From NCBI GenBank assembly GCA_963737635.1, contig CAVTTL010000001.1, positions 416,001 to 480,000 on the forward strand: DNA of 64,000 nt. Reading direction: 5' to 3'. Shown here in pieces: positions 1-64,000 of the stretch. Position 1 is the first letter of the stretch; every line of letters starts with the position of its first letter. Source of the DNA: an uncultured Methanoregulaceae archaeon. GTDB lineage: Archaea > Halobacteriota > Methanomicrobia > Methanomicrobiales > Methanospirillaceae. The notes under the pieces are model-generated. The model had not been told where the DNA came from. It did not search any database and was given only the letters and a program-made list of their open reading frames with translations. The translations under genes and the position numbers were made by a program.

Positions 1-1515
1 TTTTTATGCCTGAGTGTCTGCCATGCGGCAATCTCATTTAAGAAACATTTGCCGGTCACTTCGTCAAAACTGATGGGGATCTTGACAGCGACCAAGAGGT
101 TATCCGATTTGCGGTGAGCGGCAAAGACATGTGCAACACCACCGCGGCCGATATGCCGGATATCCCCGTACCTGCCTTCGAGTTCTGGGGGAAAATAAAA
201 TTTGGGGACTGCTGCCTGAGGTGTTTCCCGGGGAGCTGGTGCTACTTCAGTCTCGGGTGTCGGCGTAGTGACCTTGGCATTGGTATCCAGAGGACGCACG
301 CTGTTATCCTGGGGTTCTTCCTTTACGTGCAGGTCGAGCACCTGACGGGGATGCGTATCTCCCAGGGTTGACGGGGGTCTTGAACTCGACCCTGTACGGT
401 TCGCACGTGATCTGATGAAGAGTAAACCGCCGGCACCGACAATACAAATCACCAGAGCCAGTATAACAAGCGTGACCATTACACGATCTGCCCGGTCTGC
501 CGTCGCGGGGAGCTCCTGTGCCCGCCAGCGCTGATCCCTGCTCTCCCGTAGTAGCTATCTGGGTAGGGACTGGAGCCGTTATTGCCCCGGCTGCCGCAGG
601 CCGGATCTGCGAATAATACTCAATAGGATCCAGAAGAGGGGCAGGGTCGACATCGTTCTGGATAGCGGCAGTTCCCGCAGCACGGATTGATCCGGACCGG
701 ACCAGATAGGGTGTATTCCCGATACCATCGGAATTCTGGTCAGTACCCCGGTAATCGCTCCAGTAATTCCCCAGTCTTCCGGTAAACGATCTCCCCAGAT
801 AGACGTAGGATAAATCAGAAGGTGATTCCCAGAGCTGATCGGTGCCTCTGGAAAGGACGTTTTCTGTATTGGAGAAGGTGTTAATTGTGATCGTATTGGC
901 GCTCGACAGCTCATCAAGCGTTATTCCTAGGGTGTTTTTCGTTACGGTGTTTCTTTCAATCAGATTGTTTTTTGCGCTTCTGAGCACGACGCCTGCACGG
1001 TTATTATTCGTTATAATGTTGTCAGTGATGGAATTGCCATTCGATGAAGAGAGCTGGATTCCGGCAGCATTCCCGGTAAGAGTGTTATTTTCAATCGTAT
1101 TCGCATTCGACGTGACGAGAATCCCGTTTGCCACACTGTTCTGGATGGTGAAGCCCTCAACAGTACATCCATCGGCATCAATTTCAACAGCAGTTCCCGT
1201 CTTTCCCGGGTCAATGACCGGCGCCCCCGTTCCGGTATCAACGCCGATAAGCGTGATCTTCTTATCAATCTTGACGATGCCCGGATAGGTCCCGCTCCAC
1301 ACAATAATCGTATCAAGGGGCGAGGCCCATGTGACGGCAGTCTGGATGCTGGTAAAGCTCCCTCCGGAAGGTGCAACAATGTACTGCGCTCCGGATACCG
1401 GAGAGACACATACTGCACTTATAAGCAGCACGGCTGCACAGCAGAAAAGGGCTACGGATTGAGGGCACATCACGAACGTGGGAAAGGTTTTCGGGATCAT
1501 AGTCTTATTCAACAT
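1..1515 (-). CDS. Receptor-like Ser/Thr protein kinase: signal peptide, NosD/CASH beta-helix, TM helix, kinase domain. Frameshift near 508; runs off the window edge
   Basis: ORF 304..1515 has a signal peptide and NosD-type beta-helix repeats (GNYWSDY). A frame change at the C run near 507-510 gives MVTLVILALVICIVGAGGLLFIR (TM), then IGRGGVAHV (Gly loop), VAVK and FLNEIAAW up to base 1. Confidence 0.85.
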
Positions 1516-1570
1516 TCGGGGTCAGCAGAGAGGTACCGCCTTCATTCGCGTTCGCCTGGATATAAAGAAG

Positions 1571-2356
1571 TTATGGGTTTTTTGGGATAATTAACAGTAG
1601 CTTAACTCCGCCTGCCCCTTTTGCAAGCTCAAGAAGATCACCGTCATGGACCAGTGTAGGTACACTGCGTTCCAGCCGCGCATTGTTCAATACCGTTCCA
1701 CCAGTACTTCCACAATCTTCAAAGTACCACCCGTCTTTTTTCTGGAGAAATTTCCCATGGGGTTTTGAGATCCGGGTTACAGCAGTGTAGGTACCAGAGA
1801 TCTCGACATCCCCGTCCCCGGTCGCACCTGCGGGACGTTCAGGATCACTCCTTCCGACGCGCACCCCGTCGCTCCGCAACAGGAATGTTTTACCATCATC
1901 GTGTCCTCCCAGAACGATAACCGCAGGGACATTCCCGAGGACTTCTTTGGAGAGCGTGTTTTTTACTGACTCCAGTCTCCTTGAAATCTCCCCGCCAATG
2001 ATCTGGACCTTGGTATTGGAGAACAGCCCGAGGTTCCGGATAATGGACTCCAGACCCCCCGGGACAAGAGAATACTGCCATACCGGGTGAATGCCTTTTG
2101 ACGTCGGAGATCCCAGACCCGCTTCTTTTTTTATTACCCCGATACTCATGAGCTTGTCGAGGTGTTTTTTTGTATTCTCGTAGCTGGTCTCGATCTCCCG
2201 GGAGATCGCCCGCGCATCATGGGGTTTCTTTTCGAGGAATTTAACAATCCTCAGCCTGGCACCGCTGGAGAGCACATCCAGATATTCTGATAGTTCATCG
2301 AGAGAATCCTCCGTATCCTCAACGACGATTGTGGGAAACTTGTCTGCAGGGTTCAT
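1571..2356 (-). CDS. ArsR-like winged-HTH + FHA domain transcriptional regulator
   Basis: N-terminal LSSGARLRIVKFL...SYENTKKHLDKL wHTH; C-terminal FHA motifs VGRS, ISKPHG, DCGSTGGT, DGDLLEL. Confidence 0.85.
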   Translation of the reverse strand: MNPADKFPTIVVEDTEDSLDELSEYLDVLSSGARLRIVKFLEKKPHDARAISREIETSYENTKKHLDKLMSIGVIKKEAGLGSPTSKGIHPVWQYSLVPGGLESIIRNLGLFSNTKVQIIGGEISRRLESVKNTLSKEVLGNVPAVIVLGGHDDGKTFLLRSDGVRVGRSDPERPAGATGDGDVEISGTYTAVTRISKPHGKFLQKKDGWYFEDCGSTGGTVLNNARLERSVPTLVHDGDLLELAKGAGGVKLLLIIPKNP

Positions 2357-2598
2357 ATTTATCCTGAGAGGTACGTCGCTTTGACGTACTATAACCCTAT
2401 GCACGCACTACCTGCAGGATAAACGTTTTGTTTGGCAGTACCCTTGGCAAAGATGATGTAACCGGAAGGTTCAATGGTCTAACCGGTATCATAGGGGTAT
2501 TATATCAGGCGCAGTATGTAACTATACAATCAGGTGATACCCGTGAAGTATTTCGGCGTGTCACCGACCCATGAACAAAACCAAACGGAGGCACTCGA

Positions 2599-2850
2599 AT
2601 GGATACCGGCAAGATCCTGATGGGAACGGCGATGCTCCTCTTCATGATCGGTCTTCTGGTACATCCTGTGGGTGCAGTAAAAACCGGGTGCATTTTTCCA
2701 GTTGGGCAGACAGCTGTCATCGGGGGTTCAGGGCAGACCCCCTCTGGCAGCAATGCACCCTTCCCAACCGGGGCTGTCATCTCCGGCTCCGTCACACACC
2801 AGTACGAACGACTGACCACACCACCTGCATCCCTTCCGGATAACCCGTGA
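2599..2850 (+). CDS. Small secreted hypothetical protein
   Basis: GGAGG upstream of ATG, hydrophobic signal-like N-terminus, low-complexity remainder. Confidence 0.5.
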   Translation: MDTGKILMGTAMLLFMIGLLVHPVGAVKTGCIFPVGQTAVIGGSGQTPSGSNAPFPTGAVISGSVTHQYERLTTPPASLPDNP

Positions 2851-3183
2851 CTTACCCACGGAAAAGGAATGGGAGGTCTGACAGTATTTGAGCAGTATAT
2901 CAAGATGCCGGCAGGGAAAGAGCAAACATGTGCTGTTCTGCCGGCAAAACCTCACGCACATCCTCCAGGCTTTTACAGAAAAGCCCCATACTTCTTTTTT
3001 TATATACAGCAAAACAAACCGCAATCCGGAATGTACTAACTGCGATCCTTGACTGGCTAAATAAATGCATGAAAAACAAGGATTTGCCAGATTCTGCACC
3101 CTATCCGGAATGATCTCTTTTCGCAACGCCGTCAAAAAAGGAATGCTTACTGGTTTTGACCAGAACGCGTCTTTGGTTTTTTG

Positions 3184-4110
3184 TTATCTCTGTTTCTTAG
3201 CGGCCTTCGCAACGGCAATGGTCCCGATAATTCCGAGTGCAACAATCGGGAGCGTTCCGGACAATGGAGATTTCTTCGTAGAAACTGATATGGGTGTGAA
3301 GGTAACCGTCACGGTCTTTGGTGGTGTCTGGTTGATCACATATGTGGGCTGGGCCTCTGTGGGAACGGGTGTCGGCGTGGTAGTAATAGTCGTCGGGACG
3401 GTAGAGGTAAGTTTCACACCATCAACCCACCCCGACGCAAAGAGCCCCATCGTACCGTAATCGCCAACATTGCCAAGATAGATTCTGTTCATATCTTTGA
3501 GGTGAGACTGGGTAGAGGTAAAGTAACTCCAGAGCTGCTGACCAGTCTGTTTGTTGGTGACGGTTTCAGATATAATATTTGTATCGTTATTATAATCAAC
3601 TTCGACATGATAGGTAGTATTGAGTTGATAGTTAACCGTCGGTCCTCCGTACGAGGACATAGCACTGGTAATTTCGCTCTCTATTGCACTCTCAGTGACG
3701 GTATGAAGCACCATGATCAGACCGTCTTTCGCTGTGTTAGTGAATGCGGTAATTACGTTCGGACCTTTATTAAAGTCCATATCAGAACCCGTAAAACCTA
3801 TCCTGAACGTTGCCCCAGGATCCATCCTTTCGATCGTGACATCATATTCGAGGGTAAACGATCCACCATTAAAGATAATTGGGGGAGAATATGCATAATT
3901 ACCAGTACTTGGCTGGATACTGAAATTATACGATTCCCCCATCGAATTCCAGTAATCCAACGAAGGATTATTGGTCGTCCAGTCGGGATTGGTCGCAAAT
4001 GTATTTTGATAGAGTACAGTCTGGGTACTCGAATCAGCCCAAACGGGAGAAGTCATGATGACGACTGCCACAGCCACTATAAGTAACAAGAAAATCCGCG
4101 GGTATTTCAT
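3184..4110 (-). CDS. Cell-surface glycoprotein-like protein with C-terminal anchor
   Basis: Signal peptide, beta-rich body, Thr/Pro linker, KKSPL + TM + basic tail resembling archaeal C-terminal sorting signals. Confidence 0.75.
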   Translation of the reverse strand: MKYPRIFLLLIVAVAVVIMTSPVWADSSTQTVLYQNTFATNPDWTTNNPSLDYWNSMGESYNFSIQPSTGNYAYSPPIIFNGGSFTLEYDVTIERMDPGATFRIGFTGSDMDFNKGPNVITAFTNTAKDGLIMVLHTVTESAIESEITSAMSSYGGPTVNYQLNTTYHVEVDYNNDTNIISETVTNKQTGQQLWSYFTSTQSHLKDMNRIYLGNVGDYGTMGLFASGWVDGVKLTSTVPTTITTTPTPVPTEAQPTYVINQTPPKTVTVTFTPISVSTKKSPLSGTLPIVALGIIGTIAVAKAAKKQR

Positions 4111-4276
4111 GAAATTGACCTCCGATGAAGTGAACAAGGCTTTGGATCACATGTACGTTCATTCCGGTGCATAAGCCGAGTGCGTGAACATTTACAATGT
4201 GGTGTATTGTACTATGCTCCAACGCCGTTCATAAAAATATCGACCATCCGGGCGAATCCTCTTTTTGAAGAAACAC

Positions 4277-4284
4277 TATATTTA
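4277..4284 (+). promoter_or_regulatory. Probable TATA box of tRNA-Gly
   Basis: TATATTTA preceded by purine-rich BRE-like GAAGAAA, about 40 bp upstream of the tRNA. Confidence 0.5.
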
Positions 4285-4323
4285 TCTTCGAAATAAGGCA
4301 ATATCATAGCGCAGTATTCAAAT

Positions 4324-4394
4324 GCGATAGTAGTCTAGCGGCAGGACAGGAGCTTCCCAAGCTTCTAACCCGGGTTCGATCCCCGGCTATCGCA
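4324..4394 (+). tRNA. tRNA-Gly (CCC), intronless
   Basis: Acceptor stem GCGATAG/CTATCGC, anticodon arm GGAGC-TTCCCAA-GCTTC, T arm CCGGG-TTCGATC-CCCGG. Confidence 0.96.
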
Positions 4395-4403
4395 TCAGAT
4401 GTT

Positions 4404-5081
4404 ATGAACACGGAATCTGAACGCTGTGCAATGCGGATCATAGCAGAGAACACCAGGGGCGTTCTGCGGGATATTGCTACGGTGATTGCCGGACATGGCG
4501 CAAATATACTGATGATAAATCAGGAGATCTTCGATTCCGGCCCTTATGCAGGGATGGGAGAACTCTACCTCGAGTACGAACCGGGGCCCGACCGCGAACA
4601 GCTGGTACGCGACCTTGAGGCAATACAGTCGGTCAGGGACGTAAAAAACTTCCAGCCTTTCGGTGATATCTTCGGTTCACGAGTCATTATTATCGGGGGC
4701 GGGGCTCAGGTTGCCCAGGTTGCCCTCGGCGCTGTTAACGAAGCAGATCGCCATAATATCCGGGGCGAGAGAATATCGGTCGATACCATCCCCCTTGTTG
4801 GCGAACGGACATTGGCCCTCGCTGTCGACGCTGTTTCGCGTCTGCCCCGCGCATCTATCCTGGTACTCGCCGGGTCGATTATGGGGGGAGACATCTCAAA
4901 GGCCGTCGATCGTGTCCGTGAGGCTGGCATACCGGTCATAGCGCTCAAGATGGCCGGTACCGTACCCGAACACGCAGACTTAGTTGTGACCGATCCGATC
5001 CAGGCAGGAGTGTTTGCGGTTATGCACGTGAGCAGCAAGGCGGTATTCGACATCAGCCGGGTCCGCGGCAGGGAATTTTAA
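4404..5081 (+). CDS. ACT domain + DUF5612-type putative amino-acid-binding regulator (COG2150-like)
   Basis: N-terminal ACT (NTRGVLRDIA); conserved GGGAQVAQVA...EADRHNIRGERISVDTIP. Confidence 0.85.
   Translation: MNTESERCAMRIIAENTRGVLRDIATVIAGHGANILMINQEIFDSGPYAGMGELYLEYEPGPDREQLVRDLEAIQSVRDVKNFQPFGDIFGSRVIIIGGGAQVAQVALGAVNEADRHNIRGERISVDTIPLVGERTLALAVDAVSRLPRASILVLAGSIMGGDISKAVDRVREAGIPVIALKMAGTVPEHADLVVTDPIQAGVFAVMHVSSKAVFDISRVRGREF
5069..5081 (+). other. Stop/start overlap (TAATG) coupling the ACT regulator to tsaC
   Basis: TAA ends at 5081 and shares its last base with ATG. Confidence 0.6.
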
Positions 5082-5653
5082 TGGATATTATCGAGCGGGC
5101 AGTCTCCGTGCTGATGCATGACGGCCTCATCGTGTACCCGACAGACACGCTGTATGGCCTCGGAGCCGATGCCTTCTCCGAAGAGGCCATCGAGAAAGTC
5201 TATGAAGCAAAAAAGCGGGATCTTGCAAAGCCAATCTCCATTGCAGTCTCCGACTTCGAGATGTTCGCTGCAGTCTCTCACATCGACAGCTCCATGAAAG
5301 AGTTTATTGAAAAATTCCTGCCCGGACCTGTAACCGTGATTGTGCCCGCACGGAAAACGATTCCCGGTATCCTGACCGGGGGGACGGGTATGATCGGTAT
5401 CCGTATCCCGGCCCATGGGGTGGCCATCCAGATCATCGAACGGTTCGATGCACCTATCACTGCGACCAGTGCGAATCTCTCTGGAGGAAAAGATCCCCAG
5501 ACCCCGGAAGAGTGCACTGTACCCCGCGATCTCTTCATCGACGGCGGAAGGCTCTCCGGTACACCAAGCACCGTCGTGGATCTCACCAAAAAATCAATCG
5601 TCAGGCGCGGGGCAGATGCTGAAGCTATCGAAGTATTCCTGCGATCCTGCTGA
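5081..5653 (+). CDS. tsaC: L-threonylcarbamoyladenylate synthase (TsaC/Sua5 YrdC domain)
   Basis: YPTDTLYGL, KKR, PGPVT, TSANLSG, PSTVVD motifs. Confidence 0.93.
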   Translation: MDIIERAVSVLMHDGLIVYPTDTLYGLGADAFSEEAIEKVYEAKKRDLAKPISIAVSDFEMFAAVSHIDSSMKEFIEKFLPGPVTVIVPARKTIPGILTGGTGMIGIRIPAHGVAIQIIERFDAPITATSANLSGGKDPQTPEECTVPRDLFIDGGRLSGTPSTVVDLTKKSIVRRGADAEAIEVFLRSC

Positions 5654-5668
5654 CAACGAGCCGTCATT

Positions 5669-6592
5669 ATGCTGCCGATCCGCCTGCGTGATTTTGTCGA
5701 AGATCAGGATGGCTGGATCTACGCTGTCTCAACGTACGACAACGAACGAGATGTCGGATGCGTCCTCCGCTATGTCCCGGAAAGCGGCGGTGAACGGATC
5801 AGTCGGTCCGGCCAACGGTACCGCAAATACGATTTCGAGGATGCCTATGCCCGGATCGCGCGTGAAAAACCCGCCTACGCTGGAGTTGTCCAGCGCATTC
5901 CGGTTACTGATGTGCGCCGGATATTAAAACCGGATCTGGAGATCTCCCACATCGCTACATCGCATGACCGGGTTAAACGGCTGCTCGACTTGTTCCGGTT
6001 GCCACCGGGCGCGATCGGCTGCACCGGGTCACTCCTGTGCGGTCTTGAAAACGAGGGTTCGGATATCGACATAGTAGTCTACGGCACGCACTGGTTTACC
6101 GCCCAGAATCTTGTTAAAAAAGGAATAACCGATGGCAGTATTGAAGGCATGTCATCGGAGATGTGGCGTAAAGTGTACGAGAAGCGCAAACCCGAGATCA
6201 GTTACGAGGCCTTCGTGCTCCATGAGCAGCGGAAAGGGAACCGGGGACAGATTGAAGGAACCTATTTCGATATCCTGTATACGCGATCCTACGATAACCT
6301 TATAGGACTCCCCGCCGGGAAAGGAGAGATTCTCGGTAAGGAAACAATAGTGGCAAAGGTTACCGATGCCTCACTTGCGTTCGACAACCCGGCGGTGTAT
6401 GTGATTGAGCACGAATCAGTGAGCAGGGTTCTCTCGTTTACCCACACGTACAGTGGCCAAGCCCTTGCAGGAGAAATGATTGAAGCCTGCGGGGTCATAG
6501 AGCAGCACGGTACAGAACGCTGGCTCATTGTCGGTACGACCCGGGATGCGAAAGGAGAATATATCGTATCAAAGACGCTGCTTGGCGAGTAA
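5669..6592 (+). CDS. Pol-beta-like nucleotidyltransferase (COG1665-like)
   Basis: GCTGSLLCGL..GSDIDIVVYG motif; C-terminal OB-like region. Confidence 0.85.
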   Translation: MLPIRLRDFVEDQDGWIYAVSTYDNERDVGCVLRYVPESGGERISRSGQRYRKYDFEDAYARIAREKPAYAGVVQRIPVTDVRRILKPDLEISHIATSHDRVKRLLDLFRLPPGAIGCTGSLLCGLENEGSDIDIVVYGTHWFTAQNLVKKGITDGSIEGMSSEMWRKVYEKRKPEISYEAFVLHEQRKGNRGQIEGTYFDILYTRSYDNLIGLPAGKGEILGKETIVAKVTDASLAFDNPAVYVIEHESVSRVLSFTHTYSGQALAGEMIEACGVIEQHGTERWLIVGTTRDAKGEYIVSKTLLGE

Positions 6593-6747
6593 TGCTTTTT
6601 CCCCCATGATCCACCATTTTTATCAGCGAATCCGGCGAGGGGATTTGGGCTCCTTGGTCGGTGCATCCGGGATTTGGTTCTTGTATTTAGGTAAGAAAAA
6701 GACACCAACAACTTTATAAACTGAGTCATAAACGAATAACCTTGAAT

Positions 6748-8187
6748 ATGAGACGAGATACGGCTTGGTCTTGCAGGGATCAAGCTCTTTCTGAAGTAAT
6801 AGGATTTGTCCTTATTATTGCGATTATTATGGCCGCATTCTCGCTGTACCTAGTCTATGGCGTCCCGGTGCAAGGGCGGGAGAATGAGATCAATCACATG
6901 AATGATATTAATGACCAGTTCGTGAGCTATAAGATCGGCGTGGATTCGCTCTGGACAAACCAGCAGGAAAATATCGCCATGAGTACTACCTTCCCTCTTG
7001 GCACCTCCGGCCAGACTGCGCAGGGAAGCACCAGCATCATACCGGTCTTGCAACCCATCGGATCGAGTGGTGCCCTCTTTATTAATCAGAGGACGTTAAC
7101 GCCGGAAACATTCGCTGTTTCATCTACATCGTATATCACTAATACAACAGCGATGACATCCGGTCCTCAAATTCAGATCGCGACGTCCCCCCAGATTACT
7201 ACACAGGTATATTCGAATGTCCCCTCCAGCCTGCTCATCAATATAACTGCAAATAATGTAAACCAGAATGAAAATCCCGCACGAAGCATTATCATTAACG
7301 GGAATTCATGGAATGCAATCATCAATATTACGCCACAATTGACGTATTATGTAACCTATTCACTTTCCAGTGGGACTCTTACTCAGAGCCCGGCGTTCAA
7401 TTATACCGGAACAGACGTCACCGTTACCGTGCAAAAAAAAGGAATCACATCTCTGGCGAGTTTTATAGTGTACCCCAATATCCAACAAGGTTCCACCTAT
7501 TCGGTTGACCTGCTGGATCCTGCCTATGGTTTAAACAGTGTCATATCCTACCCTGCCACAATCACGTATTCCCTTTATAATCCAACATCGGATATGACGG
7601 CAACTGCAACAGCTGAGTATGCCTACCAGCCCCAGTATAATTATACCTATTTAGTCCCACTCGGTTCCCTCGAATACAGTACGAGCAACAATTACTGGAT
7701 CCCACAGACGTACTATTACCAGATGGGCGGAGTGTTCCTTTCCCAGAGCGACGGGATCACCTATAAGCTTCCACCAGAGATTACGTTTACCTACAACGGG
7801 AACGGGAATATAACGGTAAACATTGTCGCGATCGCTTACGACCCTGCGAGTTCCGGTGTGATCGGTGGATCCAGCCCGGCGCAGGTATCGACGTCATTAA
7901 AAACCGATGCCGGCGCTCTGCCATACGCACCGATCAGCCTTAACACATGGAACGCAAGTATTAATATTACAACACCGGATCCGGATGCAGCCTTAATGTG
8001 GGCAGCGTACCTGAATGCGGCAGCAAACCAGACAGCAGGAATTCCAACAACTTACTTTACAGCGGAAAATACGACCACGGGGAGTTATATTTTGTTGCCG
8101 GGAGGAAATGATGGGAATCCCCACATCACTCTCAATGTAAAGACCGCAAACCTTTCCGTCAGTGTGCAGAGTGTGGCAAGTACATGA
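6748..8187 (+). CDS. Archaeal type IV pilin-like protein (class III signal peptide)
   Basis: RDQA/LSEVIGFVLIIAII prepilin motif; TTTATAAA promoter at 6713-6720. Confidence 0.85.
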   Translation: MRRDTAWSCRDQALSEVIGFVLIIAIIMAAFSLYLVYGVPVQGRENEINHMNDINDQFVSYKIGVDSLWTNQQENIAMSTTFPLGTSGQTAQGSTSIIPVLQPIGSSGALFINQRTLTPETFAVSSTSYITNTTAMTSGPQIQIATSPQITTQVYSNVPSSLLINITANNVNQNENPARSIIINGNSWNAIINITPQLTYYVTYSLSSGTLTQSPAFNYTGTDVTVTVQKKGITSLASFIVYPNIQQGSTYSVDLLDPAYGLNSVISYPATITYSLYNPTSDMTATATAEYAYQPQYNYTYLVPLGSLEYSTSNNYWIPQTYYYQMGGVFLSQSDGITYKLPPEITFTYNGNGNITVNIVAIAYDPASSGVIGGSSPAQVSTSLKTDAGALPYAPISLNTWNASINITTPDPDAALMWAAYLNAAANQTAGIPTTYFTAENTTTGSYILLPGGNDGNPHITLNVKTANLSVSVQSVAST

Positions 8188-9104
8188 GAAGCTCTGACAA
8201 GAGTGGCGAGGGTGCGGCATCCGAAGTTATCGGGACAGTTCTGTTGATCACTATCGTAGTTATTGCAGGATCGATTGTCGGTGTCGCTGTCCTATCCCAG
8301 CCGCAGGCACAGAAGATCCCTGCGCTCAGTGCCCTCATCTCGAACCATAGCCAGATCGTGTATATCAAACATGACGGGGGGGAATCGCTGCTAAATGGAA
8401 CCTATAAGATCCTGGTTGATGGTGTTGATGTCACATCCAGTATCAGCACCCCTTCCACGTGGTCTATCGGAGAAACGCTCACCTATACCAAACCGGGGAC
8501 TACTCCACCATCAAGTGTGGTACTTGTGTATACCGGATATGGCTCCGCAGGAGTGGTTTTAACTTCGGCGTATTTCGGACAGTATGTGGGCGGAGGATCA
8601 CCCACTGGAACAACGACTACAACGGCCACCGTAACTGCAACTACAACGACTATAACGACGGCTACCACTACGGCAACACCAGTCTCGGCGCCGGTGGCTA
8701 ACTTCACGGGCATACCGCTCACCGGAACCGCACCGCTTATAGTCCAGTTCACCGATACCTCTACGGGTACCCCGACTTCGTGGAACTGGTCATTTGGAGA
8801 TACATCATTCTCTGCCGCCCAAAACCCATCACACACCTATTCAACCGCAGGAACCTATTCCGTTACATTGACCGCAGCAAATGCCGGTGGGGGCAATGCA
8901 ATAACTAAAACCGGTTATATCACAGTTAATCCAAGCCAGATTCCCGCATCCACAGTTCTTGTGAATGCTAACAACTACCCAGGTAAACCGGGGTATCTGC
9001 TGAGTGGTGGATATATACAGTTCACCGTAACAGGAGATTATTACGAGATAACCTACGGAAGTACTCAGCATACATTTAATAATGGCGATATTGTCAGACT
9101 AACG

Positions 9105-9158
9105 GGTTCTGTTGCGTTGTCGGGACTTCTCAGGTAGGTGTTGCATGGCGGGACTTTT
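9105..9158 (+). repeat. Left terminal inverted repeat (54 bp)
   Basis: GGTTCTGTTGCGTTGTCGGGACTTCTCAGGTAGGTGTTGCATGGCGGGACTTTT; exact reverse complement at 13047-13100. Confidence 0.97.
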
Positions 9159-9180
9159 GGAGCAATAGATACAAGTCAGA

Positions 9181-9543
9181 TCAACCAAATTGATTTTTGT
9201 TTAAAATCAGTTCTTTTATTTGAATAAATATTGATAACTTTTTTTTTGTAAATTTGAATTTAATGGAATTTACCGCAGTACAAAAAATAGTGATCAATCC
9301 ACATGCATCTCCATCAAAGTCCAATATAGACCCTATCATAATCACAGATTTTCGAATCGCTAAAAGATCTCTATCCGTTTCGGCATAACTTTCGATAGTG
9401 CTTAATAATGATAGGATTTCATTCATCTTTGAAATTTTTTCAGATTTAGTTAATTCTTTATTAGTTAAAAGTTCTGACGTTATTTTAGAAATTTCAATCT
9501 TTTTATTGACCAGCATAAGCCGCTCAGCCTCGGTCAGTTCCAT
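9181..9543 (-). CDS. Orphan passenger protein, 120 aa
   Basis: Intact AT-rich ORF inside the element with a TATA-like stretch upstream; no family confidently recognised. Confidence 0.6.
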   Translation of the reverse strand: MELTEAERLMLVNKKIEISKITSELLTNKELTKSEKISKMNEILSLLSTIESYAETDRDLLAIRKSVIMIGSILDFDGDACGLITIFCTAVNSIKFKFTKKKLSIFIQIKELILNKNQFG

Positions 9544-9602
9544 GAACCATTATTTGTGGATGTTTATAATATGGTTTTGGGTAGGAAAAACAAAAAAGAG
9601 AG

Positions 9603-10787
9603 TTATTTTACCGATAATCCGATCATTGTCTCCCACCGGTTCCCCAAAAGATTGATCGGGATATTTGCCATTTGAGCCGGTGTTAATCCCCCAATTCCCT
9701 GATGTGGCCGGATGTAATTGTAATATGTCTGCATCCCGGCTACAAACTCCTCAGCGCCAACTGAGCTATCAAGGCTTCTCATTACCTTCGTCCTCTCTCT
9801 GAAAGTTCCGTTCAAGCGTTCGAGGATATTGTTGTTGGGCTTTGTCTCAAAGTCCTTTAACCGGATGTGTGGGTTCTGGATCGGCTCAGCAATATCGTAG
9901 AACTCGGCTTTAACGGCTTTCTTGTATGCCTGTAGCCCATCGGTGACTATTGCATCAGGTCGTCGGTTCGTAACTTCTTTCGCCTTCTTTAACGGAATAC
10001 GGGCATCTTCCACAAACCTCGTCTCAGTAATCTGGCAAGCCAAGAGGTAGCGCGTCTTCGCATCCATGAGGTTCCAGATCCAGTGATAGTGTTTCTTCTC
10101 ACCCTCTTTCTTGATGAACACCGTCGTTTCATCACAGTGCCAAATGTTGCCTACTTCCGCCTCGTACTTCTCAGCGTATTTTCCGAGTAACTGAGTGTAT
10201 TTCTTGATCCAGCGCATCGGGGTTGTAGGATCAACTTCCCGGTCGTGGAACTGTTGGATGTGATCGCTAATCTTCCTGAGGCTAACGCCTTTAAAATAAA
10301 GGTCGAGAGTGAGCGTGATTACTTTGGGATCGTGCTTTACCCGGCTGAATCCAACATTGATAACAAACCGGTGGTTGCAGTCTTTGCATCCGTACCGCTG
10401 GATCTCTCCATATGAGTTCGCCCTTACCCCTCGCTTTACAGTATTCTTACTTTTACAGATTGGACAGTTGATTCTCCCAATTTCATCACCCTGTATTTTT
10501 TGGGCTTTAATATCAGTTTCTACATCTACTTTAATTTTTAGGGAGAACTGAACGGCGTAAATGTGTTTACAAATAACGTTGCGGGTTTCGTGATCGGGGC
10601 AAGTGCATTTCCAGTCGTGCATGTGATTCCGATCCCGGCCTTTTACAAAGACACGAGAAACCCGGTAGTAAGCATCTTTTGACTGAGAACGCACATCCCA
10701 TTCGTTCTTTCCCATCGATATGATAGTGTCTGGCTCTGAGAGGATTTTTAGACCTCTTAACTCTCTTGGGTTGCTGAACTGATCCAT
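9603..10787 (-). CDS. IS6/IS240-type DDE transposase with N-terminal SWIM finger and Zn ribbon
   Basis: CTCPD..CKH (SWIM), CPIC..CKDC ribbon, HTH, WHCDET / VTDG / NNILER triad, YNYIRPH; AGGAG RBS before ATG 10787. Confidence 0.93.
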   Translation of the reverse strand: MDQFSNPRELRGLKILSEPDTIISMGKNEWDVRSQSKDAYYRVSRVFVKGRDRNHMHDWKCTCPDHETRNVICKHIYAVQFSLKIKVDVETDIKAQKIQGDEIGRINCPICKSKNTVKRGVRANSYGEIQRYGCKDCNHRFVINVGFSRVKHDPKVITLTLDLYFKGVSLRKISDHIQQFHDREVDPTTPMRWIKKYTQLLGKYAEKYEAEVGNIWHCDETTVFIKKEGEKKHYHWIWNLMDAKTRYLLACQITETRFVEDARIPLKKAKEVTNRRPDAIVTDGLQAYKKAVKAEFYDIAEPIQNPHIRLKDFETKPNNNILERLNGTFRERTKVMRSLDSSVGAEEFVAGMQTYYNYIRPHQGIGGLTPAQMANIPINLLGNRWETMIGLSVK

Positions 10788-10918
10788 CTTTGTTATCTCC
10801 TTGTTAGTTCTATGTATATACATTGTTCTAACAAGTATTTAATTGTTGTTGTTTTGTTGTAACAAAGATGCAACAATGTTGCGTAGATTTATATACAAAA
10901 TTGAACAAAGTAATTTCC

Positions 10919-11074
10919 ATGACTGGACAAATGGACGTTCACACATCAGCCTATCAGGTGCTTGACAAAACAGTGAAATCTATCGGGAACTCTGGCGGCG
11001 TCTTGGTTCCAAAAAAGTGGGTGGGGAAGAAAGTGAAGATCCTGTTATTGGAAGAAGTGATGGAAGAAGAATAA
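10919..11074 (+). CDS. DUF2080-like transposase-associated small protein (AbrB-like)
   Basis: KTVKSIGNSGGVLVPKKWVGKKVKIL; TTTATATA box at 10888-10895. Confidence 0.8.
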   Translation: MTGQMDVHTSAYQVLDKTVKSIGNSGGVLVPKKWVGKKVKILLLEEVMEEE

Positions 11075-11092
11075 GCAATCCTATTTTTCAAG

Positions 11093-11170
11093 TCTCGAGA
11101 AGTTTGGATCTCGAGCAGTGTTTAGAAGGATTCTCGAGCAAATCCAGTCTCGAGTAATTTGAGTCTCGAG
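11093..11170. repeat. Array of five TCTCGAG motifs (palindromic CTCGAG core)
   Basis: CTCGAG at 11094, 11110, 11133, 11149, 11165 (spacing 16, 23, 16, 16), just upstream of TTTTATAA at 11185-11192. Confidence 0.85.
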
Positions 11171-11215
11171 AAACAAATGGATAATTTTATAATTTGCTGA
11201 ATGTACGATCATTCT

Positions 11216-12340
11216 ATGGAGCAAACAAAACTTGTAAACGAGATGGAGGAAACAAAAGACGCCGATATTGACATAAAACCCTCTATAAAGTTCTTGAATA
11301 CAAAACAAAAAGAACTCTTCACAACTGTAGTAGATTATAATTTGGGTACATTAGCAAACTTGGTATCACAAGAAATAATTGAGCTATCTCCAAGATTTCA
11401 AAGAAGATCTCGTTGGGACGCAACAAAAAAATCAAAGCTTATAGAATCGTTTTTAATGAACGTTCCAGTCCCTCAGATATTTCTGAATGAAGATTTAACC
11501 GGTAGATATTCGATAATTGATGGGAAACAGAGATTAACTGCCATACATGATTTTTTATACGGTGGATTAATCTTAACTGATTTGGAAGTTTTTAGCGATC
11601 TAAACGGTAAAAATTTTGAAAGTCTTCCGATACAGCATAAATCAACTTTACAAGCAAGAGCAATTCTACGAGCTGTAATTATTTTAAAACAATCCAACAA
11701 GACGATAAAATATGAAGTTTTCCGTCGATTAAATACCGGTGGAGTTGAACTCAATGCTCAGGAAATCCGAAATAGTGTTGCCCCCAGTAAATTTAATGAT
11801 ATGTTACTCGAGGTGTCGGAGAACAAAAAATTCCATAAACTTCTGAATATAAAAGACAAAAATACATCTAAAACCTATCAGGAAATGCTCGACGTAGAAT
11901 TTGTTTTGAGATATTGCACATTTAAAGATATTTGGCAGACTTTTTCTGGGGGAATCGGAAGTAGCATGGATGATTTTATGGATGACAACCAAAAAACTCC
12001 AAAGGACAAATGTAATGAAATGCGAAAAGATTTCTTAAATACATTGGATGTAGTTGAAGCGTGCTTTGGGGAGGATGCATTCAAACGATATTTACCAGAT
12101 AAAGAACGCTGGAGACCAAAGGTTTTGGCTTCGTTATACGATGCTCAAATGTTTGCGTGTAGTGGATTAACTGTCTCTCGAGTAATCCCCCACAAAGATG
12201 AAATTGTAAGCAATTATAAAGAGTTGTTTTCAGATCTGGAGTTCCGCAAAACAATTGACGCTGGTACAAACACCCCGTCATATTTCATAGGTAGGATAAC
12301 CAAGGTTAAAAAGATCATAACAGATGCTATCCGTTGTTAG
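11216..12340 (+). CDS. DUF262 (ParB/Srx-like, GmrSD N-terminal-type) protein
   Basis: PRFQRR..W, IDGKQRL, FRRLNTGG..L motifs; start 11216 fits a leaderless transcript from the TATA at 11185 (alternative start 11201). Confidence 0.9.
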   Translation: MEQTKLVNEMEETKDADIDIKPSIKFLNTKQKELFTTVVDYNLGTLANLVSQEIIELSPRFQRRSRWDATKKSKLIESFLMNVPVPQIFLNEDLTGRYSIIDGKQRLTAIHDFLYGGLILTDLEVFSDLNGKNFESLPIQHKSTLQARAILRAVIILKQSNKTIKYEVFRRLNTGGVELNAQEIRNSVAPSKFNDMLLEVSENKKFHKLLNIKDKNTSKTYQEMLDVEFVLRYCTFKDIWQTFSGGIGSSMDDFMDDNQKTPKDKCNEMRKDFLNTLDVVEACFGEDAFKRYLPDKERWRPKVLASLYDAQMFACSGLTVSRVIPHKDEIVSNYKELFSDLEFRKTIDAGTNTPSYFIGRITKVKKIITDAIRC

Positions 12341-12349
12341 AGGAATATT

Positions 12350-13036
12350 ATGAGACAACCATCTTTTGCTCTCGAGAATTTTAAAAAATCGATTGCAATT
12401 GCTGAGACTTTGCTAACTCGAGAGAGGAGATACAAAGAACCCCTACAAATAAAAAATTTTAAGATAGTTCAAGGTCTCCGGGGAGGTGCGTTGGTATTGA
12501 TGGTGGCATCGTTCGAAAATTACCTCAAAGAGGTGATGGAAGAACGATTGAATGAATTGTCTTCATCTTCAAAATTTAATTTTTCTTCATTACCCCCTAA
12601 AATTATCCAGCATAATCACAAAGTGACTCTCTCTCGATCATTGCGTGCTCCGGACGATTTTGATACCCCTCAAAAAATCTCGAGGTTGGTGACAGCTTCT
12701 GAATTTGTCACATACAAACGGATTAATCCTGAAGCATTCAGTGTTGCTATTAGAAGCAACCCAAATTCGGAAAGACTCGAGGACTTTTTCAAATCAATTG
12801 GACATAAAGATTTTTTTAAGAGAACCGAGGAAAAATATGAAAATAAAGCTGGAAAAAAAACTGATGTCAAAGGTACATTAGATTCTATTATTCGTCAAAG
12901 ACATCTGGTGGCTCATTATGCAAATGCTATTTCCCTGAGTCGATATGAATTAAATGAGTATGTAACGTTTTTAAAAAACCTTTCAGAAATATGTGATGAT
13001 GAATTATATATTAGAATCCAATCACTCAACAAATAG
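12350..13036 (+). CDS. HEPN nuclease (MAE_28990 / RiboL-PSP-HEPN-like)
   Basis: ALVLMVASFENYLKE helix and Rx4H motif RHLVAH; 9 bp after the DUF262 stop. Confidence 0.82.
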   Translation: MRQPSFALENFKKSIAIAETLLTRERRYKEPLQIKNFKIVQGLRGGALVLMVASFENYLKEVMEERLNELSSSSKFNFSSLPPKIIQHNHKVTLSRSLRAPDDFDTPQKISRLVTASEFVTYKRINPEAFSVAIRSNPNSERLEDFFKSIGHKDFFKRTEEKYENKAGKKTDVKGTLDSIIRQRHLVAHYANAISLSRYELNEYVTFLKNLSEICDDELYIRIQSLNK

Positions 13037-13046
13037 ACTCTTTCTA

Positions 13047-13100
13047 AAAAGTCCCGCCATGCAACACCTACCTGAGAAGTCCCGACAACGCAACAGAACC
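13047..13100 (-). repeat. Right terminal inverted repeat (54 bp)
   Basis: Exact reverse complement of 9105-9158, followed by GACTAACG. Confidence 0.97.
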
Positions 13101-13695
13101 GACTAACGTTAGATTCAACAACACAAGGGACTAACATTAATGGACCTGCTATATACGTCACACCTAGCCAAATCTCTACATTTAATCTCAATGATGTCGA
13201 TCTGACCATTAACGGTGTGGATTATGGCCAATATACGATCTCCCAAATATATATCGGCAGTTACAGTTCCTTCACATCCACTCTTACGTTGAATGTCCCT
13301 TCGCAATCAGCACAGACAGAGTTCGATGCAAATGGGGCATGCGTGATATGTAACGCGGTCAGTTCTACTCCGATCACCGTCTATAATCTGGGGATGGGGG
13401 CAGGTGGAATTAACCTTGGACCTATGGCGACTATTTATTACAGCGGTGGAGCGACCGGGTATTCTCTTTCCTGATCCCTGAATGTTATTTTAAATAATTT
13501 CTTGCATTTTTTTTACTTGTTCTACCTCAGGCACATTCCCTCGGGAAGTAGTTCGGGTTTCGATTCAGCACGATGTTTCAATGGGGGCAGAGGTAAATGA
13601 CTAAGATTCGGCTCTTCAGAAACTCTTGGTTTCCGATCAATTACAAAAACGTATCGACTGAAGGGACAGAGTCCCCTATATTTTAATCAGCTTTT

Positions 13696-15262
13696 TCACC
13701 GTGAGGGATGGGGAATTATATGCGAGTTCCTGCTCACGAGCAGATTATACGCATCGTGTGCCAGGTTATACCGCACCAGCACATTCCGGATCTCAAGCAC
13801 CGCGCCATATGGCGCGGACCCCAGCTCCCGGTTAGACTGGGCGATGTGAAATGCAGGCAGCACTGCATATACCGGTTTTTCTGCTGAACCGTCGCAGAGT
13901 CTAAACAAATGAGTTTCCGCATCTCCGAGATCCTCGGACATTTTCGCCGCCACTATCGTGATCCGTTTTCCCACGTTCAGATGTACTTTGGACAGACGCA
14001 GCGCTTTCGTATCTTTCTGGATGTGACAGGATGCGCGAACCTTCCCATCCTTCCGTAATATTACATAGCTGTACTTGATGTCCGTATTCACGTACCGGAA
14101 CGCCTCATTGCATCCCGCAAGAGTATTCATGATCCGGGTGGGTCGAATTGAGGGAGCGGTCTGAAAACTCCAGCATCGATCCGGAGTGCAGTTCGTGCCC
14201 CAGACGAACGTGCAGGGGGCATAGATCGAGAGACCCTGCTTCTTTAACGCGAGGGCAAGGATACGCAGGCCGGTGGAAGTCGCTTCTTCCGCGGGTTCGA
14301 TTATGAGGAGCGTACCGTCCGGTGCAAGCCGTTCTGCATAGTTCATCACAATATCCGCACGCGCTGCAACCGACAGTCCAGCCAGTTCGTTGAGTACGTT
14401 GGAAAAGATCATCAGATCGACGCTGTCAGGGAGCGGCACGTCCCGGGGGGAGGTGATATCAGACTTCCTTGGAAGACTCTATCGTTACTTGGGGGTCCTG
14501 TAAGATAACACTCCGGGCCAGAGCATCAAATGCTTCGATGTGCTCTTTTGAGCGTTCGACAGAATAGACTGTCGCCCGGGCTGTATCCAGACACATCCAG
14601 AAATCCTCGATGGCAAGAGGTATGACCCCCGGCCCGGTGCCGAGATCGAGGATTGTCATCTGCTGTTTCAGCAGCCCGTCACGGGCAAGCTGCGCAAGAA
14701 GGTGCCGGGCCTGCATGAAGTAGACCGGGAAATGGTACGCAAGGTAGCCGAGCACTGAATAGCCTTTCGTGTACTGGAGCGACCGTTTGTCTGTCGGTTT
14801 CCAGTAATCGTCTTTCTGGGCGACAATCGCGCGGCGGAGCCGTTCGAGAATCACCGGATCAGACCAGTCTTTGCCGGTTTTTCTGGTGATGTACTGCTCG
14901 ATGGCCGTTTCAAGAACAGAAGGCATGGCAGAGAGGGAAAGGTACGCGTTAAGGCGTTTTTCTTCGGCAGTATTCAGGATGTAAGAGTGTGGCGGCAGCT
15001 GCCGCGAAATAGTATAGTCTTCACCGGTCTTTTGTGCGGCAAGACCAAGTCCGGCAAGATGCGGTTGGATCGCCGCATACATCTGCCCGATGGTCAGCGG
15101 TTCGTCAAGATAGGCTGCAATCTCAGAAAGCAGGAAGGCCGGTTTTGTGCCGGACACGTATTTTATCGTTGAAAGAAACTGCTTTGCGGCCATGATCTGC
15201 CGGAATCTTTGCCGCGTGCCCTCATACATCTTTGGATGGCTATCCCTCGTCAGCTCTGCCAC
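13696..15262 (-). CDS. Class I SAM-dependent methyltransferase (Rsm22-like), frameshift near 14470
   Basis: YLAYHFP, ILDLGTGPG in the 5' ORF; SNVLNEL, LIIEPA, IYAPC...CW, YSYVIL in the 3' ORF. Confidence 0.8.
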
Positions 15263-15347
15263 CCTTTCCCGCCGTACCTTTCCGGCTACCGCTGATATCC
15301 ATCCAGTTCATGAGCCGGAAAGACAACATGGGTCAGAGGAGTGTGCC

Positions 15348-15578
15348 ATGTTCGATCATTGTCCTGGTGCAGCCAATATACGGACACCGACGCTCGCGAT
15401 AAAAAAGTGCCCGCAGTGCGGGGAGGAAGTCGAACTATTTTCAAACGATGTTTCCGTAAAATGCAGCAAGTGCGAATTTGTGATCTACAATGATATCGCA
15501 TCGTGCGTACAATGGTGCAAGCATGCCCGGGAATGTGTTGGCGAGGAGATGTACCGGAAGCTCACGGAAAAGAGATAG
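15348..15578 (+). CDS. Small Cys-rich metal-binding protein (76 aa)
   Basis: GAGGAG RBS; CPG, CPQC, CSKC, CVQWCKHAREC. Confidence 0.75.
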   Translation: MFDHCPGAANIRTPTLAIKKCPQCGEEVELFSNDVSVKCSKCEFVIYNDIASCVQWCKHARECVGEEMYRKLTEKR

Positions 15579-15593
15579 TACGATAAAAGGTCT

Positions 15594-16028
15594 CTAAAAT
15601 ATCCGGTTATTTCCCGGATCCGCACCCATGCTGATGCTCCCCGGGAACCCAGCGATCGCCGTCCCGGCAAAGCTCTTTTTCCAGATCGGTACTCCAGCCT
15701 TTATTGCTTCGATGATAAATCGTGAGCCCTCATACGCTTCCTTGCGGTGTCCTGCGCTAACCACAATAACCAGGATATTCTCACCAATGGCAAGCCGACC
15801 GATCCGGTGAACGATGTCGACAGAGAGCAGGCTGAAGGTCTTTTTTGCTTCATCGGCAATCTTCTCGAGTTCGGGCACGGCAACTTCACTATATGCCTCA
15901 AGTTCCATCTCACGGATATTGTCGTCCCGGACTACGCCGTCGAAAACAACGATTGCCCCGGTTCCATGCCTCTTTGCCGCAGTTATCAGTCTCCTGATAT
16001 CAACATCTTCGGTCTGGATTGCTATCAT
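15594..16028 (-). CDS. moaE: Molybdopterin synthase catalytic subunit; 3' frameshift, true stop probably near 15607
   Basis: GAIVVFDGVVR, HRIGRL, HR..AYE, PIWKK; adding one A gives PIWKKE...RWV. Confidence 0.9.
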   Translation of the reverse strand: MIAIQTEDVDIRRLITAAKRHGTGAIVVFDGVVRDDNIREMELEAYSEVAVPELEKIADEAKKTFSLLSVDIVHRIGRLAIGENILVIVVSAGHRKEAYEGSRFIIEAIKAGVPIWKKSFAGTAIAGFPGSISMGADPGNNRIF

Positions 16029-16039
16029 TGCAGCCCCCG

Positions 16040-16318
16040 TTACCCGCCTGCAACGGGGGGAAACACTGCAATTTCGTCACCATCGGTGACACGGGTCGTT
16101 CCTGCAGCCGCCGTTTCCACACGCTTGCCGTTCTGCATCAGGATCACAAATTCCCTGAATATACCCTTCTCGTCAAAGATTGCCAGGTATCCTTCCTTGT
16201 TCTTTCCTGCAATATCTTTTACAAGTTCGGATAGCACTGTATCCTCCCTGACATCAACCGTTATGTCGGTTCCAAGCAGTTCCCGGAACCGGGCAAAAAA
16301 CCGTACCCTGACCGTCAT
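16040..16318 (-). CDS. moaD: MoaD/SAMP1-like ubiquitin-like sulfur carrier
   Basis: VRFFA.FRE, DGDEIAVFPPVAGG C-terminal diglycine. Confidence 0.9.
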   Translation of the reverse strand: MTVRVRFFARFRELLGTDITVDVREDTVLSELVKDIAGKNKEGYLAIFDEKGIFREFVILMQNGKRVETAAAGTTRVTDGDEIAVFPPVAGG

Positions 16319-17109
16319 TTTTTCTTCTCTCTCCGTTTTTTTTCTGTATCTGATTCCGGTGAACTGTTTAACTCACAGCCTTCCCCGCACGATGTGCACT
16401 CCGGGTTCCTTTCAACAGCAATTTCTTCTGCGTGCATGGTCATCCCATCCCAGATCAGCAAGCGGTTCGCAAGGAGGTCCCCGGTCCCGAGGAGGTACTT
16501 GAGCACCTCGGTGGCTTGGATCGTACCGATAACTCCCGGTGTCGCACCCACAACCGGAAAAACTTCCTGCGGGGGAGCAGAGGGAAAAATGCAGCGCAGG
16601 CAGGCCGTCTTCTCCGGGAGAATGGTGGTCGCCTGGCCGTAAAATCCCCGTATCGCGCCATGAAAGAGCGGGATCTTCTTTTTCTGGGCGATATCATTGA
16701 GGAGATACCGGATAGGGTAATTGTCCATCGCATCTACAATACCATCGGCGCTGCCGATCAATTGTCCGGTATTCGATTCGTCGATAGTGGTATCGATCAC
16801 CCTGATCGTAATATCGGGGTTGAGTGCCTGCAGTTTTTCTTCAGCAGACGCAGTCTTCTTCCTGCCAATGTCCCGGTCGTAATGCAGGATTTGCCGGTTG
16901 AGATTGGTCTGGTCTACGATATCCTTGTCCACGACAGTAATGGTTCCGACTCCAGCTACTGCAAGGTAGATCGAGATCGGCGATCCCAATCCCCCAGCAC
17001 CGGCAATAAAAATATGAGCCCTCTTGAGGCGTTCCTGCCCGGCATCGCCAAAAAGCATCATCTGGCGTTTGTAACGTTCGCGTTCACGTTCGGAGAGCAT
17101 CTGTTTCAC
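16315..17109 (-). CDS. moeB: MoeB/ThiF/UbaA E1-like adenylyltransferase
   Basis: RYKRQ, GAGGLG, NLNRQ, CLRC and CTSC Zn sites. Confidence 0.92.
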   Translation of the reverse strand: MKQMLSERERERYKRQMMLFGDAGQERLKRAHIFIAGAGGLGSPISIYLAVAGVGTITVVDKDIVDQTNLNRQILHYDRDIGRKKTASAEEKLQALNPDITIRVIDTTIDESNTGQLIGSADGIVDAMDNYPIRYLLNDIAQKKKIPLFHGAIRGFYGQATTILPEKTACLRCIFPSAPPQEVFPVVGATPGVIGTIQATEVLKYLLGTGDLLANRLLIWDGMTMHAEEIAVERNPECTSCGEGCELNSSPESDTEKKRREKKK

Positions 17110-17142
17110 CTGGTTAAACCGGATCTGGAACGAGTCCTCAGG

Positions 17143-17577
17143 TCAATGCTGGCATTCAGGTTCTTCATCGTGATCGTGTGAATGACTCGAAGTCTCTTTC
17201 CACGGCTCAAGACCGTGTTTTACGCGATAGTCATTTATCGCCTTGTGGATTCCCTCTTCTGCAAGCACTGAACAGTGCATCTTGATCGGTGGTAGACCGT
17301 TCAGGGCCTCGGCAACCGCCTTGTTGGAGAGCTGCCACGCGTCCTCAAGGCTTTTTCCCCTGACAAGTTCGGTTGCCATGCTGCTGGACGCGATCGCCGC
17401 CCCGCAACCGAACGTCTTGAACTTCGCATCGACGACAATATTATTCTCGATTTTCAGGAAGATCTTCATAATGTCGCCGCAGACCGGATTCCCGACCTCC
17501 CCGACGCCGTCCGGGTTCTCGATCTCCCCGACGTTGCGAGGGTTTTTGAAATGATCCATCACCGTTTCGCTATACAT
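17143..17577 (-). CDS. iscU: Fe-S scaffold IscU/NifU N-terminal type
   Basis: DHFKNPRNVG, NPVCGD, FGCGAAIASSS, LPPIKMHCS. Confidence 0.95.
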   Translation of the reverse strand: MYSETVMDHFKNPRNVGEIENPDGVGEVGNPVCGDIMKIFLKIENNIVVDAKFKTFGCGAAIASSSMATELVRGKSLEDAWQLSNKAVAEALNGLPPIKMHCSVLAEEGIHKAINDYRVKHGLEPWKETSSHSHDHDEEPECQH

Positions 17578-18766
17578 TGCATCCTCCGTCTTTTGCCGTT
17601 TTCTGGTACAAGGGAGACATGTCCCTTAGGCGGGACACTACTTTTGGCAGTACCTCGAGCACGACATCGATATCCTCTTCGGTGTTGATATCACCGAGCG
17701 TCAGCCGCAACGACCCATGCGAAATCTCTACCGGGAGGCCGGTGGCAAGCAGGACGTGCGATGGTTCAAGCGAGCCCGATGTACAGGCACTGCCAGTCGA
17801 TGCGCATATGCCTTCGTCGTCTAACCACAGGAGCATGGATTCCCCTTCAATGAATTCAAAGCTAACATTAAGATTCCCTGACAGCCGTTCTGTCGGGTGA
17901 CCGTTAAGGCGGGCATGGGGGATCTTTTCAAGAATGCCTTGAAGGAGCCGGTCGCGCATCTTCTGGATCCGTACATTATGGCCCGCGATATCGGCAGTTA
18001 CAAGTTCGATAGCTTTCCCACAGCCAACGATTCCGGCAATATTCTCGGTACCGGCCCGTTTCTTTCGTTCCTGGCCGCCTCCGTGAATCAGGTTCTCAAT
18101 ACGGACACCGTTCCTGATATAGAGCGCCCCGACCCCTTTTGGGCCATAGAATTTGTGAGCGGAGAGGGAGAGCAGGTCGATATTCTGTGATTTTACATCT
18201 ATGGGTACATTCCCGATCGCTTGGACTGCATCGGTGTGGAAATACACCTTGTGCTTCTGGGCGACGGCCGCGAGTTCCTGGATCGGTTCGATCGTGCCGA
18301 TCTCGTTGTTCGCGTACATGATCGATACGAGAATAGTCTTTTCAGTGATCGCCTTTTCAAGATCTGCCGGATCAACGAGGCCGTACCGATCTACCGGGAG
18401 GTATGTAACCGTAAAACCTTCTTTTTCGAGGAACTGGCAGGTGTGGAGGACAGCATGGTGCTCAATTTTTGTCGTTATAATATGAGTACCCCGTTTCCGG
18501 TTGGCGTATGCGACACCTTTTATCGCCCAATTGTCAGATTCGCTTCCTCCTGATGTGAAATAGACTTCATCAGGTAGTGCCCCAACCGCTTTTGCCACCT
18601 GTGCACGCGCCGTGTCAATCGCTTGTTTCGATTCGCGCGCAATGCCGTAAATCGACGAGGGATTGCCAAAGTGCTGGGTAAAATAGGGCAGCATCGCATC
18701 GACGACCTCTTCCTTTGCGTACGTCGTTGCGGAATGATCCATATAGATGATACGCTGTTTTACCAT
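17570..18766 (-). CDS. iscS: Cysteine desulfurase IscS/NifS
   Basis: YMDHSATT, SAHKFYGPKG (PLP lysine), STGSACTS. Confidence 0.96.
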   Translation of the reverse strand: MVKQRIIYMDHSATTYAKEEVVDAMLPYFTQHFGNPSSIYGIARESKQAIDTARAQVAKAVGALPDEVYFTSGGSESDNWAIKGVAYANRKRGTHIITTKIEHHAVLHTCQFLEKEGFTVTYLPVDRYGLVDPADLEKAITEKTILVSIMYANNEIGTIEPIQELAAVAQKHKVYFHTDAVQAIGNVPIDVKSQNIDLLSLSAHKFYGPKGVGALYIRNGVRIENLIHGGGQERKKRAGTENIAGIVGCGKAIELVTADIAGHNVRIQKMRDRLLQGILEKIPHARLNGHPTERLSGNLNVSFEFIEGESMLLWLDDEGICASTGSACTSGSLEPSHVLLATGLPVEISHGSLRLTLGDINTEEDIDVVLEVLPKVVSRLRDMSPLYQKTAKDGGCNV

Positions 18767-18933
18767 GCTCTCTTTCCTTGTGTTCGTGAATATCTGTGCC
18801 CATCGTCTGATTATTCTTTTGTTCCCTGATAATCCGGGCTATCGTTTATTGGCCGCCCTGGTACTTTCCTTTTTCCTCACCGGACCCCGCATGAACAGCG
18901 CAAATTCGATAACGTTTTATGGCCACGCAACAA

Positions 18934-18976
18934 ATTCACAATTGTGAATACAATCTCTTATGTAACAATTGTGATA
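18934..18976. promoter_or_regulatory. Tandem palindromic operator candidates between the divergent iscS and HTH operons
   Basis: Perfect 16-bp palindrome ATTCACAATTGTGAAT (18934-18949); second ACAATTGTGA at 18965. Confidence 0.6.
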
Positions 18977-18992
18977 ACTTAAAGGTTGTGAT

Positions 18993-19334
18993 ATGATGGA
19001 AGCCCCCTGCCAGAAGGTTGTATGGGATGTATTCCCGGCGATCCGTGCAGCCATCGCAGTTGAGCTCGTGAAGTGTGGCGTATCCCAAGTCGAAGCAGCA
19101 CGGATGCTTGCAATTGCACCCTCTGCGGTATCCCAGTACCTCTCCGGGAAACGAGGCTACCGTATTGAATTTGAGAATGATGTAAAACAGTCGATAGAAC
19201 AACTGGCACGGGATTTAATGGATGGCAAAGATGTAAACCTTGTACAGCGCACCTGCGACATATGTCGCCAGCTCCGTGAAGGAGAAGAGTACCAGTGCGG
19301 AAGCACCTCTGAAAATAGCAGGGGCGGCAGCTGA
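18993..19334 (+). CDS. HTH transcriptional regulator (COG2522-like) with Cys motifs
   Basis: PCQ..., SQVEAARMLAIAPSAVSQYLSGKRG HTH, CDIC. Confidence 0.85.
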   Translation: MMEAPCQKVVWDVFPAIRAAIAVELVKCGVSQVEAARMLAIAPSAVSQYLSGKRGYRIEFENDVKQSIEQLARDLMDGKDVNLVQRTCDICRQLREGEEYQCGSTSENSRGGS

Positions 19335-19370
19335 TCTTCGGTTTTTTTCGTGCATAAAGGATTTTCAGGT

Positions 19371-20195
19371 ATGGATATCCCGGTTCGTCGCAAACAACTT
19401 CTCCTGAACATAGCGGGAAGAGGGTCCATGCTCGTCGCTTTCTCTGGCGGCGTGGACAGCAGTCTGCTTGCGGTGCTTGCCAAAAAAGCACTTGGGAAGA
19501 AATCCCGGTGTGTCCTTCTCGACAGCCCGGTTGTCCCTCGGGAAGCGGTTGACGAGGCACGGTCGATTGCAGAGAAATATGACCTTGACCTTGAGATCAT
19601 TCCTGTCAATATCATGGACGACGAGCGGTTCACGCGAAATCCTGCAGAACGCTGTTTCTGGTGCAAAAAAAACTCAGCCAAGATGCTGAAACAGCGATCC
19701 CATGAACTGGGATTTGCCTGTGTTGCCGACGGTATCAATGTTTCGGATACAGGAGAGCACCGGCCCGGCCTGGCCGCGAGCACCGAAGCGGGGATTGTCC
19801 ATCCTTTCCTCGATTCAGGATTGACGAAAAGTGATATACGGGAAATTGCGCGGGCAGAGGGATTGTCATTCTGGGATAAACCCTCGGCAGCCTGTCTTTC
19901 ATCCCGCATTCCCTACGGCGATACAATCACCTGTGAAAAACTCCATATGGTCGAAGAGGCCGAGGCCTTCCTTCATAGGGAGGGGTTCAGGCAGGTAAGG
20001 GTCAGGGTTCACGGAAAAGTTGCCCGCATCGAAGTACCTAAAGAGGAGATGAATGCATTACTGAGTATGCATAATGTGGTAGCAGGTGCCTTTCGATCGC
20101 TCGGATTTTCGTACGTGACCCTCGATCTGGAAGGGTACCGGAGCGGGAGCATGGACGAAGTGCTCCCGGCTAACCACAAATCATCCTATCGATAA
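19371..20195 (+). CDS. larE: LarE-family ATP-dependent sulfur insertase
   Basis: SGGVDS PP-loop, RCFWCK, RPGL, KPSAACLSSRIPYG, GYRSGSM. Confidence 0.9.
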   Translation: MDIPVRRKQLLLNIAGRGSMLVAFSGGVDSSLLAVLAKKALGKKSRCVLLDSPVVPREAVDEARSIAEKYDLDLEIIPVNIMDDERFTRNPAERCFWCKKNSAKMLKQRSHELGFACVADGINVSDTGEHRPGLAASTEAGIVHPFLDSGLTKSDIREIARAEGLSFWDKPSAACLSSRIPYGDTITCEKLHMVEEAEAFLHREGFRQVRVRVHGKVARIEVPKEEMNALLSMHNVVAGAFRSLGFSYVTLDLEGYRSGSMDEVLPANHKSSYR

Positions 20196-20202
20196 ATGCC
20201 TG

Positions 20203-20988
20203 GTGACAAAGATGACGGTTCCGATGTTTAAGCACCTGCCCTGCATAAAGATGGATGGCGATACAGCAAAAGCCGGGACCCATGAGGTCATCGATGAAGT
20301 CCCTGAGGCCCTGTTCGTGAACGGCAGGCACGCGATGACTGCTATGATGAGCCCGGTCGGTCTTGAGGATTTTGTTACCGGCTACCTGTTTACCGAGCAG
20401 ATCATCAAGGGTGCAGATGAGATAGAGTCCATCAGGATCGAAACAAACCGTATCAGTGTCATCACAAAAAACCTTTTCAAAGTACTTGGCCCAAAAAAAA
20501 CGATTCTCTCCGGTTGCGGGGGAGCTGCATCTTTTATCGACACCGAAAAACTTCCCAAGATCACTTCGGGCGTATCTTTCACACCTGACCTGCTCCGGAC
20601 TACTACAAGGGATGTGCTCGAATCCGAACTACACAAGATCACCGGGGGGATCCATGTAGTCGGACTCGCGTCGAAAAGCGGTGTTATCTCCCGATCCGAG
20701 GATATCGGGAGGCACAATGCGCTCGACCGCGTGATTGGCTACGGCCTCAGAAACAACATCGATCTTTCTGAAACGTTTGCCATCTGCTCCGGCCGCGTAT
20801 CATCCGAGATGGTGCGCAAATGCCTTGTCGCAAATATCCCGGTCATAGTTTCACGCGGCGCAACAACGACACTTGCCGTTACTATCGGAGAGCAAACAGG
20901 AGTATGTATCGTCGGTTTTGTCCGCAGCACAAAAATGAATATTTATTCCCACCCAGAACGGGTGCTGGGCGCTCCCTCACTTCCCTAA
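20203..20988 (+). CDS. fdhD: Formate dehydrogenase accessory sulfurtransferase
   Basis: SGCG, TGGIH, EDIGRHNALD, SGRVSSEMVRK. Confidence 0.92.
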   Translation: MTKMTVPMFKHLPCIKMDGDTAKAGTHEVIDEVPEALFVNGRHAMTAMMSPVGLEDFVTGYLFTEQIIKGADEIESIRIETNRISVITKNLFKVLGPKKTILSGCGGAASFIDTEKLPKITSGVSFTPDLLRTTTRDVLESELHKITGGIHVVGLASKSGVISRSEDIGRHNALDRVIGYGLRNNIDLSETFAICSGRVSSEMVRKCLVANIPVIVSRGATTTLAVTIGEQTGVCIVGFVRSTKMNIYSHPERVLGAPSLP

Positions 20989-21927
20989 TGAGTGCCGGAG
21001 CCGGCAGATCTGGCAGATATTGCCTGAGCAAGGGTCCCCGCATTCCTGGCAGCGGTGCAGGGGTTCCATGACCGGCGTTCCCGCACAATACCGTTCGATA
21101 CTCTTTTTACTCTGTGCGAGGTGCTGCATCGTCCCGGGATGCAGGCACTCCAGCCCCGTGAGCATTGTTCGTACTTCAGCCCGTAATGCGTATTTCGTAT
21201 ATGGGCATTCCGGTAGTACAGAGAAGAGACCCCGCACAAACAGGTAAGCCGCGATCTCCTTTTCCGTGACGGCAGCAAGGGGTTTTATCCGGGGGAGGAA
21301 AAGGGCCGACTTTCCGGTCCCCGTATTGCGGATGAGCCGTGGGAGATCCCCCCGCAGGGCGTTCATCAGCACCGACTGGGCCTCATCATCGAGATTGTGG
21401 CCGGTCGCGATCACGGTTGCCCCGGCATCACGGGCTGCATCAGCGAGTGCTTTTTTACGCAAAATGCCACAGATCGTACAGGCCTGTTCCTCACGTCCTG
21501 AAAGCAGGGTATCGAGGTCGTCACCGATAAGGTCACGGAACGAGACGATGTGATGATCCACTCCGAGCTGTTTGGTCAGTGCTTTTGCAGCCTGAAGCGT
21601 AGCGGCGCGGTACCCGGCAATGCCCTCGTCAACGGTGATGGCGACGAGATCTGCCCCTGGCCACGCACGCAACAGCCGGGAAAGGAGGAGGAGGAGCGCG
21701 GTACTGTCCTTTCCCCCGCTTAATGCCACAGCCACCCGGTCACCCGCGTGGATCTGTCCAGCCTCATCTATGGCTGATGCAACCCGTGTTTCTATCTCAT
21801 AAACAAGATGTGTACCGCAAAGGTGACGATGGTCGGCCGGCTGGTATATCACCGCCGGTTCACTGCAACAGGAGCAGACCGGAACATCGCTATGCGCGGC
21901 AGGAGGTGCCAACGATCTAGCCCCCAT
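20977..21927 (-). CDS. ncsA: tRNA 2-thiolation enzyme, TtuA/NcsA family
   Basis: SGGKDS, CTICG, TGHNLDD, ECPY, Zn fingers at both ends. Confidence 0.85.
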   Translation of the reverse strand: MGARSLAPPAAHSDVPVCSCCSEPAVIYQPADHRHLCGTHLVYEIETRVASAIDEAGQIHAGDRVAVALSGGKDSTALLLLLSRLLRAWPGADLVAITVDEGIAGYRAATLQAAKALTKQLGVDHHIVSFRDLIGDDLDTLLSGREEQACTICGILRKKALADAARDAGATVIATGHNLDDEAQSVLMNALRGDLPRLIRNTGTGKSALFLPRIKPLAAVTEKEIAAYLFVRGLFSVLPECPYTKYALRAEVRTMLTGLECLHPGTMQHLAQSKKSIERYCAGTPVMEPLHRCQECGDPCSGNICQICRLRHSLGK

Positions 21928-22111
21928 GCGCGATCCGGATGACCCAGATCTCATCGTCCCCGTTGATTGCTGCCTGCTCCGGAACAAGTGTCCCGTTCCG
22001 GGACACCATTACTTCCAGGGGATTTATTCCGAGCTCGTTCAGGAGTGCCGCGACTGTACCGGGGCTATGCTCCATCACACGGATGCTCTGGTCCGGCAGA
22101 ATAATCTTCAT
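21917..22111 (-). CDS. ThiS/TtuB-like ubiquitin-like sulfur carrier
   Basis: 64 aa, TVAALLNELGI..RNG..., C-terminal GG; overlaps the ncsA start. Confidence 0.85.
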   Translation of the reverse strand: MKIILPDQSIRVMEHSPGTVAALLNELGINPLEVMVSRNGTLVPEQAAINGDDEIWVIRIAHGG

Positions 22112-22246
22112 ATCGTCGAAAGAATATAGGAATCCCGGGTGCATAAACATCCCGGTACTGCTGTTTTCCGCCAGCGACTTTTTGATGCACCGCGACACAC
22201 TACTAGGATACAACCCCACGAGCGTTTGCCGATGCAGGACATAGCT

Positions 22247-23139
22247 ATGCTGCAGAACGAGATCCTGCAGCTCAAGAAGAAAAAGAACGCGATCATCCTC
22301 GCACATAACTACCAGCGTGCCGAGGTCCAAGATATCGCTGACGTAACCGGGGATTCACTGGAACTGGCGCGTGCTGCGGCGGCGATGAACGGTGACATTA
22401 TTGTTTTCTGCGGAGTCGATTTCATGGCAGAAACCGCCGCCATTCTCGCCCCGGAAAAAACGGTTCTGTTACCTGCTCCGGATGCCTGCTGTCCCATGGC
22501 GGGCATGGTTACCGCGGCAGAGTCAGGTTCGCCCGTGCCCGCCACCCTGATGCCGCAGTTGTCTGTTACGTAAATACCACTGCTGACGTCAAAGCAGAAA
22601 GCGATATATGCTGTACCTCAGCAAACGCGGTGAACGTGGTAAATGCAGTACAGGATGATACGGTAATTTTTGTCCCGGATAAAAACCTCGGGCAATACGT
22701 GGCGCGGTTCACCAAAAAGACGGTTCTTTCCTGGGAAGGGTTCTGTCTGGTTCATGACCGCTATACCCCTGCTGATGTGGCGATTGCGAAACAGGCGCAC
22801 CCGGACGCTGCCGTGCTCGTCCATCCGGAGTGCCGGCCCGAGATTATCGATCTTGCCGATCAGGTTGCAAGCACTTCGGGGATTGTCCGACACGTCAAAT
22901 CTGCATCCGGAAGTGAGTTTATTATTGGCACGGAAATCGGAATCCTTCACCGGCTTGCAAAAGAGTGCCCGGACAAACGATGTTACCCACTCTCGGAAAA
23001 AGCCGTCTGCGTGAACATGAAAAAAACCACTCTTGCACATGTCCGGGACGCGCTGGTAACGACCAGACCCGTGATCACGGTACCGGATGAGACTGCGGCC
23101 CGTGCCCGCAATGCCATCGAACGCATGCTCACGCTCTGA
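22247..23139 (+). CDS. nadA: Quinolinate synthase A, frameshift near 22520
   Basis: [26 protein letters not shown]; then YVNT, CTSANA, PDKNLG, HPEC, CVNMK. Confidence 0.92.
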
Positions 23140-23269
23140 TAAATATCCGTCCGATGTATAGAATTATTATTTCATAGCCTGCATAGGATTCATGCGGCTA
23201 AAACCTGTACCGCTTGAAACCACTGGAGAGTGGTTTTACAAATATATGCGGCTAAAGGAGAGGATTACG

Positions 23270-24133
23270 ATGTCCGACAACGAAGAAGACATTCATATAA
23301 TAGAGGCAGTAGGACGATCAAAGATTGTTATAAAAAATGGGAATGTGGCTGAAGTTTCCGTCTCACGGCTCCGCCAGTGCCCGCTCGCAAAAAAGTTCGC
23401 CCGACCTATTAATGAAATTACACCGGAAGAGGTCAAGGCCAACATCGAACACCGGATGGATTCGTGGGGTATGTGCCGGCCGAACCGGAAGGTGACCGGG
23501 ACCGTGGACTTCGTCGGGTTTGGCGCGTCCGAATTGATCAGCTCCGGCATTCTCGATGGAAGTCTCAACGCGGCGGTGCTCGCGTGTGACGGTGCTGGAA
23601 CCGTGATTGTAACGACCCCGGAGATGGTGCAGGGAATCGGCGGCAGAATGTCAGGACTCGTGAGTACATCACCGCACCCGGATGAGATGGACCGGATCGA
23701 GCAGACCGGGGGTATGGTCCTCGATAGGGCCAAAGCAACCATAGATCCGGTTTTGGGGGTTGCCCGGGCGTATGAGAAAGGTTTTACTCATGTAGCTGTT
23801 ACAGTGGCATCGGCAGATACTGCCGTCGCAATCCGGACGAAATTTCCGGATGCATTCATCTTTGGAGTACACATGAGTGGCATCACTGAAGCGGATGCCG
23901 ATACCATTGTCAGAGTCGCAGATATCGTGACAGCATGTGCCTCGAAATGGATCTGGCAGATCGCCGGGGCCAGAGCACTTCTTCAGGCAGGCACCGCAGT
24001 CCCGGTCTTTGCACTCACCAAACGGGGCAGGCAGCTCATCCTCAACAAGATCGCCCGGTCGGACCGGCCAGTGCTTGTATCAGGGTCAAAACTTCCGGTT
24101 TATGGCCCGGAACTTCCCGATCCCCTGCTGTAA
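23270..24133 (+). CDS. Methanogenesis marker protein 8 (DUF2099-like)
   Basis: HIIEAVG, CPL, FVGFGASE, CDGAGTV, VQGIGGRMSGL, CASK. Confidence 0.85.
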   Translation: MSDNEEDIHIIEAVGRSKIVIKNGNVAEVSVSRLRQCPLAKKFARPINEITPEEVKANIEHRMDSWGMCRPNRKVTGTVDFVGFGASELISSGILDGSLNAAVLACDGAGTVIVTTPEMVQGIGGRMSGLVSTSPHPDEMDRIEQTGGMVLDRAKATIDPVLGVARAYEKGFTHVAVTVASADTAVAIRTKFPDAFIFGVHMSGITEADADTIVRVADIVTACASKWIWQIAGARALLQAGTAVPVFALTKRGRQLILNKIARSDRPVLVSGSKLPVYGPELPDPLL

Positions 24134-24150
24134 AAAGTCAGAAAGGAATC

Positions 24151-25307
24151 TCAACAGGATCTTCTTTTTCCCGTCTGTCTTCGAACTATCGTTTGCGAAA
24201 AAGCACCCATGAACCGGTCCCGGATCTGTTCCGGGGACAGGGGAATATTGGGGACATCACTGTTGCCGGGACAGATACGGGTATGTATGAATGATGGGCC
24301 CTTACCCACCGCATCGACCAGTGCCGTCTCGAGCTCGCACGCCTCGTGCACAGTTACCGACTGTGTGAAACCCGCACCAAGCGCCATAAGTGCAAGGTCT
24401 GCGGTGTCCTGCCCGGGTCGGGGCTGGTTACCGGTGCTGCCAAAGACACCGTTGTCAAGGGCGACAACAGTGAGGTTTGCAGGTGCTGCCGCTGCTATCA
24501 CCGGAAGGATTGCAGAACCGAGCAGGCTGCCGTCACCATCGATCACGATCACTCTTTTGTCCGGCCGCGCCGTTGCAATGCCGAGCCCGATCGCAGAGGC
24601 CTGCGTGTAACTACCCAGCATGTAGAAGTTCTCCGGCAGTCCCGGGTCGCATAAAGCTCTTTTGACGGGACGCCTATGTTTGCGACTAAGACTTCATCAT
24701 GTATTGTTCCCGCAATGGCCCGGATCGCTTCCAACCGGCTCATCACGGGAGTACGCCATTTTCGTTCGTAGCAGATTGAAAATGGCCGGGAAGGAACAGG
24801 CAGACACTGTACACTGCAGTTGGTCTCTTCAAGGCATTCCGGCCGTATGAGAATAACGTGCGGAGTTCGATTTTTGTATGCCTCGGCGACGGCATCTCCG
24901 ATCTCAAGCTGCGAATCAGGCCCGGAAACGTCTGTCCAAGGGATACCTGCTGCGGAAAGAATGGCCGGAAGAGGGCGGTTGAACGGGATCTGGGCAGGAA
25001 TCTTTTCCCCTTCGCACCCCCGCCAGCTTGCAAGAATCGGAAGCGGCAGGCCAAAGGTCACCGAAAGGGAAAGAATCGCGTTGAGCATGTTTCCAAGACC
25101 CGAGCTCTGGAGGGCGACCGCCGGGCGGGAACCGGCAAGGTACACACCGGCGGATATGCCAACGCCGTCCTCTTCCCGGGCCAGGCCGATATGCCGGAAG
25201 TTTTGAGGCAACTTAAAAAAAAGCCCTTTCGCCCGGTCACAGGGAACCGAGCTGATAATATCGATCCTCTGTCTTTTTAGTTCGCTGATAATCTGATCTT
25301 CATCCAT
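24151..25307 (-). CDS. comDE: Fused sulfopyruvate decarboxylase ComDE, frameshift near 24635
   Basis: SVPCD, REEDGVG, QSSGLGN, NIGVPSKEL; then NFYMLGS, DGDGSLL, DNG..GSTGNQ ThDP motif. Confidence 0.9.
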
Positions 25308-26571
25308 AGTGCGAAATCCACTCTTTGAGTTCTGCCTTGATATCGTCGCAAAGCCCGGGTGTGGTCACTGCAGACGATTTGATCGGGAAGAGGGAATAAT
25401 CTTCCCGGACCCTCTCGTATCCACCACCGGTAATGTTGAGGAGGATATAATCATTCGCCCCTATAGCCCCGGTCTCTGTTGAGTGCATAAGTGCGGCCAG
25501 AGCAATCGCTGCCGCAGGGTCAGGATCGATTTCCACAGTATCCCGGATAAGCTGTGACGCTTTCTTTCCCTCTTCATTTGATACTGAGTACATACAGCCA
25601 TCTGTTGCCTGCAACGCGTCAAAGAGCCCGCCCGCAATTCCATAGGGAGGCGTTCGGTTGGTAAGGACCGGGGACATGACTGCATGTATGGCGTTGGACA
25701 TATCTGGCATATCAAGATCCGGGTCGATTGTCCGCCTTCCCTGCTGCCATGCCGAGACCATCGGTGTAAACGGTTTATTCTGGGCGAGATGGAGGCGGGG
25801 AAGCGATGCACCGTACCTGCTATCTTCGATAAGCCGGAGAGCTGCCTCCCACGCAGCAATAGCCCCCGTTCCGCTGCCAACCGCTTGGAAATAATGATCG
25901 GGAATTCTGCCAAGGGTGACTGCTGCATCGAGCATCACCGTTCCCATACCGTCCCTGCGGGCGACGTTCTTTGCTCCACCTTCGGGTACGCATCCGGGAA
26001 CACAAGCAAGTGCGTTGCTCACCGTAATCGCATCTGTGTAATCTCCATCGACGGCAACAAGGAATATATCATGCGCAGGAGTCGTTGTCCAGAGACGCGA
26101 GACTGCATCCTTGGGCACAACAATAACCACGGGTTTTTTGTACTGCGCTGATAGCCCGGCAAAAGCCCGGCCGGTGTTTCCGGCAGAGGCGATCACCGGG
26201 ACCTGTTTTCCTAATTCCCAGAGCCGTTGCAGGGTGGGCAGGGCTTCGAGTTCCTTGAACGAACCGGTCGTTAGGAATGCCTCATGTTCAGGGCAGTACC
26301 CGGAAAATGAGATGGCAAGCCGGGAAAGGCCAGTCTCCCGGGAAAGCGCGGTACTGGTAAACGTCACCGGGCCTCCCGAGGGAAGAAGGGGGTGCGTCAC
26401 CGGCAGCCAGCAGAGATACCGGAAGATTCCACGGTGAGGTGCAAGATTTAACCTTCGGCCGCTGTACTCAGTGCGAAGCAGGGAATTGTGGCGGGCAGGG
26501 CACGATAGGGAGGTCGTATCAGGAACGATCTCTCCACCGCCGATGCACCGGATTCGGTACTTGGGAATCAT
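25300..26571 (-). CDS. Cysteate synthase (threonine-synthase-like PLP enzyme)
   Basis: TGSFKELEA, ASAGNTGRAF, EGGAKNVARRDGMGT, YFQAVGSGTG; overlaps the comDE start. Confidence 0.88.
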   Translation of the reverse strand: MIPKYRIRCIGGGEIVPDTTSLSCPARHNSLLRTEYSGRRLNLAPHRGIFRYLCWLPVTHPLLPSGGPVTFTSTALSRETGLSRLAISFSGYCPEHEAFLTTGSFKELEALPTLQRLWELGKQVPVIASAGNTGRAFAGLSAQYKKPVVIVVPKDAVSRLWTTTPAHDIFLVAVDGDYTDAITVSNALACVPGCVPEGGAKNVARRDGMGTVMLDAAVTLGRIPDHYFQAVGSGTGAIAAWEAALRLIEDSRYGASLPRLHLAQNKPFTPMVSAWQQGRRTIDPDLDMPDMSNAIHAVMSPVLTNRTPPYGIAGGLFDALQATDGCMYSVSNEEGKKASQLIRDTVEIDPDPAAAIALAALMHSTETGAIGANDYILLNITGGGYERVREDYSLFPIKSSAVTTPGLCDDIKAELKEWISHYG

Positions 26572-26581
26572 GCATCTCCAC

Positions 26582-27196
26582 TTATAGGATACGAATATCC
26601 TCTACTCTCACATGCACCCCGTCTTTTTTCTTCAGGACCATGTTAACAAGAGCGGTATGGGCCAGATCGATCATGCAGTACCCCGGCAGGAACCTCTGCC
26701 GAAGGCCCAGAGTCGGAGGACGGAGAACTGTCTCAGCAATACCCTCGAATGCATGAACATGGTAGGCCTGCACATCAAACCCCTTCTCCTTCCTTGCTGC
26801 GAGGGGGCCCACCGTGTGGCACTCAAGTACGCCGGTAACGGGATTTGCGGAGAGAACACGAAGTGCGTGGTAGAGCGGGCAGCCGGGTCCGGCAGGACGT
26901 CCTGTAACAAGCGCGCCCGGCTTGATGTCCCACTTCTCCACGAGATCTGCCCGGAATGGAACGATGAACTTGCGCGCAGAAGGTTCCCCGGGGAACGCCC
27001 GTATAATAAAGTCATATTTAGCCCCGGTCACATCGGTGCCGGAATAATGAGATAAATTAGGTGGGGTGCACCGTTCCGTAGCATGGAACGGGCAGTCAAT
27101 TTCTGCCTTTTTCCCCTTTTTTACGGCTTCTACAAAATCCTCACAGGTTGATAGGCCACACGAACCGCAATTGTTGCCGGGGGGAACCCATGCCAT
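26582..27196 (-). CDS. Putative Fe-S protein (N-terminal CxxCx4C...CP domain)
   Basis: PGNNCGSCGLSTC...DCP; GRPAGPGCP, YCM. Confidence 0.8.
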   Translation of the reverse strand: MAWVPPGNNCGSCGLSTCEDFVEAVKKGKKAEIDCPFHATERCTPPNLSHYSGTDVTGAKYDFIIRAFPGEPSARKFIVPFRADLVEKWDIKPGALVTGRPAGPGCPLYHALRVLSANPVTGVLECHTVGPLAARKEKGFDVQAYHVHAFEGIAETVLRPPTLGLRQRFLPGYCMIDLAHTALVNMVLKKKDGVHVRVEDIRIL

Positions 27197-27200
27197 AGGT

Positions 27201-27908
27201 TCAGTCCCCCCGGTAAATATTGTCAGCCTCCTCCAGCGGCCGGATTACGCCGAAGTGGTGCTGCCACCCAATGTCTTTCTTGCCGATACAGATAGTGCAG
27301 ACCCCAAGGGGCGGCGTTCCCCGCAGCGAAATGGTCTCCGCATCACTGATCCCGGGGTATTTGTTGATAGCCTGAAGGAGGTAACGGAGTCCAGTACCCT
27401 GCACTGCATTGGTCTCAATGATATCGATATTCGGGACTACGCTCCTGATGCATTCCCTGAACACCTCTTTTTCAGCCTGTGATACTAGATCGGTTTTAGT
27501 GACAACCGCTGCATCGGCAAGGGCGATTAACGGCGCCATCTTGAGGGGCGAGTTACTCCCGGAGACTGCGGGAAGCACAGCGATACCGAATGCCTGGGTC
27601 GTGTACGGGGTGCACCTGAGGCAGAGCCCAGCACTCTCGATAATAAGCATACCTGCCTTAAGCCCCTCCGCCCATGTAATTGCATCCCTGAGTACCATGA
27701 TGCCCATGTGATCGGGGCACAGATCACCGGAATAGACCTTCCGGGTTGGGATGCCGAATTCCTCGTGGAGTTCCTCGTCCTCGAATGCCTTCACGACGTC
27801 GATCTTCAGGTATGCGGGTTTATCGGTCTTGGAAAACTTCTTTATTATCTGGCGGACAACGGCAGTCTTGCCGGCGCTTGGCGGACCGGCGACAATGACA
27901 AGCTTCAT
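27201..27908 (-). CDS. HypB/UreG-like G3E GTPase
   Basis: GPPSAGKT, CPDH, ESAGLCLRC, TKTD, C-terminal CTIC. Confidence 0.85.
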   Translation of the reverse strand: MKLVIVAGPPSAGKTAVVRQIIKKFSKTDKPAYLKIDVVKAFEDEELHEEFGIPTRKVYSGDLCPDHMGIMVLRDAITWAEGLKAGMLIIESAGLCLRCTPYTTQAFGIAVLPAVSGSNSPLKMAPLIALADAAVVTKTDLVSQAEKEVFRECIRSVVPNIDIIETNAVQGTGLRYLLQAINKYPGISDAETISLRGTPPLGVCTICIGKKDIGWQHHFGVIRPLEEADNIYRGD

Positions 27909-28718
27909 GCCGGCACCCTAGCCTTTTTGTGAGTGGCTGGTGTCTCGGCCGGATCGCTGACAAGCTCCCCGGCGCGAATTTTTTCCCGGAGATCCCAGAG
28001 GAACGCATCAATACCTGTGACAGTCTCAATGATAGCGCTTTCCTGATCTCCCGGTTCGAGCACGCCATCCACAGCCCCGTTTTTCATTACGATCCGCCGG
28101 TCGGTGATGAGCGCAAGGTAGGGATCGTGTGTGACGAAGATCACGGCTTTTTTGTATTCCCGCAGGCATGAGATGACCCGTCCCTTATTGATGCCGGCGT
28201 TTTCCACTTCATCGAGAAGGAGGATCGGCGTCTGCCCGATCAGGATCGCATCGGCGATAAGAAGCGACCGGGTTTGGCCGCCCGATAGCGCGGTCATACG
28301 CATGGATTCAGAAATCTTCTCACCAGTAAACTCATTTGCGAGGCTCAGTTGTGCGGGCGATCAGGCACTGCGCCCCGTTATCCCGAGCCTGTATATGAAG
28401 AGCGAGGAATCGGCTGACCGTGAGATCGGCGATGACCCGGGTGTTCTGGGTGATCAGAGCGATGGGTTTTTTTGCCGGGTCGCGTACAAGGTCTTCTGAG
28501 GGCTCCTCGCCATTCACAAGAATGCTTCGTCCTGTGACTGTGTCGTCCTGCGCAAGGACTTCGATATCATTGATAAACGCAGACTTTCCTGAACCGGTCG
28601 GCCCAACGATCGAGAGGGTGTCGCCCGGGCGGATCACGATCCGGTTAAAGCCTTCCTTTTCCCCGTCCCTGTTGGTGCCAGGGAGTATTGTCAGCTCGTA
28701 TGCCTGCTCGCTGTACAT
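27905..28718 (-). CDS. Stand-alone ABC-type ATPase, frameshift near 28345
   Basis: GPTGSGKS Walker A; LSGGQ, LLLDE, VTHD in the 3' part. Confidence 0.87.
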
Positions 28719-28821
28719 CGCAGAATTATCGGTCGGCCGATTCAAATATCTTTCCAATTTTACATTAAAATTATCCTCATAGTAATAATTATAATCTTAA
28801 AAACACCACATAAAGGATAAT

Positions 28822-29310
28822 ATGTTCTCAAAAAGGATCTTTGAGACTGATTTCACTTCCGCATTAAACGAGGAGCTGGAGCGAAAGAACATGACGGTAA
28901 AGGAGCTCGCGGAACAGACTGGTATCCCGGTCTCAACGCTGTACAAGGTCACGCTTGGCGAGCGTGACCCACGGCTCTCGACAGTCAAAAAGATCGTCTC
29001 TGCCCTTGAACCGGAACGTCACCGGTTTATTGCGGTGATCGCGGCAAAATTTCTGCTCGATTCCGTTCCGACCCGCGAGGTAGAGTCCGCAGGGCAGACA
29101 TTTGCCATCAAGGGGTACTCCGCCCACTCCCTCGATGAATGCATTGTCGCCGCTGCCCGGGCAGAAAAGGACGGGGCATCGGGGATCGTCTGCGCGCCTA
29201 TACTCGCAACGATCGTGGAGAAGATCGTAGATGTGCCAGTCGGGATGCTCCGCCCCGAACTTTCCTGCGTGGACGAGGCGATCAGCAGCGTGCTCAAAAA
29301 GGTCGGATAA
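28822..29310 (+). CDS. XRE-family HTH regulator with C-terminal ligand-binding-like domain
   Basis: TVKELAEQTGIPVSTLYKV..GERDPRLST; divergent from the CoM operon. Confidence 0.85.
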   Translation: MFSKRIFETDFTSALNEELERKNMTVKELAEQTGIPVSTLYKVTLGERDPRLSTVKKIVSALEPERHRFIAVIAAKFLLDSVPTREVESAGQTFAIKGYSAHSLDECIVAAARAEKDGASGIVCAPILATIVEKIVDVPVGMLRPELSCVDEAISSVLKKVG

Positions 29311-29313
29311 ACC

Positions 29314-30256
29314 ATGCCGCAGGAATCGATCAGGATCGGTCACCTCTCCACTCTGTACCATACCGCTTTCCTGCTCCGGGGATCACGATCTCCTTACAGA
29401 CCAAGGCGTCCGTGCAACATGGACGCTCTTTCCTTCAGGGCCTGACATCATCAACGCGATGCAGGCGGGCAGGCTCGACCTCGGGTACATCGGCCTGCCC
29501 CCGGTCATCATCGGGATCGACCGGGGACTCAGGCTTGCCTGCATTGCCGGGGGCCATATCGAGGGAACGGTCATGATTGCGGGCAAAAAGATCCGCACTG
29601 TCGACGAGTGTGGCAGCATGCAGGAGTTCCTCTCCCAGTTGTCCGGTAAAGCGATCGGAACCCCGCCAAAAGGTTCCATTCACGATGTAATCGTGCATGA
29701 CTTACTCCAGAAGAACAACAGAACGGATGTCGAAGTAAAAAATTATCCTTGGGCGGACTTTCTTTCAGACGCGCTGTTAACTGGCGAGATTACAGCCGCC
29801 GCCGGGACGCCGGCGCTTGCGACAACAGCCCGCCGGTATGGGAACGGACGGCTAGTAGTGCAGCCTGACCGGCTCTGGCCGTTCAACCCGAGTTACGGCA
29901 TTGTCGTAATGCGGGAGATGCTCAAACAATCCGACCTGCTCACCAGGTTTCTGACCGCCCATGAAGCCGCCTCCGAATGGATCCGCCGCGATCCTAAAGC
30001 CTGTGCCCGGGTTGTTGCAGATACAATAGGTATGGTAGATGCAGCATTCGTTGAAGAAACCTATCGAATTTCGCCAAAATACTGTGCCGCACTACCTCCG
30101 GAATACATTGCATCCACGATGAAATTTGCCCGGACGCTCCATACTCTTGGTTATACCTCACGCTCTATCAGCGAGAACGAGTGCTTTGACAGATCTCTGA
30201 TCGAAATGATTCACACGGGACCGCACCATTACGCTGCCGGGATTGCGGGCGCATAA
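29314..30256 (+). CDS. SsuA/TauA/NMT1-type ABC substrate-binding protein, frameshift near 29385
   Basis: MPQESIRIGHLSTLYH start in another frame; FPSGPDII, LDLGYIGLPP, GSIHDV. Confidence 0.82.
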
Positions 30257-30301
30257 GCCGTAATCGCAATAAACCTCATACTGCAAACCGGGGCTGTTCC
30301 C

Positions 30302-32603
30302 TTATTTCATCAACCGGTACGCTCCCCGGGGCACCCGGAGCACGAAACGTGCGCCTTTCCGGTACTCCCCGGTCTCCGTTATTCCTATCCGGGTAATCGC
30401 AAGAATCTCCCGGGTCAGGAAAAGACCGAGCCCGGTGTTCTTTCCGATACCCCGGGAGAAGATCCGCACCTTTTCGCTCTCCATGATACCAATACCGTTG
30501 TCCTCAAAATGGAGGATGAGATCTGTCCCATCCATGATCCCGTAGATCCGGATCTTCGTGACGCCTTCGCCGTACCGGAACGTATTGTCGAACAAATTGT
30601 AGAACACTTTCTCAAGCATCGGGTCTGCATAGATCTCAAGGTCACCCGTCTCGCAGGTAAAGGTGAGAGTATTGATGAACTGGGCATAGGCCCGAGCTGC
30701 GGTATTGCCGACATGCTGCCAGAGAGGTGACTTTACACCGAGGTCATCGTAGGCACGGGTGAACTCGATCTGGTTGCGAATCGTGACCAGGGCTTTTTCC
30801 TGCTTTTCCATAAGATCCCGGATCGCTGTATCCGCTTCCCTCTCCTTGATGAGCTCATGGTACCCGAGAATAACCGCGAGGGAATTCAGGACGTCGTGCC
30901 GTGTCACACCGATCATAAGGTTGAGCTTGACATTTGCAATCCGTAGGGCATCGCCGATCTGCTGGACTCCGGTGAGGTCCCGGATCGAGAGAATGAGGAC
31001 TGTTCGGCCTTCAAGAGTGAAGTAGGCAAGCGCGATGTCAGTAGGAAATACCGTACCGTCTTTTTTCCGGTGATACCACAGGGCAACCCGGGAAACCTTA
31101 TGGTCAAGTACCTCTTTTGTTTTCTGCGGTTCGGCAGAGAGATTCAGCAGAACCATCCCAAGCATTTCCTCGCGGGAATACCCGTACAGCTCGCTCGCCG
31201 CATGGTTCAGATCGAGGATGACCCGGGTTTCCGCATCGGCAAGAATAAGGGGATCGTTTTTAGCTTCGAAGACATTCCGGTATTTTTCCTCGTTCTCATG
31301 GAGTTCCCGGGTGGTCGAAAGCAGTGCGAACTCCGTTTCTTTGCGTGCAGAGATATCTTGGACAACAACTATCACCCCCATAACATTCCCATCATGGCTC
31401 TTGAGGGGTGATGCAATGCCCTTGACCCAGATCCTGTTTTTCTTTTTTACACTCAGGTTGATCGGGATATCGGCAGTCTCCACTGTCTCTCCCGTTAGTG
31501 CCCGTTCAAGCGTACCCGGGATCTCAGTAGCCTTTCAGCTGGGGAAAACATTCATAGAGTGCCTTTCCGGTAACTTCGCTTGAAGCTAACCCAGTCAGAT
31601 CTTCCATGAAAGGGTTCCAAAGGGTGATACGCAGTCCGGGATCAAAGGTCACAATGCCCTCGCGGACATCGGTGATCACGCGTTTCAGGAACGCTTCCGA
31701 TTCTCTGGCCATGTGTTCGGTCTCTGCACGCCGGCGCTCGCTTTTGGCGAGCTCGTTGTAGTTCTGGCGCAGTTCCTCTTCGGTCGCAGTCAGTTGTTCG
31801 AAGGTGGCGTACAGTTCCTCGTGCTTTTTTTCCAACTGCTGCTCTGCTTCCTTACGTTCTGTGATCGGTCTAGTGGTAACCACCACACCGTCAACTCCCT
31901 CAACGCCGGTCAGGTTCGTAGCGACTGACTCGACCCAAAGGTACGTCCCGTCAGCCCCGCGTATACGGAATTCCGATGGTTTTCCTGAATTATTCTTTGC
32001 AAAGACTGCAGTAAGATCGGACCTGACACGATCCCGGTCTTCGGGATGAATATAGTCCAGCGGATCCTTTCCGTTCAGCGATCCGAGAGGATATCCGAGG
32101 ATCTTTGACGATGATGGGGAATCATAGGCAATCATACCATTGCGGTCAAGAATACGAATAATATCAGAAGCATTCTGGAAAATCGCCCGGTACCGTGTTT
32201 CGGCTTCCCGGAGTGTTTGTTCGGCACGTGATCTCCTGACAATCTGGCGGATCTTCTCCGCAAGTTCGGCAAACTGGGAACGGGGGTCGCCGCCTTTCTG
32301 GAGATAGGAATCGGCACCGCTGTTGATAGCCTCGATCACCACTTTTTCCCGGCTCTTCCCTGTGAAGATAATAACCGGTGTAGTATTTCCCGATTTCCTG
32401 ACCTGCTGTAAAAATTGGATCCCATTCAACCCTGGCATCTGGTAATCTGAGACGATGGCATCGTACCGGTGATCACGCAGAAGATCGATCGCTTCCTCTG
32501 CGGATTGGGCCGGACTGACTCTGAATTCCCCGGTCTGCTCAAGAAACAACTGTGTGATCTCGAGCAGCGCAGGTTCGTCATCAATAGTGAGAACGTGAAT
32601 CAC
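30302..32603 (-). CDS. Hybrid REC-PAS-PAS-PAS histidine kinase, frameshift near 31533
   Basis: IDDE, SDYQMP receiver; PAS repeats; TRHDVLN H-box, NLFDN, EDNGIG, GLGLF. Confidence 0.9.
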
Positions 32604-32719
32604 AGAAACTACACACCAGATATGATCGGGTTGTCGTATACGTTATTAAACAATTCCTCTTCTGGAAAGGTCTTGGCTGCCCCCATCTGAAAAACCGGAC
32701 TACTAGGCGAAGGAAAAGA

Positions 32720-33660
32720 TCACGTTTTACCCGTAATCGCAGATTGTTCTCTCGTGGGAACAATGGAAACAATGCTGCCGTGAATCTTTCCCTCGAGAGA
32801 CGTTTTAAGCCGATCACTTGTTGCTTGTACCTGTTCCTCATCTTCAGCTCTTGATCGAACCCAAGAAAGATATCGATATATATCTTGCTGCCGGAACGCC
32901 GTGATCGGACACCGTAAAACCCATTGTATTCATTAAAGATTGCGGAGAGCTCCTTGAGGATGACGATTTGCAATTCCTCTTCGAGGGTTTTGTCGAAAAG
33001 ATCAGGGAGCGAAGAGGAGATCTCCCGGAAACCCGCAATGAGCAGGAACCCGATGATGATAAACGATACCAACGGGTCGATATAGGTGGCCCAAGAATAC
33101 CCGATAAGGACAAACGAAAAGACAAGAGCGAGAAGGACTGCGATGTCAGCAAAGGACTTAGCCCGGCGGAGCCGCCACTGGGCTTCCATGATGGGGGACG
33201 GGTCAGTCTGTGAGATCCGGTAGTTTTTCTTCCAGAGGAAGGTATCGATGACGGCAGAAATGATCATGAGGGGGACAGCAATGATTGCACCAGCCGGCTG
33301 GAGCGTTTCGGGAACGAAGATCCGGTGGAATGCGGTAAAGAAGATAATGATGATTGAGACCATCATAACGGCGCCAGTAGCGCCCCGGGTGAACGTCTCG
33401 AACTTTCCCATCCCGTAATCATACGTGAAAGGCGCTCCCTTTTTCATCTTCAGAAGGATAACCAGCGCAAAGACAGTGGCAAGAATCTCGTTGCCGCATT
33501 TCATTACATCGGCAAAAAGGGTGACCGAACCGGAAAGAACGACTGCCACTATCTCCGGGAGCCAGAGTGCAATGTCGCAGAGAAGGCTGAATACGACCGT
33601 CTTCTCTTTTGAGGTGGTTGCTCCCGCATCTCCGCCACCCTTTCTCAAAACCGGTTCCAT
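32720..33660 (-). CDS. Cation diffusion facilitator family transporter, 3' frameshift near 32838
   Basis: SGSVTLFAD, YDYGMGKFE, YIDP, RSRRSG; corrected frame ends near 32720. Confidence 0.82.
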
Positions 33661-33805
33661 AGGATACCTGATATTTTGTCCCCAAGAGGCTAAAAGGCAG
33701 ATCGATCAAGATCCGGTATTGATGTTATCTGCAAAATAAATCGCAGTTATCGCCAGATTTATTAAAATTCCCGTTAAAATGTATTTTATTTAAAAGGTGA
33801 TAGAT

Positions 33806-34381
33806 ATGAAACGATCTTTTGTAATTGGGATAATGTGCTGTGTGCTCATTCTCGCAGCAATACTCTTTGCAGGGTGCAGCGAGAATTCCGCACCGTCCCC
33901 CGCAACAACAACTACCACGCTCCCACCAACGGCCGCGCCAGTCGCCAACGTGCTGGCTGTTACGACAACGTCGGTAAGTGCCACACCCGTACCAACCGGA
34001 GCTGCAACGCCCATACCAACGACAGCTGCCGGACAGGCCTCTAATGCTTCTGTACCGACAATCTTTGTGAATAGTACCTCAAACGGGGATATATTCACGA
34101 TCCGGGCCAACGAAAGGGTTCTTGTCAGGCTCAATGAGAACCCCACAACAGGGTACTCGTGGAATGCAACCGTCTCGAAAGATCTTACGGTTATCTCTGA
34201 TACCTACATCGCGCCGAACAGCACCCTGGTCGGAGCTGGAGGCTACCATGAATGGATCCTTGCACCGGAGTCCCCGGGAACGTATACATTCAAGGCAGTC
34301 TATATACGCCCATGGGAAGGCGTATCCTCAGCCGCTGATACATTCAGCATAGTTATCGTGGCAAGCCCGGCGACGGAATAA
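33806..34381 (+). CDS. Chagasin/I42 protease inhibitor lipoprotein
   Basis: Lipobox FAGC; ENPTTGYSW, VGAGG, YIRPWE. Confidence 0.9.
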   Translation: MKRSFVIGIMCCVLILAAILFAGCSENSAPSPATTTTTLPPTAAPVANVLAVTTTSVSATPVPTGAATPIPTTAAGQASNASVPTIFVNSTSNGDIFTIRANERVLVRLNENPTTGYSWNATVSKDLTVISDTYIAPNSTLVGAGGYHEWILAPESPGTYTFKAVYIRPWEGVSSAADTFSIVIVASPATE

Positions 34382-34491
34382 GCGCCCTGGCTTCATCCTC
34401 ATAAAAACATCTTTTTTTTTCAGATCAGGATCTGGTAAGTTCAAGACGGTAAATTGATGAAGATTATGATAAAATGATATAGTGAACAATT

Positions 34492-34662
34492 ATGGATCGT
34501 CAACATACCTGTAAAACCTGCGGGGCATTTATCCCCCGGACTGAACTGCTCATATCCCGGTGCAACAACACCGGTGCATCGCCACTCTCAGACCACAAAA
34601 TGAGTAAAATAAAACGCACGGGGTGCCCGGTCTGGTCGTCATTAAGCCAGAATGAAAAGTAA
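34492..34662 (+). CDS. 56-aa four-Cys microprotein (below the ORF-track cutoff)
   Basis: MDRQHTCKTCGAFIP...SRCNN...GCPVW; AT-rich upstream region and T-run downstream. Confidence 0.45.
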   Translation: MDRQHTCKTCGAFIPRTELLISRCNNTGASPLSDHKMSKIKRTGCPVWSSLSQNEK

Positions 34663-34747
34663 TTTTTTTCATGATGCATTAACAGCCGGTTCCTGTTTTC
34701 TCAGGGTCGTAAAAGAGGGGCTGTCAACCCAAAAAATGAACCAGAGT

Positions 34748-35505
34748 CTATCCGAGCGTCACGTTCTCCCCGGCTTTTCCTACAGCAGCGAGATATACCG
34801 GCCACTGTGTTTCCATGTCCAGATTTGCGAGTTTTCCCATCAGCTCGTCATGGAAGAGGTCGATGGGGAATACCTCGTAGCCGAGCGATGCAGCAGACAG
34901 GATCAGGTTCTGGCAGGTATGTCCAGCTTCAATGAATGCGCTCCGGTACCCCCGGTTGCCTATTGCCCACACGGAACGGTAGGGAATCGCAACCCAGAGG
35001 AAGGTGATCGCGGCGCGGGTAATAATCTTGAAATTCATGCTTGCCGTACTCATCTCCAGCGGGAGACCGGAATCGAAGCGTTCAGCCACGATGCTATGTG
35101 TGGAGGGAAGATAGCGGTAGAGCCCGGTTTCAATACTGTCGACTTCCCCGGTGACAAAATAGGTTTCCAGAGGGTACCGGGAGCCGCTGGACGGCACGTT
35201 CCGGATTCTGGATCGTCTCCGCCACTGTCTTCTTGAACCCCTGCGTGCACCAGAGAAGGTACCGAGAGTTCCTTCAGATTGATAGATGAGCGGGAAAAGA
35301 ACCCGACCGGTTCCCAGCTCTCGATGGCAGAACGGACCGATGTGTCCGGTACTTTGAACTTCTTCGGGCTTGGGAGCTTGATGACCCTCTGCCCTTCCCG
35401 GACCGGGAGTTCATGGGGCGGTTCCGGGACACGCAGGACGAGGTCAACCGTAGAATAATCCGGGTATCGTGTCCCTTTGATGAATGCATTGCCAATATCG
35501 TTCAT
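34748..35505 (-). CDS. SagB/ThcOx-like nitroreductase-family protein, two frameshifts (near 35263 and 35207)
   Basis: LSYLLWCTQG after repair, RNVPSSGSRYPLETY, IEAGHTCQN. Confidence 0.82.
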
Positions 35506-35599
35506 AGGATCCTCTTCGGGAACACCATCTGTTCCCGATAATGATTAAAAATAGACTGGGGGCCGGTCTGGCCGGGTGCGTGTGATGTATTGGGCCGGA

Positions 35600-36403
35600 T
35601 CATGCCGCCTTCAGGTACAGGTTAGCGTAGACAATCTGGCCCTTGCTCTTGGTGTGGCGTTCGCCGAGATCACCGATATAGTGGTCGAAGGTGAACGTTG
35701 CGCCATCGATCTCCTTCTCGACCCGGTCGACCTTCTGGTAACCCGGCATCATGAACTTGATATTGCCGAGCACGTACATGTCGCCCTTGACCATCTGGCC
35801 ACCGATACGGCCCTCAACATCCCCCTTGATGATGACAGTGCCGCCTTCTGCATGAGTGGAAACGTGGATGAACGCGTTCTTCTCGATAATGATCGTGCCG
35901 CCGAGCATGAAGGTGCCGATGTCATTACCGGCATTCCCCTTGATCCGGATCGTGCCACCCTTCATGCCTCTCCAGTCGCCGCGATAAGCGCAGCCGATAT
36001 GGTTCTCGGCATTGCCGTCAACGAGGATCTCGCCGCCTTCCATCTGGATTCCGCAGAAAGAGTGGACATTGCCGATAACGTGGATTTTTCCGCCTCTCAT
36101 CCAGCCGCCCACATACATGTCTGCGTTGCCGTTGACTGTAACGGTGCCGGCTGTCATTTTAGAGCCGATGTACTTCACGCGGGTGCAGTCGCCTGCAATC
36201 ACGATATCGGTATCTGCTGCGGTAGCGCCTGCCTCACCGCTGACGGTGAAGAAGTCCCCGATTTTGACGTGGATCTTGCCTTCGTGGCCCGGGAGTTCGG
36301 CAATCTGGGCTGAAGTCTTTCCTGCGAATGCATCGGGTGTGATGCTGTATCCTTCGAACATGAGCTCGGGAACCTTGGTGGGCTTTAGTGTGACTGTTGC
36401 CAT
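35600..36403 (-). CDS. fwdC: Formylmethanofuran dehydrogenase subunit C
   Basis: ITPDAFAGK, GXGXG-type beta-helix repeats, YRGDWRGM. Confidence 0.95.
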   Translation of the reverse strand: MATVTLKPTKVPELMFEGYSITPDAFAGKTSAQIAELPGHEGKIHVKIGDFFTVSGEAGATAADTDIVIAGDCTRVKYIGSKMTAGTVTVNGNADMYVGGWMRGGKIHVIGNVHSFCGIQMEGGEILVDGNAENHIGCAYRGDWRGMKGGTIRIKGNAGNDIGTFMLGGTIIIEKNAFIHVSTHAEGGTVIIKGDVEGRIGGQMVKGDMYVLGNIKFMMPGYQKVDRVEKEIDGATFTFDHYIGDLGERHTKSKGQIVYANLYLKAA

Positions 36404-36412
36404 GATCGCACC

Positions 36413-38143
36413 TCAGGCCTCCACATCAACATCGATGACAAACGGGTGGGGAGCAAGGTAGTCCCGGACCGGGTAATTGCTGATGTCGACCGTGTATGTT
36501 CCCTTATGGAATGCCTCACTGACATCGCGAGTAACCTGCGGGTTCTCGGGCATCTTGACATTGACCCAGACGGTTTTCTTGTGTCCGTGGCCGAGGACTT
36601 CGCCATCCCTGACGACGACTTCGCCGCCCCGGATGAAGCAGGACGCATTGAGGAAGGCAGACTCGATCTTCTCCGGGTCCTTGGGCAGGTCCTTGTAGTT
36701 GAGGTCAAAGACTGCTACGCTGCCATCAAGTCCCGGCGACAGGCCGCCGTAGATGTTGCCGAGGCCAAGGCATTTTGCCGGGCCGGACCGGGTCATCTGG
36801 GCGATCTCGTAGAGGGTGAGTTCGCGGTCGATGCCGTGGATATAGGTTGCATTGATGACCTTGTCCGTATTCTTCATGGTTGCAAGGGTCGCTTCACGGG
36901 CCTTCTTGCTCATCAGCCACTTGATGACGCGGGGATAGCGGATAAACGGTCCTGCATTCGGGTGGTCAGTGGTGATGAAGGTCCGGTTCATATCCTTTGC
37001 AAAGAGTGCCAGTTCAAGACCAGTTGCCCACTGGATTGCATTGGGCAGGACATCCTTGCTGTAGATGTAAGGGACAATACCGGCTGCGGTTTCCAGCTCA
37101 ACATCAACATTGGTCCATTTCAGATGGTTGAGGGAGTGAAGGTGATGCTCGAACGGGCCGTCGGCTGTCATCGTGGTGGTCTCGTCCAAAGTCACGCAGC
37201 CGAGATCGATGGTGATATTCTTCTGCTTGTTGACATAGTCCATGACTTCTTTGGCCTTGGAGCAGAAGGTTCCCCATCCGTCCCCGCCATACGAGTGGAA
37301 CTGGAGGTGAGTGGAGTGCAGGACCTGTCCACGGCCGAACTTGTTTTTGGCTTTGACTCCTTCAGCAAGTTTGAGGGATTCGAGGGTATCCGGATAGTTA
37401 CCAGGATTTCCGAGATTATTCTGGTGGACATGAATTGAATGCGGAAGACCGAGGTACTCGTTTGCCTCCATGAGGCCTTTGATGATCTCCCCGGGTGTAA
37501 TCTCGAAGTATGGAACCCGCTCGCCAAGGTTTAAGCAGTTGAGTCCCCATGCCCATGCAGCAGTGCCTCCGGGGTTGACGATTTTGATTCCATAGCCTTT
37601 CGTGGTCTTGAGGAGCCAGGCGATATAGGCTGCAGTATTCTCGATCTCATTGTTCTTGAGGTACTCCATGACGAACCAGTTGTTACCAAAGACCGGCAGT
37701 GCTGCTTCGTCAATGATGGGGGTGTCGTGGATCTCCTCGTGCACGTGCGGGGCGAGGAGCGGAGGCATCGCCGCTTCCATGACAAATGAATATCCCATAC
37801 GGGCGTAATCGTACCCGGTCTTGAATACCGAGGGGATAGAGAAGCCGGATTCCATGCGATAGCCGTTCTTCTGTGCCATCGCGCTCCTGAAGGTTCCTGA
37901 TAAGAGCTTGTCCTCGGGCCTGAGCAACCGCCCGGCATTGACCTTGGGGCCGGCCACGTGGGAGTGGACATCCACGCCACCCGCCATGACAATCTTGCCT
38001 TTGGCATCGATGACTTTTGCGGAAGAACTGACTTTCTCGACAATCTTGCCGTCCTTGATGGCGACGTCACCGACATCCCCGTCTATCTTCCGGGTCGGAT
38101 CGATGATAAATCCGCCCTTTACGATAAGTTCACCTGACGACAT
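36413..38143 (-). CDS. fwdA: Formylmethanofuran dehydrogenase subunit A
   Basis: DVHSHVAG, KIVNPGG, HLQFHSYG, TDHPNAGPF. Confidence 0.97.
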   Translation of the reverse strand: MSSGELIVKGGFIIDPTRKIDGDVGDVAIKDGKIVEKVSSSAKVIDAKGKIVMAGGVDVHSHVAGPKVNAGRLLRPEDKLLSGTFRSAMAQKNGYRMESGFSIPSVFKTGYDYARMGYSFVMEAAMPPLLAPHVHEEIHDTPIIDEAALPVFGNNWFVMEYLKNNEIENTAAYIAWLLKTTKGYGIKIVNPGGTAAWAWGLNCLNLGERVPYFEITPGEIIKGLMEANEYLGLPHSIHVHQNNLGNPGNYPDTLESLKLAEGVKAKNKFGRGQVLHSTHLQFHSYGGDGWGTFCSKAKEVMDYVNKQKNITIDLGCVTLDETTTMTADGPFEHHLHSLNHLKWTNVDVELETAAGIVPYIYSKDVLPNAIQWATGLELALFAKDMNRTFITTDHPNAGPFIRYPRVIKWLMSKKAREATLATMKNTDKVINATYIHGIDRELTLYEIAQMTRSGPAKCLGLGNIYGGLSPGLDGSVAVFDLNYKDLPKDPEKIESAFLNASCFIRGGEVVVRDGEVLGHGHKKTVWVNVKMPENPQVTRDVSEAFHKGTYTVDISNYPVRDYLAPHPFVIDVDVEA

Positions 38144-38144
38144 C

Positions 38145-39521
38145 TCAGATCACCGCCGGTGACTGGGGGTATTTCCGGTCTTCCTTTGCTGCGAGCCAGA
38201 TCGGTTCCGTATTGGTCAGCTCGCACATCCGCTCGTAAACCCGGTCAAAGAGTTCCTCGTCGCTTGGTACGCCCGGGAGACCCTTGATGACCGCCCGAAA
38301 CTGGATCGGGACATTGTCCATACGATAAACAACACCCGGCTCATCGACACCGGCAATCCGCACGGGGATGTGGAGGTCTGCGATCTCGCTCGCCATACAG
38401 AAGTTGGGGTCGACCGTTATGAACGGGTGCTTCTTTAAGTGCTGGACTGCTTGGATCGGGAAGTGTGCTCCTGCATCTGTGCCGACATTGACAAAGCAAT
38501 CAACTTCGTCCCGCATCGCAAGGTCGACCGAACTGGTCTCGCCCGGGTTCATATGGGCGTGCGTGCCCTTGGAAAGGTCGATGCAGTACGGGAACCCGAA
38601 CTGCCAGGACCAGACTTGGCCGGGGCCGGCAATGTTGTAGTGGCCCCGCATCGCCATGATCGAGCATTTGGTGTGGTTGTTGAGATCACGGGTCAGACTG
38701 ATCGCGTGGTCAATATTGTGGTTGCGGCCATCCGTGTGTGTACATCCCATGCCAAAGAAGATCATACAGAACCTTGCTTTCTTCATGATCTCGACAGACT
38801 TCTTGATCGTCTCCTTTTCGATACCGGCTACCTTGTCAGGGATGTCGAAGCCCCGGAGTACGGTCCGGAATGCATCGAAGAGCTCATAGTCGTGTCCCTG
38901 ATCGAGCATGAGATGGATATCGGCGAGCTTTGCGGTATCGGTCTGGCGCGGGTCAACGCTGATGACCGTCCGCTGCATCTGGCCCTTCTGGGTGAAGTAG
39001 CCGCGGGGGAAGATCGAGTACCGGGAGGTGTGGCGCGGATGGGCATGCATCGGGTTGCAACCCCAGAAGACCACGACATCGGCACGATTCTTGGCCTCGC
39101 CGAGCGTGCAGCTCGGGTAGCCGTTGTCGAAGATCGCTAAAAAGGAGGGGCCGTGGCAGATGGTCGCACAGTTGTCGAGCACTGCACCTGCTTTTTCTGC
39201 AATACGAGCGACGGCGCTCATGCCTTCGCAGTTGGTGGAGCCAAAACCGTAGATAAGCGGCTTTTTTGCGGCAAGCATGGTCTTTGCCATCCAGTCGATC
39301 GCTTCATCGTAGGATATCTCCTTCATCGAGCCGTCGGGTTGCCGCATTCGTGGGAGTTTCGGGCGGGTGGGATCGTTCGCGTGATGGAAGAGGTTGCTCC
39401 CGATGATGCAGGAGTTGTGCACTTCAAGGATCTTTGTTTCATCGTCGGAGACAAGCACTTCGAGATCATCGCAGGACGACCCACAGTACGGGCATCCGAC
39501 ACCCTTGATCAGTTTTGGCAT
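38145..39521 (-). CDS. fwdB: Formylmethanofuran dehydrogenase subunit B (Cys form)
   Basis: CPYCGSSCDD, CHGPS, HAHPRH, MRGHYN. Confidence 0.96.
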   Translation of the reverse strand: MPKLIKGVGCPYCGSSCDDLEVLVSDDETKILEVHNSCIIGSNLFHHANDPTRPKLPRMRQPDGSMKEISYDEAIDWMAKTMLAAKKPLIYGFGSTNCEGMSAVARIAEKAGAVLDNCATICHGPSFLAIFDNGYPSCTLGEAKNRADVVVFWGCNPMHAHPRHTSRYSIFPRGYFTQKGQMQRTVISVDPRQTDTAKLADIHLMLDQGHDYELFDAFRTVLRGFDIPDKVAGIEKETIKKSVEIMKKARFCMIFFGMGCTHTDGRNHNIDHAISLTRDLNNHTKCSIMAMRGHYNIAGPGQVWSWQFGFPYCIDLSKGTHAHMNPGETSSVDLAMRDEVDCFVNVGTDAGAHFPIQAVQHLKKHPFITVDPNFCMASEIADLHIPVRIAGVDEPGVVYRMDNVPIQFRAVIKGLPGVPSDEELFDRVYERMCELTNTEPIWLAAKEDRKYPQSPAVI

Positions 39522-39522
39522 G

Positions 39523-39933
39523 TTATTTTCCTCCTTTCCAGAGTCCTACTGCACCCTGTACCAGCTCAAGGGCGCTTTTGAGTCTTTCCTGCGGTGCCGG
39601 TTCGATAGTTACCGGGAACCCACTGTACTGGGGAGTACCAGTAGACTGGGTTCGCGGAGGAACTACCTGGTTTGCCCAGACTCCCTGCCTGATGTGAGCA
39701 AGGCCGGGCGGGCAATACTGGGTCGGCTCGATTGCCTTGACGACAACGCTACCGCACTCACTGGTAACAAGGACATTGGTATTCTTCCAGATGCCAAGCC
39801 GCTTCATGTCCTCTGGGTTTATCTCGCAGATCGAGCAGGCCTCGAAGTAGTCGGGGTTGGTCTTGCCCTTCTCCATCGCGGCGCCTTCCTCGATCGAGCG
39901 CTGGGTGATCATGTTCATGATAATTTTTGCCAT
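39523..39933 (-). CDS. fwdD: Formylmethanofuran dehydrogenase subunit D
   Basis: EINPEDM, WANQVV, STGTPQY. Confidence 0.92.
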   Translation of the reverse strand: MAKIIMNMITQRSIEEGAAMEKGKTNPDYFEACSICEINPEDMKRLGIWKNTNVLVTSECGSVVVKAIEPTQYCPPGLAHIRQGVWANQVVPPRTQSTGTPQYSGFPVTIEPAPQERLKSALELVQGAVGLWKGGK

Positions 39934-39949
39934 GGATATTCCTCGATAC

Positions 39950-40219
39950 TTACGGCAAGCTCGGTGCCAGCGCGCCGGTCTCTCCCCTTCCAGAAAGGGT
40001 GATCACTTTATACGGGCAGGCCCCGACGCAGACGCCGCACCCTGCGCAAAGTTCCATCTTCACGTCAAGGCTGATCGATTTTCCGTCCTTGACGTGGTAG
40101 ATCTTCTCCTTTGTCACGGGGTCAAGCGTAAAGAGCTCGAGAGCATTGACCGGGCAGGCAACCACGCAGTTCCCGCATCCGGTGCAGCGGTTCATGTTTA
40201 CATGTACTGAAAAAGCCAT
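39950..40219 (-). CDS. fwdG: 2x[4Fe-4S] subunit FwdG
   Basis: CTGCGNCVVACPVN and CAGCGVCVGACP; first gene of the fwd operon. Confidence 0.88.
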   Translation of the reverse strand: MAFSVHVNMNRCTGCGNCVVACPVNALELFTLDPVTKEKIYHVKDGKSISLDVKMELCAGCGVCVGACPYKVITLSGRGETGALAPSLP

Positions 40220-40662
40220 GCACATCACACACATTTAAGAAAGTTAATGAGATTTTTATTTGATGATCTGTAGTTTACTATAATTAATAAACCTTTGGAA
40301 AAGACTTTTCATATCTGTTAAATTTTTTGAAGTACACGACGTCTCAATAGAAGTATCCAGAACAAGAATGGGCTTAATCTGAAGCAGAGAGGAAGTTGGG
40401 ATATATCTGAATCATAGCAATTGGTTGAGCCGATGTGTATTCTTCGACCGGCCGCTTTTCCCGCTAGCTATCGAATAAAAAGAGCAATGCCCAAAACCGC
40501 TATTGCGGGTTACACGATTGCGCCGGGACTTCTACTGCCTGCCCCATTCTTCCGGGGCGACCTTCCCGTGCTTCGCGTCCCGGAACCTCTCCTCCGGCAC
40601 TAATCATATGTAAGAATACGTAACAACGAAGATGTTCCTGTTCGAAAATATGCTTGTTCCCT

Positions 40663-41664
40663 TCAGAACCAGCTTTCCAGGGTTTTCTGCCCGGATTTTA
40701 CGGTGTACCGTTCGAGCGCCGCATCGACCCGCTCTCGGGCAAAATCGTACTCGTCACAGAGCATTCGTTTTATCCCTTCAGCATCAGGGTGGGCCCACGA
40801 AAGGGTATACTCTGTTGTAACCGGTGGCCGCAGGAAGAGATCCATCACCGGTACCGGATCGAAACCAGGGCATTTCTCCGCTATTTTTGCGGCAAACTCT
40901 CCTTTTTGCACAATCTTCAGGCCCGTCTTTGCCCCTACACCTTCAATGCCCGTATTGAAGTCGGTTCCGATAAGGATTCCCACTTGGATCAGCTCCTCCC
41001 GGGTCAGTTTCAATCCGGCAAGAACCTCGGCGAGTACCATCTTTTCAGGAGAGACTGAAATGACCCGGCCATGGATCTTGCGTTTCCCGCTTACCGTGAG
41101 GTTCCGCATAAGCAGAGGTGCGCCAAAAAGCAGGGTGTCATAATCCTGTGAGACCGCATACCGGGCATCGCCCCTTTGTACCATAAAGGCCGCCTGTGCC
41201 TCTCCTTCCCCGGCTGCCTGAACATATGGAATTCCCATCAGATCGAGAAGTTCTTTGGATGTCTTGACGATCGTTTCATCCACCCGTGTCGATGACCGGG
41301 CCTGCCGGTACGCCTCCTCCTCGTCTCCCCGCTCGACTGCATCCTTCCACTTCTCCCCGGCCTCATCCCTGCTTCTGCGGCGCACTGCAATCGTCGCCTC
41401 TTTGAGATCCGGAGGTTTCCCATCAAAAACAAAGACCGGTTTTATTCCTTTTTCGAGAAAATTGACCATCCGGAACAGGATCCCTGAGAGATGTGATGTT
41501 ACCCGTCCGCGATGATCCATCAGAGGTGTCCCGTCAGGCTGCCGGATGATTGTTAGAAACTGATAAAGCGCATTGTTCGCATCGACTGCAGCCACCCCGG
41601 AAAGACCCTCCCATGTGACCGGCGTCTTGTAGTCAGCGATTATATCCCGGAGTGCGACACCCAT
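40663..41664 (-). CDS. fen: Flap endonuclease 1
   Basis: MGV, YQFL.IIRQPDGTPL, EGEAQAA, SQDYD, C-terminal PIP box QKTLESWF. Confidence 0.97.
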   Translation of the reverse strand: MGVALRDIIADYKTPVTWEGLSGVAAVDANNALYQFLTIIRQPDGTPLMDHRGRVTSHLSGILFRMVNFLEKGIKPVFVFDGKPPDLKEATIAVRRRSRDEAGEKWKDAVERGDEEEAYRQARSSTRVDETIVKTSKELLDLMGIPYVQAAGEGEAQAAFMVQRGDARYAVSQDYDTLLFGAPLLMRNLTVSGKRKIHGRVISVSPEKMVLAEVLAGLKLTREELIQVGILIGTDFNTGIEGVGAKTGLKIVQKGEFAAKIAEKCPGFDPVPVMDLFLRPPVTTEYTLSWAHPDAEGIKRMLCDEYDFARERVDAALERYTVKSGQKTLESWF

Positions 41665-41704
41665 GACCCGTTATCTCCTTATGTAGCGTTTGGTGCCCGG
41701 ATTC

Positions 41705-42019
41705 TTATTTATACACCCGTTTCGAAAATTCACCGACCAGCTCGTCAAGGTGTGTAGTCGTCTGGTCATACTTCTGGGTCATGCGGTTCGAGATCTCCTC
41801 AAGGTTGGAACGCAGCATTCTTTCCCGGGTGATTACATTCTTTTCGAGATTCCTGACCTTGATCTGGAGAGACAAAAAAAGCCCACCCAACGAAAGCATC
41901 ATAAGAGCGGCAGCAACAGCAATCGTTAAGTCCTGCCAGAACCGCAGGATCAGAAAGATGGTCGAGATGACCATGACTGCCGTGAGCAGGATGTCGGGGA
42001 GATACTCGGGAATATCCAT
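41705..42019 (-). CDS. Small membrane protein with coiled-coil tail
   Basis: Two hydrophobic helices followed by a heptad-rich region. Confidence 0.7.
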   Translation of the reverse strand: MDIPEYLPDILLTAVMVISTIFLILRFWQDLTIAVAAALMMLSLGGLFLSLQIKVRNLEKNVITRERMLRSNLEEISNRMTQKYDQTTTHLDELVGEFSKRVYK

Positions 42020-42076
42020 GCTTTTAGATGATGAGAGCGCACATCATTAAGTTAACTATACCACCGGAGACCCCTT

Positions 42077-42979
42077 ATGGATACAAGCATTGTAAAAAAG
42101 TACTTCCCGTTCCTTGTGATGCCCGCGTTCCTTGTCATCGTGGAACTGGGTTCGCTCGCACTCTCGCTCCCGGTACAATCCGCCGGCCTTTCGGCATTCC
42201 AGAACCCCCAGTCCCTTATCGACCCGCTCATCTTTATTGCGATGATCCTTGGGTTTACCGCTTTCCTCCTCGTGTTGATTAAGTTCGGCCTCAAGAACGT
42301 GATCGCATGGGTGATCGGGATCTCTATCTTTCTTACCTTTGTTTACACTTTTGCCGCTATCGTCCCGATAATTATAGGACCCGGCTATGCCCAGGCAGCG
42401 GCCATGGTTGCCCTCGCAATCATTGCAACCGTTCTTTTGTATAAATACCCGGAATGGTATGTCATTGATGCCCTCGGACTCCTCCTTGCGGCTGGTGTCG
42501 CCTCAATCTTCGGTGTTTCACTTGGCACCGTCCCGGTTATCCTGCTTCTTGTGATCCTTGCGGTTTACGACGCAATCTCGGTCTACAAGACGAAACATAT
42601 GATCACCCTTGCTGAAGGGGTCATCGATCTGAAAACCCCGATCCTCTTTGTCATACCCAAAAAACGCAGTTATTCATTTATCAAAGAGGGGATCGGAAAG
42701 ATAGGCGAAGGGGAGGAGCGTTCTGCATTTATCATCGGTATGGGCGACCTGATCATACCCTCGATGCTTGTTGTTTCTGCAAACATCTTTACCGGCGGGA
42801 TAAAATATTTCGGGTTTTTCAACCTGCCAGCTATCGGAGCTATGATTGGCTCCATCGCCGGCCTTGTCGTTCTGCTCCACTTTGTCATGTCAGGACGCCC
42901 ACAGGCAGGGCTGCCCCCGTTAAATGGGGGGACAATCCTCGGGTTTATCATCGGCTGGGCGCTCATCGGCTTTGCGTGA
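42077..42979 (+). CDS. Presenilin/SPP-family intramembrane aspartyl protease (PSH)
   Basis: Multi-TM; YDAISV, GMGD, QAGLPPLN motifs. Confidence 0.92.
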   Translation: MDTSIVKKYFPFLVMPAFLVIVELGSLALSLPVQSAGLSAFQNPQSLIDPLIFIAMILGFTAFLLVLIKFGLKNVIAWVIGISIFLTFVYTFAAIVPIIIGPGYAQAAAMVALAIIATVLLYKYPEWYVIDALGLLLAAGVASIFGVSLGTVPVILLLVILAVYDAISVYKTKHMITLAEGVIDLKTPILFVIPKKRSYSFIKEGIGKIGEGEERSAFIIGMGDLIIPSMLVVSANIFTGGIKYFGFFNLPAIGAMIGSIAGLVVLLHFVMSGRPQAGLPPLNGGTILGFIIGWALIGFA

Positions 42980-43912
42980 GGCTTCCCAATCCTTGCGGCG
43001 GGAGAGAAGGTTTTCCAGTACCGCATCGACCCCATCCCGGCTTTCGGTGGACATCGAGAGGTAACCTTCCTTAACTGTGATATCAGACTTATTAGCCACA
43101 ACGATCAGTGGTACGCGTACCATGCCCCTGACCTCATCGAGAAGGCGCAGCTGCACCTCCATGGGGTACCCGCAATGCTCAGAGGGATCGAGAATAAAGA
43201 GGATCACGCTCGCCACATTCATCATGGCAGAGAGTGCCTGCCGCTCGATCGGATTTCTCTCGTTTGCGGGACGGTCGAGGATCCCCGGGGTATCCACGAA
43301 TTGGACGCGGTTCCTGCCCTCCATGCGGATTCCGACGATCACCCCTTTTGTCGTGAACGGGTAGGACGCGATCTCAGGAGTTGCTGAAGATACGAGCCGG
43401 ATAAACGAGGACTTTCCCACATTGGGGTACCCTGCAATCACAACGGTGAACGCGTCTTCTATATGGGGCAGCTTCCGCAGGGTGTTCCTCACCTCATTTA
43501 AGAACCGCAGATCCTTGTCTATTTGGTGAACCATTGAGGCGAGCCGGGCGACCGCCCGTTTCCGGAGCACGAGGGTCTCCGAAGACTTCCGGGTCTGTAC
43601 GGCAATCTCGTGGCCCACCATCTTTGTGTGCTTTGCCGCCCAGCCGACCGCCCCGAGAGATTGTTTGATTTTATCCACACCGTAGAGAATTTCAGCCATC
43701 TCGCGGTAAAATTGCGGAATTTCCTCAAACTCGGGAAATCCCCTGATGACGTATACCAGCCGGTCATGAATAGCGGCACCAACTGCCCGCACAAACTCCT
43801 CGTTTGCCCGGTCCTTGTTGAGTTTCTCTTTCATCTTCTTTGCTGCCCTGCGGAAACTCCGGTCAAGGATCTCATCTGCAGTGGGCACAGTAGGCATTCG
43901 TTCGAATTCCAC
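42920..43912 (-). CDS. NOG1-family GTPase
   Basis: PTADEILD, GYPNVGKSS, YPFTT, DTPG, NKSD; GTG start at 43912 after GGAG; 60-bp convergent overlap with PSH. Confidence 0.92.
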   Translation of the reverse strand: MEFERMPTVPTADEILDRSFRRAAKKMKEKLNKDRANEEFVRAVGAAIHDRLVYVIRGFPEFEEIPQFYREMAEILYGVDKIKQSLGAVGWAAKHTKMVGHEIAVQTRKSSETLVLRKRAVARLASMVHQIDKDLRFLNEVRNTLRKLPHIEDAFTVVIAGYPNVGKSSFIRLVSSATPEIASYPFTTKGVIVGIRMEGRNRVQFVDTPGILDRPANERNPIERQALSAMMNVASVILFILDPSEHCGYPMEVQLRLLDEVRGMVRVPLIVVANKSDITVKEGYLSMSTESRDGVDAVLENLLSRRKDWEASRKADERPADDKPEDCPPI

Positions 43913-43958
43913 AAAACTCCAACCTATATATTCATAGAGCGTGATACGTCTTATCGTT

Positions 43959-44837
43959 ATGGAACTGTCCCTGATCCAGAAGGATATCCTTATCACGCTC
44001 ATCACCCTCTACCACCAGCAGTCCCATTCCATCAAGGGTGAGGAGATCGCGGATATGATCCAACGGAACCCGGGTACTGTTCGCAACCAGATGCAGTCCC
44101 TTAAGGCGGTTGGTCTCGTAGACGGTGTTCCCGGCCCCAAAGGTGGGTACATCCCCACCCAGCTGGCATACCAGGAACTCAACCTGAGTGTATCTGACGG
44201 GGACTACGATGTCCCGATCAGCCGTGACGGTGAACGAATCAAAGGGGCACATGTCCAAGAGATCGATTTTACCACGCTCTGCCACCCGGACGTCTGCCAT
44301 GCGGTCATCAAGCTTGTCGGCAGCGCAAAGATCTTCGAGATCGGCGACAAGATCACCATCGGCCCGACACCGGTGAACAAGCTCCTGATCCGTGGAGAGG
44401 TCTTCGGGAAAGATGAATCCAAGCAGTCACTTCTCATTGCCACGTCGGAGATGATCTCACTCCCCAAGCAGCCGATAAAAGCCTACATGAGCACCCCTCT
44501 CAAGGCTCTCTCGACTACTCAGACCGTCCGGGATGCTGTCACCCTTTTCAGCCGGCACCGTATTCACGGTGCACCGGTCCTCGACGGGGAACGCCTTGCA
44601 GGCATTGTTACCATGAGCGACATTGCAAAAGCCCTTGACCGTGGCCTGCCGCTCGAAACTCCCCTTACGTCAGTGATGACCCATGACGTAGTCCAAGCAC
44701 CATCAGATGTCAAGCTTTTCGATGTAATCCGGCGTTTCAAGGAACGCGAGATCGGGCGGCTGGTAGTGACCGAGAATGGGAAGCCGGTGGGAATCCTCAC
44801 CCAGTCTGATATTATCCGGGTCTTTCCTTCACTCTGA
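43959..44837 (+). CDS. HTH + CBS-pair transcriptional regulator (COG2524-like)
   Basis: RNPGTVRNQMQSLK..GVPGPKGGY; two CBS domains. Confidence 0.9.
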   Translation: MELSLIQKDILITLITLYHQQSHSIKGEEIADMIQRNPGTVRNQMQSLKAVGLVDGVPGPKGGYIPTQLAYQELNLSVSDGDYDVPISRDGERIKGAHVQEIDFTTLCHPDVCHAVIKLVGSAKIFEIGDKITIGPTPVNKLLIRGEVFGKDESKQSLLIATSEMISLPKQPIKAYMSTPLKALSTTQTVRDAVTLFSRHRIHGAPVLDGERLAGIVTMSDIAKALDRGLPLETPLTSVMTHDVVQAPSDVKLFDVIRRFKEREIGRLVVTENGKPVGILTQSDIIRVFPSL

Positions 44838-45002
44838 TCCTTTATACCCACTCCAGAAATTTTTCCCCTTACAAAGAGGTTACATCCATTTCCAACGGCC
44901 GGGTGCTAAAAAGAACCAAAAAGTCGGATTAAATTCTCAAAATAACCTGTTATCCCCGCCATTTCAGAACACTTTAAATATTAATACATCGTCATTTTTT
45001 TC

Positions 45003-45257
45003 ATGACTCGAACATTTGCCCGCAGCCTCTCGCGAAAAAAGATCATGAGCAACGATGGCAAGCTTATCGGAACGCTCAAGAACATCAGGGTTGATTTCGA
45101 TTCCGGGCAGGTTCTCGATCTGATGGTACACCCTGACCAGTCTTTTGTCACTGACGGTTACGCCCTGGAAGACGGCAACCTGCTGATCGTCCCCTTTGAG
45201 TCGGTAAAAGACATCAAGGACTACATTGTCGTTGACCGTTACCTTGCCCGAAGGTAA
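45003..45257 (+). CDS. PRC-barrel domain protein
   Basis: DGKLIGTLKNI..D, VPFESVKDIKDYIVV. Confidence 0.85.
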   Translation: MTRTFARSLSRKKIMSNDGKLIGTLKNIRVDFDSGQVLDLMVHPDQSFVTDGYALEDGNLLIVPFESVKDIKDYIVVDRYLARR

Positions 45258-45937
45258 GTCCTATATTTTTTTGTGGCTTGGACAAAGCCCTTTCCGTACG
45301 CTTCTTCCATAATATCCGATGCTGCTTTTTTTGTTGCCGGGTGGGCATTGGCAATCGTTACACCCCTGCCGGCCCATTCGAGCATCTGGACATCGTTGAT
45401 ACCGTCACCGATAGCAAAAAAGTCTTTCGGGGAAAGGCCCATATCACGTGCAAGGGCAAGAAGGGCAGTTCCCTTGCTGATGCCTTCGGCTTGAAGATGA
45501 ATGGCAAACCCGGTGTCGATCACCTGCACCGTCTGGCCAGCAAGTACCTGTGCCACCTCTTCTGCAGGCACGGTCCGGGCAAATGCAAGGTCTGTATACC
45601 GGTACGTGGGGTTGTAGAGGTCAAGCTCGATCCCTTTCTTCCGGTAATAAGCCTGCACGATCTCAAGGGCAGTACTGCTGACCCCCTGATCACCGTTGAT
45701 GTGGAGGGTACCGGTGTGCCCGATCCGGTACACACCGCCATTCTCTGCAATAAACGTCCCCCCGGTGCCAATCATTTTACAGAGAGCATCCATAAAACAG
45801 GAGGTATTTCCACTTGCTAGGACAACTTCGATTCCGTCATCCACAAGCGATCTGATACACTCTATCGCCCCGGTGTCTATCCTGCGGGATGGATCTGTGA
45901 TAGTCCCATCCACATCAGTGAGGAGTGCTTTTAACAC
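45239..45937 (-). CDS. HAD-family phosphoglycolate phosphatase
   Basis: DVDGTIT, ASGN, AENGG, SKG, GDGIND. Confidence 0.9.
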
Positions 45938-46908
45938 GGCTTAAGTCCTGCCTCTTCAACCATGAATGGTGCTTCACCCTCAGGAAGGTTAGGGCTGTCC
46001 ACGAGACGGGCGATGCGTTTGCCCGCCTTGCTCTTGCGCAGATATATCCGGAAGGTCGCCGTGTGGCCAACGATATTTCCTCCGATGGGTTTTGTCGGAT
46101 CACCAAAGAACACGGCTGGGTTGGACATGACCTGGTTGGTCACGAGACCGACGGCATTGTGCTCATCGATGAGCTTGAAGAGCTCATGCATATGCCGGTT
46201 GAGTTTCTGCTGCCGTGCGGCAAGCGTGCCCCGGCCTGCGTACTCTGACCTGAAATGGGCGGTGAGCGAATCGATGATGAAGAGTTTTACCGGCTTGTCG
46301 CTGGATTTAAGTTCGTTTGCGAGATCCCGGGAATTCTCCACCAGAAGCATCTGGTGGTCTGATGTGTGCGCCCGGGCGATATGGATATTGTCCAGCACCT
46401 CTTGGGTGTCCGGGACGTTATCAATGCCCAGGCCCGCAACCATCTGCTCGACACGCTCCGGTCGGAACGTGTTCTCGGTATCGATATAGATAACGCTGCC
46501 GTTAAGGCCTCCCTGGTCCTCGGGAAGCTGGACATTGACCGCCATCTGGTGGACGATCTGGCTTTTACCGGAACCAAACTCACCGTACATTTCGGTGATC
46601 GCCTGCGTTTCCAGACCCCCGCCCAAGAGCGTATCGAGCTCCGGGACCCGGAACGAAAGCTTCCTGATGTCCTTTCTCTGCTCAAAGATGTCTTTTCCAG
46701 TCCTGAAACTGCCGATATCCGCTGATTCGCGGGCCGCCTTTATAATCTTTTTAGCCGTAGACTCTGATATCTCCGTGATCTCTGAGAGCTCTGCAGGTGA
46801 AGCAGTTGCAATGCTCTCAACGGAAAGGTATCCTGCTTCGCGAAGCTTGTCGGCAGTGCTTGGTCCGACACCGGGTAAATCTTCTATTTCTAACGCTTTG
46901 TCAGCCAT
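45931..46908 (-). CDS. radA: DNA repair and recombination protein RadA
   Basis: [36 protein letters not shown]. Confidence 0.98.
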
Positions 46909-46986
46909 TTCTAGTACATCTCCTATGGCACAACAACATTTTAACACCACCCATATAACCCGGGGCCGTGCGCAGGGTGAAAGTGA

Positions 46987-48297
46987 TTAAGGCGGCGCCG
47001 GGGTCTCCAGCCGGGAGGCGAGGGCAGAAAGGCGCCCTGCCACCTGTTCCGGGGTCTTCTCTGCCGGTTCTACGGTCTCCGGAATGAGGCGGCTCCCACA
47101 GAGCATGCCTGTAATCCGTACATCGCGCCCGGAAGGGATCTCACCTTCAATAAGATACCGCTCCGTGCCATCATCGATAAACATACCCCCGCTACCGGGG
47201 ATGATAGTCCCGGTAAAAGTAACGGTCCGGGGCGCCTCGTGCGGCATCCGTACGACGCTTCCTTTGCCCACCCCGAGCTCGAAGCCTCCGAACCGGCCAG
47301 GCTTTGCCGTCGCATGATAGATCTCGATCCGGTCGCCGGGCTGCACCGGCGCCAGCGCCTTCTCTCCCCAGAGAACAACATTGAGTGTATCGTCACCGTC
47401 ACCGATGCGAATATTCCGGACCCACGATGCTGTCCCATCCCGCGAAGTAAACGACCGGGGCTCCTGCGCAGTTTTCACCTCACTTCGCACGGAATAAGTA
47501 CCAGTGGCACTGACTGATGCGAGCGCAGCAAAAGGAACCGCGACGCTGGTATCGGAAAGACGTATCCTGCCCGTCTCATCAATGCTGTATGCCCGTCCTC
47601 CGGAACGACGATCAGGTTTTGCCCCCGCGATATGGATCACGCTTCCCGCCGGGATGTCCTTCAGCAGCTCCGGTGCCCAGATGACAAGGCGGGCCGTACC
47701 TTCTGCGTTGCCAATGACGCACTCCGTCATCTCGCCGGTCGTCCCGTCCCTTCGGGTGAATGTACGGGGTGCATCTGTACCGATCAGGATCGCATCGAGA
47801 TCGACCGGTTCCGTTGACAGAGCCGCCCCGCTCCCGCCGGCTGTCGCGGTGCAGGTGATTTCGCAGGTCGCTTTGCGTAAGGCTAGTGCATAGATCTCCC
47901 GGGTGCTCTTTCCCGGGTGCCTTCCAATAACTTCCAGCACGTCGCCTGCCGCGATCTCGAGGGCCGCACCTGCCTTCTCGTCCCAGAGCACGACACGAGT
48001 GGTCCCGGTCTCGTCACCCACAAGAAGCGTGGCAACCCACCCCTTCTCGCCATCTTTACGGTCGAACTCCTTTGGCTCAGTTTTGTCAATCACCTTTGCA
48101 AAAAAACAGAACAGGCTGGACTTCCCCGAAAGATCCCGGATTTTGACGTGCTGCCGCCCGAGTGCTCCAACTACAAGCATCGCGGCAGTGGGTTCATCGA
48201 GGAGATCGCCGCACTCCTCGATTTTCTCTTCCACGCGCCGTTCGAACTCTTCCTGAGTGATGAGATCATCGATAAGTGCATAATGGAAGAGTACCAC
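46987..48297 (-). CDS. rpa: Replication protein A-like multi-OB-fold protein
   Basis: Repeated F.R.DG..G and GDETG..RVVLW OB motifs; upstream of radA. Confidence 0.85.
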   Translation of the reverse strand: MVLFHYALIDDLITQEEFERRVEEKIEECGDLLDEPTAAMLVVGALGRQHVKIRDLSGKSSLFCFFAKVIDKTEPKEFDRKDGEKGWVATLLVGDETGTTRVVLWDEKAGAALEIAAGDVLEVIGRHPGKSTREIYALALRKATCEITCTATAGGSGAALSTEPVDLDAILIGTDAPRTFTRRDGTTGEMTECVIGNAEGTARLVIWAPELLKDIPAGSVIHIAGAKPDRRSGGRAYSIDETGRIRLSDTSVAVPFAALASVSATGTYSVRSEVKTAQEPRSFTSRDGTASWVRNIRIGDGDDTLNVVLWGEKALAPVQPGDRIEIYHATAKPGRFGGFELGVGKGSVVRMPHEAPRTVTFTGTIIPGSGGMFIDDGTERYLIEGEIPSGRDVRITGMLCGSRLIPETVEPAEKTPEQVAGRLSALASRLETPAPP

Positions 48298-48312
48298 GGC
48301 CTTCCTCCCACC

Positions 48313-49606
48313 TCACCGCTGCCAGGGTGGGCGCAGCATAGTGCCGGTCAGATCGGCGAGGGTCTCACCACGCCGCATGAGCGCGGCTTCGTTCCCGTGG
48401 ACTAGCACTTCGGGGCAACGGGGCCGGCCGTTGTATTGGGAGGACATGGCGTACCCGTAGGCCCCGGCGTCCAGCACCGCTATCAGATCACCGGAAGCAA
48501 GATCCGGTAGTTTCCGGTCAGCGGCAAAGATGTCTCCGGTCTCGCATATAGGCCCGGTAACAGTATATTCTGTGGTTAAGGCGGCAGCTGCACGGTTAGC
48601 CACAACAACTTCGTGATAGGCATCATACATCGCAGGCCGGATAAGAAGGTTGAAGCCGGCGTCCACATTTGCAAACCTTTTGTGTGCTGACTTTGTCGAA
48701 TTGACCCGGGTGAGAAGTACGGTCGAATCCGCTACGAGGAATCGTCCCGGCTCGACCCAGAGTTCCGGAGTTATCCCGGCCGCCTTGATTCCGGCAAGGA
48801 AGACCGGCATGACCGCATTCGCGTAAGCCTCCGGGGTTGGTGCCGGATCGGTGTCATGGTGGTAAGGGACACCGAGACCACCGCCGAGGTCAAGGAACTC
48901 CAGGTTCACACCCATGCCGGAAAGTTCGCGGGCGATCCTCACCATCACTTCTGCGGCACGGGCAAATGGCTCAACGTCGAGGATCTGTGACCCGATGTGG
49001 CAGTGGATACCGACCGGTTTTATGTTTTTGCAGGAAAGGGCCTCCCGGTAAGCGGCCGGGATCTGATCGTGGGGGATCCCGAACTTGCTTGTGGCAAGAC
49101 CGGTTGCGATCTTCGGATGGGTCGGGACTTCGAGCGCAGGGTTGACCCGAAACGAGATCTCAGCGATTTTTTTGGCCTCCCGGGCCGCTGCATCGAGTTG
49201 GTGGAGCTCGTCAAGAGAGTCAACTGATACTTTCACTCCGTGTTGGACGGCAAGGGCCAGATCGCTTTTCGTTTTCGAACTGCCATTAAAGAGCAGTTTT
49301 TTTGCCGGGCATGCCCGCTTCAAGGGCAAGCATGAGTTCGCCACTGGAAAAGACATCGGCCCCGGCACCCAGCTGCGCAAGCGCCCTCATCACCGCCAGG
49401 TTGCCGTTTGCCTTTGCCGCAAAGAGCACTTGGACCTTCGGGTACCGGGTGGACAGAGACTGCAGGTAGTCCCTGAAATGTTCACAGATCCGATCCTCAC
49501 TTGTTACATAGAGCGGCGTCCCATAGGTTTCCGCAAGGGAAACGCAGTCCTGGCTGCCAATATTGAGATGCCCATTTCGTATCGTAAGATGCGGAGGGAG
49601 TTTCAC
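48313..49606 (-). CDS. lysA: Diaminopimelate decarboxylase, frameshift near 49300
   Basis: YGTPLYV, FAAKAN, SSGEL; SKFG, HIGSQ, EPGR, CETGD, GAYG. Confidence 0.94.
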
Positions 49607-50751
49607 AGGTCAAGCCTCCGCATGCGTTCGATGGCTTCTTTGATCCTTTCGACCGGTCGGGTGATTGCAAACCGGACATATCCCTCTCCAGCAGAGCCAA
49701 AGCCAATACCCGGCGTTACAACGATACCCGCCGTGTTCAGGAGTTTTGCCGCAAAAGACATGCAGTCTTTTACCGGCATCCAGACATAAAAAGTGGCTTT
49801 GGGGAGAGGTACATCAAAGCCCAGCTCACAGAGCCCGGAGACCAGCACATCCCGGCGTTCCTGATAGATTGCGCAGGCCTCTTTAACACAATCCTGCGGG
49901 CCAGAGAGAGCAGCGATTGCGGCGTGCTGAACCGCGTTGAAGACGCCGGAGTCGATATTGGTCTTGACCCGGCCAAGGCCGGCAAGGATCTCTGCGTTCC
50001 CGACTGCCATGCCAATCCGCCAGCCAGTCATATTATACGTCTTGGAAAGCGAGTGCATCTCGACACCCACCTCCATCGCTCCCTTTGCCTCCAGGAATGA
50101 AGGGGCGCGGTAGCCGTTAAACGCAACTTCCGAGTACGGGTTATCCGAGACCACAACAATGTTGTTGTCGGCGGCAAAATCCACCACCTCGCGGTAGAAC
50201 GAGAGCGGTGCCACAGCAGACTGTGGGATTATTGGGGTAATTGATGAACATGAGCTTTGCAGAGCGGACGACGTTTTTTGGTATATCGTCGAGGACCGGA
50301 AGGAAATGATTCTTCTGTAAAAGCGGCATCTCGTAGACTTTACCTTCAGCAAACAAGGTGCCGGTCGAGTACCCGGGTAACCAGGGCTCGGGGCGAGAAC
50401 GTAGTCGCCGGGGTTCACGAATGCTTCTCCGATGTGGGTGATCCCGTCCTTTGACCCCATTAGGGTGAGTGTCTCCTTTGACGCATCGAGCGTGACCCCG
50501 AACCTTTTGTGGTACCAACCGGCAACAGCTTCCCGATAGGCAGGCATCCCGGCATACGAAGGATAGTGGTGGTTATCCGGGTCTCGTGCGGCAGTACAGA
50601 GTGCGGCAACGATATGTGGAGGTGTGGGGAGATCCGGGTCTCCGACACCCAGATCGATGATATCAACACCTTTTTTTACCTGCTCAGCTTTCATCTCGTC
50701 AATCCGTGCAAAAAGATACGGCGGGAGATTGCTCATGCGTGTTGAGTACAT
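49603..50751 (-). CDS. dapL: LL-diaminopimelate aminotransferase (two compensating frameshifts between about 50225 and 50375)
   Basis: LPPYLFA, GVGDPD, NYPNNPT in the alternate frame, [14 protein letters not shown]; overlaps the lysA start. Confidence 0.88.
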
Positions 50752-50899
50752 AGGTAGTACACGTTAGAGTCACCGGCTCTAGTAATTAACGATCAAAAGG
50801 AGAGTCCTCTGAATATAACGAAGGTAGTGGCGGGGGATCTTTAATATGGGAGCAAGCAAACCAGTGGCATGAAGGAGGCTTCCCCGAGGTGATGCAGAA

Positions 50900-51223
50900 T
50901 TGGTAACGGATATCGTAGTGATCCTGTGCACGGCAGCACCGGATGATGCAGCAGCGATAGCAGAGCAGCTGGTAAGCCGCAGGCTGGTAGCCTGCGTCAA
51001 TATCGTCCCGGTCCAGTCCACGTACCGGTGGAAAGGCAGAGTCTGCCATGAGCCGGAGCAGCTGATGATCGCAAAAACGACAAAGGCTCACGCTGACGCG
51101 GCGGTTGCTGCCCTTCGATCGTTGCATCCGTACGAGGTCCCGGAGATTATCGTCGTCCCGGTTACTTCCGGCCATGCACCGTATCTCGACTGGGTGCGGC
51201 GCGAAACTGGTAACACCGTCTGA
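50900..51223 (+). CDS. cutA: Divalent-cation tolerance protein CutA
   Basis: LVACVNI, YRWKG, HPYEVPEI, YLDW. Confidence 0.92.
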   Translation: MVTDIVVILCTAAPDDAAAIAEQLVSRRLVACVNIVPVQSTYRWKGRVCHEPEQLMIAKTTKAHADAAVAALRSLHPYEVPEIIVVPVTSGHAPYLDWVRRETGNTV

Positions 51224-51319
51224 TTCAGTGCTACCTGATGATCTGCGAGACAATACAGAATACACAGGATTATTGCTTCGCGATAAAATAGTGAATTGTA
51301 CAAATACCGGGAGCAGGAC

Positions 51320-51794
51320 ATGGATCCGGATACTAATATTCCCCCGAAAACAGCCCTTTTTGTGCTGGGATGCCCGCAGGTGCCCGTACAGACAAGCATC
51401 GCGCTGTATCTGATAAGCCGGTGCAAAGCCGCTGGTATAACTCCGATTATCAGCCGGTAACAAAGCAGCAAACACGCTGCTTATCGTTGCAGATCCTGAC
51501 CGGCACTACCTTGGGGAAGTCATGGATCTTGACCGGGCTGTTGCCCAGATCACCGAGAAGAAGCGGGACTTCGACCGGTGCTTTGTCTTTATCCATAACG
51601 ATGCTGGGATCAGTTACGCCGCGACAATGGCGGTGATCTCCCGGGCACGCCTTTACGTCCTGATCTACGGCGAACACCAAGATGACCTCGCCGGCCAGAT
51701 TACATTTCCCTGCACGAAAATTGTGGCTAAAGCGGTTCACAACCCCCTGCCGCTGAAAAAAGCGATCGATGAGGTGGCGCCATGGGCTGCGTAG
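51320..51794 (+). CDS. DUF1890-like methanogen protein, frameshift near 51455
   Basis: LGCPQVPVQ in the 5' frame; DPDRHY, FIHNDAG, AVHNPLPL. Confidence 0.78.
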
Positions 51795-52063
51795 AAGCGC
51801 TTAACTACGAGATTCTTCTCCGGGATGCATCGTTTAAAGAGTGCCGGGAGTATATCAGGAGCCACTTTTCAGAATCAATCGATGTCGAGCCGGGATTCAA
51901 GATATTCGATGTCCATACTATTGGAGTGCCCCCGATTGCGGTTGGTCTTGAAGGGGATTATGTCATTTTCCCGTACACCAAGCCATGCCATGGGACATTT
52001 CTGCTCCGGGTGCAGGATGCAGAGGAAGCTGCGCGACTGCGGGCGTTAAAAAAAGTCCGGTAA
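51782..52063 (+). CDS. DUF1894-like methanogen protein
   Basis: IGVPPI, FPYTKPCHGTF. Confidence 0.8.
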   Translation: MGCVEALNYEILLRDASFKECREYIRSHFSESIDVEPGFKIFDVHTIGVPPIAVGLEGDYVIFPYTKPCHGTFLLRVQDAEEAARLRALKKVR

Positions 52064-52240
52064 CATTATATTGTAACGGTTGAATGTTACGACTCGGCGA
52101 AGATGAGTGACGAGGCGCCGACCGGGTTGTCCTCCCAGTAATTGGGTGCAGTATTCCAGCCTTTTTGGATCTGTATGACACCCTGTCACTGGGGAAAATA
52201 TATAGTACGCCCGTGAAGTATTACACGAGAGAGGAACGGC

Positions 52241-52630
52241 ATGGCAGGTAAAGGGAAAGTGCTCCTTGTTGACGATGAAGAGATTATTCTGGATGTTTCC
52301 CGCGAGGTGCTCCGGTTCCTTGGGTACGACGCTGCTTTTGTCAGAGAGGGGGCGGCTGCAATTAAGTTGTACGCACAGGAAAAAGAGGCGGGCATGCCGT
52401 TTGATCTCGTCATTATTGACCTTACTATCCCCGAGGGAATGGGGGGCCGGGAGACAATAGAAAAACTCCGGATCTACGATCCTTGTGTGAAAGCTGTCGT
52501 TTCGAGCGGGTATGCTAATGATCCGGTCATGCAGGATTTTACACGTTACGGCTTTTCCGGCAGGCTCACCAAACCTTACCGGATCAATGAGATGAAAACG
52601 CTCCTTGAAGAGATGATCCGGAAGAATTGA
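52241..52630 (+). CDS. Single-domain response regulator
   Basis: VDDE, IIDLTIP, SSGY, KPY. Confidence 0.9.
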   Translation: MAGKGKVLLVDDEEIILDVSREVLRFLGYDAAFVREGAAAIKLYAQEKEAGMPFDLVIIDLTIPEGMGGRETIEKLRIYDPCVKAVVSSGYANDPVMQDFTRYGFSGRLTKPYRINEMKTLLEEMIRKN

Positions 52631-52721
52631 TACTTTAAAATATAGTTTTTATCCGAAGATCGTCATCATCCCAACATATATACCATCCCCGGAAACATCA
52701 GAGATGTTGAGGGACTATTCT

Positions 52722-54380
52722 ATGAAAGAAATATCCGTGATCGTAGGCGGCAGAGCCGGTGACGGGATTACCAATGCCGGGGCAATCGTCGCCCAGCTCT
52801 TCAACCATCTCGGCTACTATGTCTATACTTATACTGATTACCCCTCGCTCATCAGAGGGGGGCATAATTTTGCCCTTATCCGTGCGGCAGATATGCCTAT
52901 CGGCGCATATAACAACCGGATTGACTACCTTATTGCACTCAACCAGGAGACCGCCACCCTGCATCTCCAAAACTGCCCGGACTGTACTGTGGTGGCAAAT
53001 GCCGATCTGGTAAAATCGCTGCAAAGCGGCCAGACCATCTCAATCAATACTATTCTCAAGGAAGAATCGGCCCCGCCCATCATGGGGAACTCGGCGATGA
53101 TCGGCGCCTTTGCAAAATCGGCAGGGATTCCTTGGGATATTGTCGGCGAGGTATTCCGCCGCCATATGCCAAAGGCGGCAGACGAAAATATCCGGGTTGC
53201 CAAGCGGGCGTACCGACCAGATCCAGACTATCCGGACGGTGTCAGCGATTCCCGGCGGAACACATAGCATGCTCTCTGGCAACGAGGCGATAGGTCTTGG
53301 GCTGGTCGCCGGCGGCCTTACGACGTATATTTCCTACCCGATGACACCGTCCTCGTCGCTTCTCCACTACCTTCCGGGAATGCCGAACGGCTGGGGATCA
53401 CGGTTATCCACCCGGAGAACGAGATCGGGGTCATCCTTATGGCCCTTGGTTGCGCCGCCGCCGGGAGAAAGACCGCAGTCGGCACATCGGGAGGTGGGTT
53501 CTGCCTGATGAACGAAGGGCTTTCGTTTGCCGGTATTGCCGAATTCCCGCTAGTACTCGTGGTCTCCCAGAGAACCGGTCCTTCGACCGGTCTCCCGACG
53601 TACACTGGCCAGGCGGATCTTCAGTTCGTGCTGCATGCCGGGCAGGGAGAGTTTCCCCGGCTCGTCACAGCACCCGCGGATCCCGGTGAAGCGTACATCT
53701 GGTCTGCGGCGGCAATCTGTCTTGCGTGGAAATACCAGATCCCGGCATTTGTGCTCGCCGACAAAACCCTCTCTGAAGGTATCTACAGCGTCGATTACGA
53801 CAAACTCGTAAGTTTGCCGGCCCCGGAGCCAGTACTCTGGAACGGCGACGGCATCTACCAGCGGTACCGCGACACCCCGTCCGGTATCTCGCCTCTTGCC
53901 TTCCCAGGCAGGAAAGATGCGATCGTCAAGATGAATAGCTACGCCCATGACGAAGATGGTATCACAACTGAAGAGGCCGGGCTGGTCACCCAGATGGCAG
54001 ATAAGCGCCGGAAAAAGGAGACGAGTCTTAGGGATGAACTGAACCGGTACCCGTGTGTCAGCATCCGGGGCATAGCCGATGCTCCCACCGCACTTCTCTG
54101 TTGGGGATCGGTCCGGAATGCGTGCGACGAAGTCGCGGCAAAGTTAAGGCTCCGGGTCATTCAGCCGGTAGTGCTTTCGCCCTTCCCGGACCAGCAGTTC
54201 TCTGTCGCGTGCCAAGGTGTAGAGCAGCTGATTGCGGTTGAGGAAAATGCCACCGGCCAGCTCGCGGCGCTCGCACGCGAGCATGGTGTGGTTGCCAAGA
54301 AGATAGTGCTCAAGTATGACGGTCGCCCCTTCACACCGGACGAACTGCTCACAAAAGTACAGGAGGTGATGGCTCCATGA
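52722..54380 (+). CDS. korA: 2-oxoacid:ferredoxin oxidoreductase alpha subunit (gamma-alpha fusion), frameshifts near 53210 and 53372
   Basis: GGRAGDG, YPSLIRGGHN, GNEA, YPMTPSS, TSGGGF, QRTGPSTGLPT, EENATGQ. Confidence 0.88.
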
Positions 54381-55225
54381 CCCGGAACCTCATTACTCCT
54401 GCGCAGAACACGTGGTGTCCCGGCTGCGGCAACTTCGCTCTCCAGCATACGATCAAGGATGTCCTCGCCGGCCTTGAAAAAGATGGCAAGTCTCTGGATG
54501 ACGTGGTGCTCGTCTCGGGCATCGGGTGCCATGCGAAGATCGCCGATTATCTTAACATCAACAGCGTGTACACCCTACACGGGAGAACCCTCCCGGTGGC
54601 GACGGGAATCAAACTCGCGAACCCCACGCTGACTGTCATCTGCTGCGCGGGTGACGGCGACGCGTATGCCGAGGGACTCGATCACCTGATCTTTGCCGCG
54701 AAGAGGAATGTTGATATCACGATGATCGTCCATAACAACAGGGTGTACGGCCTCACCACCGGCCAGTATACCCCCACGTCACCGCTCGGGTTCCGGGGAA
54801 AATCCACACCTGGAGGGACCACCGAATATCCGTTCAATCCCCTGGAACTGATGCTCGCAAGCGGAGCGACCTATATTGCCAGAGGCTACACCAAAAAGAT
54901 ACCGCAGTTGGCACAGCTGATCCGGCAAGGGATCGCGCACCGGGGTTTTGCCTTTCTTGATGTCCTGCAGATCTGCGCGAGTTTCTTTGACATGACCGAT
55001 TACTACACGCAGAAGGTCTACGATATTACAGGCCACGATACTCACGATTTTACCATGGCATGTGCGAAAGCGCGGGAATGGGACTATAACAAGGATGCGC
55101 CCATAGGCCTCGGTGTCTTTTACGAGCAGACCTTCCCCACTTTTGGCGACCGTAACCCTGCCCGGGATCTTCCCGCGGATGAACGCACACGCCGGATCCG
55201 TGACCTTTTTGAGGCATCAAAGTGA
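54377..55225 (+). CDS. korB: 2-oxoacid:ferredoxin oxidoreductase beta subunit
   Basis: WCPGCGN, SGIGC, HGR, GDGD, YGLTTGQ. Confidence 0.92.
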   Translation: MTRNLITPAQNTWCPGCGNFALQHTIKDVLAGLEKDGKSLDDVVLVSGIGCHAKIADYLNINSVYTLHGRTLPVATGIKLANPTLTVICCAGDGDAYAEGLDHLIFAAKRNVDITMIVHNNRVYGLTTGQYTPTSPLGFRGKSTPGGTTEYPFNPLELMLASGATYIARGYTKKIPQLAQLIRQGIAHRGFAFLDVLQICASFFDMTDYYTQKVYDITGHDTHDFTMACAKAREWDYNKDAPIGLGVFYEQTFPTFGDRNPARDLPADERTRRIRDLFEASK

Positions 55226-55252
55226 CGATTATCCCGGCACGGTACCAGTCAG

Positions 55253-56128
55253 GTGTCCAGCGAAACGCCGGACTCGTACTACGGGACGGGAATGATGGGC
55301 GAAACCGGAAAGAACGGCGCGGAGGAATCCCGGCAGGATAACCGGCATCCTCTTTTGGTGACCTTGGTTTTTATTCCGCTCGTCATCGTAGTCATCTGGC
55401 TCGTAGAGAATTTTCTGCTTGACGTGAATACCCGCCTTTTTTCCGAAATACGTTTTCCGGAACTAGTATTGTACACCGTCCTTTCCTGCATCCTTATGGG
55501 CATTATAGTACCCATTATACGTATTCGGCCAGCGTTCCTTTCAGGGGCAGTCAATATGTTCCAGATCGGATTCCGGTCAGCGCGCCGGACAGCAGCCGCT
55601 GTCAGCCTCACCTTCATCGGTGTATATATCATCTTTGTCTCAACCGGTGTTTTAGGAGAGAGTATTGGCCGGACAGAAGCGGGGGCGCTCTTTCTCCTCC
55701 TTCTCCCGACTGCCATCGCAGCGGTAATGATCTGCTGGGCGTTGGTCGGAACCCATATCCAGGCTTATGTCCGCGGCGAGGGAATAGTGATCTCCATCTT
55801 TGCCGGAACTCTGGTAACGGCACTTATCTTCGCCTTTTCCTTGTCGATCCTCTTTGCGGGTCCGGATTTTCGGGAGATATTTTTTGGTCTTTTTATAGCA
55901 GGCGGTATATCTGCACTCTTTTTCCTGGCGGTCCGTGACATCTATGCGACCACAGTCGTTGTCACGTCCTGTCTCATGGTCCTGGTGAATTCCCGCATCG
56001 ATCCGGGATACCTCTCCCCGTTCAGCCCCGTCGTCGCCCTCTGCGGGATTCTCACCACCGCCGTAATGGCAGGAGTCCACCTGCATTTTTCCCGGCATTA
56101 CACGACAGTTATGCTGCCGGGAAAATAG
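55253..56128 (+). CDS. Multi-pass membrane hypothetical protein
   Basis: About 8 hydrophobic segments. Confidence 0.7.
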   Translation: MSSETPDSYYGTGMMGETGKNGAEESRQDNRHPLLVTLVFIPLVIVVIWLVENFLLDVNTRLFSEIRFPELVLYTVLSCILMGIIVPIIRIRPAFLSGAVNMFQIGFRSARRTAAAVSLTFIGVYIIFVSTGVLGESIGRTEAGALFLLLLPTAIAAVMICWALVGTHIQAYVRGEGIVISIFAGTLVTALIFAFSLSILFAGPDFREIFFGLFIAGGISALFFLAVRDIYATTVVVTSCLMVLVNSRIDPGYLSPFSPVVALCGILTTAVMAGVHLHFSRHYTTVMLPGK

Positions 56129-56267
56129 CCGGGTTTTTGCCGGGTAGATCAGCCGGGATCACCCGATAAAACGCTAAAAAGAGCCTTATGAGAAATTCGG
56201 CCTGCCGAATGTATGGGATTTTTTCCAAAACCAAATTTTTATCCGTCTGCATGCAGAACGCTATGCT

Positions 56268-57233
56268 ATGACCGCAAAATCCTCATACGTCCTTCTGTTA
56301 GGCCTGATCCTTATCGTCTGCGTGTTTCTCGCCGGCTGCTCAAGCCAAAGCTCAACCACGACGACCTCTAAAATCACCACCCAGCCTGCGCCAAAATACA
56401 CGGCGGGTGACATTGTTTCGAATAATGCATCATCCACATTCTGGCTGATTCTATCGTACGACTCTGGCTCGGATCTGTATACCCGTGCACAGGTCGAGAA
56501 AAACCCGGATGGTTCCTATAACCAGATAACAGGAGTGCAGGATAGTTTCCCGCGCATGGATATGGAGAATTTATATCCGGTCTTCATCACACAGGTTTCC
56601 GTGGCATCAGTCCCGGTCGCGACTACGACCATACCTACTACGGTGATAACAACCCTCTCGGGGAGTGGCCCCCTTGTAACCGCAGTGTCTCCGAGCACAG
56701 GGGCAACTGGAACCAGCGTTTCCCTCACAATCACCGGGACCAATTTCCTAAGTGGAGCAACGGTGCAGCTCGTCCAGGCAGGCCTTCAGCCTATCGCCGC
56801 ATCGAGTGTTTCGGTGACCTCCGCCCAGATTACCTGTTCTGTCAATCTGGGCAGCCTTACTGCAGGCCCAGCATATGTTCAGGTCATTAATCCTGATGGC
56901 AGATCAGCCATGAGCTCATTTACGGTAGGCGAGCCGACACCGGTTATCAGTAGTATCAGTCCCACCAGCGGATACCAGGGTAGTTCTTACACCCTTACGG
57001 TCTATGGGCAGACCCTGACTGACGTGCAATTGGTGACGCTGCTTTCAGCAGACGGCACGGACTCAATTTCGTGTACGAGTCCATCACCATCAGCCACCTC
57101 AACCAGCTGTACTCTTGCAATACCCTCTACCGCGGAATTCGGTCTCTACAGTGTCTCGGCCCTGTCATCGGATGGCACAAACGGTACGCTGAGTTCTGCC
57201 TTTACGGTCGAGAACGCCACAACCTCTACATAA
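56268..57233 (+). CDS. Lipoprotein with two IPT/TIG-like Ig domains
   Basis: LAGC lipobox, PKYTAGDIV, P.VTAVSP..G...TITGTNF repeats. Confidence 0.8.
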   Translation: MTAKSSYVLLLGLILIVCVFLAGCSSQSSTTTTSKITTQPAPKYTAGDIVSNNASSTFWLILSYDSGSDLYTRAQVEKNPDGSYNQITGVQDSFPRMDMENLYPVFITQVSVASVPVATTTIPTTVITTLSGSGPLVTAVSPSTGATGTSVSLTITGTNFLSGATVQLVQAGLQPIAASSVSVTSAQITCSVNLGSLTAGPAYVQVINPDGRSAMSSFTVGEPTPVISSISPTSGYQGSSYTLTVYGQTLTDVQLVTLLSADGTDSISCTSPSPSATSTSCTLAIPSTAEFGLYSVSALSSDGTNGTLSSAFTVENATTST

Positions 57234-57352
57234 TTTTTTTCTGACGAGGCCAATGCCGGGATTCCCACATCCGCACTTATGGACGGAATTCAAACATCCC
57301 CGAAAAATTGGCAACCTTTATAGTCCGCCCGGAAATAGTATACCCACGTAAC

Positions 57353-57862
57353 ATGAAGTCCGAGAGTCATACCGGCAGGCTAATTGCATCTCTGGTTGCC
57401 TGCCTTATTCCCGGATATGTGGTTCTATATTTCTTCACCACATCTATTCCCGGGTGGTACTCCACCCTGAAAAAACCAGATTTTGTTCCCACGGACATTA
57501 TTGTCTTTTATGGGATCATCCTCATCTTTTGTTTTCTGGGCCTTTCATTGTATTATATCTGGAATGCAGGTCTTAATCATGCCGAGGTCAAGGCAGCATT
57601 TCTGCTCTTCCTGTTTACCATCTCATTATTTTTCCTCTGGTTTGTGGCGTTCTTTTACCTGGAGGCGGTTTTTTTCGCGTTCGTTATAATAGTGATGGTC
57701 AACGCCGTGATGCTCTGCACGATTGCCCAGACCCTGCGATCTGCGGTAAAACCCGTCTTCTTTCTGGTACCCTGTCTGATAATAATGCTGATTATCTGCT
57801 ACGCTAACCTGCTGATCGTTCAGCTGAATGCCGGTCTTCTTATGTGGGGAATTTTCCCTTAG
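57353..57862 (+). CDS. TspO/MBR-family membrane protein
   Basis: WYSTLKKPDFVP, W...FF, five TM helices. Confidence 0.78.
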   Translation: MKSESHTGRLIASLVACLIPGYVVLYFFTTSIPGWYSTLKKPDFVPTDIIVFYGIILIFCFLGLSLYYIWNAGLNHAEVKAAFLLFLFTISLFFLWFVAFFYLEAVFFAFVIIVMVNAVMLCTIAQTLRSAVKPVFFLVPCLIIMLIICYANLLIVQLNAGLLMWGIFP

Positions 57863-57934
57863 AAATACTCTCATTGCTATTGTGTAAGCACTATCGAAAC
57901 GGTTATTCCCTACGGCACTCCACATGTGGTCGTT

Positions 57935-59119
57935 ATGGTGTCCCGTGAACTTATTTCAGGAGTATACTGGGTCGGGGCGTTTGATTTTGACCGGCGGATC
58001 TTTGATGAACTGATCCCGCTGCCGGAAGGTACGAGTTACAACTCGTATCTCGTACAGGGCAGCGAAAAAACCGCCCTTATCGATACGGTCGATCCTTCTA
58101 AGGAATATGACCTCATCTCGAACCTTGTAAAACTGGGTATCGAAACTATCGATTATATCGTGATCAATCACGCCGAGCAGGATCACTCCGGTGCCCTCCC
58201 GATGATCCTGGAGTTCTACCCGGATGCGAAGGTAGTTACGAATGCAAAGTGCCGGGATCTTCTTGTCGCCTTGCTGCATATCCCCCAGGAACGCTTCTCG
58301 GTGATCGCGGATGGGGATACCCTGTCACTCGGGAACCGGACCTTCCGGTTTTTCCTCACACCCTGGACACACTGGCCTGAAACCCAGATCACGTTCCTTG
58401 AGGAGGATAAGATCCTCTTTCCCTGCGATCTCTTCGGTTTCCACGCCGCTACGAGCGAACTGTTCATACATGACGAAGCCTGGGCCTACCGGTCAGCGAA
58501 GCGGTATTATGCCGAGATCATGATGCCGTTTCACGGCAGTATCAAAGGCTATGTTGAGAAAGTCAGGGAGCTCTCCCCGGTGATGATCGCACCAAGCCAC
58601 GGACCGGTCAACAGGAACCCGCAGTTCATTCTTGACGCGTATGCTGACTGGGTATCGGATACGGTCAAAAACGAGGTGGTTATCCCCTATGTCTCGATGC
58701 ACGGCAGCACCGCAAAGATGGTGGATCACCTCACCGGAGCGCTTATCGCCCGGGGGATTACGGTCCGGCCATTTAACCTTACCCGGACTGATATCGGCGA
58801 ACTGGCGCTCGCTTTGGTGGACGCGGCAACGATCGTGATCGCTACACCCACCGTCCTTTTTGGTCCCCACCCGTCGGTCGTATCGGCGACGTACCTCGCA
58901 AACGCCTTGCGGCCCAAGACCCGGTTTGCCTCCGTGATATGCTCTTATGGATGGGGAGGCAAGACCACCGATACGATCACAAAGATGCTCGACCATGTCA
59001 AAGTCGAACTCATCCCCCCGGTGATGGTTCTTGGTGAACCCGGCGAAGCGACCATGCAGGACCTTGACCGGCTGGCAGATGAAATCTTAAAGAAGCATAA
59101 AGAAATTAACATCGTATAA
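57935..59119 (+). CDS. fprA: Flavodiiron protein (FprA family)
   Basis: GTSYNSYL, HAEQDHSG, HWPE, PSHG, SMHGST, SYGWGG. Confidence 0.93.
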   Translation: MVSRELISGVYWVGAFDFDRRIFDELIPLPEGTSYNSYLVQGSEKTALIDTVDPSKEYDLISNLVKLGIETIDYIVINHAEQDHSGALPMILEFYPDAKVVTNAKCRDLLVALLHIPQERFSVIADGDTLSLGNRTFRFFLTPWTHWPETQITFLEEDKILFPCDLFGFHAATSELFIHDEAWAYRSAKRYYAEIMMPFHGSIKGYVEKVRELSPVMIAPSHGPVNRNPQFILDAYADWVSDTVKNEVVIPYVSMHGSTAKMVDHLTGALIARGITVRPFNLTRTDIGELALALVDAATIVIATPTVLFGPHPSVVSATYLANALRPKTRFASVICSYGWGGKTTDTITKMLDHVKVELIPPVMVLGEPGEATMQDLDRLADEILKKHKEINIV

Positions 59120-59136
59120 GGAAAGGAGAAGTAACT

Positions 59137-59517
59137 ATGACGAAACTCTTCGAGGTTTATAAGTGCGAAGTCTGCGGAAACATCGTGATGGTTATCGGCG
59201 CATCCGGCGGCACGACATCGTGCTGCGGGAAACCGATGGTTCTCCAGCAGGAAAAGACTGCCGACCAAGGTAAGGAGAAACATGTACCCGTCATCGAAAA
59301 GACCCCGGGGGGAATCATCGTCAAGGTCGGCTCCATTCCCCACCCGATGGAAGCGGCACATTACATCCAGTGGATAGAGGTCCGTTCCGGCGACAATACG
59401 TATTTCAAGTGGCTCCGGCCCGGGGAAAAGCCCGAAGCCGAGTTCCCGATAAACGATACCAATGTAAAAGCACGAGAATACTGTAGTGTCCACGGTCTCT
59501 GGACCAATAAAATATAA
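59137..59517 (+). CDS. dfx: Desulfoferrodoxin (2Fe superoxide reductase)
   Basis: CEVCGN, CCG, EKHVP, HPM..HYI, CSVHGLW. Confidence 0.95.
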   Translation: MTKLFEVYKCEVCGNIVMVIGASGGTTSCCGKPMVLQQEKTADQGKEKHVPVIEKTPGGIIVKVGSIPHPMEAAHYIQWIEVRSGDNTYFKWLRPGEKPEAEFPINDTNVKAREYCSVHGLWTNKI

Positions 59518-59525
59518 CACAGCCG

Positions 59526-59545
59526 CTTTTTTTTTACGGTTTTTC
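59526..59545 (+). terminator. Oligo-T archaeal terminator candidate
   Basis: Long T runs immediately after the dfx stop. Confidence 0.45.
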
Positions 59546-59650
59546 TCAGGTGTACCGTTCCTGTATTCCGTAAAAATGTGAGCCGAAAAACAAATCCACT
59601 TTTGTTAACATCAGGAGATCTAATATAAACTGCAGGCTCATAGTACGGTA

Positions 59651-60463
59651 ATGAAACAGATCGCCCTGTACGGGAAAGGTGGTATCGGAAAGTCCACAAC
59701 GTCGGCAAACCTCTCCGCCGCCCTCTCTCTTGCAGGGTACGATATCCTCCAGATAGGATGCGACCCCAAGCGCGACAGCACCCGGATGCTAATGCAGGGA
59801 AAGCTCATCCCCACGGTGATGGACCTAGTTCGCGAGCGGGGTACCGCATCGGTGACACCTGCTGACGTTGTCTACTCCGGCTTTAACGGCGTTCGCTGTG
59901 TTGAAGCCGGGGGACCTGAACCCGGTGTCGGCTGTGCCGGCAGGGGGATCATAGCCACGTTCCAGCTGCTGGAAAAGTTTGGAACGCTCACGGGCGACGT
60001 GATTGTCTACGACGTACTAGGCGACGTGGTCTGCGGCGGATTTGCCATGCCGATGCGGGAGGGCTATGCGCAGGAAGTTTACCTTGTTACCTCCGGGGAA
60101 TTGATGTCTCTTTACGCAGCCAATAACATCTGCAAAGCGATCCAGCGCCTGAGCGCCCGGCCAAAGAGCAGATGCCGGCTTGCCGGTGTTATCTGTAACG
60201 CCAAGAACCAGCCACGGGAAGAGGATCTCGTGGCCGAATTTGCCCGCCGGGTCAACAGCCATCTTATCCAGTTCATTCCCCGGGATCGCTCGGTGCAGCT
60301 TGCCGAGCTGAACCGCAGAACGGTGATCGAGTACGAGCCTGGCTCAGCTCAAGCCAAGGTATACCGCGACCTTGCCGCCCGGGTTATGGAGAATACCCGA
60401 CTTACCATTCCTACCCCTCTTGAGATTGATGAACTTGAGGCCCTTGCCATCGAATTTATGTAG
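59651..60463 (+). CDS. NifH-like Fe protein (nitrogenase-like group IV)
   Basis: [36 protein letters not shown]. Confidence 0.92.
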
Positions 60464-61469
60464 GTCTGCTGGCTGTACTCTCACGGGCGCGTTGTCTGTC
60501 ACAACCCACGTCCGTGACGCAATCACGGTCGTGCACGGGCCTGCAGGATGCACGCATCACAATTTTTCCCTCCTGCATGCCACGAGCCTCGACAACGATC
60601 GTATTACTCTCCCCCCCCTCGTTTCGACCGGGCTCTCAGAGATCGAGGTGATCTTCGGCGGCGAGGGTACCCTCGACCGGACACTTGATCAGGTAATCGC
60701 ACGCGAACCCGGGGCTGTTTTTGTTCTCTCAACCTGTATCGTGGAGACCATCGGCGACGACGTCGGGATGATCTGCGACACAAAGACTGGGATACCGGTC
60801 ATCGTGGTACCTACCGCAGGTTTTCTTGGCGGGTCATTCCAGACCGGCGTTAATAATGCACTTGTCTCCCTTGCTGGGATGGCAGAGCCGGCAAAGGGGA
60901 ACGGGCTGGTGAACATTATCGGCGAGAAGAACCTTGAATATGAGGTCGACGAAAACTTCGCCGAGGTCTCCCGGCTGCTTGCTCTGCTTGGCCTCTCCGT
61001 AAATATCCGGTTCATCCATGACCTCACGACCGGGCAGATCGCTTCACTGGGGGCTGCCCGGCTCAATATACTCCGCGATCCTTCGCTTATACCCGTTGGG
61101 GAATACCTTAAAGAGCGTTTCAAAACGCCCTATATCCCTGCCTACCCGGTGGGGATCTCCGGCACCATCCCCTTCCTCGAATCTGTTGCCGGTGCGTGCG
61201 GTATCGACCCCTGCCATGCAGTGGATGATGAACGTGCGCTCCACCAGGAGATATTCGAAGATTTTGCAGATATTGCCGGATCAGGGATTTCTTTTTCATC
61301 GTCCCACCCCGATCCGGAAGGGAACCGGGTGGCGCAGGATATAGCACTGGCCCTCAGGCTCGATATCACCCCTTCAGGGCGCCCGATGCCGGCACCAGTG
61401 ACACTGCCAATTGGCAGCGCCGGCGTGCGGCGGATGCTCCACCGGTGGAGGAGAGTTCTCCATGCTTGA
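60429..61469 (+). CDS. Short nitrogenase component-1-like subunit (D-like)
   Basis: [24 protein letters not shown]; start overlaps the H gene. Confidence 0.85.
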
Positions 61470-62593
61470 CTGCAGGACACCGCTGTGGCCCTGTGCTATG
61501 ACTGGTGCTGCGGCATGCCTTGCCGGATTTAAAGGGATTACAGTCGTCATCCACGGTTCCAGCGGATGCTATTATTACCCGGCAACCCTTCTTCATGCCC
61601 CCCTGCACGGCACCTTCATTCTTGAAAACGAAGTGGTATTCGGGTCAGGAGATCGGCTTCGCAAAGTAATCGGTGAGTCTGTCCGGCAAAGGAAACAGAA
61701 TAGCGGTCATCACTACCTGCGTCCCGTCACTCCTTGGCGAAGATATAAAATCAATGCTCGACGAAAACGACGTCATTTTAGTCGACAGCCCGGGATTTGC
61801 CGGGGATCTGGAGACCGGGTACCAGGCGGCACTTGCTTCGCTTTCCCCGGCTGCAGACCCGGGCGGCCCGGCGTGAATATCGACGGTGTCTCCCTTTCGG
61901 ACCCGTTTTACGAGGGGAACCTGGAGGAAATTTCCCGGATCCTGCACCGCGCCGGGATTCCTGTAGGGACGGTTTTTTGCCGAGACTTATCCGCAATGGC
62001 GGAACACGCATCGCCACTGACCATCGGTACTAATGAGGATTTTGGATCCGGTGTCGGAAAATATGTTGGTGGAACCTTGGGGATACCTGTTCTCCGCGCG
62101 ACCTGCGAAAGGCTTTCTGCAGTCTACGAAGATGCAGATATGAACCCTGTTTTTACCGAACTTGATCTCGAGGAGGAACGGGTGATCCACATCTGTGACA
62201 AGTTCCTCCGCCGCTACGATCCTCCCGGAGTTGCAGTCTTTGCCGGTGCTTCGTACGCGTTCTTTGCTGCCGATACCCTGAAGCGCTATCTTGATGCCCA
62301 GATTCTTGTTGTTGGCACACGTAACGACCCTCCTGAGCAACCCGGTACACGGTACAGAGTGGAAAAAATTATGGGACTGGAGGAGATTGATACCACGATC
62401 AGGAAAATGAACCCGGATCTCGTGATAGGATCATCGTTCGAACGATCGTTGTGTGTCGATCGGGCCTTTGTGGGGATAATCCCGCCGCTTCGCGGAAGGG
62501 TAAGACTTGCACACACCCCGCTTGCCGGGTACTAGCGGCACACTCCATTTTATCGAAGAATCCTTGAACGCCTGCATGGACAAAAAGGATTAG
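61462..62593 (+). CDS. Short nitrogenase component-1-like subunit (K-like), frameshifts near 61678, 61865 and 62528
   Basis: PCAMTGA, HGSSGC, TTCVPSLLGED (alternate frame), PDLVIGSSFE. Confidence 0.8.
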
Positions 62594-62705
62594 GTACTGG
62601 ATAGGGACGACTTTCCTCATTTACCTTTCACTTTCACTCCGCGCACGGCTCCGGGTTATATACCGGTCGACAAAGATGCACTATCACGACAGAAGGTGGT
62701 CGTGT

Positions 62706-63125
62706 ATGATGCAAAAGGCAGGTTACATCCAGAGAACAGGATGTAGGGCAATTGACCGTGACGGTGGAATCCACGAAGTTGTGGAACTGCATGTCATGGG
62801 CGCCCGGTATGCAATCCGACTAGGGGATCTGGCAAAAGGAATCTCAGGACGACAGGTCGTTGTTCAAGTGGAGGCACTCGTACGTGAGTGGAACTACTAC
62901 CTGGGCACAACCTGCGGGCTGGCACAGGTGTCAGCCTCCGGCAAGGCCCTCAATATTGAACTCTTCGAGGCAGGGAATTTTACCGTGTCGCTCCTTGCCC
63001 TCAGATCGGTCGTCTACGGGCGGGAACGTCTTGCCAAGATCGCAAGGATACCCAAACAGCCGGCTTCACCTGCCTGGAAAGACCGCAGGCTTACCGGCCA
63101 GCGGCAGCTCGGCGCACTGGTCTGA
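62706..63125 (+). CDS. Hypothetical protein
   Basis: Clean ORF after a TTATATA box; no family assigned. Confidence 0.6.
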   Translation: MMQKAGYIQRTGCRAIDRDGGIHEVVELHVMGARYAIRLGDLAKGISGRQVVVQVEALVREWNYYLGTTCGLAQVSASGKALNIELFEAGNFTVSLLALRSVVYGRERLAKIARIPKQPASPAWKDRRLTGQRQLGALV

Positions 63126-63288
63126 CCTCACTCTCTTTCTCTTTTTCATTTTTTCTATTCCGTCGTGGTTTCAGAGCAGCGTCAGTCCTGATGGCGTGCA
63201 ACATTAATAGTCCAAAAAGGAAACGTGTACTGATAGATTGGGGCCCTGTTAATCCTACACCGCCCCCTCAACACACCGGAGCCACAGA

Positions 63289-64000
63289 ATGGATACCTGC
63301 GATGATTCCTCCTATAAGGAACTAGTGGAACACCAGCAGGATTTGCTGGTCAAGTTCAGTCCTGAAGGGCGTCTCCTGTTTGTCAACAAGGCATATTGCG
63401 ACACCCTTGGGAAGACAAAGGAGGAATTAACCGGGAGCGTTTTTATGCCCGCAACCGACCAGCGGTATTCCGAAGTAATGGCCACACAAATGACCAAACT
63501 CTTTCGTCCTCCCTTTATGTGTCAGGTAGAACAATGGATTTCATCGTCGCAGGGCCCACGGTGTATCAGCTGGTCGGCACGATCTATTACCGATGCAAAA
63601 GGGGACGTTACCTCGATAGTGGCAACCGGCCGAGATATTACCCGCCTTCAGCGGGAGCACAGGGCCATCAGGAAGCGGGACGACGAACTGATGCTGCTCC
63701 TCGAGAGCGGTAAACAGATGTATTTCACACACAGCACCGATCATACCCTGAACTATGTAAGTCCCCGGATCCGGGCACTTATTGGTGCGGGATCGCGATT
63801 GGGTAAACGATTGTGGACCGATTACCTGACCGATAACCCGCTCAATGCGAAAGGGTTGGAAAGGACGCTGAAAGCGATCTCCTCCGGCAGACGCGAACCG
63901 CCATACCGTCTGGAATTTTACGGTCGCGACAATACAAAAGTCTGGGTGGAAGTCAACGAAATCCCGGTGATAAAGAATAGGCAGACTGTGGGGATCGCCG
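63289..64000 (+). CDS. PAS-domain sensor protein (partial, runs off the window)
   Basis: Read by hand: YKELVEHQQDLL..FVNKAYC..GRDIT, second PAS YVSPRI...WVEVNE; open to the window end. Confidence 0.82.
   Translation, partial: MDTCDDSSYKELVEHQQDLLVKFSPEGRLLFVNKAYCDTLGKTKEELTGSVFMPATDQRYSEVMATQMTKLFRPPFMCQVEQWISSSQGPRCISWSARSITDAKGDVTSIVATGRDITRLQREHRAIRKRDDELMLLLESGKQMYFTHSTDHTLNYVSPRIRALIGAGSRLGKRLWTDYLTDNPLNAKGLERTLKAISSGRREPPYRLEFYGRDNTKVWVEVNEIPVIKNRQTVGIA

Follow-up and report, generated by a model that had tools for sequence, protein, structure and literature searches.

A probable single-unit transposon, distantly related to IS6 elements, with a predicted DUF262–HEPN defence module in a Methanoregulaceae archaeon

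The IS6 family of insertion sequences has so far been regarded as consisting of bare elements of 0.8 kb, which mobilise genes only pairwise. A review of the family gives the terminal inverted repeats as 15–20 bp long, with tips that start with GG and contain a CTGTT motif (PMC7986276), and the members in the ISfinder lists of 2019 measure 671 to 1,761 bp (PMC6807381). The long zinc-finger members of Clostridia (among others ISCpe7 and ISCbo1; clades VII/h and VIII/i) are described with an N-terminal zinc finger, 8-bp duplications and somewhat longer ends (PMC6807381 Table 4, PMC7986276); they measure 1.2–1.76 kb, and no cargo is entered for them in the tables of these papers (PMC6807381, PMC7986276). 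The sole IS6 member with a passenger gene named in the 2021 review is ISDsp3 of Dehalococcoides, termed there a “tIS” (PMC7986276). It is 1,456 bp long, its single passenger is hypothetical, and it lacks an intact zinc finger (PMC6807381).

On the side of defence, PD-T4-2 of E. coli ECOR65 is listed as a DUF262 protein plus a PF18735 HEPN protein (PMC10952713), and the domain identity of its gene B is taken here from the table of that review only. Deletion of PD-T4-2 in its native E. coli strain is reported to result in more T4 plaquing (PMC9519451). As early as 2013, a table in PMC3710099 listed a RiboL-PSP HEPN “operon with ParB”. NsnA, of the Menshen system (NsnABC), is a ParB–DUF262 protein with a DNA-binding domain and a sensor role (PMC12065111).

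The element described here lies in a 64,000-nt stretch of DNA, the window, from an uncultured Methanoregulaceae archaeon. It spans 9105–13100 (3,996 bp) and is bounded by perfect 54-bp inverted ends. The end at 9105–9158 (+), adjoining the 3′ end of the transposase gene, is complementary to the end at 13047–13100 (−) at 54/54 nt (100%), and a 30-nt end probe has only these two matches in the window. The left end is composed of an outer site, GGTTCTGTTGCGTTGTCGGGACTT (9105–9128), a 10-nt spacer (9129–9138) and an inner site, TGTTGCATGGCGGGACTTTT (9139–9158), a layout of two co-varying sites that is common to the relatives. The right end is the mirror image, with the inner site at 13047–13066, the spacer at 13067–13076 and the outer site at 13077–13100. 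Both tips start with GG and contain the CTGTT motif, and the first 11 bases are, we presume, the same as those of IS257/IS1216. An 8-bp target-site duplication, GACTAACG, is read directly at 9097–9104 and is identical at 13101–13108. The interrupted host gene has its 5′ part at 8184–9104 (+; 307 codons) and its 3′ part at 13109–13474 (+; 121 codons and the stop). Frame analysis places the two parts in register: once the insert and one duplication copy are removed, the flanks form a single-frame ORF of 428 codons (307 + 121 aa), and Pfam identifies an archaeal type IV pilin N-terminus (Pilin_N, 1.4e-13) and a PKD domain (PKD_4, 2.3e-16) in this gene.

Between the ends are one transposase gene and four further intact ORFs, 9181–9543 (−), 10868–11074 (+), 11201–12340 (+) and 12350–13036 (+). 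The transposase gene has a GC content of 0.46, compared with 0.51 in the flanks; the DUF262 and HEPN genes are at 0.35 and the 120-aa ORF is at 0.29. An initial annotation of this DNA had proposed a single-unit archaeal transposon with these exact ends, perfect repeats, an 8-bp duplication and a single transposase, and each of these points is confirmed; the archaeal attribution agrees with the relatives, which are recorded under the name Methanoregula. Cargo is also found on both sides of the transposase, as had been stated, with 9181–9543 on one side and 11201–12340 and 12350–13036 on the other. The four ORFs that had been counted as passengers are all intact, but one of them encodes the 68-aa DUF2080 protein, an accessory associated with transposases, and does not count as cargo. 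Passenger genes thus lie between the ends of one IS-like unit that has its own transposase, which makes the element a “transporter IS” (tIS). We consider it very likely that 9105–13100 is an intact single-unit transposon, 4 kb of DNA that moved in one piece into the pilin/PKD gene.

The transposase gene occupies 9603–10787 (−). Its ORF is open to 10823 (406 aa, the numbering used for residues here), while homologues are 392–409 aa long and begin at M13 of this ORF; the likely true start is therefore 10787, giving 394 aa. The protein combines an IS240-type DDE domain with two N-terminal modules, a SWIM-like motif (CxCx(n)CxH) and a zinc ribbon of four cysteines (C120, C123, C146 and C149). Both cysteine motifs are invariant among the aligned transposases, and the catalytic residues are conserved in the alignment (D231, 20/20; D295, 20/20; E335, 19/20; R342, 20/20). 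Pfam DDE_Tnp_IS240 matches at 2.6e-15 (57.2 bits, cut-off 27), the SWIM match is weak, and two NCBIfam zinc-binding models score above their cut-offs (NF050000, 29.1 versus 28; NF048018, 29.3 versus 27). The best-scoring NCBIfam transposase family is the equivalog transpos_IS6, with model positions 1–201 of 202 covered, but its 110.3 bits fall below the cut-off of 125. Identity to annotated IS6 transposases is 21–28% by tblastn in the best 25 of 155 plasmid records, which comprise 14 entries labeled “IS6 family transposase”, one IS240 protein, one generic DDE transposase, one IS1 and eight with no listed gene. Among the matches listed, the top two are from Clostridium (28% identity, E 2e-25), and the best annotated ones are the “IS6 family transposase” of Clostridium perfringens and C. 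botulinum, aligned over residues 96–385; these nearest matches are of the long zinc-finger type. The protein therefore appears to be only distantly IS6-like: because the NCBIfam score is under the cut-off and identity does not exceed 28% among the matches listed, its assignment to IS6 is weak. The narrower placement among IS257/IS1216-type members, made in the initial annotation, is not upheld, as size and end length do not fit either.

The IS240-type DDE domain, the GG/CTGTT tips and the 8-bp duplication, which is also present in 18 further elements, are shared with IS6/IS26 elements (IS26, IS257/IS431, IS240, ISS1). In contrast to the single-ORF format and 0.7–0.9 kb of those members, the present element has 3,996 bp with five genes inside its ends. 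Its ends belong to a 54–60-bp, two-site type, here a perfect 54-bp repeat with a second internal site, compared with 14–20 bp in IS6/IS26, and its transposase is extended at the N-terminus by ~150 residues that include two zinc modules. The Clostridia long zinc-finger elements resemble it in their 8-bp duplications and in the N-terminal zinc finger that precedes the HTH and DDE domains; they differ, by their published descriptions and the plasmid matches above, in being bacterial, only 28% identical and listed with no cargo, and the SWIM-like module is additional in the archaeal element.

Divergent from the transposase gene is that of the DUF2080 protein (10868–11074, +; Pfam DUF2080, 7.3e-9), which matches NCBIfam NF033496, “DUF2080 family transposase-associated protein”, at 55.8 bits versus a cut-off of 22. 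A DUF2080 gene is in the matching position in four related loci (L017, L032, L036 and G072). With the closest element (transposase 85%, DUF2080 55%), ours shares the ends, the transposase gene and DUF2080 and nothing else. DUF2080 is a core accessory gene, probably with a regulatory role. We infer a transposition mechanism in which the N-terminal domains of the transposase would bind the outer and inner site of each end and the enzyme would make 8-bp staggered cuts in the target. Judging by IS26, insertion would probably be replicative, through a cointegrate later resolved by host recombination, and DUF2080 may regulate the divergent promoters.

Related elements occur in other genomes as well. 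Of 201 Methanoregulaceae genomes, our own among them, 34 contain the 24-nt end with at most 2 mismatches and none contains the reversed 24-nt control pattern. The transposase (E<=1e-60) is present in 21 genomes out of 301 from the order, a count that again includes our own. We analysed the 24 of 36 related loci that have a near-full-length match. In eighteen of the 24, two ends of this type lie 2.6–11 kb apart between identical 8-bp sequences, and every duplication is different. All 18 measure at least 2.6 kb and each has at least one non-transposase ORF of at least 97 aa. Additional such elements are located at G000:C1:1060413-1065642, with the duplication CCTCTAGA, and in G072, with the duplication CGTGAATG. 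This genome, too, contains a second element of the kind. Ends in the family are 54–60 bp long and bipartite, and the outer and inner sites co-vary across elements. In 30 of 42 ends the outer hexamer occurs again within that end, versus 5.9% for hexamers of other types, and transposase clades track end type.

The cargo of these relatives is variable, and includes restriction-modification, toxin-antitoxin and HD/dGTPase-like genes and many ORFs that have no family match. Pfam assigns N6_N4_Mtase to 8 of 117 non-transposase ORFs, MazE to 5, SocA/Panacea, HD and the restriction enzyme Bpu10I to 2 each, and the restriction enzymes MvaI/BcnI, BsaWI and HNH, as well as Fic and a dCTP-deaminase-like domain, to 1 each; some small ORFs in this count appear non-coding. 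PADLOC type II methyltransferase models match 9 of the family's non-transposase ORFs. It had been set beforehand that the reading would fail if related copies showed neither cargo variation nor other insertion sites. Relatives at other sites with different cargo were found, so the element withstands this test. Compared by description, ISDsp3 has one passenger, while all 18 relatives here are of at least 2.6 kb and carry one or more non-transposase ORFs of the length given above. The family would spread defence and addiction genes among Methanoregulaceae. Bacterial Tn3-family and Tn7-like carriers of defence genes likewise combine one transposition module with variable cargo between fixed ends, but their transposase type is unrelated, and the elements here have no resolvase or target selector and are much smaller. 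No description of the transposon family was found in the literature searched, with ISfinder/TnCentral outside that search.

The cargo of our element includes a pair of adjacent genes. The first (11201–12340, +) encodes a DUF262/ParB-like protein of the NsnA / PD-T4-2_A type, in which Pfam GmrSD_N matches residues 52–192 (1.7e-25). PADLOC NsnA matches it at 3.5e-74 (residues 13–377 on model positions 22–383 of 385) and PD-T4-2_A at 9.4e-39 (residues 51–367 on positions 43–355 of 363). A DGKQR motif is located at residues 107–111, and D107–R111 is invariant. Homologues of the protein number 2,600 at E<=1e-30. The second gene (12350–13036, +) encodes a 228-aa RiboL-PSP-type HEPN protein, a predicted RNase (Pfam PF18735, 1.3e-16) with the motif R184-x4-H189; R184, A188 and H189 do not vary in a set of 41 sequences. 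At E<=0.1 this protein has no match to any PADLOC model, not even PD-T4-2_B. In 3/3 genomes that hold a homologue of the HEPN gene, a DUF262 gene is directly upstream. The leader 5′ of the DUF262 gene (11088–11175, +) contains five TCTCGAG motifs in a direct repeat, D2, with a 16-nt tandem unit, and CTCGAG is enriched throughout 10868–13036 (11 sites versus 0.29 expected). On the far side of the transposase, 9181–9543 (−) encodes a conserved protein of 120 aa (about 121) with no match in Pfam, PADLOC or the ESM Atlas. Its homologues, of about 121 aa, number 23 and are 44–98% identical, with similarity that reaches the C-terminus among the full-length ones listed; its gene is missing from the closest related element.

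With good confidence, we regard the real cargo as a PD-T4-2-like DUF262 + RiboL-PSP HEPN defence module plus the 121-aa protein. The NsnA and PD-T4-2_A matches and the adjacent PF18735 gene bear out the earlier suggestion of defence-type cargo. The further suggestion of an undescribed system is not upheld in that form: the cargo pair is of the known, validated PD-T4-2 type, and it is the transposon family that may be undescribed. The two-gene DUF262 + PF18735 layout and the match to gene A are as in PD-T4-2. Dissimilar are the HEPN partner, which has the PF18735 domain and conserved Rx4H motif without a match to the gene B model, the higher score of the A protein on NsnA, the archaeal host and the carriage of the module on a transposon. 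The DUF262 protein fits the NsnA model full length; however, the element encodes neither the ABC ATPase NsnB nor NsnC (inactive PIN + effector), and the downstream gene encodes the 228-aa HEPN protein only, so Menshen is rejected. GmrSD type IV restriction is rejected as well, since GmrSD_N alone matches and no DUF1524 His-Me nuclease is found at E<=0.1. The pair is thus of a validated anti-phage type, and protection by this copy is predicted by analogy. The DUF262 protein may sense invading, possibly modified DNA in an NTP-dependent manner, and its HEPN partner would degrade RNA.

IS6-family elements are reviewed as usually mobilising genes via directly repeated copy pairs (PMC7986276), and the locus could on that ground be an ordinary pseudo-compound transposon, or else a product of chance or assembly, with no single-unit element. 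The probability of this is negligible. There is one transposase gene, no whole IS copies are directly repeated, and the only repeats are the inverted 54-nt ends, which leads us to reject a pseudo-compound transposon. Chance does not account for two end matches, as at least two were seen in 0 of 100 shuffles. Nor does an assembly artefact fit with contigs of two further studies, which continue from each flank 30 nt into the end with no differences, a stretch one letter below the 31-letter bridging rule applied to contigs. A different concern is that the single-unit transposon is a fixed, immobile relic, with ends made identical when one was copied over the other and with an odd 10-nt spacing that disables transposition. 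The element has one copy in its genome, and no contig joins 9104 to 13109 in 4 runs, so the check for an empty site was negative; an identical 54-mer was not found in metagenome_contigs either. Relatives have left and right spacers that differ from each other; in this element the two are identical. Only in its two ends does the recurring hexamer begin at position 35, versus position 44 in 27 other ends, which places the inner site 9 nt nearer the tip. Against a relic, all five ORFs are intact, the catalytic residues of the transposase are conserved, and neither the duplication nor the ends have a mismatch. The 9-nt difference is also close to one helical turn, which would leave the outer and inner sites roughly on the same DNA face. 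We consider a relic improbable. The proposal that the element was recently inserted finds agreement in its perfect ends and duplication, but not in the missing empty site or in the junctions seen in the two further studies.

Even for a mobile single-unit transposon, the cargo could serve the element and not the host, with DUF262–HEPN, restriction-modification and toxin-antitoxin genes acting as addiction modules that punish loss of the transposon or replicon, and virus protection as a by-product. The recognisable part of the family cargo is rich in type II methyltransferases, restriction enzymes, MazE, SocA/Panacea and Fic, copy number is low (1–4 transposase matches per genome), and the same occupied site in samples of several studies is consistent with stable retention. 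However, PD-T4-2, the closest characterised system, is reported to protect its native host against T4 (PMC9519451). Genome G129 also has a homologous DUF262–HEPN pair whose surroundings, up to about 7 kb away, contain neither an IS6-like end nor transposase, which indicates that the pair persists independent of the transposon. A role in addiction in place of defence is therefore rather unlikely in our assessment, although the two roles are compatible with each other.

Little has been written on archaeal defence-gene exchange. In peat and soil methanogens, we find a set of single-unit elements in which cargo carriage is the rule, ends are base-exact and duplications are exact. These may represent an undescribed family of obligate cargo-carrying unit transposons in methanogens and other archaea, and a main defence-gene vehicle in Methanoregulaceae, a reading that we put forward tentatively, as somewhat short of probable. 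Such a family would have a SWIM/zinc-ribbon DDE transposase remotely related to IS6, a small partner gene (AbrB/DUF2080) and ends of ~60 bp in which two binding sites co-evolve. It would also include MITE-like derivatives of ~90 bp, and its members would tend to insert exactly beside the end of a resident element. In this copy, the CTCGAG array would serve the ParB-like sensor as a loading site or an operator. Because two sites per end co-vary, transposase–end co-evolution in these elements offers a natural experiment, and the element is a candidate tool for methanogen genetics if it proves active. In the cargo, many unmatched genes are found beside recognisable ones for defence and addiction, and association with the element is a route to new archaeal defence genes; on the obligate-cargo reading, the unmatched genes would include new defence systems. 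Among them are genes for proteasome-beta-like proteins, present in 5 of 21 elements, for a pair of 468+190 aa, and for proteins of 829 aa and 534 aa.

The element at 9105-13100 of the window is a real, intact unit transposon. Its inverted arms (9105-9158 and 13047-13100) are 54 nt each and 100% complementary, and a 30-nt end probe matched only these two arms in the 64-kb window, with none of 100 dinucleotide shuffles yielding two matches. The 8-bp duplication GACTAACG lies immediately outside both ends, at 9097-9104 and 13101-13108, which sets the element length at 3,996 bp. The sequence confirms what the initial annotation had described: exact ends, perfect 54-bp terminal inverted repeats and an 8-bp duplication. 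The insertion splits an ORF into 307 codons (8184-9104) and 121 codons (13109-13471), which, without the insert and one duplication copy, read through as a single frame of 428 aa. The 5' part of this ORF encodes an archaeal type IV pilin N-terminus and a PKD domain. The interrupted gene (8184-9104) is the second of two adjoining pilin-like genes, a DUF7289 gene (6742-8187) followed by the Pilin_N and PKD gene, and PKD paralogues abound in the genus, where a single genome can have as many as 47 matches. The genes around the insertion (ACT/DUF5612, Sua5/YrdC, nucleotidyltransferase, aminotransferase and tRNA-Gly) are ordinary, so the insertion site is not a defence island. Rfam gave no match over 7000-15000.

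The window's own genome carries one copy of this element, and the 54-mer end had no exact match in metagenome_contigs. Part or all of the stretch is contained in 14 run rows from six studies, two of them marked as possible sources of the window DNA. The empty-site junction of 9104 to 13109, which the initial annotation had proposed to look for, was not recovered: no contig joined these positions over 8200-14000 in four runs from four studies, a check made on contigs, which drop rare variants. Contigs from runs X3 and X7 on the left flank, and one X7 contig on the right flank, extend 30 letters into the end with zero differences, an overlap one letter below the 31-letter bridging rule. The presence of such flank-to-end contigs in several samples indicates that the occupied site recurs, and no empty site was seen. 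A target-gene orthologue with an uninterrupted site was also sought in 80 genus genomes; the best match is just 59% identical and comes from a large family of PKD paralogues, and is therefore uninformative on the empty site. Some contigs of X3 and X4, which come from two studies, follow the element as far as 9668 (9619-9668) or from 10812 onward and otherwise continue into unrelated sequence absent from the window's own genome; they are probably a related element with another transposase body in the same communities. For four of the contigs with loose ends in X3, X4 and X7, short parts are absent from the window's own genome. The loose ends of these three runs probably come from related elements in other organisms.

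The element belongs to a family. A scan for transposase relatives with one genome per species gave 36 loci, and the 24 with near full-length matches were analysed. At 18 of these 24, a GGTTCTG... end pair surrounds the gene and is flanked by identical 8-bp sequences; two more have the end pair with flanks that are not identical, and no ends were found at the remaining four, three of which have the gene near a contig end. The 18 duplication-bounded elements range from 2,614 to 10,983 bp in length and their duplications are all different, which answers the doubt, raised in the initial annotation, that related copies might occupy no other insertion sites. Of 201 Methanoregulaceae genomes, the window's own among them, 34 contain the 24-nt end (≤2 mismatches) and none contains a reversed control pattern. 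Of 301 genomes of the order, again including the window's own, 21 encode the transposase (E≤1e-60), with one to four matches in each.

A second intact element in the same genome (locus L080, G000:C1:1060413-1065642) is 5,230 bp long and bounded by the duplication CCTCTAGA. Its transposase is 67% identical to that of the window, and its cargo consists of a radical-SAM protein, a SocA/Panacea antitoxin and two proteins of unknown function. The genome also has a third, distant element with a transposase about 40% identical to the window's. A further transposase copy at G000:C1:277210-278379 is 73% identical, with an open frame of 395 aa and no ends found. MITE-like units some 90 bp in length, each consisting of a pair of outer end sites in inverted orientation, are present in this genome (G000:C1 821029-821120, 1988816-1988907, 2140097-2140186, 2153781-2153867, 2154711-2154802 and 2371688-2371780), at locus L063 and elsewhere; no clear duplications could be defined for them. 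Many solo ends are clustered at G000:C1 2.14-2.16 Mb and 2.35-2.42 Mb.

Pairs of elements lie back to back at four loci (L027, 746-10661; L020, 1919-6691; L018, 1989-10373; L082, 1466-7457). Exactly one 8-bp duplication copy stands between two different back-to-back elements, and at both L027 and L020 this 8-bp sequence is present three times. This layout suggests insertion targeted to the boundary next to the end of an element already in place. In viral_contigs, a single transposase query found no close relatives and an alignment query only distant ones. A distant lineage with transposases 34-40% identical (L085, 6576-9159; L087, 6650-9586; L081, 539-3757) shares this build (the tips are GGTTCTG, the ends have two sites and the duplications are 8 bp, CTTGCCTA and GCGTGTGG) and is found on contigs that the IMG/VR classification calls viral.

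Each end is made up of two sites. The outer site, end positions 1-24, reads GGTTC-TGNTNN-...-GG(GACTT or TTGAT), and an inner site repeats its hexamer and its 3' heptamer. The outer hexamer recurs within the same end in 30 of 42 ends, compared to 5.9% of comparisons for hexamers of other types, and the heptamer recurs with at most one mismatch in 37 of 42, compared to 6.7%. The outer and inner sites are read as two putative binding sites for the same protein. End types track transposase clades; because related sequences share labels, this match is consistent with co-evolution and is not proof of it. In the window element the inner site starts at position 35, as against position 44 in 27 other ends. 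Its two ends are identical through the spacer, whereas left and right spacers differ in relatives; this may reflect copying of one end onto the other. Autoregulation, with the end's own hexamer recurring upstream of the transposase gene, was considered and rejected, as this is true in just 3 of 20 elements.

The transposase ORF (9603-10823, minus strand) matches Pfam DDE_Tnp_IS240 (2.6e-15), with a weak SWIM match. Its homologues are 392-409 aa long and start at M13 of the ORF, so the gene is probably 9603-10787, encoding 394 aa. The best NCBIfam family, transpos_IS6, is covered over model positions 1-201 of 202 at 110 bits, below the curated 125, while two models of zinc-binding N-terminal domains exceed their NCBIfam cut-offs. 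In an alignment of 20 family members, numbered by the 406-aa ORF, the SWIM pattern W71-C73-C75...C85-H87 and cysteines C120, C123, C146 and C149 are conserved; D231, D295 and R342 are invariant and E335 is present in 19. Among 72,556 plasmids, 155 records match the transposase; the 25 rows listed comprise 14 annotated as IS6 family transposase, one IS240 protein, one generic DDE transposase, one IS1 and eight without a listed gene. The top two, from Clostridium perfringens and C. botulinum, are of the long zinc-finger IS6 kind, at 28% identity over transposase residues 96-385. The protein collection holds 1,170 matches at E≤1e-20, the best 88% identical, under generic names only. By these matches the element's transposition machinery is of a zinc-finger type that is related to IS6 only at a distance.

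A 68-aa ORF (10868-11074, plus strand) is oriented divergently to the transposase gene; it is the only DUF2080 gene in the genome, assigned by Pfam to DUF2080 and by NCBIfam to the model "DUF2080 family transposase-associated protein". To separate core from cargo, 21 elements were compared: the window's, the 18 bounded by duplications and the two without matching flanks. They contain 139 ORFs of at least 55 aa, and removal of 22 transposase ORFs leaves 117. The closest element is that of genome G072: compared with the window's, identity is 85% for the transposase and 55% for the DUF2080 protein, and the ends, the transposase gene and DUF2080 are all that the two elements have in common. In four of the 21, a DUF2080-like ORF stands upstream of the transposase gene in divergent orientation. 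Iterated searches recovered a second small-ORF family, read as AbrB/MazE-like, in seven other elements, and in five of the seven, one a weak match, it occupies DUF2080's position. The shared ends, transposase gene and small partner gene thus form the core, and the remainder is cargo, located on either or both sides.

This cargo varies between elements. The 117 ORFs group into 83 BLAST clusters, of which 66 have a single member, although some small ORFs look non-coding; the alternative left open in the initial annotation, that related copies show no cargo variation, does not hold. Pfam assigns N6_N4_Mtase to eight of the 117, MazE to five, and ParB_N, Bpu10I restriction enzyme, HD and SocA/Panacea to two each. 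Single matches are to MvaI/BcnI, BsaWI, HNH, N6_Mtase, Methylase_S, Fic, dCTP-deaminase-like, nucleoside deoxyribosyltransferase, DUF1848, GmrSD_N and HEPN. PADLOC type II methyltransferase models match nine of the 117. Ten larger recurrent or striking cargo proteins gave nothing in Pfam or PADLOC except one weak PADLOC match. One cargo cluster, CL2 (303-356 aa), is present in five of the 21 elements (L018, L019, L023, L035 and L036); its genes always adjoin an end and read inward, and its members are 24-42% identical to one another. In the ESM Atlas one member groups with proteasome-beta-like proteins, which is no more than a lead. A separate 270-aa cargo protein (L027, 9190-9999) matches Pfam Proteasome at 6e-7.

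The available text of a review of the IS6 family describes terminal repeats of 15-20 bp with duplications of 8 bp, places zinc-finger transposases in Clostridia clades h and i only, and names a single member with a passenger gene, ISDsp3 (PMC7986276). A 2019 analysis puts the archaeal members at 671-782 bp and the long bacterial members at 1,226-1,761 bp, and the parts of its Tables 3-5 consulted include no Methanomicrobiales member (PMC6807381). The window's transposon family is not described in the accessible parts of a 2026 survey of archaeal insertion sequences (PMC13343696) or of a permafrost mobile-element study (bioRxiv 10.1101/2025.02.12.637893). No prior description of the family was found in the literature as available, a comparison that ISfinder, TnCentral and supplementary files lay outside. 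The element thus appears to be of a known kind with apparently new family traits, namely cargo as the rule and ends with two co-varying sites.

The window's own cargo centers on two genes. The ORF at 11201-12340 (plus strand) encodes a DUF262/GmrSD_N protein without the DUF1524 nuclease, and PADLOC matches it to NsnA of Menshen at full length (3.5e-74) and to PD-T4-2_A (9.4e-39). The ORF at 12350-13036 (plus strand) encodes a RiboL-PSP HEPN protein (PF18735, 1.3e-16) with no PADLOC match, in which R184, A188 and H189 are invariant across 41 sequences. Menshen requires NsnB and NsnC besides NsnA (PMC12065111), and both are absent from the element. PD-T4-2, an anti-phage pair of E. coli ECOR65, is entered under both DUF262 and PF18735 HEPN in a review table (PMC10952713); the window's DUF262 protein belongs with its gene A, and the HEPN protein with gene B by domain alone. 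Deletion of PD-T4-2 from its native E. coli strain is reported to have raised T4 plaquing (PMC9519451), and a 2013 HEPN survey lists RiboL-PSP HEPN as "operon with ParB" (PMC3710099). The window pair is accordingly classed, by homology, as PD-T4-2-like and predicted to act in defence, and the cargo system itself is not new.

HEPN homologues were found in three of 401 genomes of the phylum, including the window's own, with a DUF262 gene directly upstream in all three. The homologous pair in archaeal genome G129 encodes proteins 57% and 44% identical to the window's, with no IS6-like end or transposase within about 7 kb. The DUF262 family is large and well conserved in bacteria and archaea: 2,600 proteins reach E≤1e-30, and identity is 50-79% in the 120 best that were listed. 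The HEPN partner is the faster-diverging of the two, with 226 representative clusters at E≤0.001 and 27-65% identity among the 150 listed. No close relative of the DUF262 protein was confirmed in metagenome_contigs. For the third cargo gene, a 120-aa ORF (9181-9543, minus strand), 23 homologues were found, each about 121 aa long and 44-98% identical. Those listed at full length are alike to the last residues, so the ORF is a real gene. It has no family match in Pfam, NCBIfam or PADLOC and no usable match in the ESM Atlas. The DUF262 and HEPN genes have a GC content of 0.35 and the 120-aa ORF one of 0.29, whereas the transposase gene reaches 0.46 and the flanks 0.51; this AT-rich cargo fits acquisition from elsewhere.

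The motif CTCGAG occurs 11 times in 10868-13036, against 0.29 expected (Markov-1; simulation maximum three in 2,000) and a genome mean of 0.17 per kb. There is none in the transposase half of the element, and the homologous pairs in genomes G129 and G441 have one site each. Five of the sites (11094, 11110, 11133, 11149 and 11165) fall in the 90-nt leader before the DUF262 gene.

Follow-up and report, generated by a model that had tools for sequence, protein, structure and literature searches.

The CfbCD system of F430 synthesis is an ATP-driven, two-component reductase of methanogens, the catalytic component of which, CfbD (352 aa), is a homodimer encoded by one gene. DPOR (BchLNB) and COR (BchXYZ) are nitrogenase-like reductases without an M-cluster in which a bound tetrapyrrole receives its electrons from the interface cluster. 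Their [4Fe-4S] ligands are given as three Cys and one Asp or as three Cys and one further Cys in the accessible parts of the 2026 review and the mSphere paper. The MarBHDK system (Group IV-C) is an HDK system with P-cluster cysteines. According to the excerpted text of the 2026 review, MarD has the ligands Cys270 and His428 and needs MarB or NifB; MarD and NfaD (Group IV-A) keep the Cys275-equivalent ligand and are accompanied by a NifB-type gene. In ISR (Group IV-F), IsrD keeps the Cys88 equivalent only, and the radical-SAM gene isrB adjoins (mSphere 2024, accessible part). In the Group VI NFL systems of Elusimicrobia, a D/K pair has no more than four of the six P-cluster Cys (2026 review). 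As far as the available sections of the 2026 review go, ligands of the P-cluster type are known solely alongside an M- or L-cluster site. The same sections count the many uncharacterised nitrogenase-like systems among the greatest challenges of the field, and they contain no occurrence of six genus names of the order discussed below.

Dos Santos et al. 2012 describe NifE/NifN-like pairs, some of them archaeal, with three P-cluster Cys each and without FeMo-co ligands, as well as unnamed clades that include nifH-nifE-like fusions. In its accessible text, that paper names neither an order-wide operon nor an identity of H with CfbC nor a restriction to one order.

The locus analyzed here lies in a 64,000-nucleotide stretch of DNA (the window) from an archaeon of the order Methanomicrobiales, the order being taken from the source names. 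Three overlapping open reading frames, H, D, and K, were confirmed at 59651-62593 on the plus strand, where the first-pass annotation had placed them (Table 1). In the window, H and D overlap by 35 nt and D and K by 8 nt, and such overlaps are found across 11/11 loci from five families (20-41 nt for H/D and 1-11 nt for D/K). A comparison of the neighborhoods of 13 loci shows H, D, and K alone to be conserved across families. The neighboring genes for TrkH, FprA, desulfoferrodoxin, and a PAS sensor differ from family to family and therefore give no hint on the substrate of D/K. Among 72 large ORFs in the window, none is nifB, nifE, nifN, or nifI, in line with the first reading of the DNA. No radical-SAM or NifB gene lies in the window or in the 13 loci. 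The argument drawn earlier from a missing NifB-type maturase is nevertheless weak, since a NifB equivalog occurs in 5/5 genomes tested, four of them without nitrogenase; the genome of the window carries the equivalog together with a nif cluster. Promoter-like sites (3 versus 2.4 expected) and terminator-like sites (1 versus 3.8 expected) were counted with a bacterial consensus, and these counts are uninformative for an archaeal host. Of the 16 runs listed for the stretch, none is an RNA run.

Table 1. Positions of the HDK genes and of the K frameshifts in the window, and of further genes in the same genome (C1 coordinates)
Feature	Position	Strand	Remarks
H, assigned as cfbC (NifH-type Fe protein)	59651..60463	+	270 aa; PF00142, 361.7 bits
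D, D-like, alpha-type nitrogenase-like subunit ("NflD-like")	60429..61469	+	346 aa; PF00148, 184.6 bits
K, K-like, beta-type nitrogenase-like subunit ("NflK-like")	61462..62593	+	About 376 aa allowing three 1-nt indels; in-frame pieces 61462-61677, 61679-61860, 61861-62526, 62528-62593
First K frameshift, extra base	61678	+	Left out in 3/3 covering runs (X1, X2, X4); gap versus G012
Second K frameshift, missing G in G run	61860..61861	+	G inserted behind 61860 in 3/3 covering runs; one base more in G012 (DNA alignment)
Third K frameshift, extra base in G run	62527	+	Left out in 4/4 covering runs (X1, X2, X4, X7); gap versus G012
cfbD	C1:2043770-2044816		509.6 bits
nif cluster	C1:1021937-1029327		
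NifB equivalog	C1:1374028-1374843		

Judged by sequence, H is CfbC, the ATP-dependent reductase of F430 synthesis. This assignment follows from the model score and from H being the sole NifH-type protein available to CfbD. H passes the NCBIfam model NF033200 (F430_CfbC) with 413.3 to 413.8 bits against a cut-off of 402 and stays under the cut-off of the nifH model TIGR01287 (382.8 versus 394.35 bits). Across the order, the orthologues in all 17 genomes sampled reach 401 to 423 bits on the CfbC model and exceed its cut-off in 16, and the NifH of the window's own genome scores 386.9 bits there. In the four closed relatives without nif genes (G026, G027, G028, and G032), no NifH-type gene other than the H orthologue appears at E<=1e-20; this orthologue abuts a D-like gene, while cfbD (500 to 511 bits) lies 0.16 to 0.9 Mb away. 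The first-pass annotation had regarded the triad as neither Nif nor Cfb, which for H is contradicted by the upper of its two CfbC scores. It had also proposed a search for a separate cfbCD locus; the distant locus turned out to hold cfbD alone, with no cfbC beside it, and the only NifH-type genes of the genome are H and nifH. The CfbD of this genome carries an N-terminal HPRP stretch. In the tree of H proteins, the H clade of the order (support of 0.98) adjoins other CfbC proteins at a weak support of 0.39, with NifH outside at 0.75. H could instead have come in together with D/K and not as a vertically inherited cfbC.

The D and K subunits retain the complete set of cysteines at the P-cluster positions. 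Cys16, Cys41, and Cys103 of D are invariant in 24/24 orthologues, and Cys11, Cys36, and Cys86 of K are invariant in 11/11 orthologues, as is an additional Cys4; the three P-cluster-position cysteines per subunit described earlier are thus borne out. HMMER alignments with NifD from C. pasteurianum and NifK from A. vinelandii place all six residues on P-cluster cysteines, which we take to be positions 62, 88, and 154 of NifD and 70, 95, and 153 of NifK. The position of NifK Ser188 is occupied by Gly in K. The column of NifD Cys275 contains Asp or Glu in D, which has no conserved His beyond residue 43 or in the C-terminal half, leaving the His442 equivalent missing, so the earlier statement that FeMoco ligands are lacking agrees with the orthologue alignment. 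D further shows a short third domain and a conserved C-terminal LHRWRR tail; its match to PF00148 covers profile positions 1 to 252 of 399, and its orthologues are 40 to 84% identical. PF00148 also matches pieces of K. The AF2 model of D (pLDDT of 86.9) resembles NifD, NifE, and BchB in Foldseek, with TMq values of 0.63 to 0.72, and that of the K orthologue from G012 (pLDDT of 88.7) resembles VnfK, NifN, and BchB, with values of 0.82 to 0.86.

As far as their sequences can place them, D and K are outside all characterised groups tested, namely, Nif, NifEN, CfbD, and DPOR/COR. On NCBIfam models, every score falls well short of its cut-off: D reaches 111.7 bits for nifE (TIGR01283; cut-off of 505.1) and 37.4 bits for CfbD (TIGR03282; cut-off of 268.4). 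Scores on the Nif/Vnf/Anf DK models are 50 to 88 bits against cut-offs of 486 to 874, and those on BchB, BchN, and BchZ are 68.1, 36.3, and 44.3 bits against 490, 420, and 529. K is similarly distant from the CfbD model (35 to 44 versus 268.4 bits) and the nifN model (20 to 33 versus 326.8 bits). A PDB search with D returned the NifEN entry 9i0g (E of 3.2e-25) and the MAR structure 9d9u_A (E of 5.4e-11). FastTree and IQ-TREE analyses, the latter a fast run with SH-aLRT, show D and K each as a clade of its own, apart from CfbD, NifD/E/K/N, and BchN/B/Y/Z. The trees comprise these reference groups, and the Mar, Isr, Nfa, and Group VI proteins are set apart by their published descriptions, Mar also by the PDB search. 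Within the alpha half, D groups with NifD/NifE (support of 0.755 in FastTree and aLRT of 97.7 in IQ-TREE); its nearest relatives are H-D fusions of the kind described by Dos Santos et al. 2012, unnamed bacterial "nitrogenase component 1" proteins, and one Methanosarcina protein. Profile-profile alignments to CfbD extend over only about 100 columns (E of 1e-13 and 1e-11), and a search of the ESM Atlas returned the own family only. The prediction that the subunits would join no characterised clade has thus held for the reference groups of the phylogeny. We found no paper on the HDK operon, and published trees or supplements may assign it a lettered Group IV clade.

Two further ideas were considered and rejected. 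The fast IQ-TREE run placed K beside CfbD at an aLRT of 61; a paralogy of K and CfbD was rejected, as four intact K proteins score just as poorly on the nifK model as on the CfbD and nifE models and the hhalign alignment covers only 99 columns. The H-D fusion family was considered as the counterpart of D/K in sister orders; a search of 91 genomes with P0170 yielded no real match, the one hit being the H domain of G052.

Set against the described systems, the locus combines features of several of them. It shares with CfbCD the H component, the methanogen host, the expected ATP-driven two-component organization, and catalytic subunits of similar length without M-cluster ligands, but D and K are two distinct subunits. 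With NifDK and NifEN it shares an alpha/beta pair following a NifH-type gene and all six P-cluster Cys positions; in contrast, D is ∼130 to 180 residues shorter and without the equivalents of Cys275 and His442, and the D/K pair occurs in nondiazotrophs. The likeness to DPOR and COR lies in the reductase without an M-cluster, and in structural comparisons BchB gives some of the best matches (TMq of 0.72 for D and 0.84 to 0.86 for K); the ligand set of D/K, however, is 3+3(+1) Cys. Contrary to MAR and Nfa, D has Asp/Glu in the Cys column, and no B gene adjoins; the PDB matches to MAR are weak (E of 5.4e-11 and 3.7e-15). D keeps three Cys and has no radical-SAM neighbor, in contrast to ISR. The Group VI pairs, compared by description, differ from the 6/6 P-cluster Cys of D/K.

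A D-like gene (E<=1e-40) is found in 45 of 47 sampled genomes of the order (families f1 to f6) and in none of 253 genomes of the other families of the phylum; G037, one of the two misses, does carry it. Relative to G012, dN/dS is 0.06 (H), 0.11 (D), and 0.03 to 0.17 (the three long K pieces), and D and K are under purifying selection. On a single contig, the relative G234 (99% complete) carries TrkH, H, and the small ORF downstream but neither D nor K, and its sole PF00148 gene is of the CfbD type. Since G234 has cleanly lost D/K yet kept H, the pair is accessory and dispensable, and F430 synthesis is not reliant on it.

In the window, K is readable only as four pieces in a three-frame reading. 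The three indels are truly present in the window DNA, and the DNA alignment shows the G012 orthologue to be intact. Contigs more than 99% identical to the window, from three to four independent studies, have an intact K frame. Because these population contigs are without the indels and K is under purifying selection, the indels are most likely assembly errors and not decay. The alternative, that K is a real recent pseudogene in this genome, with the operon being lost and the indels as private lesions, is considered unlikely. It can draw on the position of the differences: all five between the window and the population (three indels and two substitutions) fall inside K, while run X1 shows none in 1.87 kb of H and D, and random error does not predict such clustering, which would arise with a chance of ∼0.009 under an even spread (own arithmetic). 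G234 furthermore shows that D/K loss has occurred naturally. The frame is, however, intact in 3/3 runs at two of the sites and in 4/4 at the third, representing four studies, and two of the three indels are located in G runs. Broken genes also occur apart from K: in the window, the housekeeping gene nadA is in two frames, and the POR_N protein and the Orn/DAP decarboxylase are without the first ∼50 profile positions; elsewhere in this four-contig genome, which is only 90% complete, nifE is split. The K pieces match D in their low dN/dS. Real pseudogenization of K, which the first-pass annotation had named as fatal to its interpretation, is thus contradicted by the intact population contigs and the low dN/dS.

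The first-pass proposal of an uncharacterised ATP-driven reductase is still the best reading. In the form favored here, and regarded as somewhat probable, D/K is a second, order-specific ATP-dependent reductase sharing CfbC as the electron donor with CfbD. D and K would assemble into a heterotetramer of the NifDK type, and the interface between them would hold an Fe-S cluster. CfbC would dock on this complex, and ATP hydrolysis would deliver single low-potential electrons to the interface cluster. From here, an organic substrate may receive the electrons directly, in the cavity occupied by FeMo-co in nitrogenase, as in DPOR, COR, and CfbCD. CfbC would then have two catalytic partners, acting with CfbD in F430 synthesis and with D/K in an accessory reaction dispensed with by one lineage. 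For the substrate, the best guess, with poor odds, is a tetrapyrrole from the Ni or Co branch. A more specific version, in which CfbC and D/K form an order-specific enzyme with an 8Fe cluster of the P type and neither an M- nor an L-cluster, reducing a tetrapyrrole or another cofactor precursor made only by these methanogens, appears doubtful. A replacement of CbiJ by D/K was dropped as an idea: PF02571 is missing in 5/5 genomes of the order, but also in 91/91 genomes of the phylum sample and the M. acetivorans control, so this absence is not linked to D/K.

Instead of reducing a substrate, D/K could be a NifEN-like scaffold or maturase that matures a NifB-made Fe-S cluster together with the Fe protein, with methanogen proteins needing complex Fe-S clusters as possible clients. 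The best named matches of D are indeed to NifE (TIGR01283 and the NifEN entry 9i0g), the K model fits NifN as well as VnfK (TMq of 0.82), and the NifB equivalog is present even in the genomes without nitrogenase. Dos Santos et al. 2012 raise a scaffold or maturase role for such proteins generally, in the part of the paper accessible here. This function is nonetheless improbable: the L-cluster-binding Cys of NifE/NifD is replaced by Asp/Glu in D, and the NifE and NifN scores are far under their cut-offs. All methanogens have NifB (Kaster et al. 2011, accessible part), whereas D/K is confined to one order, and G234 lives without it.

That D/K cleaves C-S bonds to acquire sulfur, in the manner of methylthio-alkane or isethionate reductase, and does not act on tetrapyrroles is very improbable even though the first-pass annotation likewise suggested an organosulfur substrate and most uncharacterised Group IV systems with P-cluster Cys adjoin sulfur-metabolism genes (2026 review and 2026 mBio paper, accessible parts), as none of the 13 loci has a sulfur-metabolism gene as a conserved neighbor, the Cys275 equivalent and NifB-type gene accompanying MarD/NfaD are both missing, D keeps three Cys where IsrD keeps one, and the MAR structure is matched only weakly.

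The proposed reductase sharing CfbC with CfbD is a tractable system, as its genes occur in nearly every genome of a methanogen order and its Fe protein is known and purifiable. Cofactor profiles can readily be compared with those of the natural relative that lacks D/K. If CfbC has two partners, one Fe protein would be common to two functionally different nitrogenase-like enzymes, and this sharing would bear on the organization of F430 synthesis in these organisms. To our knowledge, no structure exists for a ligand set of P-cluster cysteines without an M-cluster site. Should the version with the 8Fe cluster hold, it would add a cofactor architecture new to the nitrogenase superfamily and point to an undiscovered modified methanogenesis cofactor.

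A further NifD/E-like gene is located close to cfbD in G028. This gene may correspond to the Methanocorpusculum pair with 2+1 Cys named in the accessible text of Dos Santos et al. 2012.

The NifH-type gene (H) and the genes for an alpha-type (D) and a beta-type (K) nitrogenase-like subunit are best described as cfbC joined to an orphan D/K pair, a real, conserved, and uncharacterized nitrogenase-like system. The three genes form a conserved and selected overlapping operon, in which the cysteines of D and K make up a complete P-cluster-type set and an M-cluster site is lacking. In the window, H shares 35 nucleotides with D, and D shares 8 with K; both overlaps are preserved in 11 of 11 loci; in genus g5, K is found ∼3 kb away on the opposite strand. 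The remaining neighbors vary from family to family. The genome comprises 2.46 Mb on four contigs with a completeness score of 90%, and the database relatives of the D protein carry the name Methanoregula sp. The ORFs, their Pfam matches, and a survey of the 72 large ORFs of the window, none of which is nifB, nifE, nifN, or nifI, bear out the first-pass annotation in its description of the three genes and of the lack of these nif genes nearby.

Features of the window and, where a contig is given, of the wider genome (G000)
Feature	Position	Strand	Description
DDE transposase	9603-10823		in low-GC island
GmrSD-type nuclease	11201-12340		in low-GC island
RiboL-PSP HEPN protein	12350-13036		in low-GC island
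nadA	22139-22573 and 22630-23139		two frames
POR_N protein			begins at profile position 52
Orn/DAP decarboxylase			begins at profile position 57
ABC ATPase			covers profile positions 8-80 only
H	59651-60463	same as D, K	270 aa, PF00142
D-like gene	60429-61469	same as H, K	346 aa, PF00148 profile positions 1-252 of 399
K-like gene	61462-62593	same as H, D	PF00148, readable only with three frame changes
nifE	G000:C1:1026748-1027933		two frames

The assignment of the genes to neither Nif nor Cfb does not hold for H, which reaches 413.8 bits on the NCBI CfbC model (cutoff of 402) and, with 382.8 bits, stays under the cutoff of the nifH model (394.35). The CfbC model gives 401 to 423 bits in all 17 sampled genomes of the order Methanomicrobiales, with 16 above the cutoff and one (G025) 0.8 bits below. 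Only two NifH-type genes are present in the genome, H and the nifH of a nif cluster (C1:1021937-1029327). A separate cfbCD locus exists for one half only: cfbD (C1:2043770-2044816; 509.6 bits on TIGR03282), flanked by ORFs that look like cfbB and cfbE, is located 1.57 Mb from H, but there is no second cfbC. In four closed genomes without nif (G026, G027, G028, and G032), the sole NifH-type gene (E ≤ 1e-20) abuts the D-like gene, and cfbD has a separate location. Because F430 synthesis needs a CfbC and these nif-less relatives hold no other NifH-type gene, H must be CfbC. A tree of 45 H sequences unites those of the order in one clade (support of 0.98), placed beside the CfbC proteins of other families at a weak support of 0.39, with NifH outside at 0.75.

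D and K show no such affiliation, and no NCBIfam model comes near its cutoff for either protein. D reaches 111.7 bits for nifE (cutoff of 505), 37.4 for CfbD (268), and 68 for BchB (490); four intact K proteins score 35 to 46 bits on each of the nifK, CfbD, and nifE models. An exhaustive search among 1.84 billion cluster representatives yielded 51 proteins at E ≤ 1e-30. The next matches after the orthologues are unnamed nitrogenase-like proteins, many of them NifH-NifD/E-like fusions of 730 to 760 aa, and among 40 scanned proteins only true NifEN and NifD passed a D/K-type cutoff. Ten that were looked up belong to Limnochordia/Bacillota, Nitrospinae, Chloroflexota, Tectomicrobia, Desulfococcaceae, and one Methanosarcina; those that bear a name go no further than "nitrogenase component 1," the JGI counterpart of that name, or "hypothetical protein."

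Trees were built with BchN/B/Y/Z from a Sulfitobacter plasmid, NifD/K from a Nitratidesulfovibrio plasmid, NifD/K/E/N of the window's genome, and five CfbD proteins as references; representatives of <300 aa were left out and fusions were cut. Against these references, which represent Bch, Nif, and CfbD but not Mar, Isr, Nfa, or Group VI, D and K branch in clades of their own rather than inside CfbD or another characterized clade. FastTree (154 sequences) recovers the 24 D-like proteins as a clade with a support of 0.68, which rises to 0.95 when one extra sequence is counted in; this clade belongs to a group shared with the fusions (0.988), beside NifD/NifE (0.755). The opposite half of the tree contains the 11 K-like proteins as a clade (1.0), and CfbD is a clade of its own (1.0). 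A fast IQ-TREE analysis of 72 of these sequences agrees, with aLRT values of 93.8 for D-like, 98 with the fusions, 97.7 with NifD/E, and 100 for K-like; deep nodes are poorly supported in both trees. Profile-profile comparison of the two alignments relates D to K at an E value of 1e-23 (30% identity over 232 columns), and relates D and K to CfbD at 1e-13 and 1e-11, respectively, over ∼100 columns each. The profile closeness of D and K is about that of D to NifE/NifD, yet the trees place them in opposite halves.

Further genes of this kind occur in relatives. A NifD/E-like gene of 396 aa lies ∼2.4 kb from cfbD in family f5 (positions 1430-2617 of G028:C1:936500-942700); it groups with the unnamed proteins P0199, P0203, and P0216 outside the D-like clade and may be the Methanocorpusculum-type pair of Dos Santos et al. 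(2012). G020, a closed genome from the genus of the window, has 13 PF00148-type matches overall and contains a third NifH-type gene with three extra D/K-type pairs within 18 kb (C1:2063313-2080855), genes of a region that the window's genome lacks.

All 24 orthologues of D keep C16, C41, and C103, and all 11 of K keep C4, C11, C36, and C86. HMMER alignments match cysteines of D to the three P-cluster positions of NifD and cysteines of K to those of Azotobacter vinelandii NifK. The position of NifK Ser188 is Gly in K; the column of NifD Cys275 holds Asp or Glu in D, following an invariant Arg, and no His past residue 43 is conserved among the 24 D orthologues. The three P-cluster-position cysteines per subunit and the missing FeMoco ligands, both noted earlier, are thus confirmed. 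The C terminus of D is a conserved LHRWRR tail. The confidently predicted AlphaFold models (pLDDT of 86.9 for D and 88.7 for K) match nitrogenase component-1 chains as predicted folds, with TMq values of 0.63 to 0.72 for D to NifD, NifE, and BchB and 0.82 to 0.86 for K to VnfK, NifN, AnfK, and BchB.

D and K would form a NifDK-like heterotetramer, with CfbC docking above the interface cluster and delivering electrons upon ATP hydrolysis. This cluster would directly reduce a bound organic substrate, as in DPOR, COR, and CfbCD. A tetrapyrrole is our guess for the substrate, because of the link to cfbC and because, to our knowledge, the M-cluster-free members with directly shown substrates (DPOR, COR, and CfbCD) all reduce tetrapyrroles. 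A phyletic test with CbiJ lends this guess no support, CbiJ being absent across the entire phylum sample.

Of 47 genomes representing the six families of the order, 45 contain the D-like gene (E ≤ 1e-40), against none of 253 genomes from other families of the phylum. One of the two nonmatching genomes, G037, contains D and K after all. Two drafts among the 41 genomes drawn as relatives, G008 (91% complete) and G013 (70% complete), give paralogue-level matches only; both also lack H, so the absence is attributed to assembly gaps. The other nonmatching genome, G234, is 99% complete, belongs to the family of the window, and is a real D/K loss, a natural knockout. On a single contig (G234:C13:26422-30213), TrkH, H (CfbC model, 406 bits), and a small downstream ORF remain, D and K are cleanly gone, and the only PF00148 gene left in the genome belongs to the CfbD type. 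H is kept without D/K and therefore has a job independent of them, and D/K are dispensable. The small ORF (62676-63125 in the window; 149 aa, no Pfam match) is found 3' of K in this family (window, G092, and G278) and still adjoins cfbC in G234. Immediately upstream of cfbC are a flavodiiron (FprA-like) and a desulfoferrodoxin gene (57926-59517); FprA and TrkH precede cfbC in other families too.

Compared with the intact orthologue of G012, whose D is ∼81% identical, K of the window has an extra base near 61678, a missing base at 61860/61861, and an extra base at 62527. Pseudogenization, the alternative reading of these frameshifts, is opposed by population data. Thirteen public runs from six studies contain parts of the locus, and contigs from four runs of four studies were aligned to 59600-62650, most longer pieces being ≥99% identical to the window. 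Two bases are absent from every covering run, 61678 (3 of 3) and 62527 (4 of 4), and every run covering 61860 has a G inserted after it (3 of 3); all contigs covering the sites carry the intact version, which as contig data shows that this form exists and not that the broken form is absent. One of the runs may be the sample of origin. Two substitutions are common to the contigs, 61956 G>C, which is synonymous, and 62351 G>A; run X2 has one private deletion at 62105. All five differences between window and population (three indels and two substitutions) fall within K, at 61678-62527, with H and D free of any in run X1, a clustering that assembly error leaves unexplained. dN/dS against G012 is low: 0.06 for H, 0.11 for D, and 0.03, 0.17, and 0.11 for three long pieces of K, with 0.33 for a 20-codon end piece. 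The system is not a pseudogene, and the indels of K are very probably assembly errors. Split or shortened housekeeping genes and nifE suggest an indel-prone assembly; frameshifted or N-terminally cut genes occupy 22139-23139, 28332-28757, 48313-49380, and 53439-54380. A PALP enzyme (25300-26571) adjoins a TPP enzyme whose N- and C-terminal halves lie in overlapping frames (24151-25307), a split that may be another frameshift; we take this pair to resemble the coenzyme M synthesis enzymes cysteate synthase and sulfopyruvate decarboxylase.

A literature search, with supplementary trees and subscription papers outside its scope, found no paper on a cfbC-D-K operon. Dos Santos et al. (2012) describe, in general terms, NifE/N-like pairs with 3 + 3 cysteines and no FeMo-co ligands, as well as nifH-nifE fusions. 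The searched text of a 2026 Chem Rev review and a 2026 mBio paper lists Groups IV-A to F and VI, from screens of bacterial genomes, and names no genera of the order.

Elsewhere in the window, a low-GC island (0.39 to 0.45) at ∼8000-14000 is probably a mobile defense islet.
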